A stretch of DNA of 53,791 nt, taken from a virus. Taxonomy: Duplodnaviria > Caudoviricetes. Below, piece after piece: positions 1 through 53,791 of this stretch (the stretch's first letter is position 1; each line of letters begins with the position of its first letter). The stretch lies in IMG/VR virus record IMGVR_UViG_3300048041_000085, positions 1 to 53,791 of that record; one strand, 5' to 3'. The notes beneath the pieces were generated by a model, which had not been told where the DNA came from, did not search any database, and was given only the letters and a program-made list of their open reading frames with translations. Position numbers and translations under genes: made by a program.

Positions 1-199
1 TTGTATAAAGTATAAAAATGCCTCTGGCATCGTAGCTAAACATCGATGGGGCTTGTATTCTCCAATTGTTATTAAAAAAACCGACTTCTGTTGCAGAATT
101 AGGATCTGCAGATGAAAGTGGCGTTAGCGGCTGATTGTTATAATTAACCGAAATTATTTGTTGTGTGCTTAAACACAAATGAGATGGGAGAGAAATTCC
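1..199. repeat. Terminal direct repeat / circular overlap, copy 1
   Basis: Identical to 53593-53791 except C128 vs T53720; implies a unit genome of ~53,592 bp. Confidence 0.95.
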
Positions 200-667
200 G
201 TTACTGGTACCAACCGTAAATGTCCCGACAGATCCTGATGATATAATCTGAACAGAAAGAATTGAGGCAAAACCTTTAACAGTATAAATATTGTCATAAG
301 ACGCTTGTATAACAATTTGGTCCTGAACAGCAACGTTTTCCTCATCATAACCGTTAATAATAAACGTTTGATTTGAAGTTTGCTCTGCTGTAGAATTTAT
401 GATGATATTACGTAAGCAATCTAAGACGACAACTGTTTGTCCCTGAATATTAGTAGATGTATTCTCAGGATTTAACGTTAGATAAGAATTAATTGTAGGT
501 GCCACGATTGCTGTTGATACAAAGTTATCGACAGGAGCTAGGGGAATCACAGAGTAATATTTAAGAGGGGAGTTATAAACTCCCACCCCTGAAACATTAT
601 TGACATTAAAGAGGTCAGAACTTGTACCATTCTGTACCTGTGTACATTGTTGTCTAACAGTAGCCAT
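1..667 (-). CDS. Virion decoration-like protein, 5' part of a 310-aa gene spanning the circular junction (continues 53592->53327)
   Basis: ATG at 667 with AGAGG SD; open frame MATVRQQCTQVQNGTSSDLFNVNNVSGVGVY..LDCLRN..GYDEE..KGFASI; in frame with ORF 53327..53770; paralog of 52432..53316. Missed by the ORF track. Confidence 0.85.
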   Translation of the reverse strand, partial: MATVRQQCTQVQNGTSSDLFNVNNVSGVGVYNSPLKYYSVIPLAPVDNFVSTAIVAPTINSYLTLNPENTSTNIQGQTVVVLDCLRNIIINSTAEQTSNQTFIINGYDEENVAVQDQIVIQASYDNIYTVKGFASILSVQIISSGSVGTFTVGTSNGISLPSHLCLSTQQIISVNYNNQPLTPLSSADPNSATEVGFFNNNWRIQAPSMFSYDARGIFILYT

Positions 668-684
668 TTCTAACCTCTTTTATT

Positions 685-1608
685 TTAAGAACCGAAACCT
701 TGGCAACCTATTACAGAGCGACCGTTGTAACAAATGTTTCTGTATCGTTCGTTTCCATAAACACCCAAGTTTAAGTTTGATTGATCTGTAGATGTTTCAA
801 TCGAGAGAGGCTCACGTAAATAATGGACAAGCCCAGCTTCATAATCAGTTAACAAGAAGAAGTTTGACGGCACTGCCATGAAAGGATTCACGATAAACCC
901 TTGATCAAGATAGTCGCCATAAGTCAATGGGTTAACCGCGTTATTTGCTGTACCTGGTTGGAAGTTTGAGCCTGTCAGAATATTAACGATGAACTGATTA
1001 GGCAGACCAACGAGATATTTCTTACAAGTGATCATGCAACGTTGACCTGATGCATCAACGATGTTCTGAGCTGTCACAATCATTGCTTCAGCAGAGGTTT
1101 CGTTTAATTCGGCAGGTTGAACAAGGTTAGAATACACACCGCCCTGGATAGGGTGATTTGCCGAACACATCGGTTGCCCATCAGGTAAAGTATAAACAGG
1201 GCTTGCATTTGAGAATGCATTATCAAATAATCCGATAGCTTCATTCTCTGAAACAAGTCTCAAATTGTAAGTAATAGCCTGAACACCCTTAGGGAAATAA
1301 TCCTTATAGAGGTTGTCGGAAATCGCGATTTTTGTAATCGAAAATCCAACGCCATACTGGAAGTTCTCAGCATATCCTGTTAAGAATTCTGACATTGTAC
1401 CCATTGGGATGTCAGTACCCTCAGCCATACGCGCACCAGCATTAAGCATGGCCATTTCCGCGTAGTATTCAACCGCCTTGAAAGAATCACGAATCGTCAT
1501 GAACTGCTTCCACTTAGTCGGATACTGCTTGTAAAGTGTTTGAATAGAGTCGAGACCTGGTTTTGTTAAGGCCTGAAGTTGTCCAACTGTAATTAATTGA
1601 TTAGCCAT
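685..1608 (-). CDS. Major capsid protein (Mu gpT-like / HK97 fold)
   Basis: 307 aa; N-terminal QLQALTKPGL, YGVGFSITKIAISDNLY, DGQPMCSANHP and GNERY motifs match the widespread 'AISRAQL..EL.PGL' capsid family; downstream of portal and scaffold. Confidence 0.85.
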   Translation of the reverse strand: MANQLITVGQLQALTKPGLDSIQTLYKQYPTKWKQFMTIRDSFKAVEYYAEMAMLNAGARMAEGTDIPMGTMSEFLTGYAENFQYGVGFSITKIAISDNLYKDYFPKGVQAITYNLRLVSENEAIGLFDNAFSNASPVYTLPDGQPMCSANHPIQGGVYSNLVQPAELNETSAEAMIVTAQNIVDASGQRCMITCKKYLVGLPNQFIVNILTGSNFQPGTANNAVNPLTYGDYLDQGFIVNPFMAVPSNFFLLTDYEAGLVHYLREPLSIETSTDQSNLNLGVYGNERYRNICYNGRSVIGCQGFGS

Positions 1609-2244
1609 TTATATTACTGATGCTCCATATGTTCCGAGTTTAAAGAGTGAGTTGTTGATAACGACCTGAACAATCGTATAAGCATCTCCCCAATTATTTC
1701 CGCCTTGAACTTGCATAGAAGGCGTTTCAGGAGCGAGACCAATAACTTTTACCTGACCCCAATAACTATTTGCGAGAGGGCTAGAATTTAGATAAACTTG
1801 AGAATTGCCATTGCTATCAAGATTATCCATTCCAGCGATGTTAAAGTTGGCGCCTATATCATTCATAGTCAGGCTACCATTAGATTGAATGTTGTAAATT
1901 ACAAAAGGATCTACGTTGAGGCTATACGTGCCAGATCCTCCATTATATATAGTTGTTCCAGAAACCCAGGTTGGAAAAGTAGCAACAGGACTACCAGGCT
2001 GAGACGGCCTATAAGTAACAGATTGAAAAATTCCGCAAATTACTTCCTCGAACTGGGCAGGAGGATAAGCAGTGGCAGGAAAAACCTGATTTGGACTGCC
2101 ATTAACAAGGGCAACAGGTTCACCACTTCCATAGCTAGAACCATTACCAGAGTTCATAGGGAAATCATAAGATGCACCTCTTGGTTTTGCACCTAAGAGA
2201 TAGCCAACTTCAGAGAAACCGAAAGGATGAAAAGCATTAGTCAT
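1609..2244 (-). CDS. Head decoration/cement-like structural protein preceding the MCP
   Basis: Probable start MTNAFHPFGF at 2244 with AGAGG SD; PFGF..DP.VIYNIQ..IGANF motifs typical of the gene preceding this capsid family. Confidence 0.6.
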   Translation of the reverse strand: MTNAFHPFGFSEVGYLLGAKPRGASYDFPMNSGNGSSYGSGEPVALVNGSPNQVFPATAYPPAQFEEVICGIFQSVTYRPSQPGSPVATFPTWVSGTTIYNGGSGTYSLNVDPFVIYNIQSNGSLTMNDIGANFNIAGMDNLDSNGNSQVYLNSSPLANSYWGQVKVIGLAPETPSMQVQGGNNWGDAYTIVQVVINNSLFKLGTYGASVI

Positions 2245-2545
2245 AGATATGCGCCTCTTTATGTTGTTTAAAAAATAAACGGACATTAAAAAGCACAGCA
2301 CCCAAGGGCCGTGAGATCTTAAACCTTAGTCCTCTGGCTTAAGATAACTCATTCATCGACTTCTCATCTCATTTACCCAAGAAAGTCGGCACTCGGTAAA
2401 CATAAACCAGTCTCTCATGGCACCCGAAGGCCATGTGATCTTAATTGCGGTTAATAATTAAGATACTCAACGGTAGGCATGAAATCTTTTGTTAAACCCA
2501 TGAGATTTTAACGTCATACATAAAACAGGTGGTTTCACGCCTTCC
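2245..2545 (-). ncRNA. Candidate structured 5' leader / cis-regulatory RNA of the capsid operon
   Basis: Two homologous hairpin units (2298-2351, 2420-2469) plus a 10-bp stem 2475-2484/2533-2542; G-U pairs work only on the minus strand. Confidence 0.5.
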
Positions 2546-2551
2546 TTTTAT

Positions 2552-2579
2552 ATTATAAACATTTTTAGATAAAAGTAAA
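2552..2579 (-). promoter_or_regulatory. Sigma70-like promoter for leader + capsid operon
   Basis: TTTACT-16nt-TATAAT on the minus strand. Confidence 0.5.
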
Positions 2580-2679
2580 ACTAATTTGTATTATTTTTTG
2601 TGGTAAAATGAGGAAAATATTTAATTGGGATAACACAAACCGAAACATAGGTAAAAACGGTAGTATCATCCCAAACTAG

Positions 2680-2835
2680 TTATTCAGAAGCAGGTTGTGC
2701 AACCGCTTCTACAGGAACTACGGTAGCATCAACAACGAAATTATAGATCTGTGTAGCTTGTGCAAGTGCATCGGTAAGATTATTACCTTCTATAACCATT
2801 GATAAACATGCTAGTCTTAATTCTTTATCGTCCAT
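2680..2835 (-). CDS. Small 51-aa hypothetical protein
   Basis: MDDKELRLACLSMVIEG...; AAGGAG SD; directly follows 2847..3464. Confidence 0.7.
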   Translation of the reverse strand: MDDKELRLACLSMVIEGNNLTDALAQATQIYNFVVDATVVPVEAVAQPASE

Positions 2836-2846
2836 TTTTTTCTCCT

Positions 2847-3464
2847 TTAATGATTAAACAGTGCTGCAATATATTGTGACTTCGCATCAGAACCGAAGGT
2901 AACAGTTTGGCCGTTATTGCCTCGACCTGTAACAAATCCACCTTCAACACCGATTCGTCTTGAGCTTTCTGTGAAATGCTGAGAACTTTTGAGTTTCTTA
3001 TTTACATATTCCATTTCTCTGTCATGAAGTTCTTTCGGCCGAAGCATCCACACTAATCCGCCGCGGCGAACTAATCCAGAATCCTCATGTTGTTCTCCAT
3101 AAATATCAACAAAGCCAAGCTTAGGATAGCTTGAAGACTCAGGCGGAAGCCATCCAAATCGAATACGATGATTTACGTTACTATAATCTGAGTTGCCATA
3201 AACAGATTCTCTTACCCACATACCGACATAACCTGGAGGGGTTGCTTCCTCAGGCATGTATGTTTTACCCTTATTGTTCATTTCAAAGATTTTATCAAAA
3301 TGACTAAAGTCTATCTGAGTTGTTTGTGAAGTTGCTTCACGTGACTGTGAAGCTCGTGTTTCACGTGTGCGCCTTACATTTCTTTGAGCATAAACAGTTT
3401 CATCTTTTCCACCTAACTCAACTTCTGCTTCAGGGATATACAATTCATCAATTGAATCTTCCAT
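2847..3464 (-). CDS. Conserved head-module protein
   Basis: RETRASQSRE and WVRESVYG.SD..NV..R.R.GW / GGLVWMLRP motifs; lies between scaffold and capsid genes. Confidence 0.6.
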   Translation of the reverse strand: MEDSIDELYIPEAEVELGGKDETVYAQRNVRRTRETRASQSREATSQTTQIDFSHFDKIFEMNNKGKTYMPEEATPPGYVGMWVRESVYGNSDYSNVNHRIRFGWLPPESSSYPKLGFVDIYGEQHEDSGLVRRGGLVWMLRPKELHDREMEYVNKKLKSSQHFTESSRRIGVEGGFVTGRGNNGQTVTFGSDAKSQYIAALFNH

Positions 3465-3466
3465 TT

Positions 3467-4825
3467 TTACCGTCCTTGACTATATTGTTTAATCAAACCT
3501 TGTTTATAACGTTCTTGAACTTCATCACGCCCCATAGATCTACCATATACGGCCTGTGAGAGTTCATTTAATGTATTTCCGAACAAATCAGCTGCATCTT
3601 GTTGAGAGCTGTCTAACTGAATGTTATTAGGATCATTCATATAATTATTGTTATATCCCGCTCTATTTACAGGGGCGACAGAATGTTGTGGCTGTTGATG
3701 CTGAGGCTGCTGTTGTTGAAATTGTTGAGGAGATGGATAACCTTGTCCCCCAGCATAATTACCCTGATTATACGCATTTTGTTGCATCTGCTGTTGTTGA
3801 TACGGAAGTTGCTGTTGATATTGATGTTGAACAGCTTGTTGATCTAGTTGAGTGCGAACTCTTCTATAATCAGGCTCTTGATAACGATTATTGCGCATAT
3901 TATCATCTCTTTTCTTATAACGAGGATTTAAGTTTTCATGAATTCTCATGGATAGCTCAGTATAATATTCAGTTGTCCCTATCTCATCAGCTTGACCATT
4001 TAGCTTAAGCTCTTGGATGAGTTCATACTTAATAGGCTCAACACGTTCTACTAAATTGGCATCGTAGTTTTGAGTATCACGGGGATCAAGAAAGTTATGA
4101 TTTCTCAAAAAACCATCATTAAGCGGACTATTTAATTCTCTAATATCAGAGAATTGTTGTATTGCTTCTTTCTGGGCTTCTTGTAATTGAGTATCAAAAT
4201 TCTCTCTTACTTTTTCTTCCTCAAAGTTCGTCTGGTAACGAGACTTTACAGTTTCGATATTACGCTCATAGACTTCTTTAAGCTGGGTAATCTTATTAAA
4301 GTCTTTGGTAATATCTTGTAAGCTATCCAGATCACCCTCTGCATGGGCAATCTTCCACATCTGGGAAAGTTCTTCTTCTTCTCGCTCTAGCTTTTCTTTT
4401 TGTGTGTGGAGAGCTAAAAACTCATTTTCGTCCTTTAAACGTTGGTTTTCTTTTTCAGCTAACTCAAATCGTATAAGAGCTTCTTCTTTTTCAGCACGTT
4501 CTTTTTCGATCTTAGAAGTAAGGGTATGAATTTTCTCTTTTGAATCGTTATGTTTCTTGCGCTTTTTCTTAGGAATAATCTCTTCTTCAATGAAATCATT
4601 ATACTCATCAGATTCTTCCGCATCAGGGAAGTAAGCTTCATTGCCTAATGCTGCATTTTCAGCTTCGTTACTTGAATATTGGCGCTCGCCTTGATTTATA
4701 TAATTTTCTTGATCGATAGCGTCTTGAATACCACTATCAACAGATAATTGTTGGATAGAATTTGGAGGACTCACAGGATTAAAGTCCTGTGAGTTATCAT
4801 AATTATTCGGAAATTGATTTTCCAT
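3467..4825 (-). CDS. Putative capsid scaffolding protein with Q/N/Y-rich C-terminal region
   Basis: Acidic N-terminus, long coiled coil, SVAPV motif near the C-terminus; position between portal and MCP. Confidence 0.65.
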   Translation of the reverse strand: MENQFPNNYDNSQDFNPVSPPNSIQQLSVDSGIQDAIDQENYINQGERQYSSNEAENAALGNEAYFPDAEESDEYNDFIEEEIIPKKKRKKHNDSKEKIHTLTSKIEKERAEKEEALIRFELAEKENQRLKDENEFLALHTQKEKLEREEEELSQMWKIAHAEGDLDSLQDITKDFNKITQLKEVYERNIETVKSRYQTNFEEEKVRENFDTQLQEAQKEAIQQFSDIRELNSPLNDGFLRNHNFLDPRDTQNYDANLVERVEPIKYELIQELKLNGQADEIGTTEYYTELSMRIHENLNPRYKKRDDNMRNNRYQEPDYRRVRTQLDQQAVQHQYQQQLPYQQQQMQQNAYNQGNYAGGQGYPSPQQFQQQQPQHQQPQHSVAPVNRAGYNNNYMNDPNNIQLDSSQQDAADLFGNTLNELSQAVYGRSMGRDEVQERYKQGLIKQYSQGR

Positions 4826-5286
4826 TAGCCACCTAGATCTTTATAGGTTTCTTCCAACTTTAACGTTGATTGAATATTTTCTATATGCGCCCCATCAGCT
4901 AAGCTTATGATTCTCTCATCAGTGATATACGTTAATGTATGCTGACGATAGATTTTAACTTTCTGATCTTCATATGGCCTGAAAATAACCCAATCACCAT
5001 AAGTACACCACGGGCCAGAAGGAAACAGGCTGGGATTACGAAATGCATCGCCACCCATTCCTAAAACCATTCCCGTAACACCAACTTCATTATTTCTGAT
5101 AGTCTCAGGCATATAAACAGAGCCGTCTTTTTCAGGAGCAACCCAAAGTTTTAAGAGTACCTTAAAACCGACAGGGAAAAGAATATCGTGACCTACTTCC
5201 TTAATAACCAGATCACTGATTTCTTTATCTGTCCACTCAAACGGGCTTTTCCAATCTTTGCTACGTCCTCTTTGTCCATGTATCAT
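4825..5286 (-). CDS. groES: GroES-like co-chaperonin (Cpn10)
   Basis: PVGFKVLL..GSVYMPE..GMVLGMGGDAF..GPWCTYGDWVIF..Y..ITDERII matches phage Cpn10 pattern. Confidence 0.85.
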   Translation of the reverse strand: MIHGQRGRSKDWKSPFEWTDKEISDLVIKEVGHDILFPVGFKVLLKLWVAPEKDGSVYMPETIRNNEVGVTGMVLGMGGDAFRNPSLFPSGPWCTYGDWVIFRPYEDQKVKIYRQHTLTYITDERIISLADGAHIENIQSTLKLEETYKDLGG

Positions 5287-5288
5287 GC

Positions 5289-5600
5289 CTATTCACCATC
5301 TTCATCGTCTGGAGTGTGCTTAAGATTCACAGCATCAGGATTGATGATAGACATAATCGTAGGATTATTTTCAGGTAAAAATGTCGTCGGAGTAAAACTG
5401 GAAGCAGTTTCGTTTTGCTCACACCATTTTTGAATGGCATTCAAATACACTGAGAAATAATGAGAAAGAGAAGCTCTCCCTTGAACCTTAGGATCAATTG
5501 TATCTGCATGAAAAATAGAACTGACAAATGAATCTTTCATCTTATTCGCATCGTCAGCAATTACATTTAAAACATTTTTATAGAAATTGTCCGTTAGCAT
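5289..5600 (-). CDS. Hypothetical protein (head operon)
   Basis: ORF with AAGGA SD, tightly packed in operon. Confidence 0.6.
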   Translation of the reverse strand: MLTDNFYKNVLNVIADDANKMKDSFVSSIFHADTIDPKVQGRASLSHYFSVYLNAIQKWCEQNETASSFTPTTFLPENNPTIMSIINPDAVNLKHTPDDEDGE

Positions 5601-5619
5601 TGAGTTTCCTTTTAAAAAG

Positions 5620-5853
5620 TTAATAACTTACATTGTTTCTGTTGATTAGCTTGTCACCTTCACGTTTTACATTACCGGTGGCTTTCTTTGTGACCTTCTC
5701 TCTATATTGATCTGGCGTTTGTGTGCCACCAGGGACACCTTTGCCCTGGAAGTTCTGACCATAGTTATAATTAATAGGTACAAAAGGCGTATCTATTTGT
5801 TTAGCTGTCCGCAACTTCTCAGTTGCGGAGTTTTCTTTTACAATTTCAACCAT
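5620..5853 (-). CDS. Small basic hypothetical protein (head operon)
   Basis: ORF in operon context. Confidence 0.6.
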   Translation of the reverse strand: MVEIVKENSATEKLRTAKQIDTPFVPINYNYGQNFQGKGVPGGTQTPDQYREKVTKKATGNVKREGDKLINRNNVSY

Positions 5854-5864
5854 GAATAATAATC

Positions 5865-6185
5865 CTATCTACAGTCTTTTTTGTCCATCATACCGCCTCT
5901 TTTCATAGCAGAACGCATGACATTGTCTGCAGAACGCATGACATTGTCTCTAGGAATAAATCGACCTACGTCCATACCCATAGCATGCGCTTCTCGCTCA
6001 TCATCTGCGCCAACAGCATCACCGGCAGCATGACGTTCTCTGTCATTCTCACCGCGACTACCACCAGCACGTGCACCGCCTCGCATGTTCGTATTTGTTG
6101 GATATTCCATACCTTCGGAATCACGCTGGCGAGCCATGCCATCAACATACGCTATCGCTTCATTTCTACCCACTATCTGTGTCAT
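5865..6185 (-). CDS. Small low-complexity virion protein with KRGG motif
   Basis: ATGA overlap with portal stop; HAAGDAV/HAMGMDV/MKRGGMM motifs. Confidence 0.6.
   Translation of the reverse strand: MTQIVGRNEAIAYVDGMARQRDSEGMEYPTNTNMRGGARAGGSRGENDRERHAAGDAVGADDEREAHAMGMDVGRFIPRDNVMRSADNVMRSAMKRGGMMDKKDCR
5908..5949. repeat. Exact 21-bp tandem duplication (encodes DNVMRSA x2)
   Basis: GCAGAACGCATGACATTGTCT twice. Confidence 0.9.
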
Positions 6186-8746
6186 CGTTTTTTCTCCTTA
6201 GGTGATTCTTTAGGTTCATTGTTTGAATCATGCGACATTGCTGTAGCAAATGATTTTGATTGTACATCTAATTCGTTTTTCGTTCTATCATTTTCATATT
6301 TTAAAGTATTAGCAAACGTTTTTTCTTGGATTTGAAGGTTATTCTTTAAAATGTCTACTTCAATCCTTTTCAACTCTATTTCGTGTTTACGTTCGCTCTC
6401 TATCTCTTGGAAGGCTAAGCGACGTTCTTCAATAACCGCACTATTTTCTTCCATCTCTAATTGACGCAATTTAATTTGCATTTCTATTTCTTCTCGCTGA
6501 GATTCTTTTTCAATCTTCAGCTGATCTGTTCTAATCTGTTCCTGCTTGTATTGCGCTTCTAGCTCAATGCCTTTTTCCTTAACTCTGTTTTCTTCCATTA
6601 GCGGTATACTAGGGTCCATAGGAGCAGGATTAGCTTGTTGATCTTGATCTTTGCGTTGTTGCGCCGCATGTGCCGCACGCATTGTAAGCTCTTGTTGCAT
6701 CTCAGGCGGCATCTGTGTCGGATCTTCAGGAACCATCATACCTGTTTGAGCTTCAACTTGTTGTTCATACTCATACATATCATGCTCAACCGTATGCGCT
6801 GTTAAAGCAGCAATGAAGGCACTATTATCTTTAGTTTGATCTTGAGAAAGCGTATTAATCTCGTCTTGGTGAACAATATTATGACTCTTATGATCTTGGT
6901 TTTTATAAGCCTTAATCGGTTTGCCTTGTAATACCCATGTGTTTTCACTAACCGCATCAATTTGCGGAGGAGGAGGCGGAGGAGGCTGTGTTTTAGGATC
7001 AGGGTTCAGGATAGAATCAGCATCTTGAATCTTTAATGTCTTAAGAACTCTCTTTTGCAATTCCCGTTGATTATAAAGGTCAGGATGGGCGTCAGATACT
7101 TGCATCAAAATGTCATTAACCATCAGCTGCATTGATTGTGATGAGTTTGATGGGTCCATAACAGGGAATATCTTAATGTTTGAAGAGAAGTCACTCTTCA
7201 AAATCGCATGACTACCTCCAGGCGTCATAAATGGGTAAGCTGTATCCGGTAGAATCTGACCTAGCAAATCAAATATACGTTGGAATTCTTTTTGATAAGA
7301 ACGGTAATAAGACTTAATCAATGAATTCGGCATATCACTTGTCGTGCTTAATATACCCAAAACTGTTGTAGCCGATGTATTAGCAGGGATTTGATCTGCT
7401 TTAATCTCTCGTGCAATAGAAAGGTTTTGTATGTCCTGTGAACAAGCTTGTTTCAGCTGCATAATAACAGGTGAGGGTGGATTAAAAGGCATTGGCATAA
7501 AAACATTTTGAAGCGGTTCATTAAACGTATTCACTTGAGGAATAATGCCAGGTGTGAAATTTAATTGAGTTCGCTCAGTTCTAAGCCCTGACTTCTGTAC
7601 CACGTTAGGCATATTTGAAAGAACAGCCCCTTTAAGGATTTGCTGTTGAATCTTAGTCTCTGTCTTCGCTAATCCTAAGGCTAAGTGAATCATTCCTAAT
7701 CCATAAGCATTAAAACCCGTAAAATACTTGTGTTGGATAATATGAGAGATAGGACGAAACAAAAAATCTGATTCTTCATAATTGCGCCAGATACCAACAA
7801 TTGTATTGCTGTTCTTATCCTTAATGACTCGGTAAGGTAAATAACGCGGCGTAGGGTGGCCGTCCTTGTCGACTTCTTCAAAGCCGTTAATCTTTAAGAA
7901 CGTGTAACATTCATCCCAAACATATTTCTTATTATCATCTTGAGGCGTGTTGTCGACACCCATGACCTGCTCAACTTTTCTCGTCACGGGATCAGTCGAT
8001 TGATAGTTTTCTTCAATTATCCGTGTCTTAACCCAAAGTCTTTTTTCAAAGTTTGCTTCAACTTGTCGTTCCGTTAATGTAAAACGGTGCGTAACGCGTT
8101 CAGCATCATAGATAGACGAGGAACCACTGCTTATAATAATGTCTTGCGGCATTATATAAGGGGCCACGATACGGCCTTTGTGCGGGCAATAATAAGGCTT
8201 AACAAACGAACTACCACCTAGAACAGACCACCAAATAGCTTGTTCTGAATCAGGGATATATTCCGTCATCACTTCATTGGTATAGAAATTAAAGAACTCA
8301 CCCGTACGATAGGCTTGATCTTCTATCTGCTGATTTATGAATCCATAGATTTTTGTCTCTGCGAAATCTTTTGACGGGAATAACGTTGAGAAAAGCTTGC
8401 AGGTAATCTTTAAACATTCTGTTAAGAACGTTGCTGCATATAAATCCGTGTCTTTACCAACATCGGTAGAAGGTGCGCGCTGGGCGCCTAAACCAAGTTG
8501 AGTTATGCCCTGTGTTAGAATACGTAACCATTTGTTTCTATCATTCTCATCTGCAGTAATAGACTCGGTTAAATGCTGACCGATTCTCTCAGCTTCACCA
8601 GGATGAATAAACTGAAGAATATTTTCATTGAAGCGAGGATCAGGAGCTTGGGGGTTTTGAGAAATGTTATAATTATCTACGAAAGGATCAACCACAGGAT
8701 ACCCAGGATTATAAGCGTGATTAGAGTCGTTTCCATTGTTTAACAT
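6182..8746 (-). CDS. Portal protein
   Basis: 854 aa; GSSFVKPYY, AERVTH, GFNAYGLGMIHL, AYKNQDHKSH..H motifs and C-terminal coiled-coil barrel typical of P22-like podovirus portals. Confidence 0.85.
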   Translation of the reverse strand: MLNNGNDSNHAYNPGYPVVDPFVDNYNISQNPQAPDPRFNENILQFIHPGEAERIGQHLTESITADENDRNKWLRILTQGITQLGLGAQRAPSTDVGKDTDLYAATFLTECLKITCKLFSTLFPSKDFAETKIYGFINQQIEDQAYRTGEFFNFYTNEVMTEYIPDSEQAIWWSVLGGSSFVKPYYCPHKGRIVAPYIMPQDIIISSGSSSIYDAERVTHRFTLTERQVEANFEKRLWVKTRIIEENYQSTDPVTRKVEQVMGVDNTPQDDNKKYVWDECYTFLKINGFEEVDKDGHPTPRYLPYRVIKDKNSNTIVGIWRNYEESDFLFRPISHIIQHKYFTGFNAYGLGMIHLALGLAKTETKIQQQILKGAVLSNMPNVVQKSGLRTERTQLNFTPGIIPQVNTFNEPLQNVFMPMPFNPPSPVIMQLKQACSQDIQNLSIAREIKADQIPANTSATTVLGILSTTSDMPNSLIKSYYRSYQKEFQRIFDLLGQILPDTAYPFMTPGGSHAILKSDFSSNIKIFPVMDPSNSSQSMQLMVNDILMQVSDAHPDLYNQRELQKRVLKTLKIQDADSILNPDPKTQPPPPPPPQIDAVSENTWVLQGKPIKAYKNQDHKSHNIVHQDEINTLSQDQTKDNSAFIAALTAHTVEHDMYEYEQQVEAQTGMMVPEDPTQMPPEMQQELTMRAAHAAQQRKDQDQQANPAPMDPSIPLMEENRVKEKGIELEAQYKQEQIRTDQLKIEKESQREEIEMQIKLRQLEMEENSAVIEERRLAFQEIESERKHEIELKRIEVDILKNNLQIQEKTFANTLKYENDRTKNELDVQSKSFATAMSHDSNNEPKESPKEKKR

Positions 8747-8848
8747 TCCGTGGGGTAAGCTACATATGCATGAGATTTATATAAAATAAATGTAATTTAC
8801 ATTTTATACAATAACGATTTTAATTTTATTAAATTTATTTATAAATTG

Positions 8849-8934
8849 TAATGATTTCACAATGATTGCATTTTGACATCATTGTTGTTGTTTTGAGTTT
8901 AAAATGATGTCATAGTGATTGCATATTGAAATCA
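8849..8934. promoter_or_regulatory. parS/operator-like array: TGAnn(T/G)CA boxes with 11-bp period upstream of parA
   Basis: TGATTTCA 8852, TGATTGCA 8863, TGACATCA 8874, TGATGTCA 8905, TGATTGCA 8916, TGAAATCA 8927. Confidence 0.7.
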
Positions 8935-8954
8935 AAACGAATGAAGAGTGAAAA

Positions 8955-9596
8955 ATGATAGTATTAGTAGGTGGAGAAAAAGGTGGCACGGGAAAGACGA
9001 CAATAGCAACAAATCTGGCGGCGATGCGCACAGCAGTGACTGGAGAGGTATTGCTAGTTGATACTGATGCACAGTCAACATCAACGTATTGGTGCTCCCG
9101 TAGAGAAGACAATGGAATTGTTCCACGTGTAACGAGTATCCAAAAGTCCGGTAAAGCCGTTAAGTCTGAGGTTGTCGAACTCAACAAAAAATACACTGAC
9201 ATTATAATAGATGCAGGTGGGAGAGATTCCCCCGAACTTAGAAGTGCACTTCTTGTTTGTGATAAGGTGATATTCCCCTTAAGACCGTCTCAGTTTGATA
9301 TGTGGACACTCGACAGGCTTAATATGTTAGTTAATACGGCTTTAGAGATAAACGAACCCCTTAAAGCTTATGTGTTGGTTAATCAGTCGCCAACAAACCC
9401 TGCAAGCAAAGAAGTTAAAGAGATGAAAGCTTTCTTAGATGAGTTTGATCAACTTGAGCTATTATACTCTGTCGTTTGCGAAAGAATTGCCTTTAGAAGA
9501 GCTGCCCTCGCTGGGTTATCTGTTGTAGAACATAAACCAGAAGATCAAAAAGCTAACTTTGAAATTAATAGTCTTTATGGAGAAATATACGCATGA
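8955..9596 (+). CDS. parA: ParA-family partition ATPase (type Ib, no N-terminal HTH)
   Basis: Deviant Walker A KGGTGKTT, LVDTDAQ, IIIDAGG; 213 aa. Confidence 0.95.
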   Translation: MIVLVGGEKGGTGKTTIATNLAAMRTAVTGEVLLVDTDAQSTSTYWCSRREDNGIVPRVTSIQKSGKAVKSEVVELNKKYTDIIIDAGGRDSPELRSALLVCDKVIFPLRPSQFDMWTLDRLNMLVNTALEINEPLKAYVLVNQSPTNPASKEVKEMKAFLDEFDQLELLYSVVCERIAFRRAALAGLSVVEHKPEDQKANFEINSLYGEIYA

Positions 9597-9877
9597 CACA
9601 AAACAAGTTTTCAAGACCAACTATATCTACTGCTGACAAAGAAAAAAAGGCTGAAGAGTTTATAGGCTTTATGGACAAAGTAGCCGATGAGAAAACAAAA
9701 GAGCGTACAACTGAAAAAGAAGATACGCACCTTTTTTCCTTTAGAATCCCAATCTCTCTATTTGATGATATGAAAGAGATATCTGCTTTATCAAGGATAT
9801 CTCTCAACTCTATCTGTTTAGATGCTATCCGGTCTTGTGTTAAGAAAAAACTGAAGGAGCTAAAGGAAGATGAATAG
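9593..9877 (+). CDS. Putative centromere-binding RHH protein (ParG-like partner of ParA)
   Basis: ATGA overlap with parA; flexible N-terminus (AEEFI) and FSFRIP..LFDDMKEIS....SLNSI ribbon-helix-helix pattern. Confidence 0.75.
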   Translation: MTQNKFSRPTISTADKEKKAEEFIGFMDKVADEKTKERTTEKEDTHLFSFRIPISLFDDMKEISALSRISLNSICLDAIRSCVKKKLKELKEDE

Positions 9878-10085
9878 ATTTAGAGTACATATCACATTTG
9901 CAAATGGCGTACATACTATAGATGGGCCAAGATTTGAAACAGCTGAAGAGGCTCAACGTTTTTGTGAAAACTCTATAAAATTTAGAGAAGGAACTATCTT
10001 TGAAATTTGGAAACTTGGTGAAGATCCTACCCCTGATAAATTAGATATTGTGGGAAAATTAAACATCGATTGGGAATATCAATAA
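9870..10085 (+). CDS. Hypothetical protein
   Basis: Overlapping ORF in par operon. Confidence 0.55.
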   Translation: MNRFRVHITFANGVHTIDGPRFETAEEAQRFCENSIKFREGTIFEIWKLGEDPTPDKLDIVGKLNIDWEYQ

Positions 10086-10095
10086 GAGCTGAAAG

Positions 10096-10383
10096 ATGAG
10101 GGATAATATGGGAGATGGAATTGATGAACTATTGCCTCGAGAAAAATCATATAGGGTATGGCAAGGGCTAGGATTATATCTAGAAGTAATACCTAACGGT
10201 AGCAAGTATTGGCGTTTTAAATACAGATTTAATAAAAAAGAAAAGCGTCTTGCGTTAGGTGTCTATCCTGAAGTTTCTTTATCAAAAGCACGTATAAATT
10301 GTCTAAGGGCCAGGAGTCTTTTGAAAGAGGGAATAGATCCGTCAGTATTAAAACAAATTTATAAACGTGCAATGGGAGTATAG
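10096..10383 (+). CDS. Stand-alone integrase arm-type DNA-binding domain (DUF4102/Arm-DNA-bind_3)
   Basis: GLYLEVIPNGSKYWRFKYRF.KKEKRLALGVYPEVSL..AR....GIDP; stop follows, no catalytic domain. Confidence 0.9.
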   Translation: MRDNMGDGIDELLPREKSYRVWQGLGLYLEVIPNGSKYWRFKYRFNKKEKRLALGVYPEVSLSKARINCLRARSLLKEGIDPSVLKQIYKRAMGV

Positions 10384-10385
10384 AT

Positions 10386-10679
10386 ATGGGTGCTTGTTAT
10401 TATGCCTACAACGAAAAAGAAAAGAAATATTTCAAACCCCCTAAACATAAAGATAAGGGTTATGACTTAGGCGACAAAGCCTATCAAATATACCAGCCAT
10501 GGAATCCTTTCCCTAATATGCTTTTGATGATGAATGTATATACAACAGATATCTTCGATGAAGATTATTGGAAGTTAGGATCAGATGAAGCTATAACTTC
10601 ACCAGGCAATCTTGATGATTATGAGGATATTACAGAACAAGTTTACAAAAAGTATCTATATCATACTGTCCATGATTAG
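10386..10679 (+). CDS. Hypothetical phage protein
   Basis: ORF with GGAG SD in operon. Confidence 0.55.
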   Translation: MGACYYAYNEKEKKYFKPPKHKDKGYDLGDKAYQIYQPWNPFPNMLLMMNVYTTDIFDEDYWKLGSDEAITSPGNLDDYEDITEQVYKKYLYHTVHD

Positions 10680-10692
10680 CGCTGAATAATAA

Positions 10693-10766
10693 TCGGAAAT
10701 CGTCTAACGGTAGGACAACAGGTTTTGGTCCTGTTAATATTGGTTCGACTCCAGTTTTCCGATCCA
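10693..10766 (+). tRNA. tRNA-Gln (anticodon UUG)
   Basis: Acceptor TCGGAAA/TTTCCGA, anticodon stem ACAGG/CCTGT with TTG at 10725-10727, TTCGA T-loop, encoded CCA; U1-A72. Confidence 0.92.
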
Positions 10767-10772
10767 GTTTTC

Positions 10773-10913
10773 CTAATTTATGCGCAGCTGTCCTGATATC
10801 AGTCGGGGGAGGAGGGTGTCACGGAGTTTTGCGAGAGTTTGTACTTGTTCTACGCCGCGATTTATATAAGAACTGGCTTTTGCCAGGGTTGTAAATACCC
10901 ACTCAGATTCCAT
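10773..10913 (-). CDS. hsdS: 46-aa mini-HsdS (type I RM specificity subunit with both TRDs deleted in frame)
   Basis: ATG overlaps hsdM 3' end; MESEWVFTTL..YINRG (HsdS N-terminus) fused to QTLAKLRDTLLPRLISGQLRI (conserved HsdS C-terminus). Confidence 0.75.
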   Translation of the reverse strand: MESEWVFTTLAKASSYINRGVEQVQTLAKLRDTLLPRLISGQLRIN

Positions 10914-12339
10914 ATCCAAGACCTCCGAGCTTCTGTCTAATAACTTCATCGAGCTCTGTGCCTTTCGCCATTTGCTCACTCAACTGTTTGGTCAGTTTCA
11001 GCATTAGGGTGTTAAAGTCTTCATCCGTATCTTCTACATCTTCAACACCCACATAACGACCTGGTATTAATACATGCCCATGCTTTGCAATATCCGAGAT
11101 CTTCACGCTACAACAAAACCCGGGTACGTCTTGATATGTTCCAGCATCTTTCTCACCTCGCCAAGCGTGATACGTACCCGCAATGCGTGCTACGTCTTCA
11201 TCTGTTAATTTTTTTCGTGTACGATCAACCATCACTCCTAGTTTGCGAGCATCAATAAAAAGCACTTCACCACGACGATCTCGCCAACCGTTTCCTGGGT
11301 TTTTGTTGCGTGTGAGAAACCATAAACATACTGGAATTTGTGTTGAATAGAAAAGTTGACCAGGTAGAGCAACCATGCAATCCACAACGTCTTGTTCAAC
11401 CATCTCACGGCGTATAACATCTTCATCTGATTGCGCTGATGACATTGATCCATTAGCGAGGACTACACCCGCACTACCATTAGGGGCAAGATGATGAATG
11501 ACGTGTTGAAGCCAAGCGAAGTTAGCATTGCTAACAGGTGGTGTTCCGTATTTCCAGCGCACATCTTCTCGTAATCGTTCACCTTTCCAATTAGAAATAT
11601 TAAAAGGGGGATTGGCAAGAATGTAATCCATTTCCATATTGGGAAACTCATCATTAAGAAGAGTTCCTTCATTATTCCAACGTATATCTGAGTTCATATT
11701 GTGCATAGCAAGATTCATCTTTGCCAAACGCCAAGTTAAGCGATTTAATTCTTGCCCATAAAATGTAATATTTCCAGTATGCGTTTTGTTGCTATGCATA
11801 AACATACCACCAGAACCACAAGTAGGATCATAAATACGACCATGAAAAGACTGAAGCATCTCAACTAGTAATTGGACCACAGAGCATGGTGTATAAAATT
11901 CACCACCAAGTTTACCTTCAGCACCAGCAAATTGACCAAGGAAATATTCATAAACACGACCCAATATGTCTTTAGATTCTTTACTATCATTCTCAATCTT
12001 AGAAATAAGTAAAATTAATTCACCTAAACTTTGTTGATTAATTTCAGATCTTTCATAGTCTTTTAATAAAATATCTTTGAGTGATTCATTATTCTCTTCG
12101 ATAGATAACATTGCATTATCAATTAATGTGCCAATCTTTGGTTCTTTTGCATTATCTTTAAGATATGACCACTTAGCATTATCACGAATTAAAAAACAAT
12201 TTGAATCAGAAATATATTTTAGGAAAATTAATCCAAGAACAATATGCTTATAATCAGAATATTCTATATTGCCGCGCAATTTCTCTGAGATTTTAAATAA
12301 TTGATTTTCAAAAGACGGGGTTGTTGATTCAGATTTCAT
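10903..12339 (-). CDS. hsdM: Type I RM methyltransferase subunit (N6-adenine)
   Basis: LGLIFLKYISD, GEFYTP, YDPTCGSGGM (motif I), NPPF (motif IV), PGRYVG; no hsdR in genome. Confidence 0.95.
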   Translation of the reverse strand: MKSESTTPSFENQLFKISEKLRGNIEYSDYKHIVLGLIFLKYISDSNCFLIRDNAKWSYLKDNAKEPKIGTLIDNAMLSIEENNESLKDILLKDYERSEINQQSLGELILLISKIENDSKESKDILGRVYEYFLGQFAGAEGKLGGEFYTPCSVVQLLVEMLQSFHGRIYDPTCGSGGMFMHSNKTHTGNITFYGQELNRLTWRLAKMNLAMHNMNSDIRWNNEGTLLNDEFPNMEMDYILANPPFNISNWKGERLREDVRWKYGTPPVSNANFAWLQHVIHHLAPNGSAGVVLANGSMSSAQSDEDVIRREMVEQDVVDCMVALPGQLFYSTQIPVCLWFLTRNKNPGNGWRDRRGEVLFIDARKLGVMVDRTRKKLTDEDVARIAGTYHAWRGEKDAGTYQDVPGFCCSVKISDIAKHGHVLIPGRYVGVEDVEDTDEDFNTLMLKLTKQLSEQMAKGTELDEVIRQKLGGLGYGI

Positions 12340-12356
12340 TAATTATTCATTCTTCT

Positions 12357-12408
12357 TGATTTCATTATAACATCATTATAACATCATTATAACATCATTA
12401 CGATGTCA
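12357..12408. repeat. Second 11-bp-period box array upstream of hsdM
   Basis: TGATTTCA-TTA-(TAACATCA-TTA)x3-CGATGTCA; same box as upstream of parA. Confidence 0.75.
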
Positions 12409-12724
12409 AGAGACTAATATTTGTGAGTTTGGTATGCATATTGGTATTTCTCTTACAGTTTTTGAGTTCACCGCGATGAGGTGGTCACAATCTGTGACCA
12501 ACTGAAAATGAAAGCCAGTTGTGAAATTCCATAAGTTTACAAATTCTTTCCTTTTTTCTAAACGCTAATTTTTCATTAAAGCTAATGATTATGCCAAGTT
12601 ATAGTCAATTTTATGGTGCGAAAAATAACACTACATTCGCTCAATTTTGCGATCTATTCTCCAAGGTATGTTCAAGCGATCACAAGATTGCTTATGAAAC
12701 GTCATAAACCAAAGGAGTAAAAAA

Positions 12725-12916
12725 ATGGCACTTAATAAATTTATCCGCGAACCTGAATGTTTCTTAATTACAGGATTAAGTCGTCCGACCAGATGGAGAC
12801 TAGAACGCGACAACAAATTCCCTAAACGTCATAAGATATCGCAAAATACAATTGGATGGTTAGAAAGTGATATTGAGGCCTGGATCAATAGTAGAGTAAA
12901 TAACTCTCATGAATAA
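12725..12916 (+). CDS. alpA: AlpA-family regulator / excisionase
   Basis: FIREPEC..ITGLSRPTRWRLE....FPKR.KIS.NTIGWLESDIEAWI. Confidence 0.9.
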   Translation: MALNKFIREPECFLITGLSRPTRWRLERDNKFPKRHKISQNTIGWLESDIEAWINSRVNNSHE

Positions 12917-12969
12917 CCGTATAAACATCATTACGATGTTGTAAGGATAGAAGTATGAGGGATAATTAA

Positions 12970-13869
12970 ATGACAAAGAAATTTAAATTTATCGATTTGT
13001 TTGCAGGCATAGGAGGGTTCCACCATGCCTTTCATGATCTTGGTGCGGAATGTGTCTTTGCCTCGGAAATAGACCCTCATGCTCGAAAAAGTTACGAGTA
13101 TAACTTAAAAGGCATATCTCCTAAGTTATTTTCTTCTAATAAATTTAATGATGATATTTTAAAAATCGCCAATGATGCTATAGACGAAGAAATCCCCGAC
13201 TTTGATATTTTATGTGCAGGATTTCCATGTCAACCATTTAGTCAGGCAGGATTTAAGCGCGGCTTTAAAGAAGAAAAAGATTCTCGTGGAAATATGTTTT
13301 TTAAAATAAGGGATATAATAAAAGTTAAGAGGCCTAAAGTTATATTTCTTGAAAATGTTAGATATCTTCTAAAACATGAAAACGGTGAAACATTCTCAAT
13401 TATAAAAAATATTTTAGAAAAAGAATTAGAATATGATTTGCATTATGAAATAGTAAAAGCTTCCGATTTCGGTCTGCCACAGCATAGACCCAGACTTTTT
13501 ATAATAGGTTTTAGGAAGGAAGATAAATATATAAAACCCTTCAAACCGCCGATAAAAATACCTTTAAAACTAACTATGTCCGACATATTCGGTGGTGTTT
13601 GCAACTCAACGATAGGATATACCTTAAGGGTTGGCGGGAGAGGTTCGGGACTTAATGATAGAAGAAACTGGGATTCTTATTTGGTTAATAATCTGCCTAT
13701 TCGTTTAACTTCTAAAGAGGGACTTGCAATGCAGGGATTTCCGAAAGATTTTAGATTTCCCGTATCGGAGAGCCAAGCTATGAAACAGCTCGGCAATAGC
13801 GTTGCCGTTAATGCTATTAAAGCTTATGGAAAAGCTATTATAGAAAGGCTAAACTCATCCATTATCTAA
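12970..13869 (+). CDS. Orphan C5-cytosine DNA methyltransferase
   Basis: FIDLFAGIGG, GFPCQ, ENV, PQHRPR, QLGNSV motifs; no adjacent endonuclease. Confidence 0.95.
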   Translation: MTKKFKFIDLFAGIGGFHHAFHDLGAECVFASEIDPHARKSYEYNLKGISPKLFSSNKFNDDILKIANDAIDEEIPDFDILCAGFPCQPFSQAGFKRGFKEEKDSRGNMFFKIRDIIKVKRPKVIFLENVRYLLKHENGETFSIIKNILEKELEYDLHYEIVKASDFGLPQHRPRLFIIGFRKEDKYIKPFKPPIKIPLKLTMSDIFGGVCNSTIGYTLRVGGRGSGLNDRRNWDSYLVNNLPIRLTSKEGLAMQGFPKDFRFPVSESQAMKQLGNSVAVNAIKAYGKAIIERLNSSII

Positions 13870-14065
13870 CAGGGCATATCGTGGCAATGGCGTGTAGAAA
13901 GATCAGCTGAGATTGATCAAATCGCTCTAAAACCAAACAATTCTTATCATAGTCGACAATCACACCATCTAATTTGATGCCATTTATGAGATACATCATA
14001 ACTTTTGTTTGCCTATGCATAAGGGAGGCTAGAAAAACAGTTTCTATTTTAGATTCAGTTCTCAT
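13862..14065 (-). CDS. hfq: Hfq-family RNA chaperone (divergent)
   Basis: FL..L, YLINGIKLDG.I..YD, SQLIFLHAIATICP align in register with Hfq Sm1/Sm2. Confidence 0.9.
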   Translation of the reverse strand: MRTESKIETVFLASLMHRQTKVMMYLINGIKLDGVIVDYDKNCLVLERFDQSQLIFLHAIATICPVR

Positions 14066-14090
14066 TAATTATTCCTTCTTTTTGCTATCG

Positions 14091-14591
14091 TTATGATGTC
14101 GAATTGCTATCATTATGATGATGTTTTGATGGCATTATGAATGATAGTCCATCATCTTTCCATCTCATGTGCTCATTAAAATATTCATCATTTCTAATTT
14201 TATTTATGAGATCAAAATTAGCTCCAGAGTCTATAGATTGAATGAGGTGGATATGCTTAATAATCCCATTGCTATTGCTTTCCTTATAAGGAGATAGGAT
14301 CTTAAACCATATTTGATGTTTATTTTCGAAAAGATAAACCCAAAAGGCTAAGCATCTATGGGAACCTTCTAAGAAGGTATGAGTATTAGCTTGGAACGTA
14401 TGAACACAAACAGGACAGTAGAAAAATCCTTTGTTTGATTTATATTTATCATAATTATAAGAGATTTTCTTCCTAGGGTGGCTCTTATGTCCGCAATTCA
14501 AACAATGAATGCAATCTGGGAAACGTAACTTAATTAATAAGTGATCATCTTCAAGTGTATATTTTAGGTAATCTTTGTATGGTTTTCCCAT
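14091..14591 (-). CDS. IS1595-transposase-like zinc-ribbon protein, no DDE domain
   Basis: LRFPD..HCLNCG...CPVC..F......F.EGSH..L..W resembles IS1595 N-terminal Zn ribbon. Confidence 0.55.
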   Translation of the reverse strand: MGKPYKDYLKYTLEDDHLLIKLRFPDCIHCLNCGHKSHPRKKISYNYDKYKSNKGFFYCPVCVHTFQANTHTFLEGSHRCLAFWVYLFENKHQIWFKILSPYKESNSNGIIKHIHLIQSIDSGANFDLINKIRNDEYFNEHMRWKDDGLSFIMPSKHHHNDSNSTS

Positions 14592-14912
14592 TTCTTATTC
14601 TTTTTTACTTTCCGTCTTAATCAATGCCTTTTCTCGCATCGCATTTCTTTTCATAACGCTTGCTTTTTTGTAATTCAAGCAATACTTCCAGTTCTTTTTA
14701 CGTTTAAGCTTATGGGATGTCACTTTTTACTTTCCATAATGCACATTATGCGACAGACCAATATGAGGAAGAAGATAATTGACTAGCCCTTGTATAAGCA
14801 AGAGCTAGTCGTGCATACATACCTATAACATGAATAAAAGTCATATGCACAAAAGGGTTCCAGGTGTAACTCTCTCAAGATATATTATATACTACTCAAT
14901 ATCTGAGTTCAA

Positions 14913-15191
14913 CTAATTAGGCTTCTCTTCATCATCACAAATCATCAATTTCAATGTATTTATATTTAGTATAAACTTGTCAATGAGACTTTGCGCATAC
15001 CCTTTGTCAATTTTCTGCACCGAATAAATACAAGAAGCAATAATACTACCTGCAATTGAAAGATGTTGCTGTGGATGATGCAACGAATTAATCTCAGGCG
15101 TTATTTTTTCTATGACGTTTACCACATCTTGTACATCATCACTTTTTTCTATTTTCTCTAATTGTTCGAATGTCATTAATTTAATTGTCAT
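14913..15191 (-). CDS. Hypothetical protein
   Basis: ORF overlapping upstream gene. Confidence 0.55.
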   Translation of the reverse strand: MTIKLMTFEQLEKIEKSDDVQDVVNVIEKITPEINSLHHPQQHLSIAGSIIASCIYSVQKIDKGYAQSLIDKFILNINTLKLMICDDEEKPN

Positions 15192-15480
15192 CTTCTCTTA
15201 CCTTTATGTATTCATCCCTAAGAATATCTACCAACATCTTTTTTAACTCATATTTTGCATCATTAAAGTCTGTAATCGTTATCAATACAAAGTTCCTCAA
15301 CATCTCTTTATATAAAGGTTTATTATCATAGTGATAAAAGATCACGTTATCAGCTAAGTCTCTGATATTTGTATTGTCTGAATCATCTAGTGCTATCATC
15401 AATTGAAGCAGAGGCTCTTTAACCTTTTTAAAGAAATTTAGTGCAATTTGTTCTAAGCATTGTCTTTGATGCAGTAGCAT
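15181..15480 (-). CDS. Hypothetical protein
   Basis: ORF track. Confidence 0.5.
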   Translation of the reverse strand: MLLHQRQCLEQIALNFFKKVKEPLLQLMIALDDSDNTNIRDLADNVIFYHYDNKPLYKEMLRNFVLITITDFNDAKYELKKMLVDILRDEYIKVREDDN

Positions 15481-15546
15481 TAGCTAATATCTACAGAAAC
15501 TGAACTATTAAGCATCAGACGCCCCACAAAACAGTTGTGTATATCG

Positions 15547-16149
15547 CTAAACTTCATCAGGTGCTCCTGGAAATTTATCGGGATAAAGATTATCTATTAA
15601 TGCTGTTCCTCTATTAACGCCAATTGGGATTAATGTTTCATCGTCATTATCCTCTATTTCCTTAATTCTATCCTTACACAATTGACGATTCAAAACTATC
15701 CATTTTCCCTTCTCAGTTATCCAACAACCTTGTAAACAAGTCCCATAATCAACCAAATCTTTTCCATGAAATAAGCATAATAGGGTATTTATGTATTTTT
15801 CTAAGCCCAGATGAATGGCATGCTTTGTTCTATCCGATAGGTAATCAGATAAAGTAAGGTGAGCATAGAAAATGTTTTTCAATTTCTCTAAAGTATTATT
15901 ACCTACATAGTTATCCATGCCATTATACAAATGCTTAAGAATGGTTAAGCAATCATTATCATCAAAGTTATTTGAACCTGTAAAACCTAAAAAATGAGAT
16001 AAAAGCGTATCCGTATTATCTAAGTATATGTAACCTTTGTTAGGATCACTTACCCACATACCAGAATCTGGATCTTCTATCATATAAGCCAAACCAAAAG
16101 GACAATTCGATGCTCTGTATATATCAGCCCATTTGTTTACTTCATTCAT
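15547..16149 (-). CDS. Hypothetical phage protein
   Basis: 200-aa ORF coupled to upstream gene. Confidence 0.6.
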   Translation of the reverse strand: MNEVNKWADIYRASNCPFGLAYMIEDPDSGMWVSDPNKGYIYLDNTDTLLSHFLGFTGSNNFDDNDCLTILKHLYNGMDNYVGNNTLEKLKNIFYAHLTLSDYLSDRTKHAIHLGLEKYINTLLCLFHGKDLVDYGTCLQGCWITEKGKWIVLNRQLCKDRIKEIEDNDDETLIPIGVNRGTALIDNLYPDKFPGAPDEV

Positions 16150-16646
16150 TTTTCTTCTTCTTTCTTATCTGATTTAAAAGCTTCTTTTATTTCATCTACA
16201 GTATCATACCCACCACCTTCACCACGATAATGAATAACAAACTTATCTATATGGCCATTAAACTCAAACTCATGGATGAAATCTTCAGACATTACAGTCC
16301 TATATAATGGATTTAACATCAAAGGATCTGCAATATCTGGAGGATAAACACGCTCTTGAATAGCTTTCTTTAATGCTTCCATGCGATCTGGTGAATTCTT
16401 TAAATCTTTCAATTCAGATAACAAATCAATTTTTCTAGCACTTGCTAACGCATCCTTAGCGAGTTTATAAGCCTCAATGAAATCGTTGATTTTACTCTCA
16501 GGATACATAATAAACGCATTAATCAAATCTAGAAGGTCCAAACGATCCCTACACGTAGAGCCTTCTGTAGCCCTTAAAAAGGCTTTCTCGAATCTAGAAC
16601 AATCACGATACTTTAGTAGAAATTGATCAATAGGATTTATAATCAT
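16146..16646 (-). CDS. Hypothetical protein
   Basis: 166-aa ORF. Confidence 0.6.
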   Translation of the reverse strand: MIINPIDQFLLKYRDCSRFEKAFLRATEGSTCRDRLDLLDLINAFIMYPESKINDFIEAYKLAKDALASARKIDLLSELKDLKNSPDRMEALKKAIQERVYPPDIADPLMLNPLYRTVMSEDFIHEFEFNGHIDKFVIHYRGEGGGYDTVDEIKEAFKSDKKEEEK

Positions 16647-16701
16647 CTATTAGCCTTCTTACTTCTAAGTTTGCGTTTTGTTTTCGTTAATTTCTTCTTC
16701 A

Positions 16702-16851
16702 TTACAACACCGCCTCAATAATCTCTGGATCAGCCTCAACAATCTCCTCAACCACATCTTCGACGATAAATTCATCTTCTTTGGGTAAGCAATAAAAGCC
16801 TATACCAGCTACGAGGAGAACAATCAATAGACCTAATTCATACTGTTTCAT
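16702..16851 (-). CDS. 49-aa single-TM acidic membrane protein, candidate lysis accessory
   Basis: MKQYELGLLIVLLVAGIGFYCLPKEDEFIVEDVVEE..; ATGA-coupled to endolysin stop. Confidence 0.6.
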   Translation of the reverse strand: MKQYELGLLIVLLVAGIGFYCLPKEDEFIVEDVVEEIVEADPEIIEAVL

Positions 16852-17354
16852 TGGTTTAATCCCTTCAACAAAGCATCCATCTCCCCAATCGTATACATTG
16901 CTGGTAATTCATGGCTTCCCAGCTGTACGTGATCTGAATCTGTTGCTGGCTCTGGCCAATTACGCCCTGGTGTTAACCCCACCAATAAAGCTTGTGCTGC
17001 CAGAATATCATAAATAGGACCACCCGCCATGTCTCCATCAACGAATATGTCACAAGCTTTTCCTATGAGATGATAGCTATAAATGAATGTGTGAGTAACC
17101 TGAGGACCATTAGCCTGAGGCCCTACGCCTTGCAATACCGATGCCGCATAAGGCGCATCATTAGCAATCAACATCGCTATCTCAGCATTAACTTGATCAG
17201 TTGTCCTGCTTTGTCGCCATAGCTTAGCCTGTTCTTCCAATGTCCGAATGCCATAATATGGATTAACAGTGTGTCCGAGTGCTTCCATATTTGTTAATAG
17301 CTCTTGAAGCAATTGGGCGAATGTAGGGTCTAGTTTTGTAAAATCAATTGTCAT
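16848..17354 (-). CDS. Endolysin, M15-family (L-Ala-D-Glu peptidase-like)
   Basis: RTLEEQAKLW.Q.RT, SYH..GKACD, D..HVQ zinc-peptidase motifs; probable start MTIDF (ORF open to 17384). Confidence 0.85.
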   Translation of the reverse strand: MTIDFTKLDPTFAQLLQELLTNMEALGHTVNPYYGIRTLEEQAKLWRQSRTTDQVNAEIAMLIANDAPYAASVLQGVGPQANGPQVTHTFIYSYHLIGKACDIFVDGDMAGGPIYDILAAQALLVGLTPGRNWPEPATDSDHVQLGSHELPAMYTIGEMDALLKGLNQ

Positions 17355-17418
17355 TTTCTTACCTTCTTTATGTGTATTTTTCATAAAATAAAAAATTATT
17401 CTAATTTATTCAAGTGTT

Positions 17419-19137
17419 TTAGTAATTAATATCACTATACGTTAAGTTCGGACTCAAGTGCGAAATCAAGCTTGGATCATCACGCCATCTATGTTCTTGT
17501 ACAGGTGGTTCTTCTGTCGGTAAATATACTAGCTCACGTGCTCTTATTTCAATAAATGCTTGAGATACAGCGTCGACTAAGTCTTGATCTTTAGAGGTAG
17601 GACACCCTAACAGGGCTTGCATCACTCTATTAGCAAATGGATACAATATACCATTCTCATTTGAAGGTAACCATACAAGCCCTTGCTCTACCGTGATACT
17701 AGCTAACCGTGCACGTCTTGTTTTGCCTGATTCATCACTGCCACCACTTAACCCACGAACATTAGGATTAAACCCGAATATGGGAAGGCCTGAACGATTT
17801 AAGTCTTGAATTATTCCCTTACCTTGGAGTGTATCCTCTATGAGTATGATGTCAGCTGCCTTAGATAGTGCAGGGTCTCTCATCTCGATAGAATGAGATC
17901 TAAGAGATGGGTTTATACTGTGATAGTTCCTACCTAATCTTATAATCATTCGCCTTAGATCAGGTTGCTCTAGTTTCCCTGACCATGCGCCCAATAAGAT
18001 CAAATGAAATGCATTGTCAAGCGTTTGAAAGACGCCGAAGGTGCAGCAAGCTGATTCGCAGGCGTCAATTCCAGTCGCAACTGCTGTGTCCCAACTCTGG
18101 ACTATACATAAACAAGCAGGTGCCTTTCCTTCATCCCAGATATTAAACCACTCCCGTTTGAAAATGTTACCTGATTCTGCTGTCGGTAGCTGTTGGAGCT
18201 GAGAGCTTCTATTATACTCTGTACCTAGCATGATCTTTAATTCATCTACATAAGAGCGTGGCATACGTGATGGCCAGAGGAGTTCTTTGTCTTTAGAACG
18301 GGGATCAGTCCAGGCTGTCTTACTATCACCGATAGGAATCGTTACACATTTACGAGCTGGATCAAATTCCATGGGTAACATCAAATGATATGTCTTGGGT
18401 AATTTCATGTCTAACAGAAGCTGAGCCGCATCCTCCTCATGTAATCTTTGCATAATAAGAATGGTTACGCTAGTTGTGGTGCTGTCTTGACGCACAAAGA
18501 TCGAATACAGACGGGCACGCGTTCTATCTCTTAATGTCTTATAGATGATGTCGTCTGCTCTGTTGATATCATCAAATATGTTAATGTCTCCACCATGACC
18601 AACAGCATTACCGCCAATAGATTTAATAATGCGTTCTCCGCCTCTCATATTAGCGAACCTAGAGTTGGTATTCACATCCTTCCGCAACTTGACTTGAGTG
18701 CCCCAGAATTTTTGATATAATTCAGACTCTATAATGCGTTTGCATTTAATAGAGTCACGCATAGAGAGATCTTTATCACCTGTTAGACAAAATACCTTCT
18801 TATGAGAATGTTTTATCCAGGCAAAAGCGGGAAAGAATACGTTACAGATTAAGGATTTCATGCAACGAAAAGGAATATTAATAACAAGGTAACGTATCTT
18901 ACCTTCAAGTGTGGCCTGGAGATGCAGAGCTATATCTCTGATATGCCAATTGTCAAAAAACTGGTGTTCTCCTTCTACAATATGCCAGAAAGTCTTGATG
19001 AAATAATGAAGAGACTCTTCACACTTGCGCTTAGTCTCTTGCTCTTCTTCAGTTAGAATAACGAATTGATATTTACGTTGCTCTTGTACTTCTATGCATG
19101 ATTCATGCCTCTTTTTTAGCAGAGTAGCAACTGACAT
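17419..19137 (-). CDS. terL: Terminase large subunit
   Basis: Walker A NIPFRCMKS, Walker B DINIFDD, MQRLHE.D, QQ.P, nuclease SWDTA and D.DLVDA.SQA. Confidence 0.93.
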   Translation of the reverse strand: MSVATLLKKRHESCIEVQEQRKYQFVILTEEEQETKRKCEESLHYFIKTFWHIVEGEHQFFDNWHIRDIALHLQATLEGKIRYLVINIPFRCMKSLICNVFFPAFAWIKHSHKKVFCLTGDKDLSMRDSIKCKRIIESELYQKFWGTQVKLRKDVNTNSRFANMRGGERIIKSIGGNAVGHGGDINIFDDINRADDIIYKTLRDRTRARLYSIFVRQDSTTTSVTILIMQRLHEEDAAQLLLDMKLPKTYHLMLPMEFDPARKCVTIPIGDSKTAWTDPRSKDKELLWPSRMPRSYVDELKIMLGTEYNRSSQLQQLPTAESGNIFKREWFNIWDEGKAPACLCIVQSWDTAVATGIDACESACCTFGVFQTLDNAFHLILLGAWSGKLEQPDLRRMIIRLGRNYHSINPSLRSHSIEMRDPALSKAADIILIEDTLQGKGIIQDLNRSGLPIFGFNPNVRGLSGGSDESGKTRRARLASITVEQGLVWLPSNENGILYPFANRVMQALLGCPTSKDQDLVDAVSQAFIEIRARELVYLPTEEPPVQEHRWRDDPSLISHLSPNLTYSDINY

Positions 19138-19340
19138 CCACTAATCTTGAAAAACAATCATGATATCTATAAAAACGGTAATAAAGAACACAATGCCTAG
19201 AAACATAGCTGCCAAACAAATAATTTTCTCTTCCCAAGTCGCATCCTCAAGATAGTTTATGAATTCGTTCATCATCTATACACCTGTCTCTATAATGTTT
19301 TTTACACTATAACAAAACAGTAACAAATTTTATATAAATT

Positions 19341-19715
19341 TTATTTAACTGATAATATAAGCATACCTGCTGTCGTAACATTATTAGGATTCTGTAACCC
19401 ACCTATTCCATAATGATCAGGTGCTGTATCATCGTCGTGAGAAAAATCTTTACCATGATAAAAATGTAATTTAATCAACCCTTCATCTGTCCAATAATAA
19501 GAATAATCTGATGTCTTGCTCGTCTTCCATGGCCAAGGCCAGCCTTGAGAAGGATCAATATAGGTTTCTAATTTCTTTATCTCATCTAAAAATCCTTCTT
19601 CATTTCTGGCATCAAGAACCTCAATAACTCCGGAGGGGTATCCATCATGAGATACACTCCCTACCCACTTTGAATCTTTCCCTTTACCAATATAGAAATC
19701 TGCGCGTGTACCCAT
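19341..19715 (-). CDS. Conserved phage hypothetical (MGTR..HDGYP type)
   Basis: MGTRADFY...SHDGYPSG motif. Confidence 0.6.
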   Translation of the reverse strand: MGTRADFYIGKGKDSKWVGSVSHDGYPSGVIEVLDARNEEGFLDEIKKLETYIDPSQGWPWPWKTSKTSDYSYYWTDEGLIKLHFYHGKDFSHDDDTAPDHYGIGGLQNPNNVTTAGMLILSVK

Positions 19716-19985
19716 CTAAAAATCCTTAATGTCTATGCCCACACCTAAGTCATGAGGCTGTCGTGCTGGTAGCCCCATTTTATCAACTCCATTGCCATTT
19801 CCATCGAAAATATCTAAATGACGGGCTTTCCTTGAAAGTTCAAGCGCCTCCTTAAATACTTGGAATAAGTTTTCGTCTTCGATATTGTCCATTCCCTCAA
19901 TTGTGAATATTCCATGTTCCCATTTGATGGTAATTTCATGACGATTAATGAATGTTATTATTCCATATTGTTTTTTATTTCTCAT
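19716..19985 (-). CDS. Hypothetical protein
   Basis: Tightly packed ORF. Confidence 0.5.
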   Translation of the reverse strand: MRNKKQYGIITFINRHEITIKWEHGIFTIEGMDNIEDENLFQVFKEALELSRKARHLDIFDGNGNGVDKMGLPARQPHDLGVGIDIKDF

Positions 19986-20282
19986 TTAAAGCTCCGTTAT
20001 CTTAATAGGATACAAAAATTCTACCATTTTCTTGTTCTTGATATATGTAGGTGTCCTTTTCCCCTTCACATCTTCAACACCAATGTTGCCGTCTTTCCAT
20101 ACCACATAGAAATCACAGAGATATTTAACATTACCCGGAAGATGGAATGGAGCTTGCCGCAGGAAGTACAATACTTCTCCCGCTTGTTGTAATAACTTAA
20201 GCTCACAATATCGATTTGCTTCCTTTTTAGAACTAAAAGGTATGGCGTCAATAGTGGTACGTACGTTACGATACTTATTCAT
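19986..20282 (-). CDS. DUF1064-family PD-(D/E)XK endonuclease
   Basis: NKYRN..T.ID.I.F.SKKEA.RY..L, Y.CDF, EDVKG..T..Y..K.K. Confidence 0.85.
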   Translation of the reverse strand: MNKYRNVRTTIDAIPFSSKKEANRYCELKLLQQAGEVLYFLRQAPFHLPGNVKYLCDFYVVWKDGNIGVEDVKGKRTPTYIKNKKMVEFLYPIKITEL

Positions 20283-20322
20283 CCTCTAAATAACCTCGTT
20301 AACATGTTTACATCCATCACCA

Positions 20323-20760
20323 TCAATCTTTCCTCTTCCTAGTATGTTTCTTACGCTTATGCAGCTTGTTCTTTACATATTTACGCTTGGTGCGTGCAGG
20401 TAAGGCTGTATCTATACAAACAATAGGATTACCGTTGACATCAACACCAATACCGGGTGCATATCTAGGATTATCCGTAGCAAATATAAGATTGAGACCA
20501 GACGCTGGATCTACCTGAGTCTTAACCTTCATATTACCTTCAGAATCGCCAAATAAGTATTCACTAAAAACTCTTCTCTTAAAGACAAACGTCCTCCCAA
20601 TAGTCTTAGCAAACCATCCATCATTCGCTTTAATGGGATGGCTACACATAAATTCCCACTTGCTATCATCCACAATATATTTAGGCATATGCGCATAATC
20701 TTCGTGCGAATAACTATTGTAATAAAGATAGGAGTATAGTTTATTTTCTTCTTCTTTCAT
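20323..20760 (-). CDS. Hypothetical protein with basic C-terminus
   Basis: ORF with AGGA SD. Confidence 0.55.
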   Translation of the reverse strand: MKEEENKLYSYLYYNSYSHEDYAHMPKYIVDDSKWEFMCSHPIKANDGWFAKTIGRTFVFKRRVFSEYLFGDSEGNMKVKTQVDPASGLNLIFATDNPRYAPGIGVDVNGNPIVCIDTALPARTKRKYVKNKLHKRKKHTRKRKD

Positions 20761-20841
20761 TTTCTTTTCCTATTTAATTTTAAAAAATATCTGTAATTCT
20801 CTCCACAGCTTGTTCCTTGCAAGATCAGATAATTTCAGCCA

Positions 20842-21024
20842 TTAGATACTTCCCGTTAGAGTTTTACATTGATCATTATTCAGAGTTGCGCCCGGCTCTT
20901 TCTTCTTCTCGTGCCCTTTTTTAAGTTCCACAATATTCCAGTTAAGATCATCAATATTTTTACGTTGAATAGCAACATGCGACTCAAGTATATTTATTCG
21001 ATCTTCCATTTCATTACTCATCAT
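20842..21024 (-). CDS. Small coiled-coil protein
   Basis: EDRINILESHVAIQ resembles a segment of 21468..22019. Confidence 0.5.
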   Translation of the reverse strand: MMSNEMEDRINILESHVAIQRKNIDDLNWNIVELKKGHEKKKEPGATLNNDQCKTLTGSI

Positions 21025-21258
21025 TTACCCTTTCTACCGCCTCAAGCTTATCCAATCTCTCTTTATGTCCCTTCAAGCTTATATTGATCTGTGTCAATCG
21101 ACCATTATTCACAGCAACATCCGACAATGCTTTATCTAGTTTTTCTTCTATCGCTTTTATTTTCTCTTCCATAGTATAGGATATCCTAAATTTGTATTAA
21201 ATTTGTATTTTTTAATACAATAATTAAATATATGTTTTTAACTTACTTCATGTGTGTA

Positions 21259-21480
21259 CTATATTTTATTTTGTAATTCTTTCATTTTGTTAAAAGTCAT
21301 AGTCAAAAGCGATGTTATATCTAAGTTATTAATTGGAATTAAAGATAATAACTCTTCAACTGTTCCAACTGTTGATACGTCTATACTCGGTGCTGTACTA
21401 TCTGCGGGAGCAGTAGAAGCAAGAGAGTATGGATTATCTGTACTTTTGCTAATTGCCCTCGCAAGAACTATCTTCTCCAT
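21259..21480 (-). CDS. Hypothetical protein sharing LASTAP motif with upstream gene
   Basis: 36-bp near-repeat with 21875-21910. Confidence 0.5.
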   Translation of the reverse strand: MEKIVLARAISKSTDNPYSLASTAPADSTAPSIDVSTVGTVEELLSLIPINNLDITSLLTMTFNKMKELQNKI

Positions 21481-22019
21481 TCTCTAGTCTTTAGTCTCTC
21501 AAGACTCTCTAGTCTCTCAAGACGTTCATTGAACTTCACCATATGTGATGAAAGCCCATTCATACCTTCATCTTGTATATCAATATGTTCTTCAAGCGTC
21601 TTTATTCTACCTTCCAAGCTCTTATCTCCCTTATCATTCCACCTACGTTTCATTTCTTTTATCTCAAGATCACTTACCATATCATTCTCTCCCTCTGATA
21701 ACCCAACACATCCCTTAACTTCTCTGAAGTTCACAAGACTCTCTAGTCTCTCAACAAGACGCTCTCTTTCACGCATATAAGAACACTTACCCATCTCTCC
21801 CACAAAATCATCCCTATCTATTCCACCTAATAAGTCCGCAAGGTTCACTAATGCAAAATGAATGAGTAATCTATGTGCTGTGCCATCTGAGGGAGCAGTA
21901 GAAGCAAGAGGATTAAGCTTGTCATTCAGTTGTTGAAGGAAATTGGATATAGCAGAGAGATGGGATACAACAATTTTTATATCCATGCTTATTGTTCTAA
22001 TATCTTGTAAAATTTTCAT
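21468..22019 (-). CDS. Coiled-coil hypothetical protein with internal repeats
   Basis: ERLESL repeats; AAGGA SD. Confidence 0.55.
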   Translation of the reverse strand: MKILQDIRTISMDIKIVVSHLSAISNFLQQLNDKLNPLASTAPSDGTAHRLLIHFALVNLADLLGGIDRDDFVGEMGKCSYMRERERLVERLESLVNFREVKGCVGLSEGENDMVSDLEIKEMKRRWNDKGDKSLEGRIKTLEEHIDIQDEGMNGLSSHMVKFNERLERLESLERLKTREWRR

Positions 22020-22081
22020 GATTTTGTTCCTTTAAAGTTATATACTGCTAAATTATCGCCATCTTCTATATTGTTCGTTAG

Positions 22082-22300
22082 TCATTTTCTTTCCTCTGGA
22101 GGAAAGAAGGGTTGATCAATTTGCTGAATATCCACAGCTCTTGGAAAGTCCTGGCGGTGAGAATTACAAATCATGTCTTTCAATTCCTCTTTAGCTCTTC
22201 CAATTCTTGCATTCCAATCTATGCCTTTTCGTCTTACATACCATTCGCCAATGATGTAACAAATGTCATCTTCTTGCTCTCGTGTGAGAAGAGTTTTCAT
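22082..22300 (-). CDS. Hypothetical phage protein
   Basis: ORF in early operon. Confidence 0.55.
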   Translation of the reverse strand: MKTLLTREQEDDICYIIGEWYVRRKGIDWNARIGRAKEELKDMICNSHRQDFPRAVDIQQIDQPFFPPEERK

Positions 22301-22522
22301 TTATCTTTCCCCCCTGAATTCTGATGACGATATAAACTTATTAATTTTATAAAGGATTATATTTCTATTGAAATGCATCATAGAAACTCGAAAAGCGTAT
22401 GCGTGTATGAATGTTATCATGAATGCTAAGAAAGACTTGATCTCAAACAATGCAATTACAAATGCTGGTAACATAATTTGTAAAACAATATTCATGCACA
22501 ATACTAAATATGTTTTTTTCAT
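22301..22522 (-). CDS. Small two-TM membrane protein
   Basis: Two hydrophobic segments; GAGGAGG SD. Confidence 0.55.
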   Translation of the reverse strand: MKKTYLVLCMNIVLQIMLPAFVIALFEIKSFLAFMITFIHAYAFRVSMMHFNRNIILYKINKFISSSEFRGER

Positions 22523-22974
22523 TTATCTTCCTCCTCACAATATTTCAATATTTCATTTTCAATATTCTTCAATATACTATAGCTTGTCTTGATATTAACA
22601 ACCTTGCTGATTTCATTATTAATAATACTGTTCATTATTTCGTAAGCTTTTAGTCCTTTTTCACTTAGACTAATTAGGTTTACACGTTTATCAAGACTCT
22701 TATCTTCTATGTTTACATATCCCTTAGAATGAGCTAGCCCCACATAGTAAGAGACGCTTTCCTGTTCTAATCGTGCTTTTTTCCTAAATTCAGTAACTGA
22801 CATTTTCTTATTAAGATTACCCAACATCTGAATCATATAAACAACTTTGTAATTCAGTTCGTTTACGTCTTGTTTTTCGAGTTCATTTAAAAGAAAAATT
22901 GATAATTCCTTATTAAGAGAAAATAGCAACTCAGTAAGTTTAAAGAAGTCTTTGCCTGTAGGGATATAATTCAA
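22519..22974 (-). CDS. MarR-like winged-helix regulator
   Basis: SVSYYVG....KGYV.....DKRVNLISLSEKG winged-helix pattern. Confidence 0.75.
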   Translation of the reverse strand: MNYIPTGKDFFKLTELLFSLNKELSIFLLNELEKQDVNELNYKVVYMIQMLGNLNKKMSVTEFRKKARLEQESVSYYVGLAHSKGYVNIEDKSLDKRVNLISLSEKGLKAYEIMNSIINNEISKVVNIKTSYSILKNIENEILKYCEEEDK

Positions 22975-22989
22975 ATTTATCTTTCCTTT

Positions 22990-23748
22990 TTATAAGTTTC
23001 GTAGCCATTTTTGAATCGAAAAAAGAACTTCAAGAGGCAATTCTACTAATTCTTCATTTCGATCAAGTTTCATAAAGTTATTGAGCACAAGATTTGCCGT
23101 CCTTGTTGCCTTAGCGTCATCTGCTATTATTGCTGCTTCCTGTTTAAGAACCCATAAGGTTTTTAAATCCTTCTTTATCTTCTCTATGTCAACCGGCACA
23201 GGTTTTGTTTCTTTCGGTTCTTGTTCCTGAGGGTTTGCCGGTTGAGGTACAGATAGTTGTTTCTGTTGTATCTGATTATTAGTTTTCACATATTGATTAA
23301 GTGCTTTTCTATTATCATAATTTGGTAAAACAGAGTTGCCGTCATCATCATCATTAGCAGCAATCCCTAGCAATCCTAACAGTCCTCGACACTGGGCATA
23401 CGTCATACAAGCGCCCCACTGCTGCATACGCATAATAGGGAGAGGTTTCTTTTTTGTTGGATCTACAATTTCATTCTGATTATATTTTTCTTCAATAAGA
23501 AGTTTAACAAAAGACGAAACAGATGTATTACTTTCGGCATGAGTAAGATTAACCACACAAAAATCAGGTAAATTTTCGGGAACTGGAAAATTTACTACAA
23601 TTCCATTTTGTTTTAAGACAGGAGTAACACATTTCAAAACATGAGGAAGACTTGCATAAGAGCTCCGAAATACAGGGTTTTTAGCATCCTTCTCGATTGC
23701 TTCAAAATCACATAAAAGTAGCTGTGTATATATATTTTTTACTGTCAT
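22990..23748 (-). CDS. erf: ERF-family ssDNA annealing protein
   Basis: KDAKNPVFRSSYASL..V, Q.WGACMTYA.....LGIA..DDDGN. Confidence 0.85.
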   Translation of the reverse strand: MTVKNIYTQLLLCDFEAIEKDAKNPVFRSSYASLPHVLKCVTPVLKQNGIVVNFPVPENLPDFCVVNLTHAESNTSVSSFVKLLIEEKYNQNEIVDPTKKKPLPIMRMQQWGACMTYAQCRGLLGLLGIAANDDDDGNSVLPNYDNRKALNQYVKTNNQIQQKQLSVPQPANPQEQEPKETKPVPVDIEKIKKDLKTLWVLKQEAAIIADDAKATRTANLVLNNFMKLDRNEELVELPLEVLFSIQKWLRNL

Positions 23749-23751
23749 TCT

Positions 23752-24171
23752 CTAGAACTCCTTACTTTGACAAATTCTTAATGTTCTAACTTCACTCGAT
23801 TTACAAGAGTATTTTAAATAAAGTTCTGGATTTTCTTCCTTAAATAGCGTTGAATCGAAAGACGTTCTAGAATGAGCCTTGTAAGACAACATAATCTTAC
23901 CATCTCTTCCTAACAAATAATCTGATTCATTTATATAAGAAATTATCCCAGGCTTTAGATTCTTTTCTTCGGCCGATAAAATCTCTAGTTGTTTCTTAAT
24001 CTCTATATATCTATTAACCAATTCTTCATTTTCTTTATCAAGTGTCCTTGAATTCTGAAGCTTATTAGCTAAAACGATTTCTGAAGATGTTTTACCTCCA
24101 GACTGATCTTCTATCTTGTCAGCCCAGCTTAACCACCAGTCTTCTTTTTCTTTAACGATCATTTGGATCAT
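23752..24171 (-). CDS. Protein resembling only the C-terminal part of YqaJ-type recombination exonucleases
   Basis: Coiled coil + SYK...RTSFDS..FKEENPELY.KY......R.LRI; no nuclease core; adjacent to ERF. Confidence 0.5.
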   Translation of the reverse strand: MIQMIVKEKEDWWLSWADKIEDQSGGKTSSEIVLANKLQNSRTLDKENEELVNRYIEIKKQLEILSAEEKNLKPGIISYINESDYLLGRDGKIMLSYKAHSRTSFDSTLFKEENPELYLKYSCKSSEVRTLRICQSKEF

Positions 24172-24442
24172 CCTTACAAAATGTAAACTCTAATTGATGG
24201 AGAGCCATATCATGGTGAGGTTTTTCCTCTAAATATGTAATAACCTTTGTTGCTAATCTAGATATCGCCATAAAATCATTAAGAAGAGTGTCAGGATAAA
24301 GAGCCTCATCTAACGGTATGAGGTCTCTTATCATAAAATACTTGTTGAACTTGCGTAACGTTCTTGCAATATCTCTTGTGTTTTTTCTTCTCTGACTTAT
24401 CAAATAAGCATCTTTGTCGTTAGTTAATTTTCCCTGCATCAA
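24152..24442 (-). CDS. Hypothetical protein
   Basis: ORF track, operon context. Confidence 0.5.
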   Translation of the reverse strand: MMQGKLTNDKDAYLISQRRKNTRDIARTLRKFNKYFMIRDLIPLDEALYPDTLLNDFMAISRLATKVITYLEEKPHHDMALHQLEFTFCKDDPNDR

Positions 24443-24453
24443 TCTTTCCTATT

Positions 24454-24699
24454 TTAATTAAATTTATTGCAATATTCCGCAAAAGCTAGTAAATGTTCAT
24501 CTTTATGGAAAGGTATTTGTGTACTTCTTTCCCATATGTAAATAATTTTCTGAGAGTTACTTTGGTAAATAGCCTTTGTAAATATGTTGCGTTTTTCCCG
24601 TAAGAAATAAGAAAATGTCGGCGATATCTCTATACCTTCCATAACGATAGGTTGATAAAGATGGTTGATCGTTATTAAATCAAATTCTTGTATGTTCAT
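24454..24699 (-). CDS. Hypothetical protein
   Basis: ORF track, AGGAG SD. Confidence 0.5.
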   Translation of the reverse strand: MNIQEFDLITINHLYQPIVMEGIEISPTFSYFLREKRNIFTKAIYQSNSQKIIYIWERSTQIPFHKDEHLLAFAEYCNKFN

Positions 24700-25120
24700 G
24701 ATCTTCTCCTAGATTTTTTTCACTTTTCTCTTTGTTCTCATGATGGATAATTAAAGTTGAAATATCTTCATGCTCTCGTCCGCAGGCTAGAACACAAGCC
24801 GTTTCTCCAAATTTATTGTTAAAATGCGTATTAGCCCCGGATTCAATAAGGAATTTTGCAATATCGTAATAGCCACATATAGCCGCATGAATCAAAGGCG
24901 TGTCTCCCCGCGTATTTCGAGGGTTTAAATTACAACCCTTTGCAACAAGGATCTTTACAATGTCAATGTGTCCTCCGTAAGACGCTATCGACAAAGCTGA
25001 CTCTCCGAAAACATTCTTAAAATCAACATCTGCGCCCTCTTCAATGAGAGTTTTTACTCTCTCAAAGTCTCCCTCTTCTACAGCATCTACTAAAAAACCA
25101 CTGTGTAATTTATTTTCCAT
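24680..25120 (-). CDS. Ankyrin-repeat protein (~4 repeats)
   Basis: GESALSIASYGGHIDIVKILV.KG, GDTPLIHAA..G..DIAKFLIESGA, GETACVLA; AGGAGG SD. Confidence 0.95.
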   Translation of the reverse strand: MENKLHSGFLVDAVEEGDFERVKTLIEEGADVDFKNVFGESALSIASYGGHIDIVKILVAKGCNLNPRNTRGDTPLIHAAICGYYDIAKFLIESGANTHFNNKFGETACVLACGREHEDISTLIIHHENKEKSEKNLGEDHEHTRI

Positions 25121-25157
25121 GGTTGCCTCCTGTTACGTTTCTTATTCTTATGTTTAT

Positions 25158-25213
25158 AATATAATAATCTATTTTAAATTAGTCAAACGTTTTTTTAATT
25201 TTTTTTTTTTTTT
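25158..25213 (-). promoter_or_regulatory. Strong sigma70-like promoter with A-tract UP element for ankyrin/recombination operon
   Basis: TTGACT(25186-25181)-17nt-TATATT(25163-25158); T15 run at 25199-25213. Confidence 0.65.
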
Positions 25214-25300
25214 GGAAACAAAAATAGATTGATATTTTTTATGTAAAATTTTATATACTTTATAGATAAAACTAAATAGAGAAAAGGAAATCTAGAAAAG

Positions 25301-25756
25301 ATGAAAACAATAGATGCGCCTAAAAAGGTACGACATAAATTTCCGGTTGGACATAAATTTGCACCTGGAAGACCTAAAGGAACGCTTAATAAAGATAGAC
25401 TTGTTAGAGAAAGCATCTCAGAGGAAGAATTTAAATTACTAATGAAAGCCCTGATAGACCAGGCTTTAGGAAAAAAATCAGATCAAAAAATTGATTTAGT
25501 AGCTGCTAAAATGGTAATAGATCTCCTTCCTGTACATAAAAGCTTTATATTGCACAGTTCACTTAAGAAGATTCAGACAGCAGAACAAGTCGACAAAGCA
25601 ATGGAAGATACGTTAACGCTCGTAGGAAATGAAGAGTTGTCCCTTGAGGATGCCGTAATTGCAACGAATATCATCGGGAAAAGATATGAAACTATTTTGA
25701 CAGAACAAAATAAAATACTTAATGAAATCTTAGAACGTGAAAAGATTAATAGCTGA
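25301..25756 (+). CDS. Putative terminase small subunit (DUF5681-like)
   Basis: KFPVGHKFAPGRPKGTLNK N-terminal motif followed by helical segments. Confidence 0.6.
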   Translation: MKTIDAPKKVRHKFPVGHKFAPGRPKGTLNKDRLVRESISEEEFKLLMKALIDQALGKKSDQKIDLVAAKMVIDLLPVHKSFILHSSLKKIQTAEQVDKAMEDTLTLVGNEELSLEDAVIATNIIGKRYETILTEQNKILNEILEREKINS

Positions 25757-25783
25757 GTAGGAGTTCTAATACTACTCAGCTAT
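25749..25783. terminator. Hairpin between convergent units
   Basis: 12-bp perfect IR ATAGCTGAGTAG/CTACTCAGCTAT. Confidence 0.55.
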
Positions 25784-25934
25784 GCATATAAGAATCAATG
25801 ATTGTGCTGCTATTAAAATTCCTAGTATGCCCTTTAAAGATAAATTATCGATATATCAGCGTCAATATAAAATACTTTCATTTATAGGTTCGCTAAGATT
25901 ACGCCAAGTTCCTTGTGAGTTAAGTCATTAACCA

Positions 25935-26129
25935 TCATAAAGACCTAGAAAAAATATACTGATACCATTCGTTGTCCCAATCTTCGCACTCTTTTTCCTC
26001 TGTAATCATAAGATCTCGAAACATTCTAAAGATACAGGGTATTTTCTCTTCCTGAATTTCCTTATCGCGAGCGCACATATGCCAGGATAGGGGAATACTA
26101 TTGATTTCAGTAGGAAAGGATTTGTTCAT
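25935..26129 (-). CDS. Hypothetical protein downstream of rep
   Basis: ORF track. Confidence 0.45.
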   Translation of the reverse strand: MNKSFPTEINSIPLSWHMCARDKEIQEEKIPCIFRMFRDLMITEEKECEDWDNEWYQYIFSRSL

Positions 26130-26135
26130 TGAAAT

Positions 26136-27191
26136 TTAAGCCGCAATCTTTATTTTAAAAGCTTTCAAAATATTGTTTAATTTTGGATCTGTATCAAACT
26201 GATCTTTAAGAAAATTAGTTTTTGGAGTAAACGAGTAGTCATAATTATCATCATTAAAACAAGTTTCAAAGATAATATCCTTAAACCAAGCCTTATATGT
26301 TACAGGTGTTGCTAATTCAAGAATCTTAAACTTTAAATCCTTTATAGTTTCTGATTTTTCGTTATAGATGGAATATCTCATCTCACTTTCTATTTTATAG
26401 GGATCAACTGCCTCTTTTTCTTTTCTAGCCATCTCTTCTTTTTCCTTTTCTATTTTATTATTTAATCTAATGCTTATTAATTCTTGACTGTTGTTAATTT
26501 TACCATTGATAATCCATCTTTTAAATAAAGAATAGAAACCCTTCAAACACACCATGAATTTCTGTCCTACCTTTTGTAATCCGCTCGCTATCCTGCTTTT
26601 GATAGGGTTTGAATAGTTATCAACCATTCTTTTCATCTCATGCTCAACACTATCGCACTCAATGCCATCTATGATGAGCTGTGTCTTGATGACCTGTATG
26701 TTTTCCTCTATAGGGAAATTCTCTATAGGCATGAGACCTGTGTTTTTCTGTGAAATAACTTTTTTTGAAATAGCTAAATCCTTATTAGCTAATTCCTTAG
26801 GAAGAAAGGTAACCGTAGGTACGGGGGAATTTTGCCCTTCGGTGGAGGGGGGGCCATCAGGAGATACAAGCTTTCTTATGTTTTCCCACTTCATGGTGAA
26901 ATCAATGTAGCTAGCTATTATACGCCCCTGCGCATCTCTCACATACCCCTGTTTCTTATCTATAAGATCTAAATCTTTGAGATCTTTTGTAGAAGCTTTT
27001 ACAGATCTGTCTTTCCATGCGCCACCGACACTATTAATAAGATGATCAACAGAAATGCGGACGTTTTCATTTTCTCTGACTAAATGAATGAGCTTCGACA
27101 GCATAATTCCATTACGTCTGCCAAGGATTTTTATATAAAATGTATCTAAGAGATTTTTGCTTTGGAAATGATTAGATAAAAGAGTTGCCAT
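26136..27191 (-). CDS. Putative replication initiator with C-terminal DnaA_N-like domain
   Basis: wHTH-like N-terminus; C-terminal ELATPVTYKAWFKDI...TPKTNFLKDQF resembles DnaA domain I; GGAGG SD. Confidence 0.6.
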   Translation of the reverse strand: MATLLSNHFQSKNLLDTFYIKILGRRNGIMLSKLIHLVRENENVRISVDHLINSVGGAWKDRSVKASTKDLKDLDLIDKKQGYVRDAQGRIIASYIDFTMKWENIRKLVSPDGPPSTEGQNSPVPTVTFLPKELANKDLAISKKVISQKNTGLMPIENFPIEENIQVIKTQLIIDGIECDSVEHEMKRMVDNYSNPIKSRIASGLQKVGQKFMVCLKGFYSLFKRWIINGKINNSQELISIRLNNKIEKEKEEMARKEKEAVDPYKIESEMRYSIYNEKSETIKDLKFKILELATPVTYKAWFKDIIFETCFNDDNYDYSFTPKTNFLKDQFDTDPKLNNILKAFKIKIAA

Positions 27192-27258
27192 TATATGACA
27201 CCTCCCATAAAACTTAAAAAACTTATTCCAATGTTATTGTAATTTTGGTTAACGTATA

Positions 27259-27558
27259 TCATAATGCATTCAATACCTGAATTTTTGAAAGATGGATGGT
27301 TATTACAAACATAAGGAATCGTGATTTACTTCTCGGTTCCTTTGTTTTTTTCAGAACATACAAGGAGGTGGGGTCCATCCATCTCCTAGTTCTCGAACTT
27401 AAACCTACGTAAAATTTCTCTAAAATACAACATAAATTCCATACAAAGTTATCTAAATTTTGACATAATCTTGCGTTAAAAGTGTCGTCTATCGCGAAAG
27501 GAATTGATTTGACATAGGATAAGTTTTGTTGCATATTCGGCTCGTAGATTAGTTTCAT
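27259..27558 (-). CDS. Hypothetical protein upstream of rep (possible leader/copy-control)
   Basis: Strong AAGGAGG SD before ATG. Confidence 0.4.
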   Translation of the reverse strand: MKLIYEPNMQQNLSYVKSIPFAIDDTFNARLCQNLDNFVWNLCCILEKFYVGLSSRTRRWMDPTSLYVLKKTKEPRSKSRFLMFVITIHLSKIQVLNAL

Positions 27559-27840
27559 TTTCGCCTCCTTGGCGATTTTTGATGAGTCTTATGGTTAATT
27601 TTAAGTAGTTACTTTTAAGTAGTTAATTTTAATCTTAATCTTGCTATCGGGTTTTCGTAGTCCCAGGTTTCATTCTAATGACAAAAGATTTCCGACGTCT
27701 TTTTCATCTTCTAATTAGTAGGGGTGCCTTCTGTAAAGGCGCCCCAAAAGTTTCAAAATCAATATTATCCTTTTTACCGTTTTTGTGGCGTTCTTGAAGT
27801 TAGAAATTTTCTAACTTTTTGACAAAGTAGAATAAGATTT

Positions 27841-27879
27841 GTTGCTTGCTGTTATCTAATTCGGGATGCAGCAAGCAAC
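27841..27879. terminator. Hairpin downstream of secreted-protein gene
   Basis: 11-bp perfect IR GTTGCTTGCTG/CAGCAAGCAAC. Confidence 0.5.
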
Positions 27880-27896
27880 GTTATATTAAATTAATT

Positions 27897-29174
27897 TTAG
27901 ACGACCACAAAATCATCAGCATCAGACACAGAGCCACTCATAGGCAAAGATGCATCTCTTGGTGGTATGCCAAGGCTAAATCTTAAATCCCTTTCAATAA
28001 ATGACCCTGAGGATGATGCAACTGAAACGTTATGCGAGCTTCCATTCGCCAGCATTTCTCCAATATTAAGAAAAGAAGCTCCTGGAATTCCACCAACAGA
28101 CGTTCCTGTAGACGCAAGTGATGAAACTTCGGAGTTAATATCATAATTTGCAAATCCTCCTGGAAAACCAGAAAGGCTAGAGATACGTGAGTTTCCGCCT
28201 CCATTCTTCGCTGCAAGAAGTGCCATCAATTCTTGGATTTGTTTTCTAGATTCATCATCTCTTCGCCTAGAGTCAGCTTCCGAAGCTAATCTAGCTTGTT
28301 CCATTTGATTTGACAGCTGAATAAATCTAGCTTCGGAGGCTAATCTATCTTGTTGCTCACGAGCAATGCTTTGTTGAAAAAGTGTTTCAACTTTTTCTGC
28401 AGATTCTGATCTAAGATCATTCATCATTTTTAAAAGACCGCTATTTTGTTCTCTTAAAATTTTCATTTCATCCGCAAAAACTCTTCTTTCTTCCGCTGCA
28501 ATCCTCGCTACCTCCAACGCAGTTACGTCTCTTCTTTCTTGATCAGCTTTTATCATTGAAAACAACTGTTGAGTTTGTTGTCTCAAATCTTCATTTGCAC
28601 TCAGTAAATCCATTCTCATGGTAGCCGTGGATAACTTTAAATCTGAAAGTTCTTTATTAACATTTAAAAGATCTTTCTTCATAAGAATCAAATCAGTTTC
28701 TAGGTTTTTAACCTTTTCATTGAGTTCATTTACCATAAAATAAAGAACTTTTACATGCTGATGATCTTCATCATATTTTGAGATTGAGGCTTTCCAGTCC
28801 TTATCAGTGGTTTGTTTGTTTTGCATAAAGGATGCAATTTTGTGCATGGATTCCTTCATAGTTTTCACTTCTTCGTCGGTTGCGGTTCTGCTAGAAAATC
28901 CGTTTTTACCGCCTGTTAGTAAAAACCATATCGCAGCTTCCGGTTTTGTAACTGAGATTTCATGCACATACTGCACGATAGTTGTCTTTGAGTTTTCAAA
29001 TTCATTCCACCACTGAGTTTGAAGGCTTTTATCTTGTCCGGATTTAGAAGAAGAATAGTGTTTCCCCGCTCTCATGGCTTCATCTCTGTCAGACTCAATA
29101 GGAGTAGGAATGGTTGCTCCTGCAATAGATGTTAAGATTGTCGAAAGAGCCAAAAATCTTGAAAGGTTTTTCAT
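27897..29174 (-). CDS. Secreted coiled-coil protein with C-terminal LIR/AIM-like motif (candidate eukaryote-targeted effector)
   Basis: Sec signal MKNLSRFLALSTILTSIAGA; long coiled coil; Ser/Gly-rich tail ending SVSDADDFVVV. Confidence 0.6.
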   Translation of the reverse strand: MKNLSRFLALSTILTSIAGATIPTPIESDRDEAMRAGKHYSSSKSGQDKSLQTQWWNEFENSKTTIVQYVHEISVTKPEAAIWFLLTGGKNGFSSRTATDEEVKTMKESMHKIASFMQNKQTTDKDWKASISKYDEDHQHVKVLYFMVNELNEKVKNLETDLILMKKDLLNVNKELSDLKLSTATMRMDLLSANEDLRQQTQQLFSMIKADQERRDVTALEVARIAAEERRVFADEMKILREQNSGLLKMMNDLRSESAEKVETLFQQSIAREQQDRLASEARFIQLSNQMEQARLASEADSRRRDDESRKQIQELMALLAAKNGGGNSRISSLSGFPGGFANYDINSEVSSLASTGTSVGGIPGASFLNIGEMLANGSSHNVSVASSSGSFIERDLRFSLGIPPRDASLPMSGSVSDADDFVVV

Positions 29175-29208
29175 TTTATTTCTCCAATAGTAAAGTTTTT
29201 TATTTTAT

Positions 29209-29406
29209 TTATCTAATAGTGCGGCTTGTAATGAACGATTCTAGATCACAAACCTTATATTTAACAGTTGTTCCAAGCTTTATATAAGGCAAACTATATT
29301 TTTTGCTAGTTGCCCATGCAGCTAATGTAGCTTCTTTTAGATCAAGGTATTCTGCCGCTTCTTTACGCGTAAGTAATTTTTCTTGTTTAAGACTGGATGT
29401 TAACAT
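29209..29406 (-). CDS. HTH_17 / excisionase-like DNA-binding protein
   Basis: LLTRKEAAEYL.LK..TL..W......LPYIKLG..VKY...DLESFI; probable start MLTSS at 29406. Confidence 0.85.
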   Translation of the reverse strand: MLTSSLKQEKLLTRKEAAEYLDLKEATLAAWATSKKYSLPYIKLGTTVKYKVCDLESFITSRTIR

Positions 29407-29579
29407 CAGTTTTCCTTTCCATAGTTCACCATACAATTTTATCGTATTATACGAAATCATAGTGGGACGCAATAACAAAAAATAATTCTTTCTTTCATCG
29501 AAAATATGTTAATGCTATTCTCATAAAAATTTGTGTAAAATATATTTAAATTTAGAGCAATAATTAAAAGGTAGTATGT

Positions 29580-31322
29580 ATGGCAACCAAAGATCTCATT
29601 TTTAGTGATGATGTACGTAATAAGATATTAGAAGGCGTCAGGAAAGCCGCAGATGCAATCACCTGTACACTTGGCCCAAAAGGTCGGCACGTGATTATAG
29701 AAAGAGCTGGAGAATCCCCCCGTATCACTAAAGACGGTGTTTCCGTTGCCAAAGAAGTTCACCTAGATGATCCTTTTGAAAACATGGGTGCGGAGCTTTT
29801 AGCTGAAGCTTGCGACAAAACCTGTAGAGATGCAGGGGATGGCACAACAACATCAAGCTTGTTGACCTATCATCTTGTCCGCGAAGGCGTGAAAGCGATT
29901 CAAATGGGGACGAATCCAGTTGATCTTAAGCGCGGAATGGAGCTTGCGATGAAGGATGTAATCAAATACATCAAAGCATTTTCAACGCCTATTTCTGAAG
30001 AAGACCCACACGGTAATTTAAAATCTATTGCTACGATTTCAGCCAATGGCGATGAAAATCTTGGAACAATGTTAACAGATGCCTTTAAAACCATTGGTAA
30101 TGATGGCTCTCTTATTTTAGTTGAAGGTAAAACTTTAGACACAACACTTGAATTTCAACAGGGTATTAATCTAGATTTTGGCTATGATCCTGACGCTATA
30201 AGTTCAATTACTCACCCTGATACGAAAACATGTGAATACAAAGACGCGTACATATTCTTTCATGACGCAGATTTTACCGAAGAAAAAATAAAATACTTTA
30301 TTGAAGCGATTAATCTTAAATCTCAAGAACAAAATTCCCTAATTCCTATTGTTGTTATTGCTCAGTCATTTAAAGGAAATAGCCTTTCCATCATTAATAT
30401 TAATAATGCTAAGCGTAGTACCCGGATTTGTCCTGTAAATCTTCCTCCCTTACAAGATGAAAAAAATTCCAGAAAACAACAATATGATTTTCTAAGTGAC
30501 TTCTGTGTTATTACCGGTGGTAAAATGATGGAACGTGAACAAGGGGACATGTTCAGTAAGCATATAGACACTTCCTATTTTGGACGTGCCGAATGTACTA
30601 TCGTTGGAAGGAATAAAATAACAATCATTGGCGGTAGAGGTGATGCTGACGCCATCGAATCACACAAACAAAACCTTATTAAGGAACTAGAAGAATACAA
30701 ACTAAGAGTTGATAAAGATGAGACTTATGAGCGTCATCTCACAACGCGTATTCAGCATTTTAGTCCCATGGCTCTTATTCGTGTCGGGGGTTCTACTGAT
30801 ACCGAAATATCAGAACGTAAAGACCGCGTTGAGGATGCTATGCACGCTACAAAGGCAGCAATGGATAGCGGATACGTACCAGGAGGTGGAATTGCCCTTC
30901 TCAGAGCCTCAGATGACCTTGTAATAGATGCTATCAATGAAGATGTAGAGATGGGTCAAAAGATTGTTAGAAAAGCTCTTAAAGCTCCTTTCACAAAGAT
31001 TCTTGATAATGCGGGTTATAATGCTGACAGTTGTTATGAGAAAATCTCTAAACCTCTTTCGATTAGACTTGATGTAAAAGATCACAAAATTGCAGATAAA
31101 ACTATCATTTTGGAAGACATCAAACAATTGTTTACCGGTATTGACGCAAACACAGGTGAAGTTTGTCATATGATTAATGAAGGCATCCTTGATCCTACCA
31201 ATGTTGTTATAGCGTGCGTTCAAAATGCTGTTTCAATTGCGGGATTACTACTAACAACTGAAACAATGGTTAGTTACCATGATAGAACACCAAACCCAAT
31301 AGCAGGATTGAAATTTAAATAG
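29580..31322 (+). CDS. groEL: Chaperonin GroEL (Cpn60), divergent apical domain, no GGM tail
   Basis: TLGPKGR, ITKDGVSVAKE, AGDGTTT, IATISANGD, KDRVEDA..AT.AA, VPGGG, GILDP. Confidence 0.97.
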   Translation: MATKDLIFSDDVRNKILEGVRKAADAITCTLGPKGRHVIIERAGESPRITKDGVSVAKEVHLDDPFENMGAELLAEACDKTCRDAGDGTTTSSLLTYHLVREGVKAIQMGTNPVDLKRGMELAMKDVIKYIKAFSTPISEEDPHGNLKSIATISANGDENLGTMLTDAFKTIGNDGSLILVEGKTLDTTLEFQQGINLDFGYDPDAISSITHPDTKTCEYKDAYIFFHDADFTEEKIKYFIEAINLKSQEQNSLIPIVVIAQSFKGNSLSIININNAKRSTRICPVNLPPLQDEKNSRKQQYDFLSDFCVITGGKMMEREQGDMFSKHIDTSYFGRAECTIVGRNKITIIGGRGDADAIESHKQNLIKELEEYKLRVDKDETYERHLTTRIQHFSPMALIRVGGSTDTEISERKDRVEDAMHATKAAMDSGYVPGGGIALLRASDDLVIDAINEDVEMGQKIVRKALKAPFTKILDNAGYNADSCYEKISKPLSIRLDVKDHKIADKTIILEDIKQLFTGIDANTGEVCHMINEGILDPTNVVIACVQNAVSIAGLLLTTETMVSYHDRTPNPIAGLKFK

Positions 31323-31333
31323 GAGAAAAGATT

Positions 31334-31528
31334 ATGTTAAAAGTCGATGAACTCTTGCTAAAATGTCTAGAGCTAACAAAAACGGATGCTTACACACGTA
31401 ATACAACGATGTGGTGTCAAGCAGCCGATAGTCTTTATATTTTTATTAAAACAAAAAAAGAGGCTGAAATTGAAGTTTTACGAGAAATGATAAAACAAAC
31501 AGCTTCAGTGGAATCTGGTGAATCATGA
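31334..31528 (+). CDS. Hypothetical protein
   Basis: AGGAG SD; follows groEL. Confidence 0.55.
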   Translation: MLKVDELLLKCLELTKTDAYTRNTTMWCQAADSLYIFIKTKKEAEIEVLREMIKQTASVESGES

Positions 31529-31725
31529 TTATGGGACATATTCGAATTGTCATAATCTCTCTGGGTTTAGCTTGTCTTATTACATTGATTAGTATTTTAT
31601 TCGGGGTAAAAGATTCACCTCTAGAAGAATTTGCAGAAGCTATTATTCAAACTGAAACTGGGATTAATGTAAAACCATTGGTTGATGGTTTAGAAGCAAA
31701 GCTTGAGCCTGAAAAAAATGATTGA
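31525..31725 (+). CDS. Single-TM membrane protein
   Basis: Hydrophobic N-terminus then DSPLEEFAEAII. Confidence 0.6.
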   Translation: MIMGHIRIVIISLGLACLITLISILFGVKDSPLEEFAEAIIQTETGINVKPLVDGLEAKLEPEKND

Positions 31726-31839
31726 GATAATAAATACTATATGCAAGGCGTCGATTATGATATCTGTGCCAATAACTATTACAATTTATTATTTATATTG
31801 GTTATGGAATTTATCTGAATAGGGTTAAAATTATCGAAA

Positions 31840-31880
31840 CAACATCACTTTGACATCATCTTGCTATCAATATGAATGAA
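31840..31880. repeat. Third 11-bp-period box array (intergenic, convergent region)
   Basis: CAACATCA 31840, TGACATCA 31851, TGCTATCA 31862, TGAATGAA 31873. Confidence 0.55.
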
Positions 31881-32016
31881 GTTTGAAAAAACATTAGTAT
31901 TGATCTTATAATTATGTTAAATTTTAATTAATTAATTGTCTCGGAACTACAATTAATTGTGATCTTTCCAAAAAATAAAACTTGATATCTCCATTCACCC
32001 TTAACAACCTCATTTG

Positions 32017-34200
32017 TTAAGGGTGTTTTTTATCCTTCTCATTCGTATTTTCTCTCAAAACTTGTCGCACTGACGGATTCTGTAACAGATGATCAAGGGC
32101 TCTTACTTTCTGGTTGTGAGACCGTGCTGTTATTAAGCGATCAATCCATTTAACAACAGTTTGGTTTGTCCACATTTTAGCTGTTCCTTGCTTAAGCAAA
32201 TACCCCCCAACAGCAGATGCAATAGGCGTTATATTTCCTGTAAAAGCAGCAAAACCCGCTGTTCCAAGTGCAGTAGATTGATTTATTACATGCTGAGTAT
32301 GGGCAGTGCCAGAGGTGTTGGCTAACTCTCCAAAACGTTCTTTATTCTTTCCAATATATTTTAAGGCCTGAGTAAAATTACGGCGCTCAACGGGTGAAAA
32401 CCCTTTTAAGTTTGCCTCTAAAACATGATCATCTAAAGTAGATAATTTTGCATGAGCTTTAAAGATATTAAACTTGCCATTATCTTTGCCAAAATCAGAG
32501 ATGATAGCTTCCGTTAAATGACGTTGTTTCTCTTTGGGTAACCCATTCATAACAAGCGTTGCATATCTGGGGTTTGTGCTTGTTAACTTCTTAAATGCGA
32601 CGACATCATCAGGTGCTCCTTGGATTTCTGTCATTAAATGAAAAATACTCTTGTTACTTTCTTTTTTACTTTTAAATTTAGTATAAAATCTATTAGCCTT
32701 AAGATACGCTTCTACTTCTTCAGGCGTTCCAAGTCCTTCCATAATCTTTTCACGTGCATTTGCAAATTTACTATAAGTTGCAAAATCTTCAGGATTGCCA
32801 AATCTATTTTGTCTTGTAAGAGCTTCATTCCTTAATTGTTCGAATTCACCATAGGGAATGTCATACTTCGTAGGTTTATTTTGAACATGCGAACCAGCTT
32901 CTTTTATTGCCCTTTCAATAACATCATCACGATAATTTTGTTTTTTTAGTTCGGCTGTCGTCTTAGCAATTAAATCTGATTCTTTCGGCCTATGACTATC
33001 AGCATGCTCCTCAATTTCTTTTTTAAAATAACCAGCTGATGTTTTATTAAACTTCCTTATAGCGGGCTGACTTTTTAGGGGTTGTTGCTCTTTCATAAGC
33101 TCTTTGTGCAATTCAGATATATCAACAAGATGATGACCTTTAAGGGCAGCTTGTTCTTTCGCTACTATTGGCTCTTTTAATTTCTCAAAAGTTCGACTAA
33201 TTAAATCTTCATAACCTCTAGCACCTTCTTTAGCTAATTCCTTTGAAATCTGTTTATGATTTTCTAAGGGTTCTAATTCTGTCTTTCCTAAAGATCTAGC
33301 AAAAGCAGTATTCCTCTTATGTTTGTATTTATCCATAACAGAAGAACCACCAATATCTTTACCTAAGAGCAGATCGACATAAGTTGGGATTTTACTCTTA
33401 GTTACATCGCTTACAGACATAGGGATACCTAAGTCTTTAAGATCATTGAAAGTAGTACTATTATGGCCTCGAACATAATGAGGTAACGTCGTTGCTCCAC
33501 GGCCCACTCCACCCCCTACCACAGAACCAAGTACACCCGCTCCAATTGTACCTAGTATGCCTGGATCCTCTGCATTTTCACTGTAATACTTCGATGCTGT
33601 CGAAGCCCCGACATTTGCACCTACTTTTGGAGCCGTTAATTCATAAGGTTTGAATTTAGCATTAGCAACTTTTCTTATAGGAGATTGTGCAAGCTTCGGA
33701 ACTGCTTTGGTTAATCCTTTAGCTGCTGTTGATGTTAACGAAGCCCCACCCGTTACAGGAGCTAAAGCAATAGGGGCTAACCCCTCGCCAATAGTGTCAA
33801 TCCATTCTTCTGTTTTATTGCGCGGCTTTAATCTATCGCCCGTAAGTGTATCAATTCCAGATTGAACAGCACGTGAGGGAGATGGATAAAATTCAGGTGT
33901 TTCTTTAAGACCAGCTGCGTGTAATCCTAATGCTGGAAGGTTAGGAATATCACCTATACTTGCAAGACCCGTGGCAAGTATTCGTCCTGTCCTACCAACC
34001 TGACGTACTCCCTCTTGGCCTAATTCCAGCAAAGATCTCGACTTCTCTACAGGTTCGGCTTTTCCTTCAATTTCTGCAGCAATCTGTTTCTTTCTTTCCT
34101 CTATCTTTGCTTGAATAAGAGAGTGCCTAATCTCACGTTTACGCTCTGCAATAGCTTGAACTATTTGTTCTTTGCTTAATCTTACTTGTTCATTAGGCAT
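32017..34200 (-). CDS. DNA ejection / internal virion protein
   Basis: Large helical protein with Gly-rich hydrophobic segments and NTSGTA motif; last gene of tail operon. Confidence 0.65.
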   Translation of the reverse strand: MPNEQVRLSKEQIVQAIAERKREIRHSLIQAKIEERKKQIAAEIEGKAEPVEKSRSLLELGQEGVRQVGRTGRILATGLASIGDIPNLPALGLHAAGLKETPEFYPSPSRAVQSGIDTLTGDRLKPRNKTEEWIDTIGEGLAPIALAPVTGGASLTSTAAKGLTKAVPKLAQSPIRKVANAKFKPYELTAPKVGANVGASTASKYYSENAEDPGILGTIGAGVLGSVVGGGVGRGATTLPHYVRGHNSTTFNDLKDLGIPMSVSDVTKSKIPTYVDLLLGKDIGGSSVMDKYKHKRNTAFARSLGKTELEPLENHKQISKELAKEGARGYEDLISRTFEKLKEPIVAKEQAALKGHHLVDISELHKELMKEQQPLKSQPAIRKFNKTSAGYFKKEIEEHADSHRPKESDLIAKTTAELKKQNYRDDVIERAIKEAGSHVQNKPTKYDIPYGEFEQLRNEALTRQNRFGNPEDFATYSKFANAREKIMEGLGTPEEVEAYLKANRFYTKFKSKKESNKSIFHLMTEIQGAPDDVVAFKKLTSTNPRYATLVMNGLPKEKQRHLTEAIISDFGKDNGKFNIFKAHAKLSTLDDHVLEANLKGFSPVERRNFTQALKYIGKNKERFGELANTSGTAHTQHVINQSTALGTAGFAAFTGNITPIASAVGGYLLKQGTAKMWTNQTVVKWIDRLITARSHNQKVRALDHLLQNPSVRQVLRENTNEKDKKHP

Positions 34201-37030
34201 GTAATTGTGCCTCTAATTTTTGAATAATAGGATCATTTACATAAGCACTTTCTATATCTAGACCAACCGGCTGTTCAGCTGTCTTTTCAGATGCTTTACC
34301 AGCTATTTCTACAGGAGCTGTCGTTACTTCTCCAAGATTAAACTGAGAATTATTTTTTTGAAATTCATAAAGAGAATCTTTAGGGGAAATGCCCTTTTTA
34401 TAATTTTCATTTATCAATGCGGAAAGCTCAGCTTGTTTTTCAAGTTCTTTTATCTTTCCTTCAATGACGCTATTTATCGCTTTTTTATCCATATTTCTAG
34501 TAGGGCCGCCCTTTCCAAATATAGACGCGGATAAAACATCAAATTCTTCTTTATCAGCTTTTGTGCCTTTCCCTGTATATTTACTTGAAAATAGCCCTGT
34601 TGACATCTTAGAAACTAAGTCTTTAAGTTTTTTTAAATCACCTATCTCAGAAGTTGCCTTTAAAAGATTATCATTGGTTTTTTTGAATAATGCTTTATCG
34701 ACCTCATCTATCTTAGGCGCTGTTTGAGAGGCCACCGTGTTTTTTCGGTTTAAAATATCACTTTTAAGTTTTAAAATCTTATCTCTATACTTTTCATCCC
34801 GCTCTATCTTCTTTAACATTTGATCCTCTTTGCGAGAATCATTTGCAATTTGATAATCAGCCATTAATGATTGTAATTGTCTTTGTTCAGCCTTATCTTT
34901 CGAAGCTTCTCTTTGACCCGCACTTTCTTTATAAGCAGAGGCTACACGACCTAAAGTATTATCGCCGCCAACACTAGAGACACCGACCATGAAATCATTC
35001 ATCATTTGTGCCATCGGATTTTCAGTACGCGGTTGTTGTCTTTGAGCTAAATGATTCTTTAAATTATCCTTCTCTTTAAATGCGGCTGCTTGATCTGCAC
35101 CTGCTTGAATAGGATCAACAGCACCACCTGCATTATATTTACGACGTTTCCCTATTTTTGTTTGGGAAATATCCATGGCATTCCCTTTATTGATCAATCT
35201 CTTAAGCTCATACAAAGGGCTGCTATGCTCAATAACGGCATTATCAACCGCTTCACCAATCACGCCACCTTGTGCCTTTTTGACATGAACAATGCCACCT
35301 TTTTTACGGAATAATTGATTGGCGCCCATATTCATCATACCCGCACCCATTTGTTGATTTATATTAGGACGGGAAATCGGAGGCTGAATATTCGCACGTG
35401 TTTGAAAGGCAGTAGGAACTTGAGGCATTCTCGATTTAATATTCATGCCTTTAACCATAGATTCGTAAGAATGCTCTTTCGCTCGATTCGCCTCATCAAA
35501 ATTTTCATTAAGAACTTGTTGCTCACGCTCTCTGTTTACTTCACCTTGAGTTTTTAAATGCCAGATAAACTTCTCTTTCTCATTCTCCTCATTTTGATGT
35601 TGTTGAGCTAAGAAATGAGAGGCTCGTTCTTCATCGCCCCTTTCTTGAGTGGCATTTTTAGAGGCTATCTCTCCTAGATTAGCATGATGACCTAAATAAT
35701 TTTGGCCAGCTTGTAGAGCTGTTCTATTGTTCTCTAGGATAGCTTCCCTGATAGATCTTTGTTTGCCCTTCTCATGCTCTGCGGTTGCCCGTTCTAGAGC
35801 TTTACCGACAGCCCCATATTTAGCCGGTCCAATCTTGTTGACTCTTTCAATGCGGGGTAGATATTCTTCTTTGAATTTCTTGTCCATATCTTCGTTGATA
35901 TGCGCGATCTTCTCCATAACATCTTTATCTAATTGGCCTTTAAAGACATCAAGGGGATTACCCGCCGATCTATTTAAATAAGGGGCAGCAACTGCTGATT
36001 GTTTCGGTAAATTTGATAAAGCTTCAATTCTCTTTCTTTGACCTTCATGATGGGCTAAATTCTTAATAGAAGAAGGAGAATTTTCGCGTATGTTCTCCAT
36101 CGCGAGTTTTTCTAAAGGATCACGTTCCGCTATACGATTCCCTGTATAAGGTTTATAAGGTTTGCTCATCTCATCTATGGTTTTTTCTAGCATGGCATGC
36201 TGAAACTGTTGTTCAGCCGGTGTACCATGGGATTGTTCTAAAGCAACTTGATGCGCAAAGGCCGGTAATTCTTTTACATAAGATTTGATAGGTTTTGTTT
36301 CTGCTGCATTTTTATCTATTTCAGCACGGGCTTCTTCTTGTGCCGCTGCATCAGGATTTAGAGCATCTCTAAATACTTTTTCTTCATGAGCGCGTTTTAG
36401 TTCTTCCTCGGTATTATGGGTCGATGCTTTTTTAGCTTTCGTTTCCTCAATGAATTTCTTGTATTCTCTATTAGCAGTCTTAAACTTAGGTCTATCGCTA
36501 TAATTTAACTTACTCCTAAGGTCTGCGTTATTTATATTGCCTTTATCTTCTTGTCTCGGAAGAAATTTTAATAATTCTTCTGTTGGTACGTCATCTTCTA
36601 AAATACCTTTAGTTTTAATATCATCAAGAAGGTTCTGTTTTCCAGGCTTTATCGTCCCATCTTTATTAAAAATATCGTGCAAAATTTTATTTTTAATATA
36701 AGTTCTTGGGTTGGCTTTTGCCCTCCTTGTTAGTTCATCCAAATATTGATTTATATCCGGATAGTCAGCAAACAGCATATTAGGATAATAAGGTTCTATC
36801 TGATCTGGTGTTTCTGCACTATATACAGCCCTTATTTGAGCCTGTCTTTCATCCTTACTTATGTGCCTATTCATCCTTATAAGTTTAATTATGTGTGACT
36901 TTGCAGCATCAAAAGCATTTTTACGATTAGGATTTAAAGTATCAGGTAATTCTCCTGCAAAACGCGGATTGGTTGCCCGTGTAAAACTCTTAGGGATTCT
37001 AAACTCCCCTTTTTTGTAAGCGCTTGGCAT
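34193..37030 (-). CDS. DNA ejection / internal virion protein
   Basis: 945 aa helical; PYKPYTGNRIA, KKGG/AQGG/AGG motifs. Confidence 0.65.
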   Translation of the reverse strand: MPSAYKKGEFRIPKSFTRATNPRFAGELPDTLNPNRKNAFDAAKSHIIKLIRMNRHISKDERQAQIRAVYSAETPDQIEPYYPNMLFADYPDINQYLDELTRRAKANPRTYIKNKILHDIFNKDGTIKPGKQNLLDDIKTKGILEDDVPTEELLKFLPRQEDKGNINNADLRSKLNYSDRPKFKTANREYKKFIEETKAKKASTHNTEEELKRAHEEKVFRDALNPDAAAQEEARAEIDKNAAETKPIKSYVKELPAFAHQVALEQSHGTPAEQQFQHAMLEKTIDEMSKPYKPYTGNRIAERDPLEKLAMENIRENSPSSIKNLAHHEGQRKRIEALSNLPKQSAVAAPYLNRSAGNPLDVFKGQLDKDVMEKIAHINEDMDKKFKEEYLPRIERVNKIGPAKYGAVGKALERATAEHEKGKQRSIREAILENNRTALQAGQNYLGHHANLGEIASKNATQERGDEERASHFLAQQHQNEENEKEKFIWHLKTQGEVNREREQQVLNENFDEANRAKEHSYESMVKGMNIKSRMPQVPTAFQTRANIQPPISRPNINQQMGAGMMNMGANQLFRKKGGIVHVKKAQGGVIGEAVDNAVIEHSSPLYELKRLINKGNAMDISQTKIGKRRKYNAGGAVDPIQAGADQAAAFKEKDNLKNHLAQRQQPRTENPMAQMMNDFMVGVSSVGGDNTLGRVASAYKESAGQREASKDKAEQRQLQSLMADYQIANDSRKEDQMLKKIERDEKYRDKILKLKSDILNRKNTVASQTAPKIDEVDKALFKKTNDNLLKATSEIGDLKKLKDLVSKMSTGLFSSKYTGKGTKADKEEFDVLSASIFGKGGPTRNMDKKAINSVIEGKIKELEKQAELSALINENYKKGISPKDSLYEFQKNNSQFNLGEVTTAPVEIAGKASEKTAEQPVGLDIESAYVNDPIIQKLEAQLHA

Positions 37031-37035
37031 ATAAA

Positions 37036-38670
37036 TTATCTCCCGATTACTTTTTTATAATAAGTCATGAGACCATGAGAGGCGGGTGGCAATTCATCAT
37101 GATTGGAGACCTTGTGACGTCTAATTTCTTTTGTAACTTTACGGAGTCTTTCCGCGCCTTTTTCAAAACAACCTTCACCTAGAGCACCAACCAATAAAGG
37201 CGGCGTCGTATCCTCACCGTTAGCGACAGCGACATTTACTTGACGAAGCTTCCCACCTGGTTGGCTCTTTATCTGTTCCATTAATTTATCTTTATGAAGG
37301 GGAAGGAGTTCTTTTTTGATGAATTTTTCAAACTCTCTAATATCTTTATGACCCTCTTTAGTCGTGCCATCGCCTAAGGCACTCACTGTATGCGCATCAT
37401 GAACCCACGTTTTTTCAGGAAGTTTATCTAGGATAAGATCTTCTTGACCTTTCCCCTTACCAATAAGAGGCACACCCTTTGTCGAATAATCTTTGACCAG
37501 ACCGCCTTTTTTATATCTCCTATGAGGATTATACCCCTTGGTTTCCCATTCCTTTGTAAATGAATCTAATGTTTGATAAGGATTCTTTGTTTTTGCACGA
37601 CCATAATGCTCATTATATGCAGGCTCTGCATATCCATAAAGTTGAGACGATAGACCTTGTGCATTATAAGCTTTTTGCGATTCTTCTAAGCTCTTTTTAT
37701 GAGATTCAGCATAAGCATCTTCTTTTTTCTCTCTTTGTTTATCTCCCTTATTCCCTAAGAGATAACCGGCGCCCATTAAACCGGCAGGCACTAGATAATT
37801 TCCCATGCCGGCCGTCATACTCATAGCAGCAGGTGCTGTGGTTGCTGCTGCCCCTGTGGTTGCAAGACCAGGCATTGCTGCTCCTGTGGTTCCATTAATG
37901 ATAGGAGCACCTACCGCAGCAGCTCCTTGACCAACTCCCATAGCACTCATCCCCGATCCTGCTGCTGCCCCATAAAAGGCATTTGGGATAGCGGCTTTCA
38001 GGGCATTATTAGAACCAAAGAAACTTTGCCCCGTAACACCGCGTCCCAATGCATTTCCTGCATAAGCTCCAGCTGCTGCTCCCATAGGACCACCGACAGC
38101 AAAACCGGCAACAGTACCAGCAACCGTTGCAACAACACGAACAGTAGATTTAACGATGTTTCCAATGCTGCTAAAAAACCCAAACTGCGGGAGATCAAAG
38201 GTTGGGTCATTGTGTCCCCCCCCTTGAAGCTTAGATAAAAAGTGAACAACATCAACCGGCATCATAACGATAAATTCATCATCAGGTGTTGTTGCTGCTT
38301 CCTCCATTTTATCGACAGCAGGCTCATCATCTGAAGGAATCGGGATAAAAAGATCTTGGGGCAAAGGTGTTTCCATCTGCTTCGCAATATCTTCTGTTAA
38401 TCCTTCTCCCGTTTTCGCTGATTGTGCTAATTGAATAAACGCCTCTTTAATATGTGTAAGACGTAATAGATGACTTAAGCGTGAGTATTCTCTCAGACCA
38501 GTTTTTGGATCAACATATTGTCCATTGGGGTTTTCTTGATCAGCCTGCAAAATATTAAAGCCGATCACTTCATCTTTTGACAAATGAACCGGGACTAATT
38601 CAGGTGATTTAGACGCATGATGTTGCTTATTCATGCTCTGGACTTGATGCTTACGATCTTTTTCAGCCAT
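37036..38670 (-). CDS. Internal virion / pilot protein
   Basis: Two NP.TG-type modules, Gly/Ala-rich hydrophobic core, YKKGGLV, G.G..D.I domain. Confidence 0.6.
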   Translation of the reverse strand: MAEKDRKHQVQSMNKQHHASKSPELVPVHLSKDEVIGFNILQADQENPNGQYVDPKTGLREYSRLSHLLRLTHIKEAFIQLAQSAKTGEGLTEDIAKQMETPLPQDLFIPIPSDDEPAVDKMEEAATTPDDEFIVMMPVDVVHFLSKLQGGGHNDPTFDLPQFGFFSSIGNIVKSTVRVVATVAGTVAGFAVGGPMGAAAGAYAGNALGRGVTGQSFFGSNNALKAAIPNAFYGAAAGSGMSAMGVGQGAAAVGAPIINGTTGAAMPGLATTGAAATTAPAAMSMTAGMGNYLVPAGLMGAGYLLGNKGDKQREKKEDAYAESHKKSLEESQKAYNAQGLSSQLYGYAEPAYNEHYGRAKTKNPYQTLDSFTKEWETKGYNPHRRYKKGGLVKDYSTKGVPLIGKGKGQEDLILDKLPEKTWVHDAHTVSALGDGTTKEGHKDIREFEKFIKKELLPLHKDKLMEQIKSQPGGKLRQVNVAVANGEDTTPPLLVGALGEGCFEKGAERLRKVTKEIRRHKVSNHDELPPASHGLMTYYKKVIGR

Positions 38671-38693
38671 AAAAAATACTCACGTTTTCATTA

Positions 38694-39986
38694 TTAACGA
38701 TAATTACCGCCGCCTTGATATTGTTGAGGCTGATACTGGTTTTGGTATTGACTGTTACCACCGCCATATCCGCCGCCCTGGCCTTGAGCACCAAATTGCT
38801 GTTGACGTTGTTGCAACATTTGCATTTGTCGTTGATTATTTTGCATCTGGTTTTGATCATATTGATTGGCTTGATTTTGACCATATTGATTGGCTTGGTT
38901 CATCGCATTTTGACCATATTGAGTACCTTGATTCATTTGGTTTTGACCGTACTGCGTCCCTTGATGAAGTCCTTGGGATGCACGATTTGCCAAATTAGAG
39001 ATCATATCTTGACCCATTCGGTTCATATTAGACATCGCATTTTGCCCATATTGGTTCGCTTGTCCAATACCTTGTTGACCTTGTTGATTCATTTGATTCA
39101 TTTGGTTTTGTGCTTGCCCCGGTTGATAATTACCTTGTGGTTGTCCGCCGCCACCCATCATACTCCCAAGACCTCCCATGCCTGCGCCTAATAAAGCACC
39201 TTCAGGGCCACCTTCCATTAATCCTGTAAGGCCTCCTTGAATCATGCCTGGGGCAGCTGTTCCTATCGCATGCATAGCTTGATTGCCCATATTTCCAAGG
39301 AATTTACCAGCTGAGCCAATACCATTTTTAATACCGCTAAAGATACTACCTAAGCCAAAATATTCTGGATGGCCAGTATGAGGATTCTTATTTTCGCGGT
39401 GATCACCGCTTAAATCCTTAACAGTTTTATCAAAGATTCTACGTGTATTCCCGCCAATATAAGCCATCTCACTATCACCGAAACGACCTTTTCTCTTCAA
39501 TTCATCAATATGGCGTTTAGATTCACCTATTTGACCACCGGATGCGTGCTTCTCAAATACTTTTCTAAAAGCTTCTTCACCGCCTGGAGTTGAAAGCATA
39601 ATCTCAATTTTTTTATAATGAGGTGTCTTTGTGCCAGGAACAGTTGTACGTCCACCTTGTTGATCATCAAGTACTTCAAGTTCCTTAGGATTGAAATGCG
39701 CAAGGTGAAGTTCCATAGGCTTCTTGCGTTTTTTCTCATGCCGTTCTTCTTCGCGATCATCTTCATCTTTCGGTTCATATGTTAAAGAAAAATCCCTAAA
39801 TATTTGATGATTTTGAGAATGATTTTTCTCATGCTGTGGGGCTTCAGTATTAAAATATCTCATGGGTGGTTGCTCCTGTTGTGGTGGTTCTTCTGGTTTT
39901 TTGTATTGTGACCTAGGCATTACTCCTAATCTTTTCTGAATCTCAGGATCGTGGAGAGCCCCTATCACATTTCCCATAAAGCCCAT
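38694..39986 (-). CDS. Internal virion protein with Q/N/G-rich tail
   Basis: GRFGDSEMAYI..NPHTGHPEYFGL; QYGQN repeats. Confidence 0.6.
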   Translation of the reverse strand: MGFMGNVIGALHDPEIQKRLGVMPRSQYKKPEEPPQQEQPPMRYFNTEAPQHEKNHSQNHQIFRDFSLTYEPKDEDDREEERHEKKRKKPMELHLAHFNPKELEVLDDQQGGRTTVPGTKTPHYKKIEIMLSTPGGEEAFRKVFEKHASGGQIGESKRHIDELKRKGRFGDSEMAYIGGNTRRIFDKTVKDLSGDHRENKNPHTGHPEYFGLGSIFSGIKNGIGSAGKFLGNMGNQAMHAIGTAAPGMIQGGLTGLMEGGPEGALLGAGMGGLGSMMGGGGQPQGNYQPGQAQNQMNQMNQQGQQGIGQANQYGQNAMSNMNRMGQDMISNLANRASQGLHQGTQYGQNQMNQGTQYGQNAMNQANQYGQNQANQYDQNQMQNNQRQMQMLQQRQQQFGAQGQGGGYGGGNSQYQNQYQPQQYQGGGNYR

Positions 39987-39998
39987 AATAAACCTCCT

Positions 39999-40259
39999 TT
40001 AGTTAGTAAAATTAATTGATTGAAGATCCTGGATACATAAATTGGCCCAGTCTCTCCAACTTTCCTCGACAGGAAATTTACCCTTATTACTTAAAGGTAA
40101 ATTGTAAAGTCGATTAACTGAAACAAAATTATTGGCCCATTGCCACCAATTACCAACCTCTTTCATGGGAAGAGGAATAATAAGTTGAGGCAAGCTACGG
40201 GTAAGGTCCGTTGCCCATTTTTCAAATGTCACATAAGAAGAAGGATTCATAATTATCAT
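39999..40259 (-). CDS. Small tail-associated protein
   Basis: Trp-rich (W.W..W) ORF coupled to nozzle gene. Confidence 0.55.
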   Translation of the reverse strand: MIIMNPSSYVTFEKWATDLTRSLPQLIIPLPMKEVGNWWQWANNFVSVNRLYNLPLSNKGKFPVEESWRDWANLCIQDLQSINFTN

Positions 40260-41824
40260 GTTGTCGGACCCGGACGTTGATCATCGGTTGATTTCATGTA
40301 AAGCATGGTTTTACCCATTACAAAATTACCACCGATTACGTTAGAAACAAATGTAATTGTAAATATAGAACCCTTTATTCTAACATTTAAGAACTGGTCA
40401 GTTTGAGTAAAGGGGAAATTATCAGTCTGTCTTGTTAATGAATTTGGATAACCTTGATAATTGACGTAGAAATACATATCACCGGTTTGTTTGACATCTA
40501 AAACAACCGTGTCTAAATCAAGAACTTGGGCTTGTGGATTTTGTTCCCACATATTTATCATCTTACTCGTAATGTAAGCAACAATCGGGGTAAAAGTATT
40601 GAATTGAACTAAATCAGTACCGATTTCATGCAAATAAAGCGGATATAAAGAATTTCCCCCATTTTTAACCGGAGCGGAAGAAGTTAGAACGGGATAAGGC
40701 ACCACAGATCCAGAAGGTAGACCTGAGCTTCTATTGATCTGATTTGTATCATACCAATTTCCTGTTTGAATATTATAAACAACCGCCCAATTCGGTTCTG
40801 TCGCTTCTCCGTAACAAAAACAAAACCAAACTTCATTCCATTTTGTAATCGCGAAGGCAAATGTTTTACCTCTCTCATTCGGATTAATGTTTTCAAAGAA
40901 CCAATCCTTATTAACTTCATTAGGAAGTTCTTGCACAGAACCATTATACATCCAGAATGAATCGGTACCCACCCAGTAAAAATAAGGATCAAAAGAGACA
41001 ACACATTTTGAGGAAAGAAGTGTTGATCGGGTTGATACATAAGACATTAAAAATGCCGTATCTGTATTATCACCGGCAACATAATTCGGATTAATATAAA
41101 TTGTTGCTACAGAATTAAGGGACCATAAAAGAGCGGCTCCAGTTTGACCCGATCTTACAGTTGCCCCATAAACAAATTTTGATGTACCTAGTTGTGCGAC
41201 ATTATCTGTCGGCCACTCATTAATCTCCGCTCCATTATTCCATTTTGCAAAACCATTGCTGCCATAAACAACAATAAAGGAACCGAGACAAAGGACGCCG
41301 CCTGCGGTTGTAATTGTTACGCTTGTTGATGTATCAATAATCGGTTGAAAGGCTGCTGCATCTCCCAAAACCCCATAATATAGAGGTGTTTCGTTTAAAT
41401 CACCAATATCTAGTAAATCAGAAGAAACGTTTGTAATCACATAAGTAACGGGTCCAGGTGCCATAGAAGGCACATAAGCAATAGAGTCGAATGTCCAGTT
41501 GTTATTGGCATTAGAAGTAAAGCCTATATTAGGCGTACAATCAGATTCGGGTGAGCTGGTTAAGTTCGAAAAAAGCTGTAAAAAAGTGAGCGTTGATTGC
41601 CTACCTAGATAATAATAACTAAAGCCATCGGCATCATAGCTATACATCGCCCTGACAATTTCACCATTCCCATTAGCAATAAGTTGTACTCCACCTATCT
41701 TTTGAGGCCTACCTCTATAAAATCGCGTCCATGAGCCATCCGTATGTAAAGTTGTATCAAAAACAGTCCCATCGCGCTGAATGCCAACATCACTTCTAAG
41801 AGGTAAGTAGAAATTAGAAGCCAT
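40256..41824 (-). CDS. Tail nozzle / tubular protein B (P22 gp10-like)
   Basis: GIQRDGT..RFYRGRPQKIGG, YWVG.D.FWMYNGSV..LP, NEVWF, YN.....W; beta-propeller-like. Confidence 0.75.
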   Translation of the reverse strand: MASNFYLPLRSDVGIQRDGTVFDTTLHTDGSWTRFYRGRPQKIGGVQLIANGNGEIVRAMYSYDADGFSYYYLGRQSTLTFLQLFSNLTSSPESDCTPNIGFTSNANNNWTFDSIAYVPSMAPGPVTYVITNVSSDLLDIGDLNETPLYYGVLGDAAAFQPIIDTSTSVTITTAGGVLCLGSFIVVYGSNGFAKWNNGAEINEWPTDNVAQLGTSKFVYGATVRSGQTGAALLWSLNSVATIYINPNYVAGDNTDTAFLMSYVSTRSTLLSSKCVVSFDPYFYWVGTDSFWMYNGSVQELPNEVNKDWFFENINPNERGKTFAFAITKWNEVWFCFCYGEATEPNWAVVYNIQTGNWYDTNQINRSSGLPSGSVVPYPVLTSSAPVKNGGNSLYPLYLHEIGTDLVQFNTFTPIVAYITSKMINMWEQNPQAQVLDLDTVVLDVKQTGDMYFYVNYQGYPNSLTRQTDNFPFTQTDQFLNVRIKGSIFTITFVSNVIGGNFVMGKTMLYMKSTDDQRPGPTT

Positions 41825-43358
41825 ATGCCCTCATAACAGAATAAATATTTATTCCTGCTTGCTGATATGAGTAAGTTGGCGTGTTAACCTCAACATTTAA
41901 AGTAATTAATGATGATGAAATCGACGTCACAACAGTACCACCAACATAAGTATCAATCGTTGATGTGCTTGTTGTGTATTGTATGCCTGATGTGAGATGA
42001 CCGTTAAAAGTATAACTAATAGTATTTGTAGGTACGATAATAGGCGAAAAATAGAGTGATCCAGCCGCTTTAAAAGCAACAACTTCTGTGCCGTTGTTTG
42101 TAACCCCCAAACATGAATTCGTGGTATCTAGATAAAGACCTGTATTCGTATCATTGGTAAATGTTAGCGAAGGCGCTCCCGCAGTTCCATTCGGCAAATA
42201 GATAATTTCATTGATAATGATATTTGGAGAAAGATAAAGATGTGTACCATCAGTAAAGGTCGTTATCGCTGCTCCCGGTAAAACCGTGTAGATATAAGTA
42301 GGGTTCGTTTCATTTAGAATCGAGACGGACAAAGAGTTTGTCGTAGATAAATTATTAATGAAATATTGCTGGACAAGGGATGCCGGAAAAGTAACGTCAA
42401 CATTGGGATAAGGCGAAGAGCCGTAAGTTCCTTGAAACGTTTGAATCTGATTGGCTGCATCAGATGTCGAAACCGTAACTGTTCCCCCAGACGTTGCTAA
42501 ACTATAGGATATGTTTTGAATGGCATATTGTGCATTCGAACTATAAGCAAAGGTAAACCAATTTCCATCTCCATCCGAGATAAAGAATGTAGATTCACCA
42601 GATTGAAGCTGAATGACAGAAGGTAGAGAAGTATTTGAATCAGCCTCATCATTTAAAAGATCGGGAGCGGTTGTATAGACACTCACGACGCCGCCTGTGG
42701 TTGAACGATTCTGTAAACCTGTTATAAATCCATTACCAACCGTTGTGCTTAGATCGAAAATATAATTTCCAGAGCCAGCTGTCCAGGTAACAATCGTGCC
42801 TCTATCACTTGGATTTCCGATATAATCTGTTCCGGAATAAGTATAAACTTTTGTGTTGAGTTTAAGGTAGGCACCAAAAGCCCCCAGACCACCAGAATTA
42901 GATTCTGGAGGTGAACTACTATTAGAAGTTGGGTCAATTAAATCTGAAGCAATGACAGAAGAAGAACCGGCACCAAGAGTTAGAAAAACATTCCAGTTAC
43001 CCCCTGAAGTCGTATTATCCGTATTGCCGGCAAAATATGCTAGACCTGGGTCACAAATTCCAATTGTTACACCCTCAAAATTTAAGAGTGTGACCGCTTC
43101 AACGCCCTGATTATAAATAATTGTCGATTGAATCGTTGAGGAATACAAAGCATTTGGCATCGTAATAGTATACGTATTTGTCCCTGTACCATTTACCTGT
43201 ATGAATTGAGTAAATGGATAGAGCGTTGACGGATTTTGAAAGACCCATTCTAGCTGTACGTTTTCATTGCCACCATTAAAGGTAAGATTTAAATAGCTAA
43301 CATCTGTCGGCTGAATCGGTGAATTTGTGAATATATTAACAAAACTATTAAACGACAT
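41814..43358 (-). CDS. Tail fibre/spike protein
   Basis: beta-rich; GTAGAPSLTF..DTNTGLY fibre motif. Confidence 0.65.
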   Translation of the reverse strand: MSFNSFVNIFTNSPIQPTDVSYLNLTFNGGNENVQLEWVFQNPSTLYPFTQFIQVNGTGTNTYTITMPNALYSSTIQSTIIYNQGVEAVTLLNFEGVTIGICDPGLAYFAGNTDNTTSGGNWNVFLTLGAGSSSVIASDLIDPTSNSSSPPESNSGGLGAFGAYLKLNTKVYTYSGTDYIGNPSDRGTIVTWTAGSGNYIFDLSTTVGNGFITGLQNRSTTGGVVSVYTTAPDLLNDEADSNTSLPSVIQLQSGESTFFISDGDGNWFTFAYSSNAQYAIQNISYSLATSGGTVTVSTSDAANQIQTFQGTYGSSPYPNVDVTFPASLVQQYFINNLSTTNSLSVSILNETNPTYIYTVLPGAAITTFTDGTHLYLSPNIIINEIIYLPNGTAGAPSLTFTNDTNTGLYLDTTNSCLGVTNNGTEVVAFKAAGSLYFSPIIVPTNTISYTFNGHLTSGIQYTTSTSTIDTYVGGTVVTSISSSLITLNVEVNTPTYSYQQAGINIYSVMRAYGF

Positions 43359-43361
43359 TTA

Positions 43362-44012
43362 TTAATCCTTTTGAGCGTTAGCGGTGCGATCCATTTTGCG
43401 CCCCGAATTGTAGTTTTGATAAGCTTGTACGCGTTTTTGATAAAGGCCATCGTATTTTTGAGACAGAGCATCATTCTCAAGAAATGCGTAAGCAAAGCTC
43501 ATTGTTCCTAAAAACAAGAGATCATACATTTGTTGAGTGAGAAAATTTGTCTGAGTTGAATTATTCAATTGTGGGCTATTTGTATCAAAAGCTAATAAAA
43601 AGGTGTTAGAAACGGTTGGTGTAGGAGATACAATTAAGTAGTCCAACCCATAGTTAGAATAATAACGCGGCAAGACATTATTCGGAGATACTCCCCCTAC
43701 AGTCGGATTAAAGTTTTGGATAAATTCAAGGGGTGCATATTGAAGGACGACAATTTCATTTGACATCGGATCAACATACGAGAACGTTAAGTTTGATCCC
43801 CATAGAGAGGGTACGGAAACAATATTATTATCTGGTGTAAAGTTTCCCGTTACATAGAATTGACTAACCATTGTCGGACAATCTATAAAGATCTCTTGTT
43901 GAGCAAGATTAATAAAATTAGGGATTTCATTAATAAAATCCGTGTCATTTCTGCGTGTCCAGATAGGGATTTCTGCAAGAAGACCGTTAAATGTGGTTAA
44001 TGTATTTACCAT
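43362..44012 (-). CDS. Head-tail adaptor (tubular protein A)
   Basis: IP.FI.LAQ, PRYY, PTP, TNFLT....DLL..G motifs. Confidence 0.75.
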   Translation of the reverse strand: MVNTLTTFNGLLAEIPIWTRRNDTDFINEIPNFINLAQQEIFIDCPTMVSQFYVTGNFTPDNNIVSVPSLWGSNLTFSYVDPMSNEIVVLQYAPLEFIQNFNPTVGGVSPNNVLPRYYSNYGLDYLIVSPTPTVSNTFLLAFDTNSPQLNNSTQTNFLTQQMYDLLFLGTMSFAYAFLENDALSQKYDGLYQKRVQAYQNYNSGRKMDRTANAQKD

Positions 44013-44013
44013 G

Positions 44014-44718
44014 CTACGGTTGCATATTCGTTGTTACGGAAAAATAATAATTCAATCCCGCATTGCCATTTAATCCGAAACTGTTACTCCCTGTATTCTG
44101 AATATAAATAGATGCATTAAACGGACTATCTGTAAAAGCAGCTAAGGAATCAGAAGTAGTAATAGGTGTGTTTGCATAAGTATAAGTAAAGGCAAGAGCA
44201 CCCGATGTTAAATTCATAACATTTGAAGATTGAACAATCGGCGTAAATCCTGTGGATTGAGCAACAACAGAATTATTCCCTGAAACGCTGGTCCCTGCAA
44301 CAACACTAAAGTTATTATTAAGAATGTTACCGTTTGGAAATTGAAGAACACTGTAATAAACAATAAAGTTTCCGGCTGCTGCTGCATTTATTCTCAAAGC
44401 AAGATAAGGGTTATTAACCACATATTGGAACCCGTCATTAACGATCGGTATAGCTGTATTAGCCGCAACTAAGGAAGAAGGTGCACATCTTATGGGAATA
44501 GCCGGTCCTGCATTCGTGGTACTTGAAGCAAGGACATAGTTAAAGAGGGGAACCCCGCCGCCAATAGATTGTGTCGAAATAATCGTTAAATATTTCAAGA
44601 TAGATATAGTTCCCGCACTAACAGGCGTTCCACCACCAATGGGAAAATAGAGATATCCCGAGTCACCAACCCCAGGAGCCGTTAAAGTCTGAACATAAGA
44701 ATATTCAATAGAAGCCAT
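44014..44718 (-). CDS. Structural beta-rich protein
   Basis: Ser/Thr/Asn-rich, in tail operon. Confidence 0.55.
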   Translation of the reverse strand: MASIEYSYVQTLTAPGVGDSGYLYFPIGGGTPVSAGTISILKYLTIISTQSIGGGVPLFNYVLASSTTNAGPAIPIRCAPSSLVAANTAIPIVNDGFQYVVNNPYLALRINAAAAGNFIVYYSVLQFPNGNILNNNFSVVAGTSVSGNNSVVAQSTGFTPIVQSSNVMNLTSGALAFTYTYANTPITTSDSLAAFTDSPFNASIYIQNTGSNSFGLNGNAGLNYYFSVTTNMQP

Positions 44719-44727
44719 GTCTTATCC

Positions 44728-45759
44728 TTACAGAGTTAGCATTTGATTATAAGATGTTATAAAATCAATATCAGCTGGGAATTGAGCACCGTAAATATCT
44801 TGAATCTGAAGTTTAGGCATCGTTATAATACCGGTCACATTGTCTCTGGTTTGGACGATTTGAGGTGCAGAACCATAAACACTGTTTTTTGTATAATTGG
44901 AAACTATTTTAGAATTAACGAGTAGACTTGCTTGATACGTTGCATAAGCATTTAGCTGAGTATTTAGTTTCGTATCATTTCCATAAACATAATAGCTAAC
45001 CTGGAGCTGTGTTGTCCCGTTTGGCAGGGTACCTTGAGCTGCAAGGTAAACAGTTCCACGCGCATCATTATAAGAAGGAGATGCCGTACTATCATTGAAC
45101 ACAAGACCATTTTGTCTCCAAATATTAGCCCGATCGATAACGCTACTTATTGCAACAGGTGCACCATCCCAATTAATGACAGAAATCGAGTTATTATTAT
45201 TAACCATATAAGGCAAACCGAATATGTTTGAACCCGTCACGGTACAGGTGTTTGAATCTGATATTACAGACCAAGGATAGGCTGAAAAATAAATAGACTG
45301 AAGTATTTTAAATGATTTCACTAACACATTATTTGTTGTCCCATTACTAACAACATTTTCTGTCACAGCATTAAATTGATCATCCCAACCGTTTATCGTA
45401 ATAGTACCAGGATTAGTAAAATTTGTTGCCGAAAATGTAAGGCTAACAGTTCTAGGTGTATCAAATACACAGACGGGTAACCCTTGATAATTAGTAGTTT
45501 GACTACCGTTAAATAAGATGCACCACTGAGTTTGATTTACAAGAGCATAACCCGTAGGATTATTAGCAGTTGTTATCCATGTCGGTTGATTCGCTTCTTG
45601 AGTAACATTATGAATGTTCGACACTAAATTGGTGCTATTCGCAGTACTTTCCGGATAGATTATATAGGTATAGGGAGATACAGAATCTATATATTGATCT
45701 TGAATAGACCCCGTCGCAAAACCGCTATTTAAATTACTGAAATTATTATATGCCGACAT
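44728..45759 (-). CDS. Decoration-like structural protein, paralog of 52432..53316 and junction gene
   Basis: FDTPR, GWDD....E, KSFK.LQS, GLPY, NIWR, DARG, YYVYG.D shared motifs. Confidence 0.65.
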   Translation of the reverse strand: MSAYNNFSNLNSGFATGSIQDQYIDSVSPYTYIIYPESTANSTNLVSNIHNVTQEANQPTWITTANNPTGYALVNQTQWCILFNGSQTTNYQGLPVCVFDTPRTVSLTFSATNFTNPGTITINGWDDQFNAVTENVVSNGTTNNVLVKSFKILQSIYFSAYPWSVISDSNTCTVTGSNIFGLPYMVNNNNSISVINWDGAPVAISSVIDRANIWRQNGLVFNDSTASPSYNDARGTVYLAAQGTLPNGTTQLQVSYYVYGNDTKLNTQLNAYATYQASLLVNSKIVSNYTKNSVYGSAPQIVQTRDNVTGIITMPKLQIQDIYGAQFPADIDFITSYNQMLTL

Positions 45760-45820
45760 GGATTTTTCCTTTTTAATAATCTTCTACAATTATGTAGACC
45801 GTGAATGTAGCTGCCATAAC

Positions 45821-46159
45821 TTAAAATCCCTCAAAAGTAAAAAATCCGGTACTACCTGAAGATGATAAATTAGCCTGAGTTGTTGTTATGGAGACTACAT
45901 CAGATTGTAAACCATCAGAATTTGTCATATACGTAGGAGGATATGTAAAAGGAACAGGAAAAGTAATAACACTTGTGCCATTAAGTGCATTTGCATAGGC
46001 TACAATTTTTTTATATGTAGGACCTTGAAAAGGTTGATTAAAAATAATTGTCCCAGATACACTCCCATTAACCGTGCTATTTACAAGATTTGTAGAAATC
46101 CCTGTACTTATTTGGAGAACAGAAGTAAATGTTTGAGTATTTTTAATACTAGCCATCAT
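45821..46159 (-). CDS. Free-standing copy of fibre C-terminal tip domain
   Basis: Start MMASIK at 46159; VNGSVSGT..QPFQG.TYKKIVAY..TFPVPFT parallels end of 46159..47562. Confidence 0.7.
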   Translation of the reverse strand: MMASIKNTQTFTSVLQISTGISTNLVNSTVNGSVSGTIIFNQPFQGPTYKKIVAYANALNGTSVITFPVPFTYPPTYMTNSDGLQSDVVSITTTQANLSSSGSTGFFTFEGF

Positions 46160-47562
46160 TAATACCCTTCTACGATTATATAACCTGTAGATGTTGCTCC
46201 AGTTATAGTCATCGCAGATGTACTTAATGATGTGACAATAGTTGTAGCTAAACCGTTCGTAGAAACAACTACTGGAGTATTTGTAAAGGCAACGGGGAAC
46301 GTATAGGACGCTGTCCCGACAGCTGCTGCACAATAAGCAATTACTTTCTTATAAGTGGCTCCTTGGAAAGATTGGCTATAAGCAACAGTACCGCTTGTTG
46401 ATGCATTCACTGTAGTTGTTGCCGCAAGTATACATGTAGGTCCTTGGGAAATCTGATCGCTTGTAATCGTCAATGATGAACCATAGGTAGATGTATGGCC
46501 ACCACCTTGGAATGTCACAGGACCTAATTCTAAAGCTCCTGAACCTGATACGGTATTTGCAGCAGATGTACCAAATTGGCAAAAATAGAGATAACCATTT
46601 CCTCCTGATGAAATACTGATACTATTACTGCCACCGGGCAATGAGCAATTGCTCAAGTATACACTTCCACCTGATGAAATTGTTACAGTACCGCTACCAA
46701 TCTGACTATCATAAAAGTAAGCACTTCCATACGTAGAGTTGACGGATCCATAAATATATGTGTTGTATATAGAAATTTCAACATCACCAAGACTAAGAGC
46801 TACGATAGAACTATTATTTGCGCTTATGGAACAATCTTTAAAAACTGTAAAACCATATCCAGCTGAACCATTATAAGTATTTCCGAGATAAGACCCGCCT
46901 GTTGATAAATTGGCTAATTTACAATTGATAAAATTACAGAAAAAATAACTATTAGGAAATGTGCCGGGGACACTATGATTTGTAAATGCTGTTGTTGAGT
47001 TATTAGATATAAATTGGATGTTTTGAAAACTAGTATATGTATATGATGTACCTGTTGCTGTAATTTGAGCATTTCCGACAATAGTGACAGCTGGAATCCC
47101 TTGAGTAGGAGGTTCTGAATATGCAATAAATGCTGTTGTGGCACCTAAAAGACTGATCCCTTCTGTCGTCAATGTGATGTTTTCAGTATAAGTGCCTTCT
47201 GTAATGAAAATCGTAATAGGATTTCCTGCCCCATAACCAGCCGTTTGAGCCGCTGTAATAGCAGACTGAATAGTTGTATATGTCCTACCTGCACCAACTA
47301 CATATTTATAGGCACTCTCATTTAGAATACCGCTATCAACATACGTTTTTGTCGTTAATTGTGTTGAGGTTGTCGGCGTCAAGCTTGATGTCGGAAGATT
47401 TGTGTTAAACGTATTTGTTCCTGTAAAGGCATTCGCCCCTGATATAGCTGCAGCTGTACCGACAACTGAAGCAACAGGTATTGTTGCAGATGTAATGTTA
47501 GCCCCAGAAAGAACAGGAGCAGTATCAAATGTAAGACCGTTAATTAATTGTGAATTTGACAT
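46159..47562 (-). CDS. Tail fibre/spike with beta-helix-like domain
   Basis: FTGTNTF repeat, YTTIQSAI..A, EGTYTENITL pectate-lyase-like start, TFPVAF tip. Confidence 0.75.
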   Translation of the reverse strand: MSNSQLINGLTFDTAPVLSGANITSATIPVASVVGTAAAISGANAFTGTNTFNTNLPTSSLTPTTSTQLTTKTYVDSGILNESAYKYVVGAGRTYTTIQSAITAAQTAGYGAGNPITIFITEGTYTENITLTTEGISLLGATTAFIAYSEPPTQGIPAVTIVGNAQITATGTSYTYTSFQNIQFISNNSTTAFTNHSVPGTFPNSYFFCNFINCKLANLSTGGSYLGNTYNGSAGYGFTVFKDCSISANNSSIVALSLGDVEISIYNTYIYGSVNSTYGSAYFYDSQIGSGTVTISSGGSVYLSNCSLPGGSNSISISSGGNGYLYFCQFGTSAANTVSGSGALELGPVTFQGGGHTSTYGSSLTITSDQISQGPTCILAATTTVNASTSGTVAYSQSFQGATYKKVIAYCAAAVGTASYTFPVAFTNTPVVVSTNGLATTIVTSLSTSAMTITGATSTGYIIVEGY

Positions 47563-47580
47563 TTTATATGTTCCTATCCG

Positions 47581-49731
47581 TTAGTTTGATTGAAGCGTGT
47601 AAGTTGTGAACCAGCTGTAACCCGTTGCAGAAGGCGCAGTAACTTGTACGAGAAGGTTCGTACCGCTAATAACAACGTTGAATGTTCCTGTTGTTTGAGC
47701 ATTTACAAAAACAATAGGTGTTCCAATTAGGGTCAATGTTCCCGAGACACTAACAACCGTTGCATTAAAGCTACCACCCGTAGCATCAGCATAAGTACTT
47801 GTTGTTGACGCATTTATTGTACCTGCAATTGTCACAACACCGTTCGTAGGAACAGGGACAGAAAGAAGAGTTGTCGCAGATGTACTTGAAGTTGCAACGG
47901 TAGCTGTCTTTAAACCACCACCAGCAGGTGCCGACCAAGTTCCATTACCAGAAGCATCAGAAGTAAAAACATAATTTGATACGGCGCCCAAAGGAATCTT
48001 GATTGAGTTTGTAAATACGGCTTGCGGTGTGAAAGTATTAACAGCTGTCCAGGTTTGAATAGCCCCTAAAGATCCATAAGTTGTGTCTCCATAAGTCTTA
48101 GTGATCAACTGAGTCGAAGTCGTTGGCGTAACAGTTGAAGTCGGAAGGGCTGTGTTAAACGAGTTATTTCCTGTAAAAGCATTAGGTCCAGCAAGGGTTA
48201 CTTCACCAACTACAGTCGCATATGTCGCGTCAGCAAATGCCTTTGTGATCAACTGAGTCGAAGTTGTCGGAGTCACTGTTGATGTTGGAAGAGAGGTATT
48301 AAAAGTATTTGTTCCCGTGAAAGCATTTGTTCCTGATAGAGCCGCAGCTGTACCGACAACTGAAGCAACAGGTATTGTTGCAGATGTAATACTTGCCCCA
48401 GAAAGAACAGGAGCTACACCGAAAGTCACCGCATTCGTATTAAATATGTTTGTGCCCGTAAATGTATTATTACCAGCTGCTGTTACACCTCCGGCAATTG
48501 TTCCATATGTTGCATCACCGTAAGCCTTAGTAATGAGTTGAGTCGATGTTGTCGGAGTCTCTGTTGAAGTCGGTAGATTTGTATTAAACGTGCTCGTTCC
48601 CGTAAATACGTTTGCTCCAGATAGAGAGGCTGCCGTGCCAACGACTGATGCCACGGGGATTGTTGCCGCCGCAATAGATGCTCCACTCATAACAGGCGCA
48701 ACACCGAAAGTTACAGCATTTGTATTGAATATGTTTGTGCCTGTGAAAGTATTGTTACCACCAGCAGTAACTTCACCAGAAATTGTAGCGTAAGTCGCGT
48801 CACCATAGGCTTTAGTAATAAGTTGCGTTGAGGTTGTCGGTGTAACCGTTGACGTCGGAAGGTTTGTATTAAACGTATTTGTACCGGTAAATACGTTGTT
48901 ACCGAGCTGACTCACATCCCCTGAACCCGCAGCAGTCCATGTTAACGTCGTAGAATTTTGTGTAGCCAATACCCAGCCTGGATTGACGGAAGGATTAAGG
49001 GTAATCCATGTACCCCCGTAGTAGTACAATAGAGAACCATTTGTTGGCGTAAGTGTAGCAATCTCTGTTAAATAAGCATTAGCTGCTTGATAATCAACAT
49101 TTGGTGTTGCAATAGCAAGAGCAACACTACCTGAGGTAACAGTTTGTTTTAAGAGTCCCGAAGTTAAGCTTCCTAAGTTTGTAGAGTTAGGAAGATCAGG
49201 AGCAGCCTGAGTCACAACATAATAATTAGCATCACTAGCGGCACCACTAACCGCAGCACTAATCGTTAAGTCTGTTTGTGTTCCTGTATCTACATATGTT
49301 AAGCCGACATTAGAACCAGCAACAAGGTTAAAGCTACTATGGGGTGCCCCGGCATTCGATCCGTTAACTTTAATCTGTGTTAACTGTAATGAGGTTGATG
49401 GGTTAACACTTATTGTAGGATTACCGGCCTGACCATCACCATTAGTAATTGAAATAGAAGAACCGCCAGTAAAATGTCGCGTAATAAGACCACCCTCAAG
49501 TTGAGGAACGCTAATAACAATTCCGAAAGAATCCGTATTTTGAAGCGTCATTATATTAGCAAGGTTTCCAGTTGTACTTGCTGTATAAGTTGAACCACCT
49601 CCGGCATTTAGATAGGTAAGACCCGTATTAGCACCGGCAACTAATTGTTGACTTAAGGGGATGCCATAAATCGGATTGGTTGCAAAATTACCGATGGTTA
49701 AAAAATTTATAAGGGTTGGGTCAAAAGCCAT
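47581..49731 (-). CDS. Long tail fibre with tandem FTGTNTF/TKAY repeats
   Basis: 4x FNTxLPTSTxTPTTSTQLITKxY/F and 2x FNTNAVTFGVAPV repeats; DASGNGTW motif. Confidence 0.8.
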   Translation of the reverse strand: MAFDPTLINFLTIGNFATNPIYGIPLSQQLVAGANTGLTYLNAGGGSTYTASTTGNLANIMTLQNTDSFGIVISVPQLEGGLITRHFTGGSSISITNGDGQAGNPTISVNPSTSLQLTQIKVNGSNAGAPHSSFNLVAGSNVGLTYVDTGTQTDLTISAAVSGAASDANYYVVTQAAPDLPNSTNLGSLTSGLLKQTVTSGSVALAIATPNVDYQAANAYLTEIATLTPTNGSLLYYYGGTWITLNPSVNPGWVLATQNSTTLTWTAAGSGDVSQLGNNVFTGTNTFNTNLPTSTVTPTTSTQLITKAYGDATYATISGEVTAGGNNTFTGTNIFNTNAVTFGVAPVMSGASIAAATIPVASVVGTAASLSGANVFTGTSTFNTNLPTSTETPTTSTQLITKAYGDATYGTIAGGVTAAGNNTFTGTNIFNTNAVTFGVAPVLSGASITSATIPVASVVGTAAALSGTNAFTGTNTFNTSLPTSTVTPTTSTQLITKAFADATYATVVGEVTLAGPNAFTGNNSFNTALPTSTVTPTTSTQLITKTYGDTTYGSLGAIQTWTAVNTFTPQAVFTNSIKIPLGAVSNYVFTSDASGNGTWSAPAGGGLKTATVATSSTSATTLLSVPVPTNGVVTIAGTINASTTSTYADATGGSFNATVVSVSGTLTLIGTPIVFVNAQTTGTFNVVISGTNLLVQVTAPSATGYSWFTTYTLQSN

Positions 49732-49742
49732 TATGCGTACTC

Positions 49743-50282
49743 CTAGGATGATGTAAATGTTGAGATGCCATCAGAATAAGCACTGGTAACATCGGGATAA
49801 GTGGAAGCAACCTGCAAAACATAATAAGTATGTGGTGCTAAGCCTGTGATGGTGTAGGTAACAGTAGGATAAATCGTGGCGGGTATATCGAAGATAGGGT
49901 TTTGTACAACAGTGCTTGTCCATTGAACGACATAACTTGTAGCTACTGATACAGAATTCCAGGATACGGTTATTGAGTCATCAGTTACGGAATCAACAAC
50001 CAATCCGGTTGGTATCGGCGGTGTATTTTGACGTAAGAGAATACGAATAATCGGGGACGGTTGAGGATCAGGACGCAACCATGCCGGGGCTAATTGAGCT
50101 TGTGGCACATCAACATGATCTTTATGGGTATAAAATCCTGTCCATTGAATTTGACTTCCCATATATTGCATAACGGGGACCATGTCATCGACCATAATTG
50201 GTAAACCGCGAATATCATCGCGGCCATAAGGCATAAGATCATCTTCATCTACATAAGGAATACGACCCCTATAATTACTCAT
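49743..50282 (-). CDS. Virion protein with C-terminal fibronectin type III domain
   Basis: PTGLVV..VTDDSITVSW....TSYVVQW..YTITGLAPHTYY.LQV. Confidence 0.75.
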   Translation of the reverse strand: MSNYRGRIPYVDEDDLMPYGRDDIRGLPIMVDDMVPVMQYMGSQIQWTGFYTHKDHVDVPQAQLAPAWLRPDPQPSPIIRILLRQNTPPIPTGLVVDSVTDDSITVSWNSVSVATSYVVQWTSTVVQNPIFDIPATIYPTVTYTITGLAPHTYYVLQVASTYPDVTSAYSDGISTFTSS

Positions 50283-51373
50283 GCGAAACCTCCATCTAAG
50301 CTAAAGCGTGCTTGTGAAGGGACATTTTCAGTGTCTTCTTGTCCTGCTAATTGATAAACTTGTTGTGCTGCTGCAAAAAGTTGTTCATATCTATCCGGCG
50401 CATAAGCAATCGCTAATTTAGCGGCTAAGCCTGCTGTAGCAGGTTCGATAAAACGTGAGTTCGCATCAATAGAATTTTGAAACGTACCGCAATCTTGGAT
50501 ATAGCGCACACAGTTAAAGACAAAGAAATCATAAGGTGAAGTAACGGTAGGCGTTCCATAGATTCTAATGACACCTGGGTTAACTCTATCAAACCAGTAA
50601 GTCGCTGCGGTTCCTGATGATATATTAAGACTTTGTTTAATATTGTCCTCACGTGATTGAGGATTCATCGATTGGCTACCCTTAGGGATATTTAAATAGA
50701 TCTGAGCGATATTAAGAGTTGCACCACCGCTTTCACGAATACGCCAATTTACCGCTGCGTAGGTTGTTGGTAGAGACACCCATAGAGGCATACCAAAGTA
50801 ATAAAGTTGAGCCGGTATGTTTAAAACGTTAATCCAATCGCCATCACCTGGATCTGCTAGAAAAGAACAATCGACACTAAGGGTATAAGTCTGTGTTGTA
50901 TAAGTCTCGATGCCCACATATAAGATAGGTTGAGGCGTCGTATATAGATAAGAAATATTGCCATTAATTGATGTCTGAGTGCACGGTACCGATACCCCGT
51001 AAGTAAAGGGATATGTGAAAGCATTAAGAGCAACGCCTCCCGCACTTGAAGTAGCTGTTCCTCCTAAGATATCATTTCCAGTAACCAAAATACCGTCTAA
51101 AATCTTAGAGGTGTTAAAAGGCATTGAGTATACAAACTGATACGGAACAATGGGGATGATATATTGAATAACAGTAAAGAGATTAAGACCGTGGTTAGGC
51201 CAATCACTTAAGACAAAGTCTAAACATGTCTTCGCATCTGCATATCTAATACCGTCTTGCTCATAGTTTTTAATACCACAACGTAAAAATGCATTACGGA
51301 CAATGAGATCTACATCAATCGTTGAAAACGTGTATTGAAGCGATGTATTTGTATATTGTGCAGACAAAGGCAT
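50279..51373 (-). CDS. Head-tail connector/adaptor protein with inserted beta-sandwich
   Basis: AF.RCG..A...L....W.N.GLNL.T, GLAAKLA..AP.R adaptor motifs flank a discoidin-like insert (WRIRE.GG.TL...Q.Y). Confidence 0.65.
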   Translation of the reverse strand: MPLSAQYTNTSLQYTFSTIDVDLIVRNAFLRCGIKNYEQDGIRYADAKTCLDFVLSDWPNHGLNLFTVIQYIIPIVPYQFVYSMPFNTSKILDGILVTGNDILGGTATSSAGGVALNAFTYPFTYGVSVPCTQTSINGNISYLYTTPQPILYVGIETYTTQTYTLSVDCSFLADPGDGDWINVLNIPAQLYYFGMPLWVSLPTTYAAVNWRIRESGGATLNIAQIYLNIPKGSQSMNPQSREDNIKQSLNISSGTAATYWFDRVNPGVIRIYGTPTVTSPYDFFVFNCVRYIQDCGTFQNSIDANSRFIEPATAGLAAKLAIAYAPDRYEQLFAAAQQVYQLAGQEDTENVPSQARFSLDGGFA

Positions 51374-51394
51374 TTAAACATCTCTTTTTAGCGA

Positions 51395-51709
51395 CTATTT
51401 ACCGCGATACCGTAAAGCTAAGTTGGCGCGTTTCCGTTCCAAATCAGAATCTGAATGGGTAGCCTCTTCCAAACGACGTGTCGAAATCTTTCTATCTTCA
51501 GGAATATCTAACTCACGATGAAGAGCGCCTTTTTTAGAATGTTCCGAAGCTTCCTGCATCCAATGATCATTTTTAACTTCGCCACCTTTAGCATAACGTT
51601 GACGTCTGCGATTATCGTTGATGTCAACTTCATCTTCCGAATGCATGCCTTTTTTTCTCAAACCATTTTCTTTACGTAAGACGTCTCTGAGTGCGCGACT
51701 TAATGCCAT
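51395..51709 (-). CDS. Small basic virion protein
   Basis: YAKGGEV; W....KKGALHREL.IP...KI....L...KRANLA. Confidence 0.6.
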   Translation of the reverse strand: MALSRALRDVLRKENGLRKKGMHSEDEVDINDNRRRQRYAKGGEVKNDHWMQEASEHSKKGALHRELDIPEDRKISTRRLEEATHSDSDLERKRANLALRYRGK

Positions 51710-52422
51710 TAGTAAGTTGCTCCTTGTTGCATGATGGTTGCTGTAAATGTTCCGGTGCCTGTAGCAGATATCTCAATTGAGGTTAGTGGAATACTGATAA
51801 AACTCACGATTCCATTTGTTGTAATCGGATTCACAAGACCTGTAGGAGAAACAACAAAAGGAGGTTGCGTAATATTTGCTGTGAAATAGTTCGTATCATC
51901 TAAGCTGTAATTAAGGCTTAGGGATTGAGAAGCAACATTCGTAAAGGCCACAGAATAATTATTAACATTATTCCAAACATCGGCAAAAAACGGCATTGTT
52001 GTTCCCGTGCTATAGCCAATAGATAAAGTTGTTATTGTTGTTGCCATCGTGGTTGGAACAATGCTTAAAATTTGTGAGTAAAGATTAGCACTTGTATAAA
52101 CCGTTGATGCCGCCGTACACGTAATGGTTTCTGTTACGATCGATGTTTGTGCTGGCAACTTATAAGTAGGATATATACTAACGATTCCCGTTACCTTAAA
52201 CACAACACCAGCTTCTGTGGAGTCAAAAGTTATGTGTCTCAAATTGTTTGACGGTAAATTATAATTATAAGAAATAATGCCTGACCGAGGATTGCTAATT
52301 GGAATTCCATTAACCAAAGGGATTGATTGATTCAAATAGGATTCATTTAAAGACCCTGTATAAAGGGCTATTGCACTTGTAGCAGGCCAGGTAACAACAT
52401 AATTTTTAGTATTAAATGCCAT
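51709..52422 (-). CDS. Structural protein (distantly similar to decoration family)
   Basis: R.ITF..F.VTG..TETI......S.NLY..I.SI; ends T.T..Q.G. Confidence 0.55.
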   Translation of the reverse strand: MAFNTKNYVVTWPATSAIALYTGSLNESYLNQSIPLVNGIPISNPRSGIISYNYNLPSNNLRHITFDSTEAGVVFKVTGIVSIYPTYKLPAQTSIVTETITCTAASTVYTSANLYSQILSIVPTTMATTITTLSIGYSTGTTMPFFADVWNNVNNYSVAFTNVASQSLSLNYSLDDTNYFTANITQPPFVVSPTGLVNPITTNGIVSFISIPLTSIEISATGTGTFTATIMQQGATY

Positions 52423-52431
52423 TTTTATTCC

Positions 52432-53316
52432 CTACGATGTCGGTAAATTATTGTAGACAGTCATATCTGCTGGGTACTGGACACCCGTTTCATCAAACGG
52501 AATTAAGACAGGGACAGCAACAATGGGATTTTCATCATCATTCGCATAAATGATTTTTTGAGCCGAGGAATTGATTTGACCATTAGCCCCATCAGTCAAT
52601 AACTGAGCTTGTAGATATGAATCTGCACCAACTACATAATAACAAACGGTAAGAACTTCATTATTAGACGAATTCGGTAGAGTAACGGTACCGTTAGCAT
52701 CCCCTGAAGTCGCAGAGGGAGCCTCTATCCGCCAATTATTGCCAGGCGTAATATTTGCATAAGAAAAGGGAGCAGGATTTGCGATCGCATTGTAAACACA
52801 TGAAATAACATTTCCGACACGTGGCAAATAATAAGGTAAGCCGATTACATAATTCGGGAAACATTCAACAGTTGACATATCTACATTTAATTCGACAGAA
52901 GAAATGTATTTAAATGTCTTTGTTGAAGCAACAGAATATTCTGAAGTTGTAAAAGAAACAGTATTAATAACTTCTAGATAGTTAGAATCATATCCTGTAA
53001 AAGTAACAGTTCCATCTTCAGTAAAATCAACTAGGTTTTCCCGTTCTAATAGGAGGCCTCGTTGACAATCAAGAGGAATAACAGGAACGGGTATACCTTC
53101 AATAGTTTGTAAATTTGCACCAACAAGCGGCAATGGCACATCAGCTTGTGCATTATTGAAAGCTACAATCTGCAAAGATAAAGCAGCGTTTGATTGAGGA
53201 ATACAATTAAAAACACAAATTGGAGGCTGATAAACACCTACTCCAAGAATATTTGAAACATTAAATAAATCTTGGCTATTTCCATTCTGTACCTGTGTCG
53301 GTGTTACGTTCGGCAT
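52432..53316 (-). CDS. Decoration-like structural protein
   Basis: TQVQNG.S.DLFNV.N..GVGVY, LDCQR, GYD, KTFK, GLPY, NNWRI, YYVVGADS shared with junction gene. Confidence 0.7.
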   Translation of the reverse strand: MPNVTPTQVQNGNSQDLFNVSNILGVGVYQPPICVFNCIPQSNAALSLQIVAFNNAQADVPLPLVGANLQTIEGIPVPVIPLDCQRGLLLERENLVDFTEDGTVTFTGYDSNYLEVINTVSFTTSEYSVASTKTFKYISSVELNVDMSTVECFPNYVIGLPYYLPRVGNVISCVYNAIANPAPFSYANITPGNNWRIEAPSATSGDANGTVTLPNSSNNEVLTVCYYVVGADSYLQAQLLTDGANGQINSSAQKIIYANDDENPIVAVPVLIPFDETGVQYPADMTVYNNLPTS

Positions 53317-53326
53317 ATATCACCTA

Positions 53327-53791
53327 TTACGTTACAGGATTATTGAAATAAAGATTGTATTCAGACATTTGGCCTGGATATTGAATGCCTGTCTCATCTC
53401 CAGCAACAAGCAATGGAGGTGGTGTATTGGCTGGTCTTGGTGATACTGCGGGCGGAGTCGGATAAGGACCCGGACTTGGATAACCGATCAGGTTATAAGC
53501 TGTATAATCATTGGCTGCTAATGCATTTTGCAATTTTGAATCCGCACCATATACCCAATACAAAACTGAGAAGACAGACGCACCGTTAGGATTTGTATAA
53601 AGTATAAAAATGCCTCTGGCATCGTAGCTAAACATCGATGGGGCTTGTATTCTCCAATTGTTATTAAAAAAACCGACTTCTGTTGCAGAATTAGGATCTG
53701 CAGATGAAAGTGGCGTTAGTGGCTGATTGTTATAATTAACCGAAATTATTTGTTGTGTGCTTAAACACAAATGAGATGGGAGAGAAATTCC
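53327..53791 (-). CDS. 3' part of junction-spanning decoration-like gene (starts at 667)
   Basis: NNWRIQAPS..DARG..YWVYGADS..DETGIQYP. Confidence 0.8.
   Translation of the reverse strand, partial: GISLPSHLCLSTQQIISVNYNNQPLTPLSSADPNSATEVGFFNNNWRIQAPSMFSYDARGIFILYTNPNGASVFSVLYWVYGADSKLQNALAANDYTAYNLIGYPSPGPYPTPPAVSPRPANTPPPLLVAGDETGIQYPGQMSEYNLYFNNPVT
53593..53791. repeat. Terminal direct repeat / circular overlap, copy 2
   Basis: Matches 1-199 with one mismatch. Confidence 0.95.

Follow-up and report, generated by a model that had tools for sequence, protein, structure and literature searches.

A phage-encoded Hfq homologue with a rebuilt uridine pocket, no arginine rim and conserved distal-face residues

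Introduction

Point mutants made in the laboratory, such as K56A, R16A and Y25D, have been the main means of telling the three RNA-binding surfaces of Hfq apart. A short gene on a complete phage genome raises the question of what an Hfq homologue does when the residues of two of these surfaces, the proximal pocket and the rim, have been replaced in the natural protein. This homologue, here called P0001, appears from sequence comparison to unite, in one natural protein, the counterparts of proximal and rim mutants; it is under selection and encoded on a complete phage genome.

Results

The window, meaning the whole stretch of DNA analysed here, is an entire virus record of 53,791 bases that is rated 100% complete, and a six-frame search of it returned one Hfq match (58.8 bits). 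The gene lies at 13862..14065 on the minus strand, starts with ATG and encodes 67 residues, with E8, T9, M16, H17, Q19, N42, C43, F56, L57 and H58 at key sites; the assignment comes from the ORF call, PF17209, an AlphaFold2 model and Foldseek. Reading of the sequence placed an AAGGA Shine-Dalgarno-like motif on the same strand (14073..14077), 7 nt before the ATG and within an (ARN)5 run at 14082-14068. The upstream neighbour, called as an ORF of 166 aa (14091..14591, minus strand), ends 25 nt from the hfq start. As a lead only, its product may be a Zn-ribbon protein resembling the N-terminal portion of transposases of the IS1595 type but lacking their DDE domain; its Pfam matches reach only E 0.1-0.6, with atlas feature matches of 0.89-0.91 and structure matches at TM 0.50-0.56. 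Upstream of this pair, a consensus scan picked out a promoter-like site (TTGAAC, 17-nt spacer, TATAAT, 10/12; 14884..14912, minus strand), although the region as a whole holds 20 such sites against 26.6 expected from shuffles and thus no excess. The leader of the pair also contains a 12-bp hairpin, found by sequence scan (14781..14810, minus strand), with no T run after it.

On the other side, a C5 cytosine DNA methyltransferase gene (12970..13869, plus strand; PF00145 249.5 bits, PADLOC type II MTase 298.6 bits) is convergent with hfq, and the 3' ends of the two overlap by 8 nt. The accessory group adjoining hfq further includes an AlpA-like regulator and an HsdM-like N6 DNA methyltransferase (10903..12339, minus strand; PF02384 338 bits, PADLOC MTase_I 552.7 bits), for which no specificity or restriction subunit was seen in the neighbouring ORFs scanned. 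The terminase large subunit (17419..19137, minus strand; phrog_38 201.8 bits) is encoded 3.3 kb upstream of hfq on the same strand, and hfq, the final gene of a leftward string that starts beyond the terminase, sits between the terminase and portal modules. Other products recognized in the window are a Holliday-junction resolvase, an endolysin-like protein, a major head protein, a GroEL-like chaperonin, virion and tail proteins, an Erf-like recombinase and a tRNA-Gln, together with a weak adaptor/portal-like match; an Rfam scan of the window returned tRNA only. G+C content drops to 0.32-0.33 around hfq, in one of the two low stretches of a genome whose G+C is about 0.37-0.40.

Nineteen sequencing runs contain part of the interval 12000-20000, every one labelled peat metagenome and with no RNA run listed among them, and nine contain at least half of its words. 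The record may derive from five of these nine; the other four come from four studies. Contigs of four runs over 12600-15600 are identical to the window wherever hfq is covered, with no hfq variant. The best terminase matches are alphaproteobacterial phages (~32% identity). Plasmid genes of Acetobacter and Zymomonas share 59% identity with the HsdM-like gene, and one from Francisella philomiragia shares 59% with the C5 methyltransferase. Window positions 1-20000 compared with five low-GC metagenome-assembled genomes (MAGs) gave the HsdM-like match only (66-74%), and megablast of positions 1-25000 against phages gave no match. A 30-nt match (94%) in the MAG comparison was considered as a phage-MAG link and rejected, as it does not lie within a repeat array.

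P0001 is securely a member of the Hfq family, given its Pfam and PDB matches, its model and its Foldseek matches. It scores 58.9 bits against Pfam Hfq (PF17209; cut-off 27, E 3.8e-16), and a PDB sequence search returned 36 distinct Hfq sequences at E<=1, led by Caulobacter crescentus Hfq (6gwk, 50.3 bits). The AlphaFold2 model, built on a 68-sequence alignment, has a mean pLDDT of 93.9 and an Sm fold of one helix and five strands (H7-17, E21-26, E31-39, E43-48, E51-56, E60-65); all 50 PDB matches listed by Foldseek are Hfq, with 6gwk chains at the top (TM 0.88-0.93, rmsd 0.4-0.8 A). A four-copy oligomer prediction scored 0.10 against a mark of 0.42, which weighs neither way. P0001 misses each of the three NCBIfam equivalog cut-offs for Hfq, narrowly for TIGR02383 (59.2 versus 61.7) and by a wide margin for NF001602 (58.5 versus 95) and NF010691 (59.4 versus 270); it also scores below the cut-off of Pfam Hfq_1 (PF21979, 25.6 bits, cut-off 27), and it is not a member of the cyanobacterial Hfq-related family NF047718 (24.6 bits, cut-off 52). 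PHROGs and PADLOC have no family for it, and BFVD gave no match at E<=0.001, the best being an 'Hfq-like domain' protein of a mycobacteriophage (1.7e-3).

We aligned P0001 to Salmonella Hfq (L002, an annotated record), taking the core numbering as the E. coli numbering of the Hfq literature. Every substitution named in the initial annotation (Q8E, D9T, R16M, R17H, F42N and K56L) is present in this alignment, and the protein retains Y25, L26, N28, G29, I30, K31, L32, Q52, H57 and T61, which bears out the conservation noted earlier for Y25, N28-G29-I30-K31-L32 and Q52. Five further changes, R19Q, Q33D, F39Y, Q41K and Y55F, were absent from the earlier list.

These differences fall unevenly over the RNA-binding surfaces. 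In the proximal pocket, according to the part of PMC10628458 available, F42 stacks on the base, and Q8, K56, position 41 and H57 contact it. P0001 has E8, N42 and L57 in place of Q8, an aromatic residue at 42 and K56; only its H58, the counterpart of H57, is kept. Because F42, K56 and Q8 are gone and an acid stands at position 8, the uridine pocket should be unable to work as it does in solved Hfqs. The roles in U-tail binding originally ascribed to Q8, F42 and K56 agree with that source, whereas D9, credited with the same role, is absent from the list in its available part. At the rim, M16, H17 and Q19 replace the basic patch R16, R17 and R19. This arginine patch sets the annealing rate in the sections available of PMC10628458, and in those of PMC6239178 K56A blocks proximal binding and R16A traps the sRNA without annealing, consistent with the annotated part of R16 and R17 in annealing. 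As the patch is absent from P0001, slow annealing is to be expected.

On the distal face, all four members of the immediate family (see below) carry the R-site residues Y25, L26, N28, G29, I/V30, L32, Q53 and T62. The description of this face as intact is thus correct for the residues, yet their retention says little, because nearly every family member has them: among 84 other short Hfqs (no longer than 125 aa, taken out of the best 150 matches), L26 occurs in 83, G29 in 84, and L32 and Q52 in 82 each. The β3-β4 loop of P0001 has one residue more than that of E. coli, Salmonella and Pseudomonas Hfq. This insertion had been called alphaproteobacterial in type; the extra residue is real, but it is no alphaproteobacterial mark, since Neisseria, Aquifex, Thermotoga, Bacillus and Staphylococcus chains, as well as that of Caulobacter, align to P0001 without a gap. 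The net charge of the core is -2 to +1 in the P0001 clade, compared with a median of +3 in 80 cellular cores, 13 of which, nine low-GC relatives included, lie at or below +1.

Few close relatives exist in the collections searched. A word-indexed search of 5.8 billion proteins found three, at 90%, 78% and 70% identity (P0002, P0003 and P0004), and an exhaustive phmmer search of 1.84 billion representatives gave 1421 matches at E<=0.001, with one cluster only at E<=1e-30. The family comprises 4 clusters at 90% identity. Scans of viral and genome contig sets with the single protein and a 4-sequence profile, and of viral contigs with a 10-sequence profile, yielded no further members. A metagenome scan recovered only two relatives, at 40% identity, and the 7 records from a phage collection and 69 from a plasmid collection are all below 60% identity to P0001.

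On the evidence of these sequences, the hfq-like gene is under selection and is no pseudogene. Across the four members the residue is the same in 43 of 67 columns, N42, C43, F56, L57, H58 and C64 among them, and the most variable columns are rim positions 16-19 (M/M/K/L at 16, H/N/N/N at 17 and Q/E/E/K at 19). As a neutral test, we changed nucleotides of the window's hfq CDS at random until amino-acid divergence matched. The actual replacements relative to P0002, P0003 and P0004 have mean BLOSUM62 scores of 1.29, 0.93 and 0.70, compared with -0.29, -0.35 and -0.40 in the simulations, and the fractions of simulations that reached the observed score were 0.011, 0.0035 and 0.0025; moreover, 30%, 56% and 69% of neutral runs met a stop codon first. 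Only 1 of 12 columns conserved in the wider family varies in the clade (P 0.026). We conclude that the gene is not a pseudogene because N42 and L57 are kept in all relatives and the changes are more conservative than neutral drift would give. Random decay of the homologues, named at the outset as the pattern that would point to a pseudogene, was not found; the changes are conservative and free of stops.

The pocket changes are rare across Hfqs. In the 84 other short proteins, K stands at position 56 in 77, R in 3 and L in 1; at position 42, 59 have F or Y and 8 have N. Counted by domain, an aromatic 42 and K/R 56 are both present in 113 of 200 other domains and neither in 28, several of which are truncated and many of which belong to two- or three-domain Hfq proteins. 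A scan of IMG/VR with a pattern admitting K or L at 56 detected 21 Hfq loci (15 distinct cores), all with K56 and H57 and 20 of them with Q8 and an aromatic 42. The proposed check for recurrence of the P0001 substitutions in other phage Hfqs is therefore negative, as K56 is kept in 21/21 viral-contig Hfqs. From 185,579 species-representative genomes, scanned with patterns of which one was built on F-L-H, we obtained 190 relatives; in the best 80 of 190, K56 is present in 80/80 and an aromatic 42 in 74/80. A profile search did bring up a thin wider set with a hydrophobic residue at 56 and a non-aromatic one at 42: P0155 (56% identity; YDDNC ... YIH), P0156/P0157 (46-48%, with Q8 and D9 kept), P0165, and the 90-aa pair P0110/P0154 (41-45%, F-L-H and non-aromatic 42).

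Where this lineage came from bears on which of its changes belong to the phage. In a tree of 106 rows and 63 columns (quick IQ-TREE search), the P0001 clade groups with P0155, P0156/7 and P0165 (SH-aLRT 88), and that group is nested in a 29-row set (SH-aLRT 97) whose other members are betaproteobacterial MAGs with Neisseriaceae or Burkholderiales labels. With the six trait columns removed the placement holds, the 16-row and 28-row sets both at 100. Among the nine nearest cellular Hfqs, K/R at 16/17/19 is absent in seven and single in two, position 42 is non-aromatic in five and C43 is found in three; K56 is present in all nine and Q8 in eight. Since the nearest cellular Hfqs in the tree share those states, the loss of the rim and of F42 may have been inherited and be older than the phage copy, and thus not a phage adaptation. 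On this reading only K56L, Y55F, Q8E and D9T would be lineage-specific, so the pocket and rim losses, initially described together as features of a phage protein, remain attributable to this lineage at K56, Y55, Q8 and D9 and not at the rim or F42. The MAG loci have low G+C (31-37% at the 13 checked); in two low-GC betaproteobacterial MAGs hfq occupies a der-hfq-hflX-Band7 setting, and five such MAGs, of 1.7-2.4 Mb, have a single Hfq per genome. By pairwise score, however, the best matches of P0001 are alphaproteobacterial Hfqs (46%), whose loop length it also has; an AU test did not reject placing the clade with alphaproteobacterial rows (p 0.20), and the top identity of the core clade to any cellular Hfq examined is 46-47%. 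P0110/P0154 are placed elsewhere in both trees, so the F-L-H state requires two changes.

Discussion

The residues replaced, together with the constraint on what replaced them, suggest what P0001 does not do. In line with the initial annotation, we infer that it is not a normal sRNA matchmaker: pocket and rim are replaced, N42 and L57 are invariant under constraint, and the equivalog cut-offs are missed. The protein keeps the fold, the strands by which subunits join in solved Hfq rings and the purine-binding (R-site) residues of the distal face, with a rebuilt proximal pocket and no arginine rim, and would probably be unable to hold sRNA 3' U-tails or to speed annealing. The distal R-site is what remains, and binding of A-rich RNA is therefore its most likely role. 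Our favoured reading, which we put forward tentatively as close to an even bet, is that P0001 binds A-rich RNA through the distal face only, without matching sRNAs to targets. Bound to A-rich stretches in host or phage mRNAs, it might mask ribosome-binding sites, sequester the mRNAs or outcompete host Hfq, and the ribosome-binding site of hfq itself may be one such stretch. The nearest experimental precedent, and one that supports distal-only binding, is Hfq3 of plasmid pXO1, whose toxicity, in the portion of PMC5348863 available, needs distal-face residues and neither proximal residues nor the cell's own Hfqs.

Several observations count against binding through the distal face alone. The kept distal residues may reflect the fold and not RNA binding, and the clade-invariant Q33D puts an acid at an RNA-contacting position of S. 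aureus Hfq, where K33 contacts RNA according to the available part of PMC3505971. In the same part, an extra loop residue belongs to a pair of features through which Gram-positive Hfqs lose the A-site, which makes the A-R-N binding mode of P0001 uncertain, and the low net charge of the core (-2 to +1) argues for weak RNA binding overall. A run of at least five ARN repeats occurs at the start of only 4 of 68 genes, hfq and the upstream 166-aa gene among them, although the (ARN)5 runs at these two starts are not significant given local composition (P 0.07-0.14; 0.07 for hfq). The structured capsid leader proposed earlier as a target finds no support, as the intergenic stretch at 2302-2846 upstream of the head genes contains no run of at least five.

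A more ambitious version, which we regard as rather unlikely, is that in a phage-specific lineage of Hfq the pocket has become a non-RNA surface and the face for A-rich RNA was kept, giving a natural separation-of-function Hfq that is used against host Hfq control. The phage could thereby take over or neutralize Hfq-dependent control of the host, either by masking A-rich mRNA sites or by entering host rings. If so, P0110/P0154 would represent a second, convergent origin of this design, and P0001, as a viral Hfq mimic whose mode of action is defined, would be the first of its kind.

What else might P0001 be? It could still be an ordinary RNA chaperone that binds sRNAs through H58, position 41, K21 or some other proximal mode, and the same may hold for its low-GC relatives in cells. 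H58 is invariant in the four members, and five MAGs of 1.7-2.4 Mb have sole chromosomal Hfqs, presumably functional, that lack an aromatic 42, three of which (L029, L030 and L037) also lack K/R at 16/17/19; low G+C is, moreover, linked to a weaker need for the arginine patch in the available text of PMC10628458, and the phage is ~37% G+C. We nonetheless consider this quite unlikely, as P0001 has lost the K56 found in 80/80 cellular Hfqs examined, low-GC relatives included, E8 adds an acid to the pocket and all three equivalog cut-offs are missed. Another reading is that of a passenger gene, a captured host hfq that is useless to the phage and heading for decay. In its favour are the place of the gene in a low-G+C (0.32-0.33) accessory stretch beside methyltransferases and the tiny size of the family (4 clusters at 90% identity). 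Against it, relatives at 70-90% identity have intact ORFs in which the changes are conservative and stops are absent, contigs of four runs carry an identical sequence, and the gene has a good ribosome-binding site; we think this reading scarcely credible.

P0001 could also co-assemble with host Hfq during infection into mixed hexamers with broken uridine pockets, so that sRNA regulation in the host collapses. P0001 has well-preserved versions of the strands through which subunits pair in solved Hfqs (SQLIFLHAIATICP), and in the sections of PMC5348863 available, K56A E. coli Hfq and K53A Hfq3 hexamers are unstable on semi-native gels and monomeric Bacillus anthracis Hfq1 acts as a dominant negative that disrupts E. 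coli Hfq. Poisoning of host rings, which the initial annotation had raised, is distinctly unlikely to our minds, because the core clade reaches no more than 46-47% identity with any of the cellular Hfqs examined, no sequence feature favours mixing over self-assembly, and the toxicity of Hfq3 remained without the cell's own Hfqs (PMC5348863, same sections). Alternatively, the proximal face could have become a docking surface for protein or serve another non-RNA role, as proposed for cyanobacterial Hfq, with Leu and Asn around the pore and two conserved cysteines, C43 and C64. N42, C43, L57 and C64 are indeed invariant in all four members, the net charge is near zero, and Synechocystis Hfq appears to lie outside riboregulation in the available part of a review (PMC4152361). 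Yet the cyanobacterial Hfq-related model scores 24.6 bits against its cut-off of 52, the adjacent gene encodes an unrelated Zn-ribbon protein, leaving no evident partner, and C43 is found in cellular Hfqs too; we hold a docking role to be improbable.

Several known systems invite comparison. Canonical Hfq (Salmonella and E. coli Hfq; 6gwk, whose chains P0001 matches at 39-42% identity) shares with it the Pfam family, fold, R-site residues and H57, whereas P0001 differs by Q8E, D9T, F42N, K56L, Y55F and Q33D and by its lack of the arginine patch and, at 67 aa, of a C-terminal tail, and lies below the NCBIfam equivalog cut-offs. The B. anthracis pXO1 Hfq3, likened here by description only, is likewise an extra Hfq borne by a mobile element, short-tailed and with a rim unlike that of E. 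coli; unlike P0001 it is plasmid-borne, of Gram-positive type and keeps proximal K53 and Q4 (PMC5348863, part available). The low-GC betaproteobacterial MAG Hfqs (L028, L029, L030, L037, L091 and others) form a tree group with the P0001 clade (SH-aLRT 97-100) and resemble it in having no or one K/R at 16/17/19, often a non-aromatic 42 and a similarly low G+C (31-37%), but all keep Y55-K56-H57, their β3-β4 loop is three residues longer and they sit in a der-hfq-hflX setting. Other Hfq-family genes on contigs classed as viral (IMG/VR L006-L026; MT835489) keep K56; some of them, located at the ends of contigs, could be host DNA. The cyanobacterial Hfq-related protein (NF047718) has an Hfq fold and is described as altered in RNA binding; P0001 is not a member.

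Full-text literature searches found no description of a phage-encoded Hfq. A phage-borne Hfq homologue that fails functional-equivalog tests is thus a variant not described in the literature searched, represented by four sequences and one genome. If P0001 binds only A-rich RNA, it would be a stripped-down Hfq usable by viruses and could serve to dissect the functions of the distal face. Entry into host rings would be a new way for a phage to interfere with RNA regulation in its host. Separately, the low-GC Hfqs that are the sole copy in their genomes and lack the arginine rim or F42 bear on the functional drift of cellular Hfq.

Variant Hfq proteins related to the phage Hfq

Loss of the lysine at position 56 (E. 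coli numbering) is found in Hfq proteins other than the phage protein (window 13862-14065, minus strand) and its three close relatives. One separate pair of 90-residue proteins, P0110 and P0154, carries the same F-L-H at residues 55-57 together with E at position 42 and a 23-residue tail. Because the pair falls outside the clade of the window protein in both trees, the one built on 63 columns and the one from which six trait columns had been removed, its loss of K56 may be convergent. Other proteins carry Hfq domains in tandem, two or three per protein (P0022, P0024, P0041, P0049 and P0119), with two-domain forms including P0046. Their domains keep N-G-I-K-L and Q52, and the residue at position 56 is non-basic, for example W, L or M. 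Such tandem proteins may form pseudo-hexamers built from fewer chains.

A further set of variants comes from five small, low-GC metagenome-assembled genomes of 1.7-2.4 Mb (G001-G005; loci L028, L029, L030, L037 and L091), four of which carry the label Betaproteobacteria (Neisseriaceae or Burkholderiales); the fifth, that of L030, is labelled Proteobacteria only. The sole Hfq of each genome has no aromatic residue at position 42 and keeps Y-K-H at 55-57, and in three of the five it also lacks K or R at positions 16, 17 and 19. At the two loci checked, L030 and L037, the gene lies in a der-hfq-hflX setting.

The phage Hfq also has two cysteines, C43 and C64, that are invariant across the four close members. 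C43 is common to the wider relatives P0155, P0156 and P0157 and is found in some cellular Hfqs too; C64 is also present in P0155, the position being V in P0156 and P0157.

Genomic setting of the phage hfq gene

On the minus strand, positions 14781-14912 of the window contain a promoter-like site and, after it, a 12-bp hairpin that lacks a T run. From there a leader about 190 nt long and rich in purines runs to the gene pair of the 166-residue ORF and hfq. Between the terminase and portal modules lie two DNA methyltransferase genes, HsdM-like N6 and C5 (window 10903-13869), separated by an AlpA-like regulator; the neighbouring ORFs that were scanned showed no gene for specificity or restriction. 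The best plasmid matches of the HsdM-like enzyme are from Acetobacter/Zymomonas (59%), and that of the C5 enzyme is from Francisella philomiragia (59%).

ORFs extend past both ends of the record (window 1-667 and 53327-53791 (-)), even though its rating is complete and it belongs to the linear class that has no end repeats. The phage, of only 54 kb, encodes a GroEL-like chaperonin (window 29580-31322, plus strand; phrog_5725, 402 bits). The best matches to this protein, mostly from phages of 157-179 kb plus one bacterial contig within the phage collection, share about 34% identity with it.
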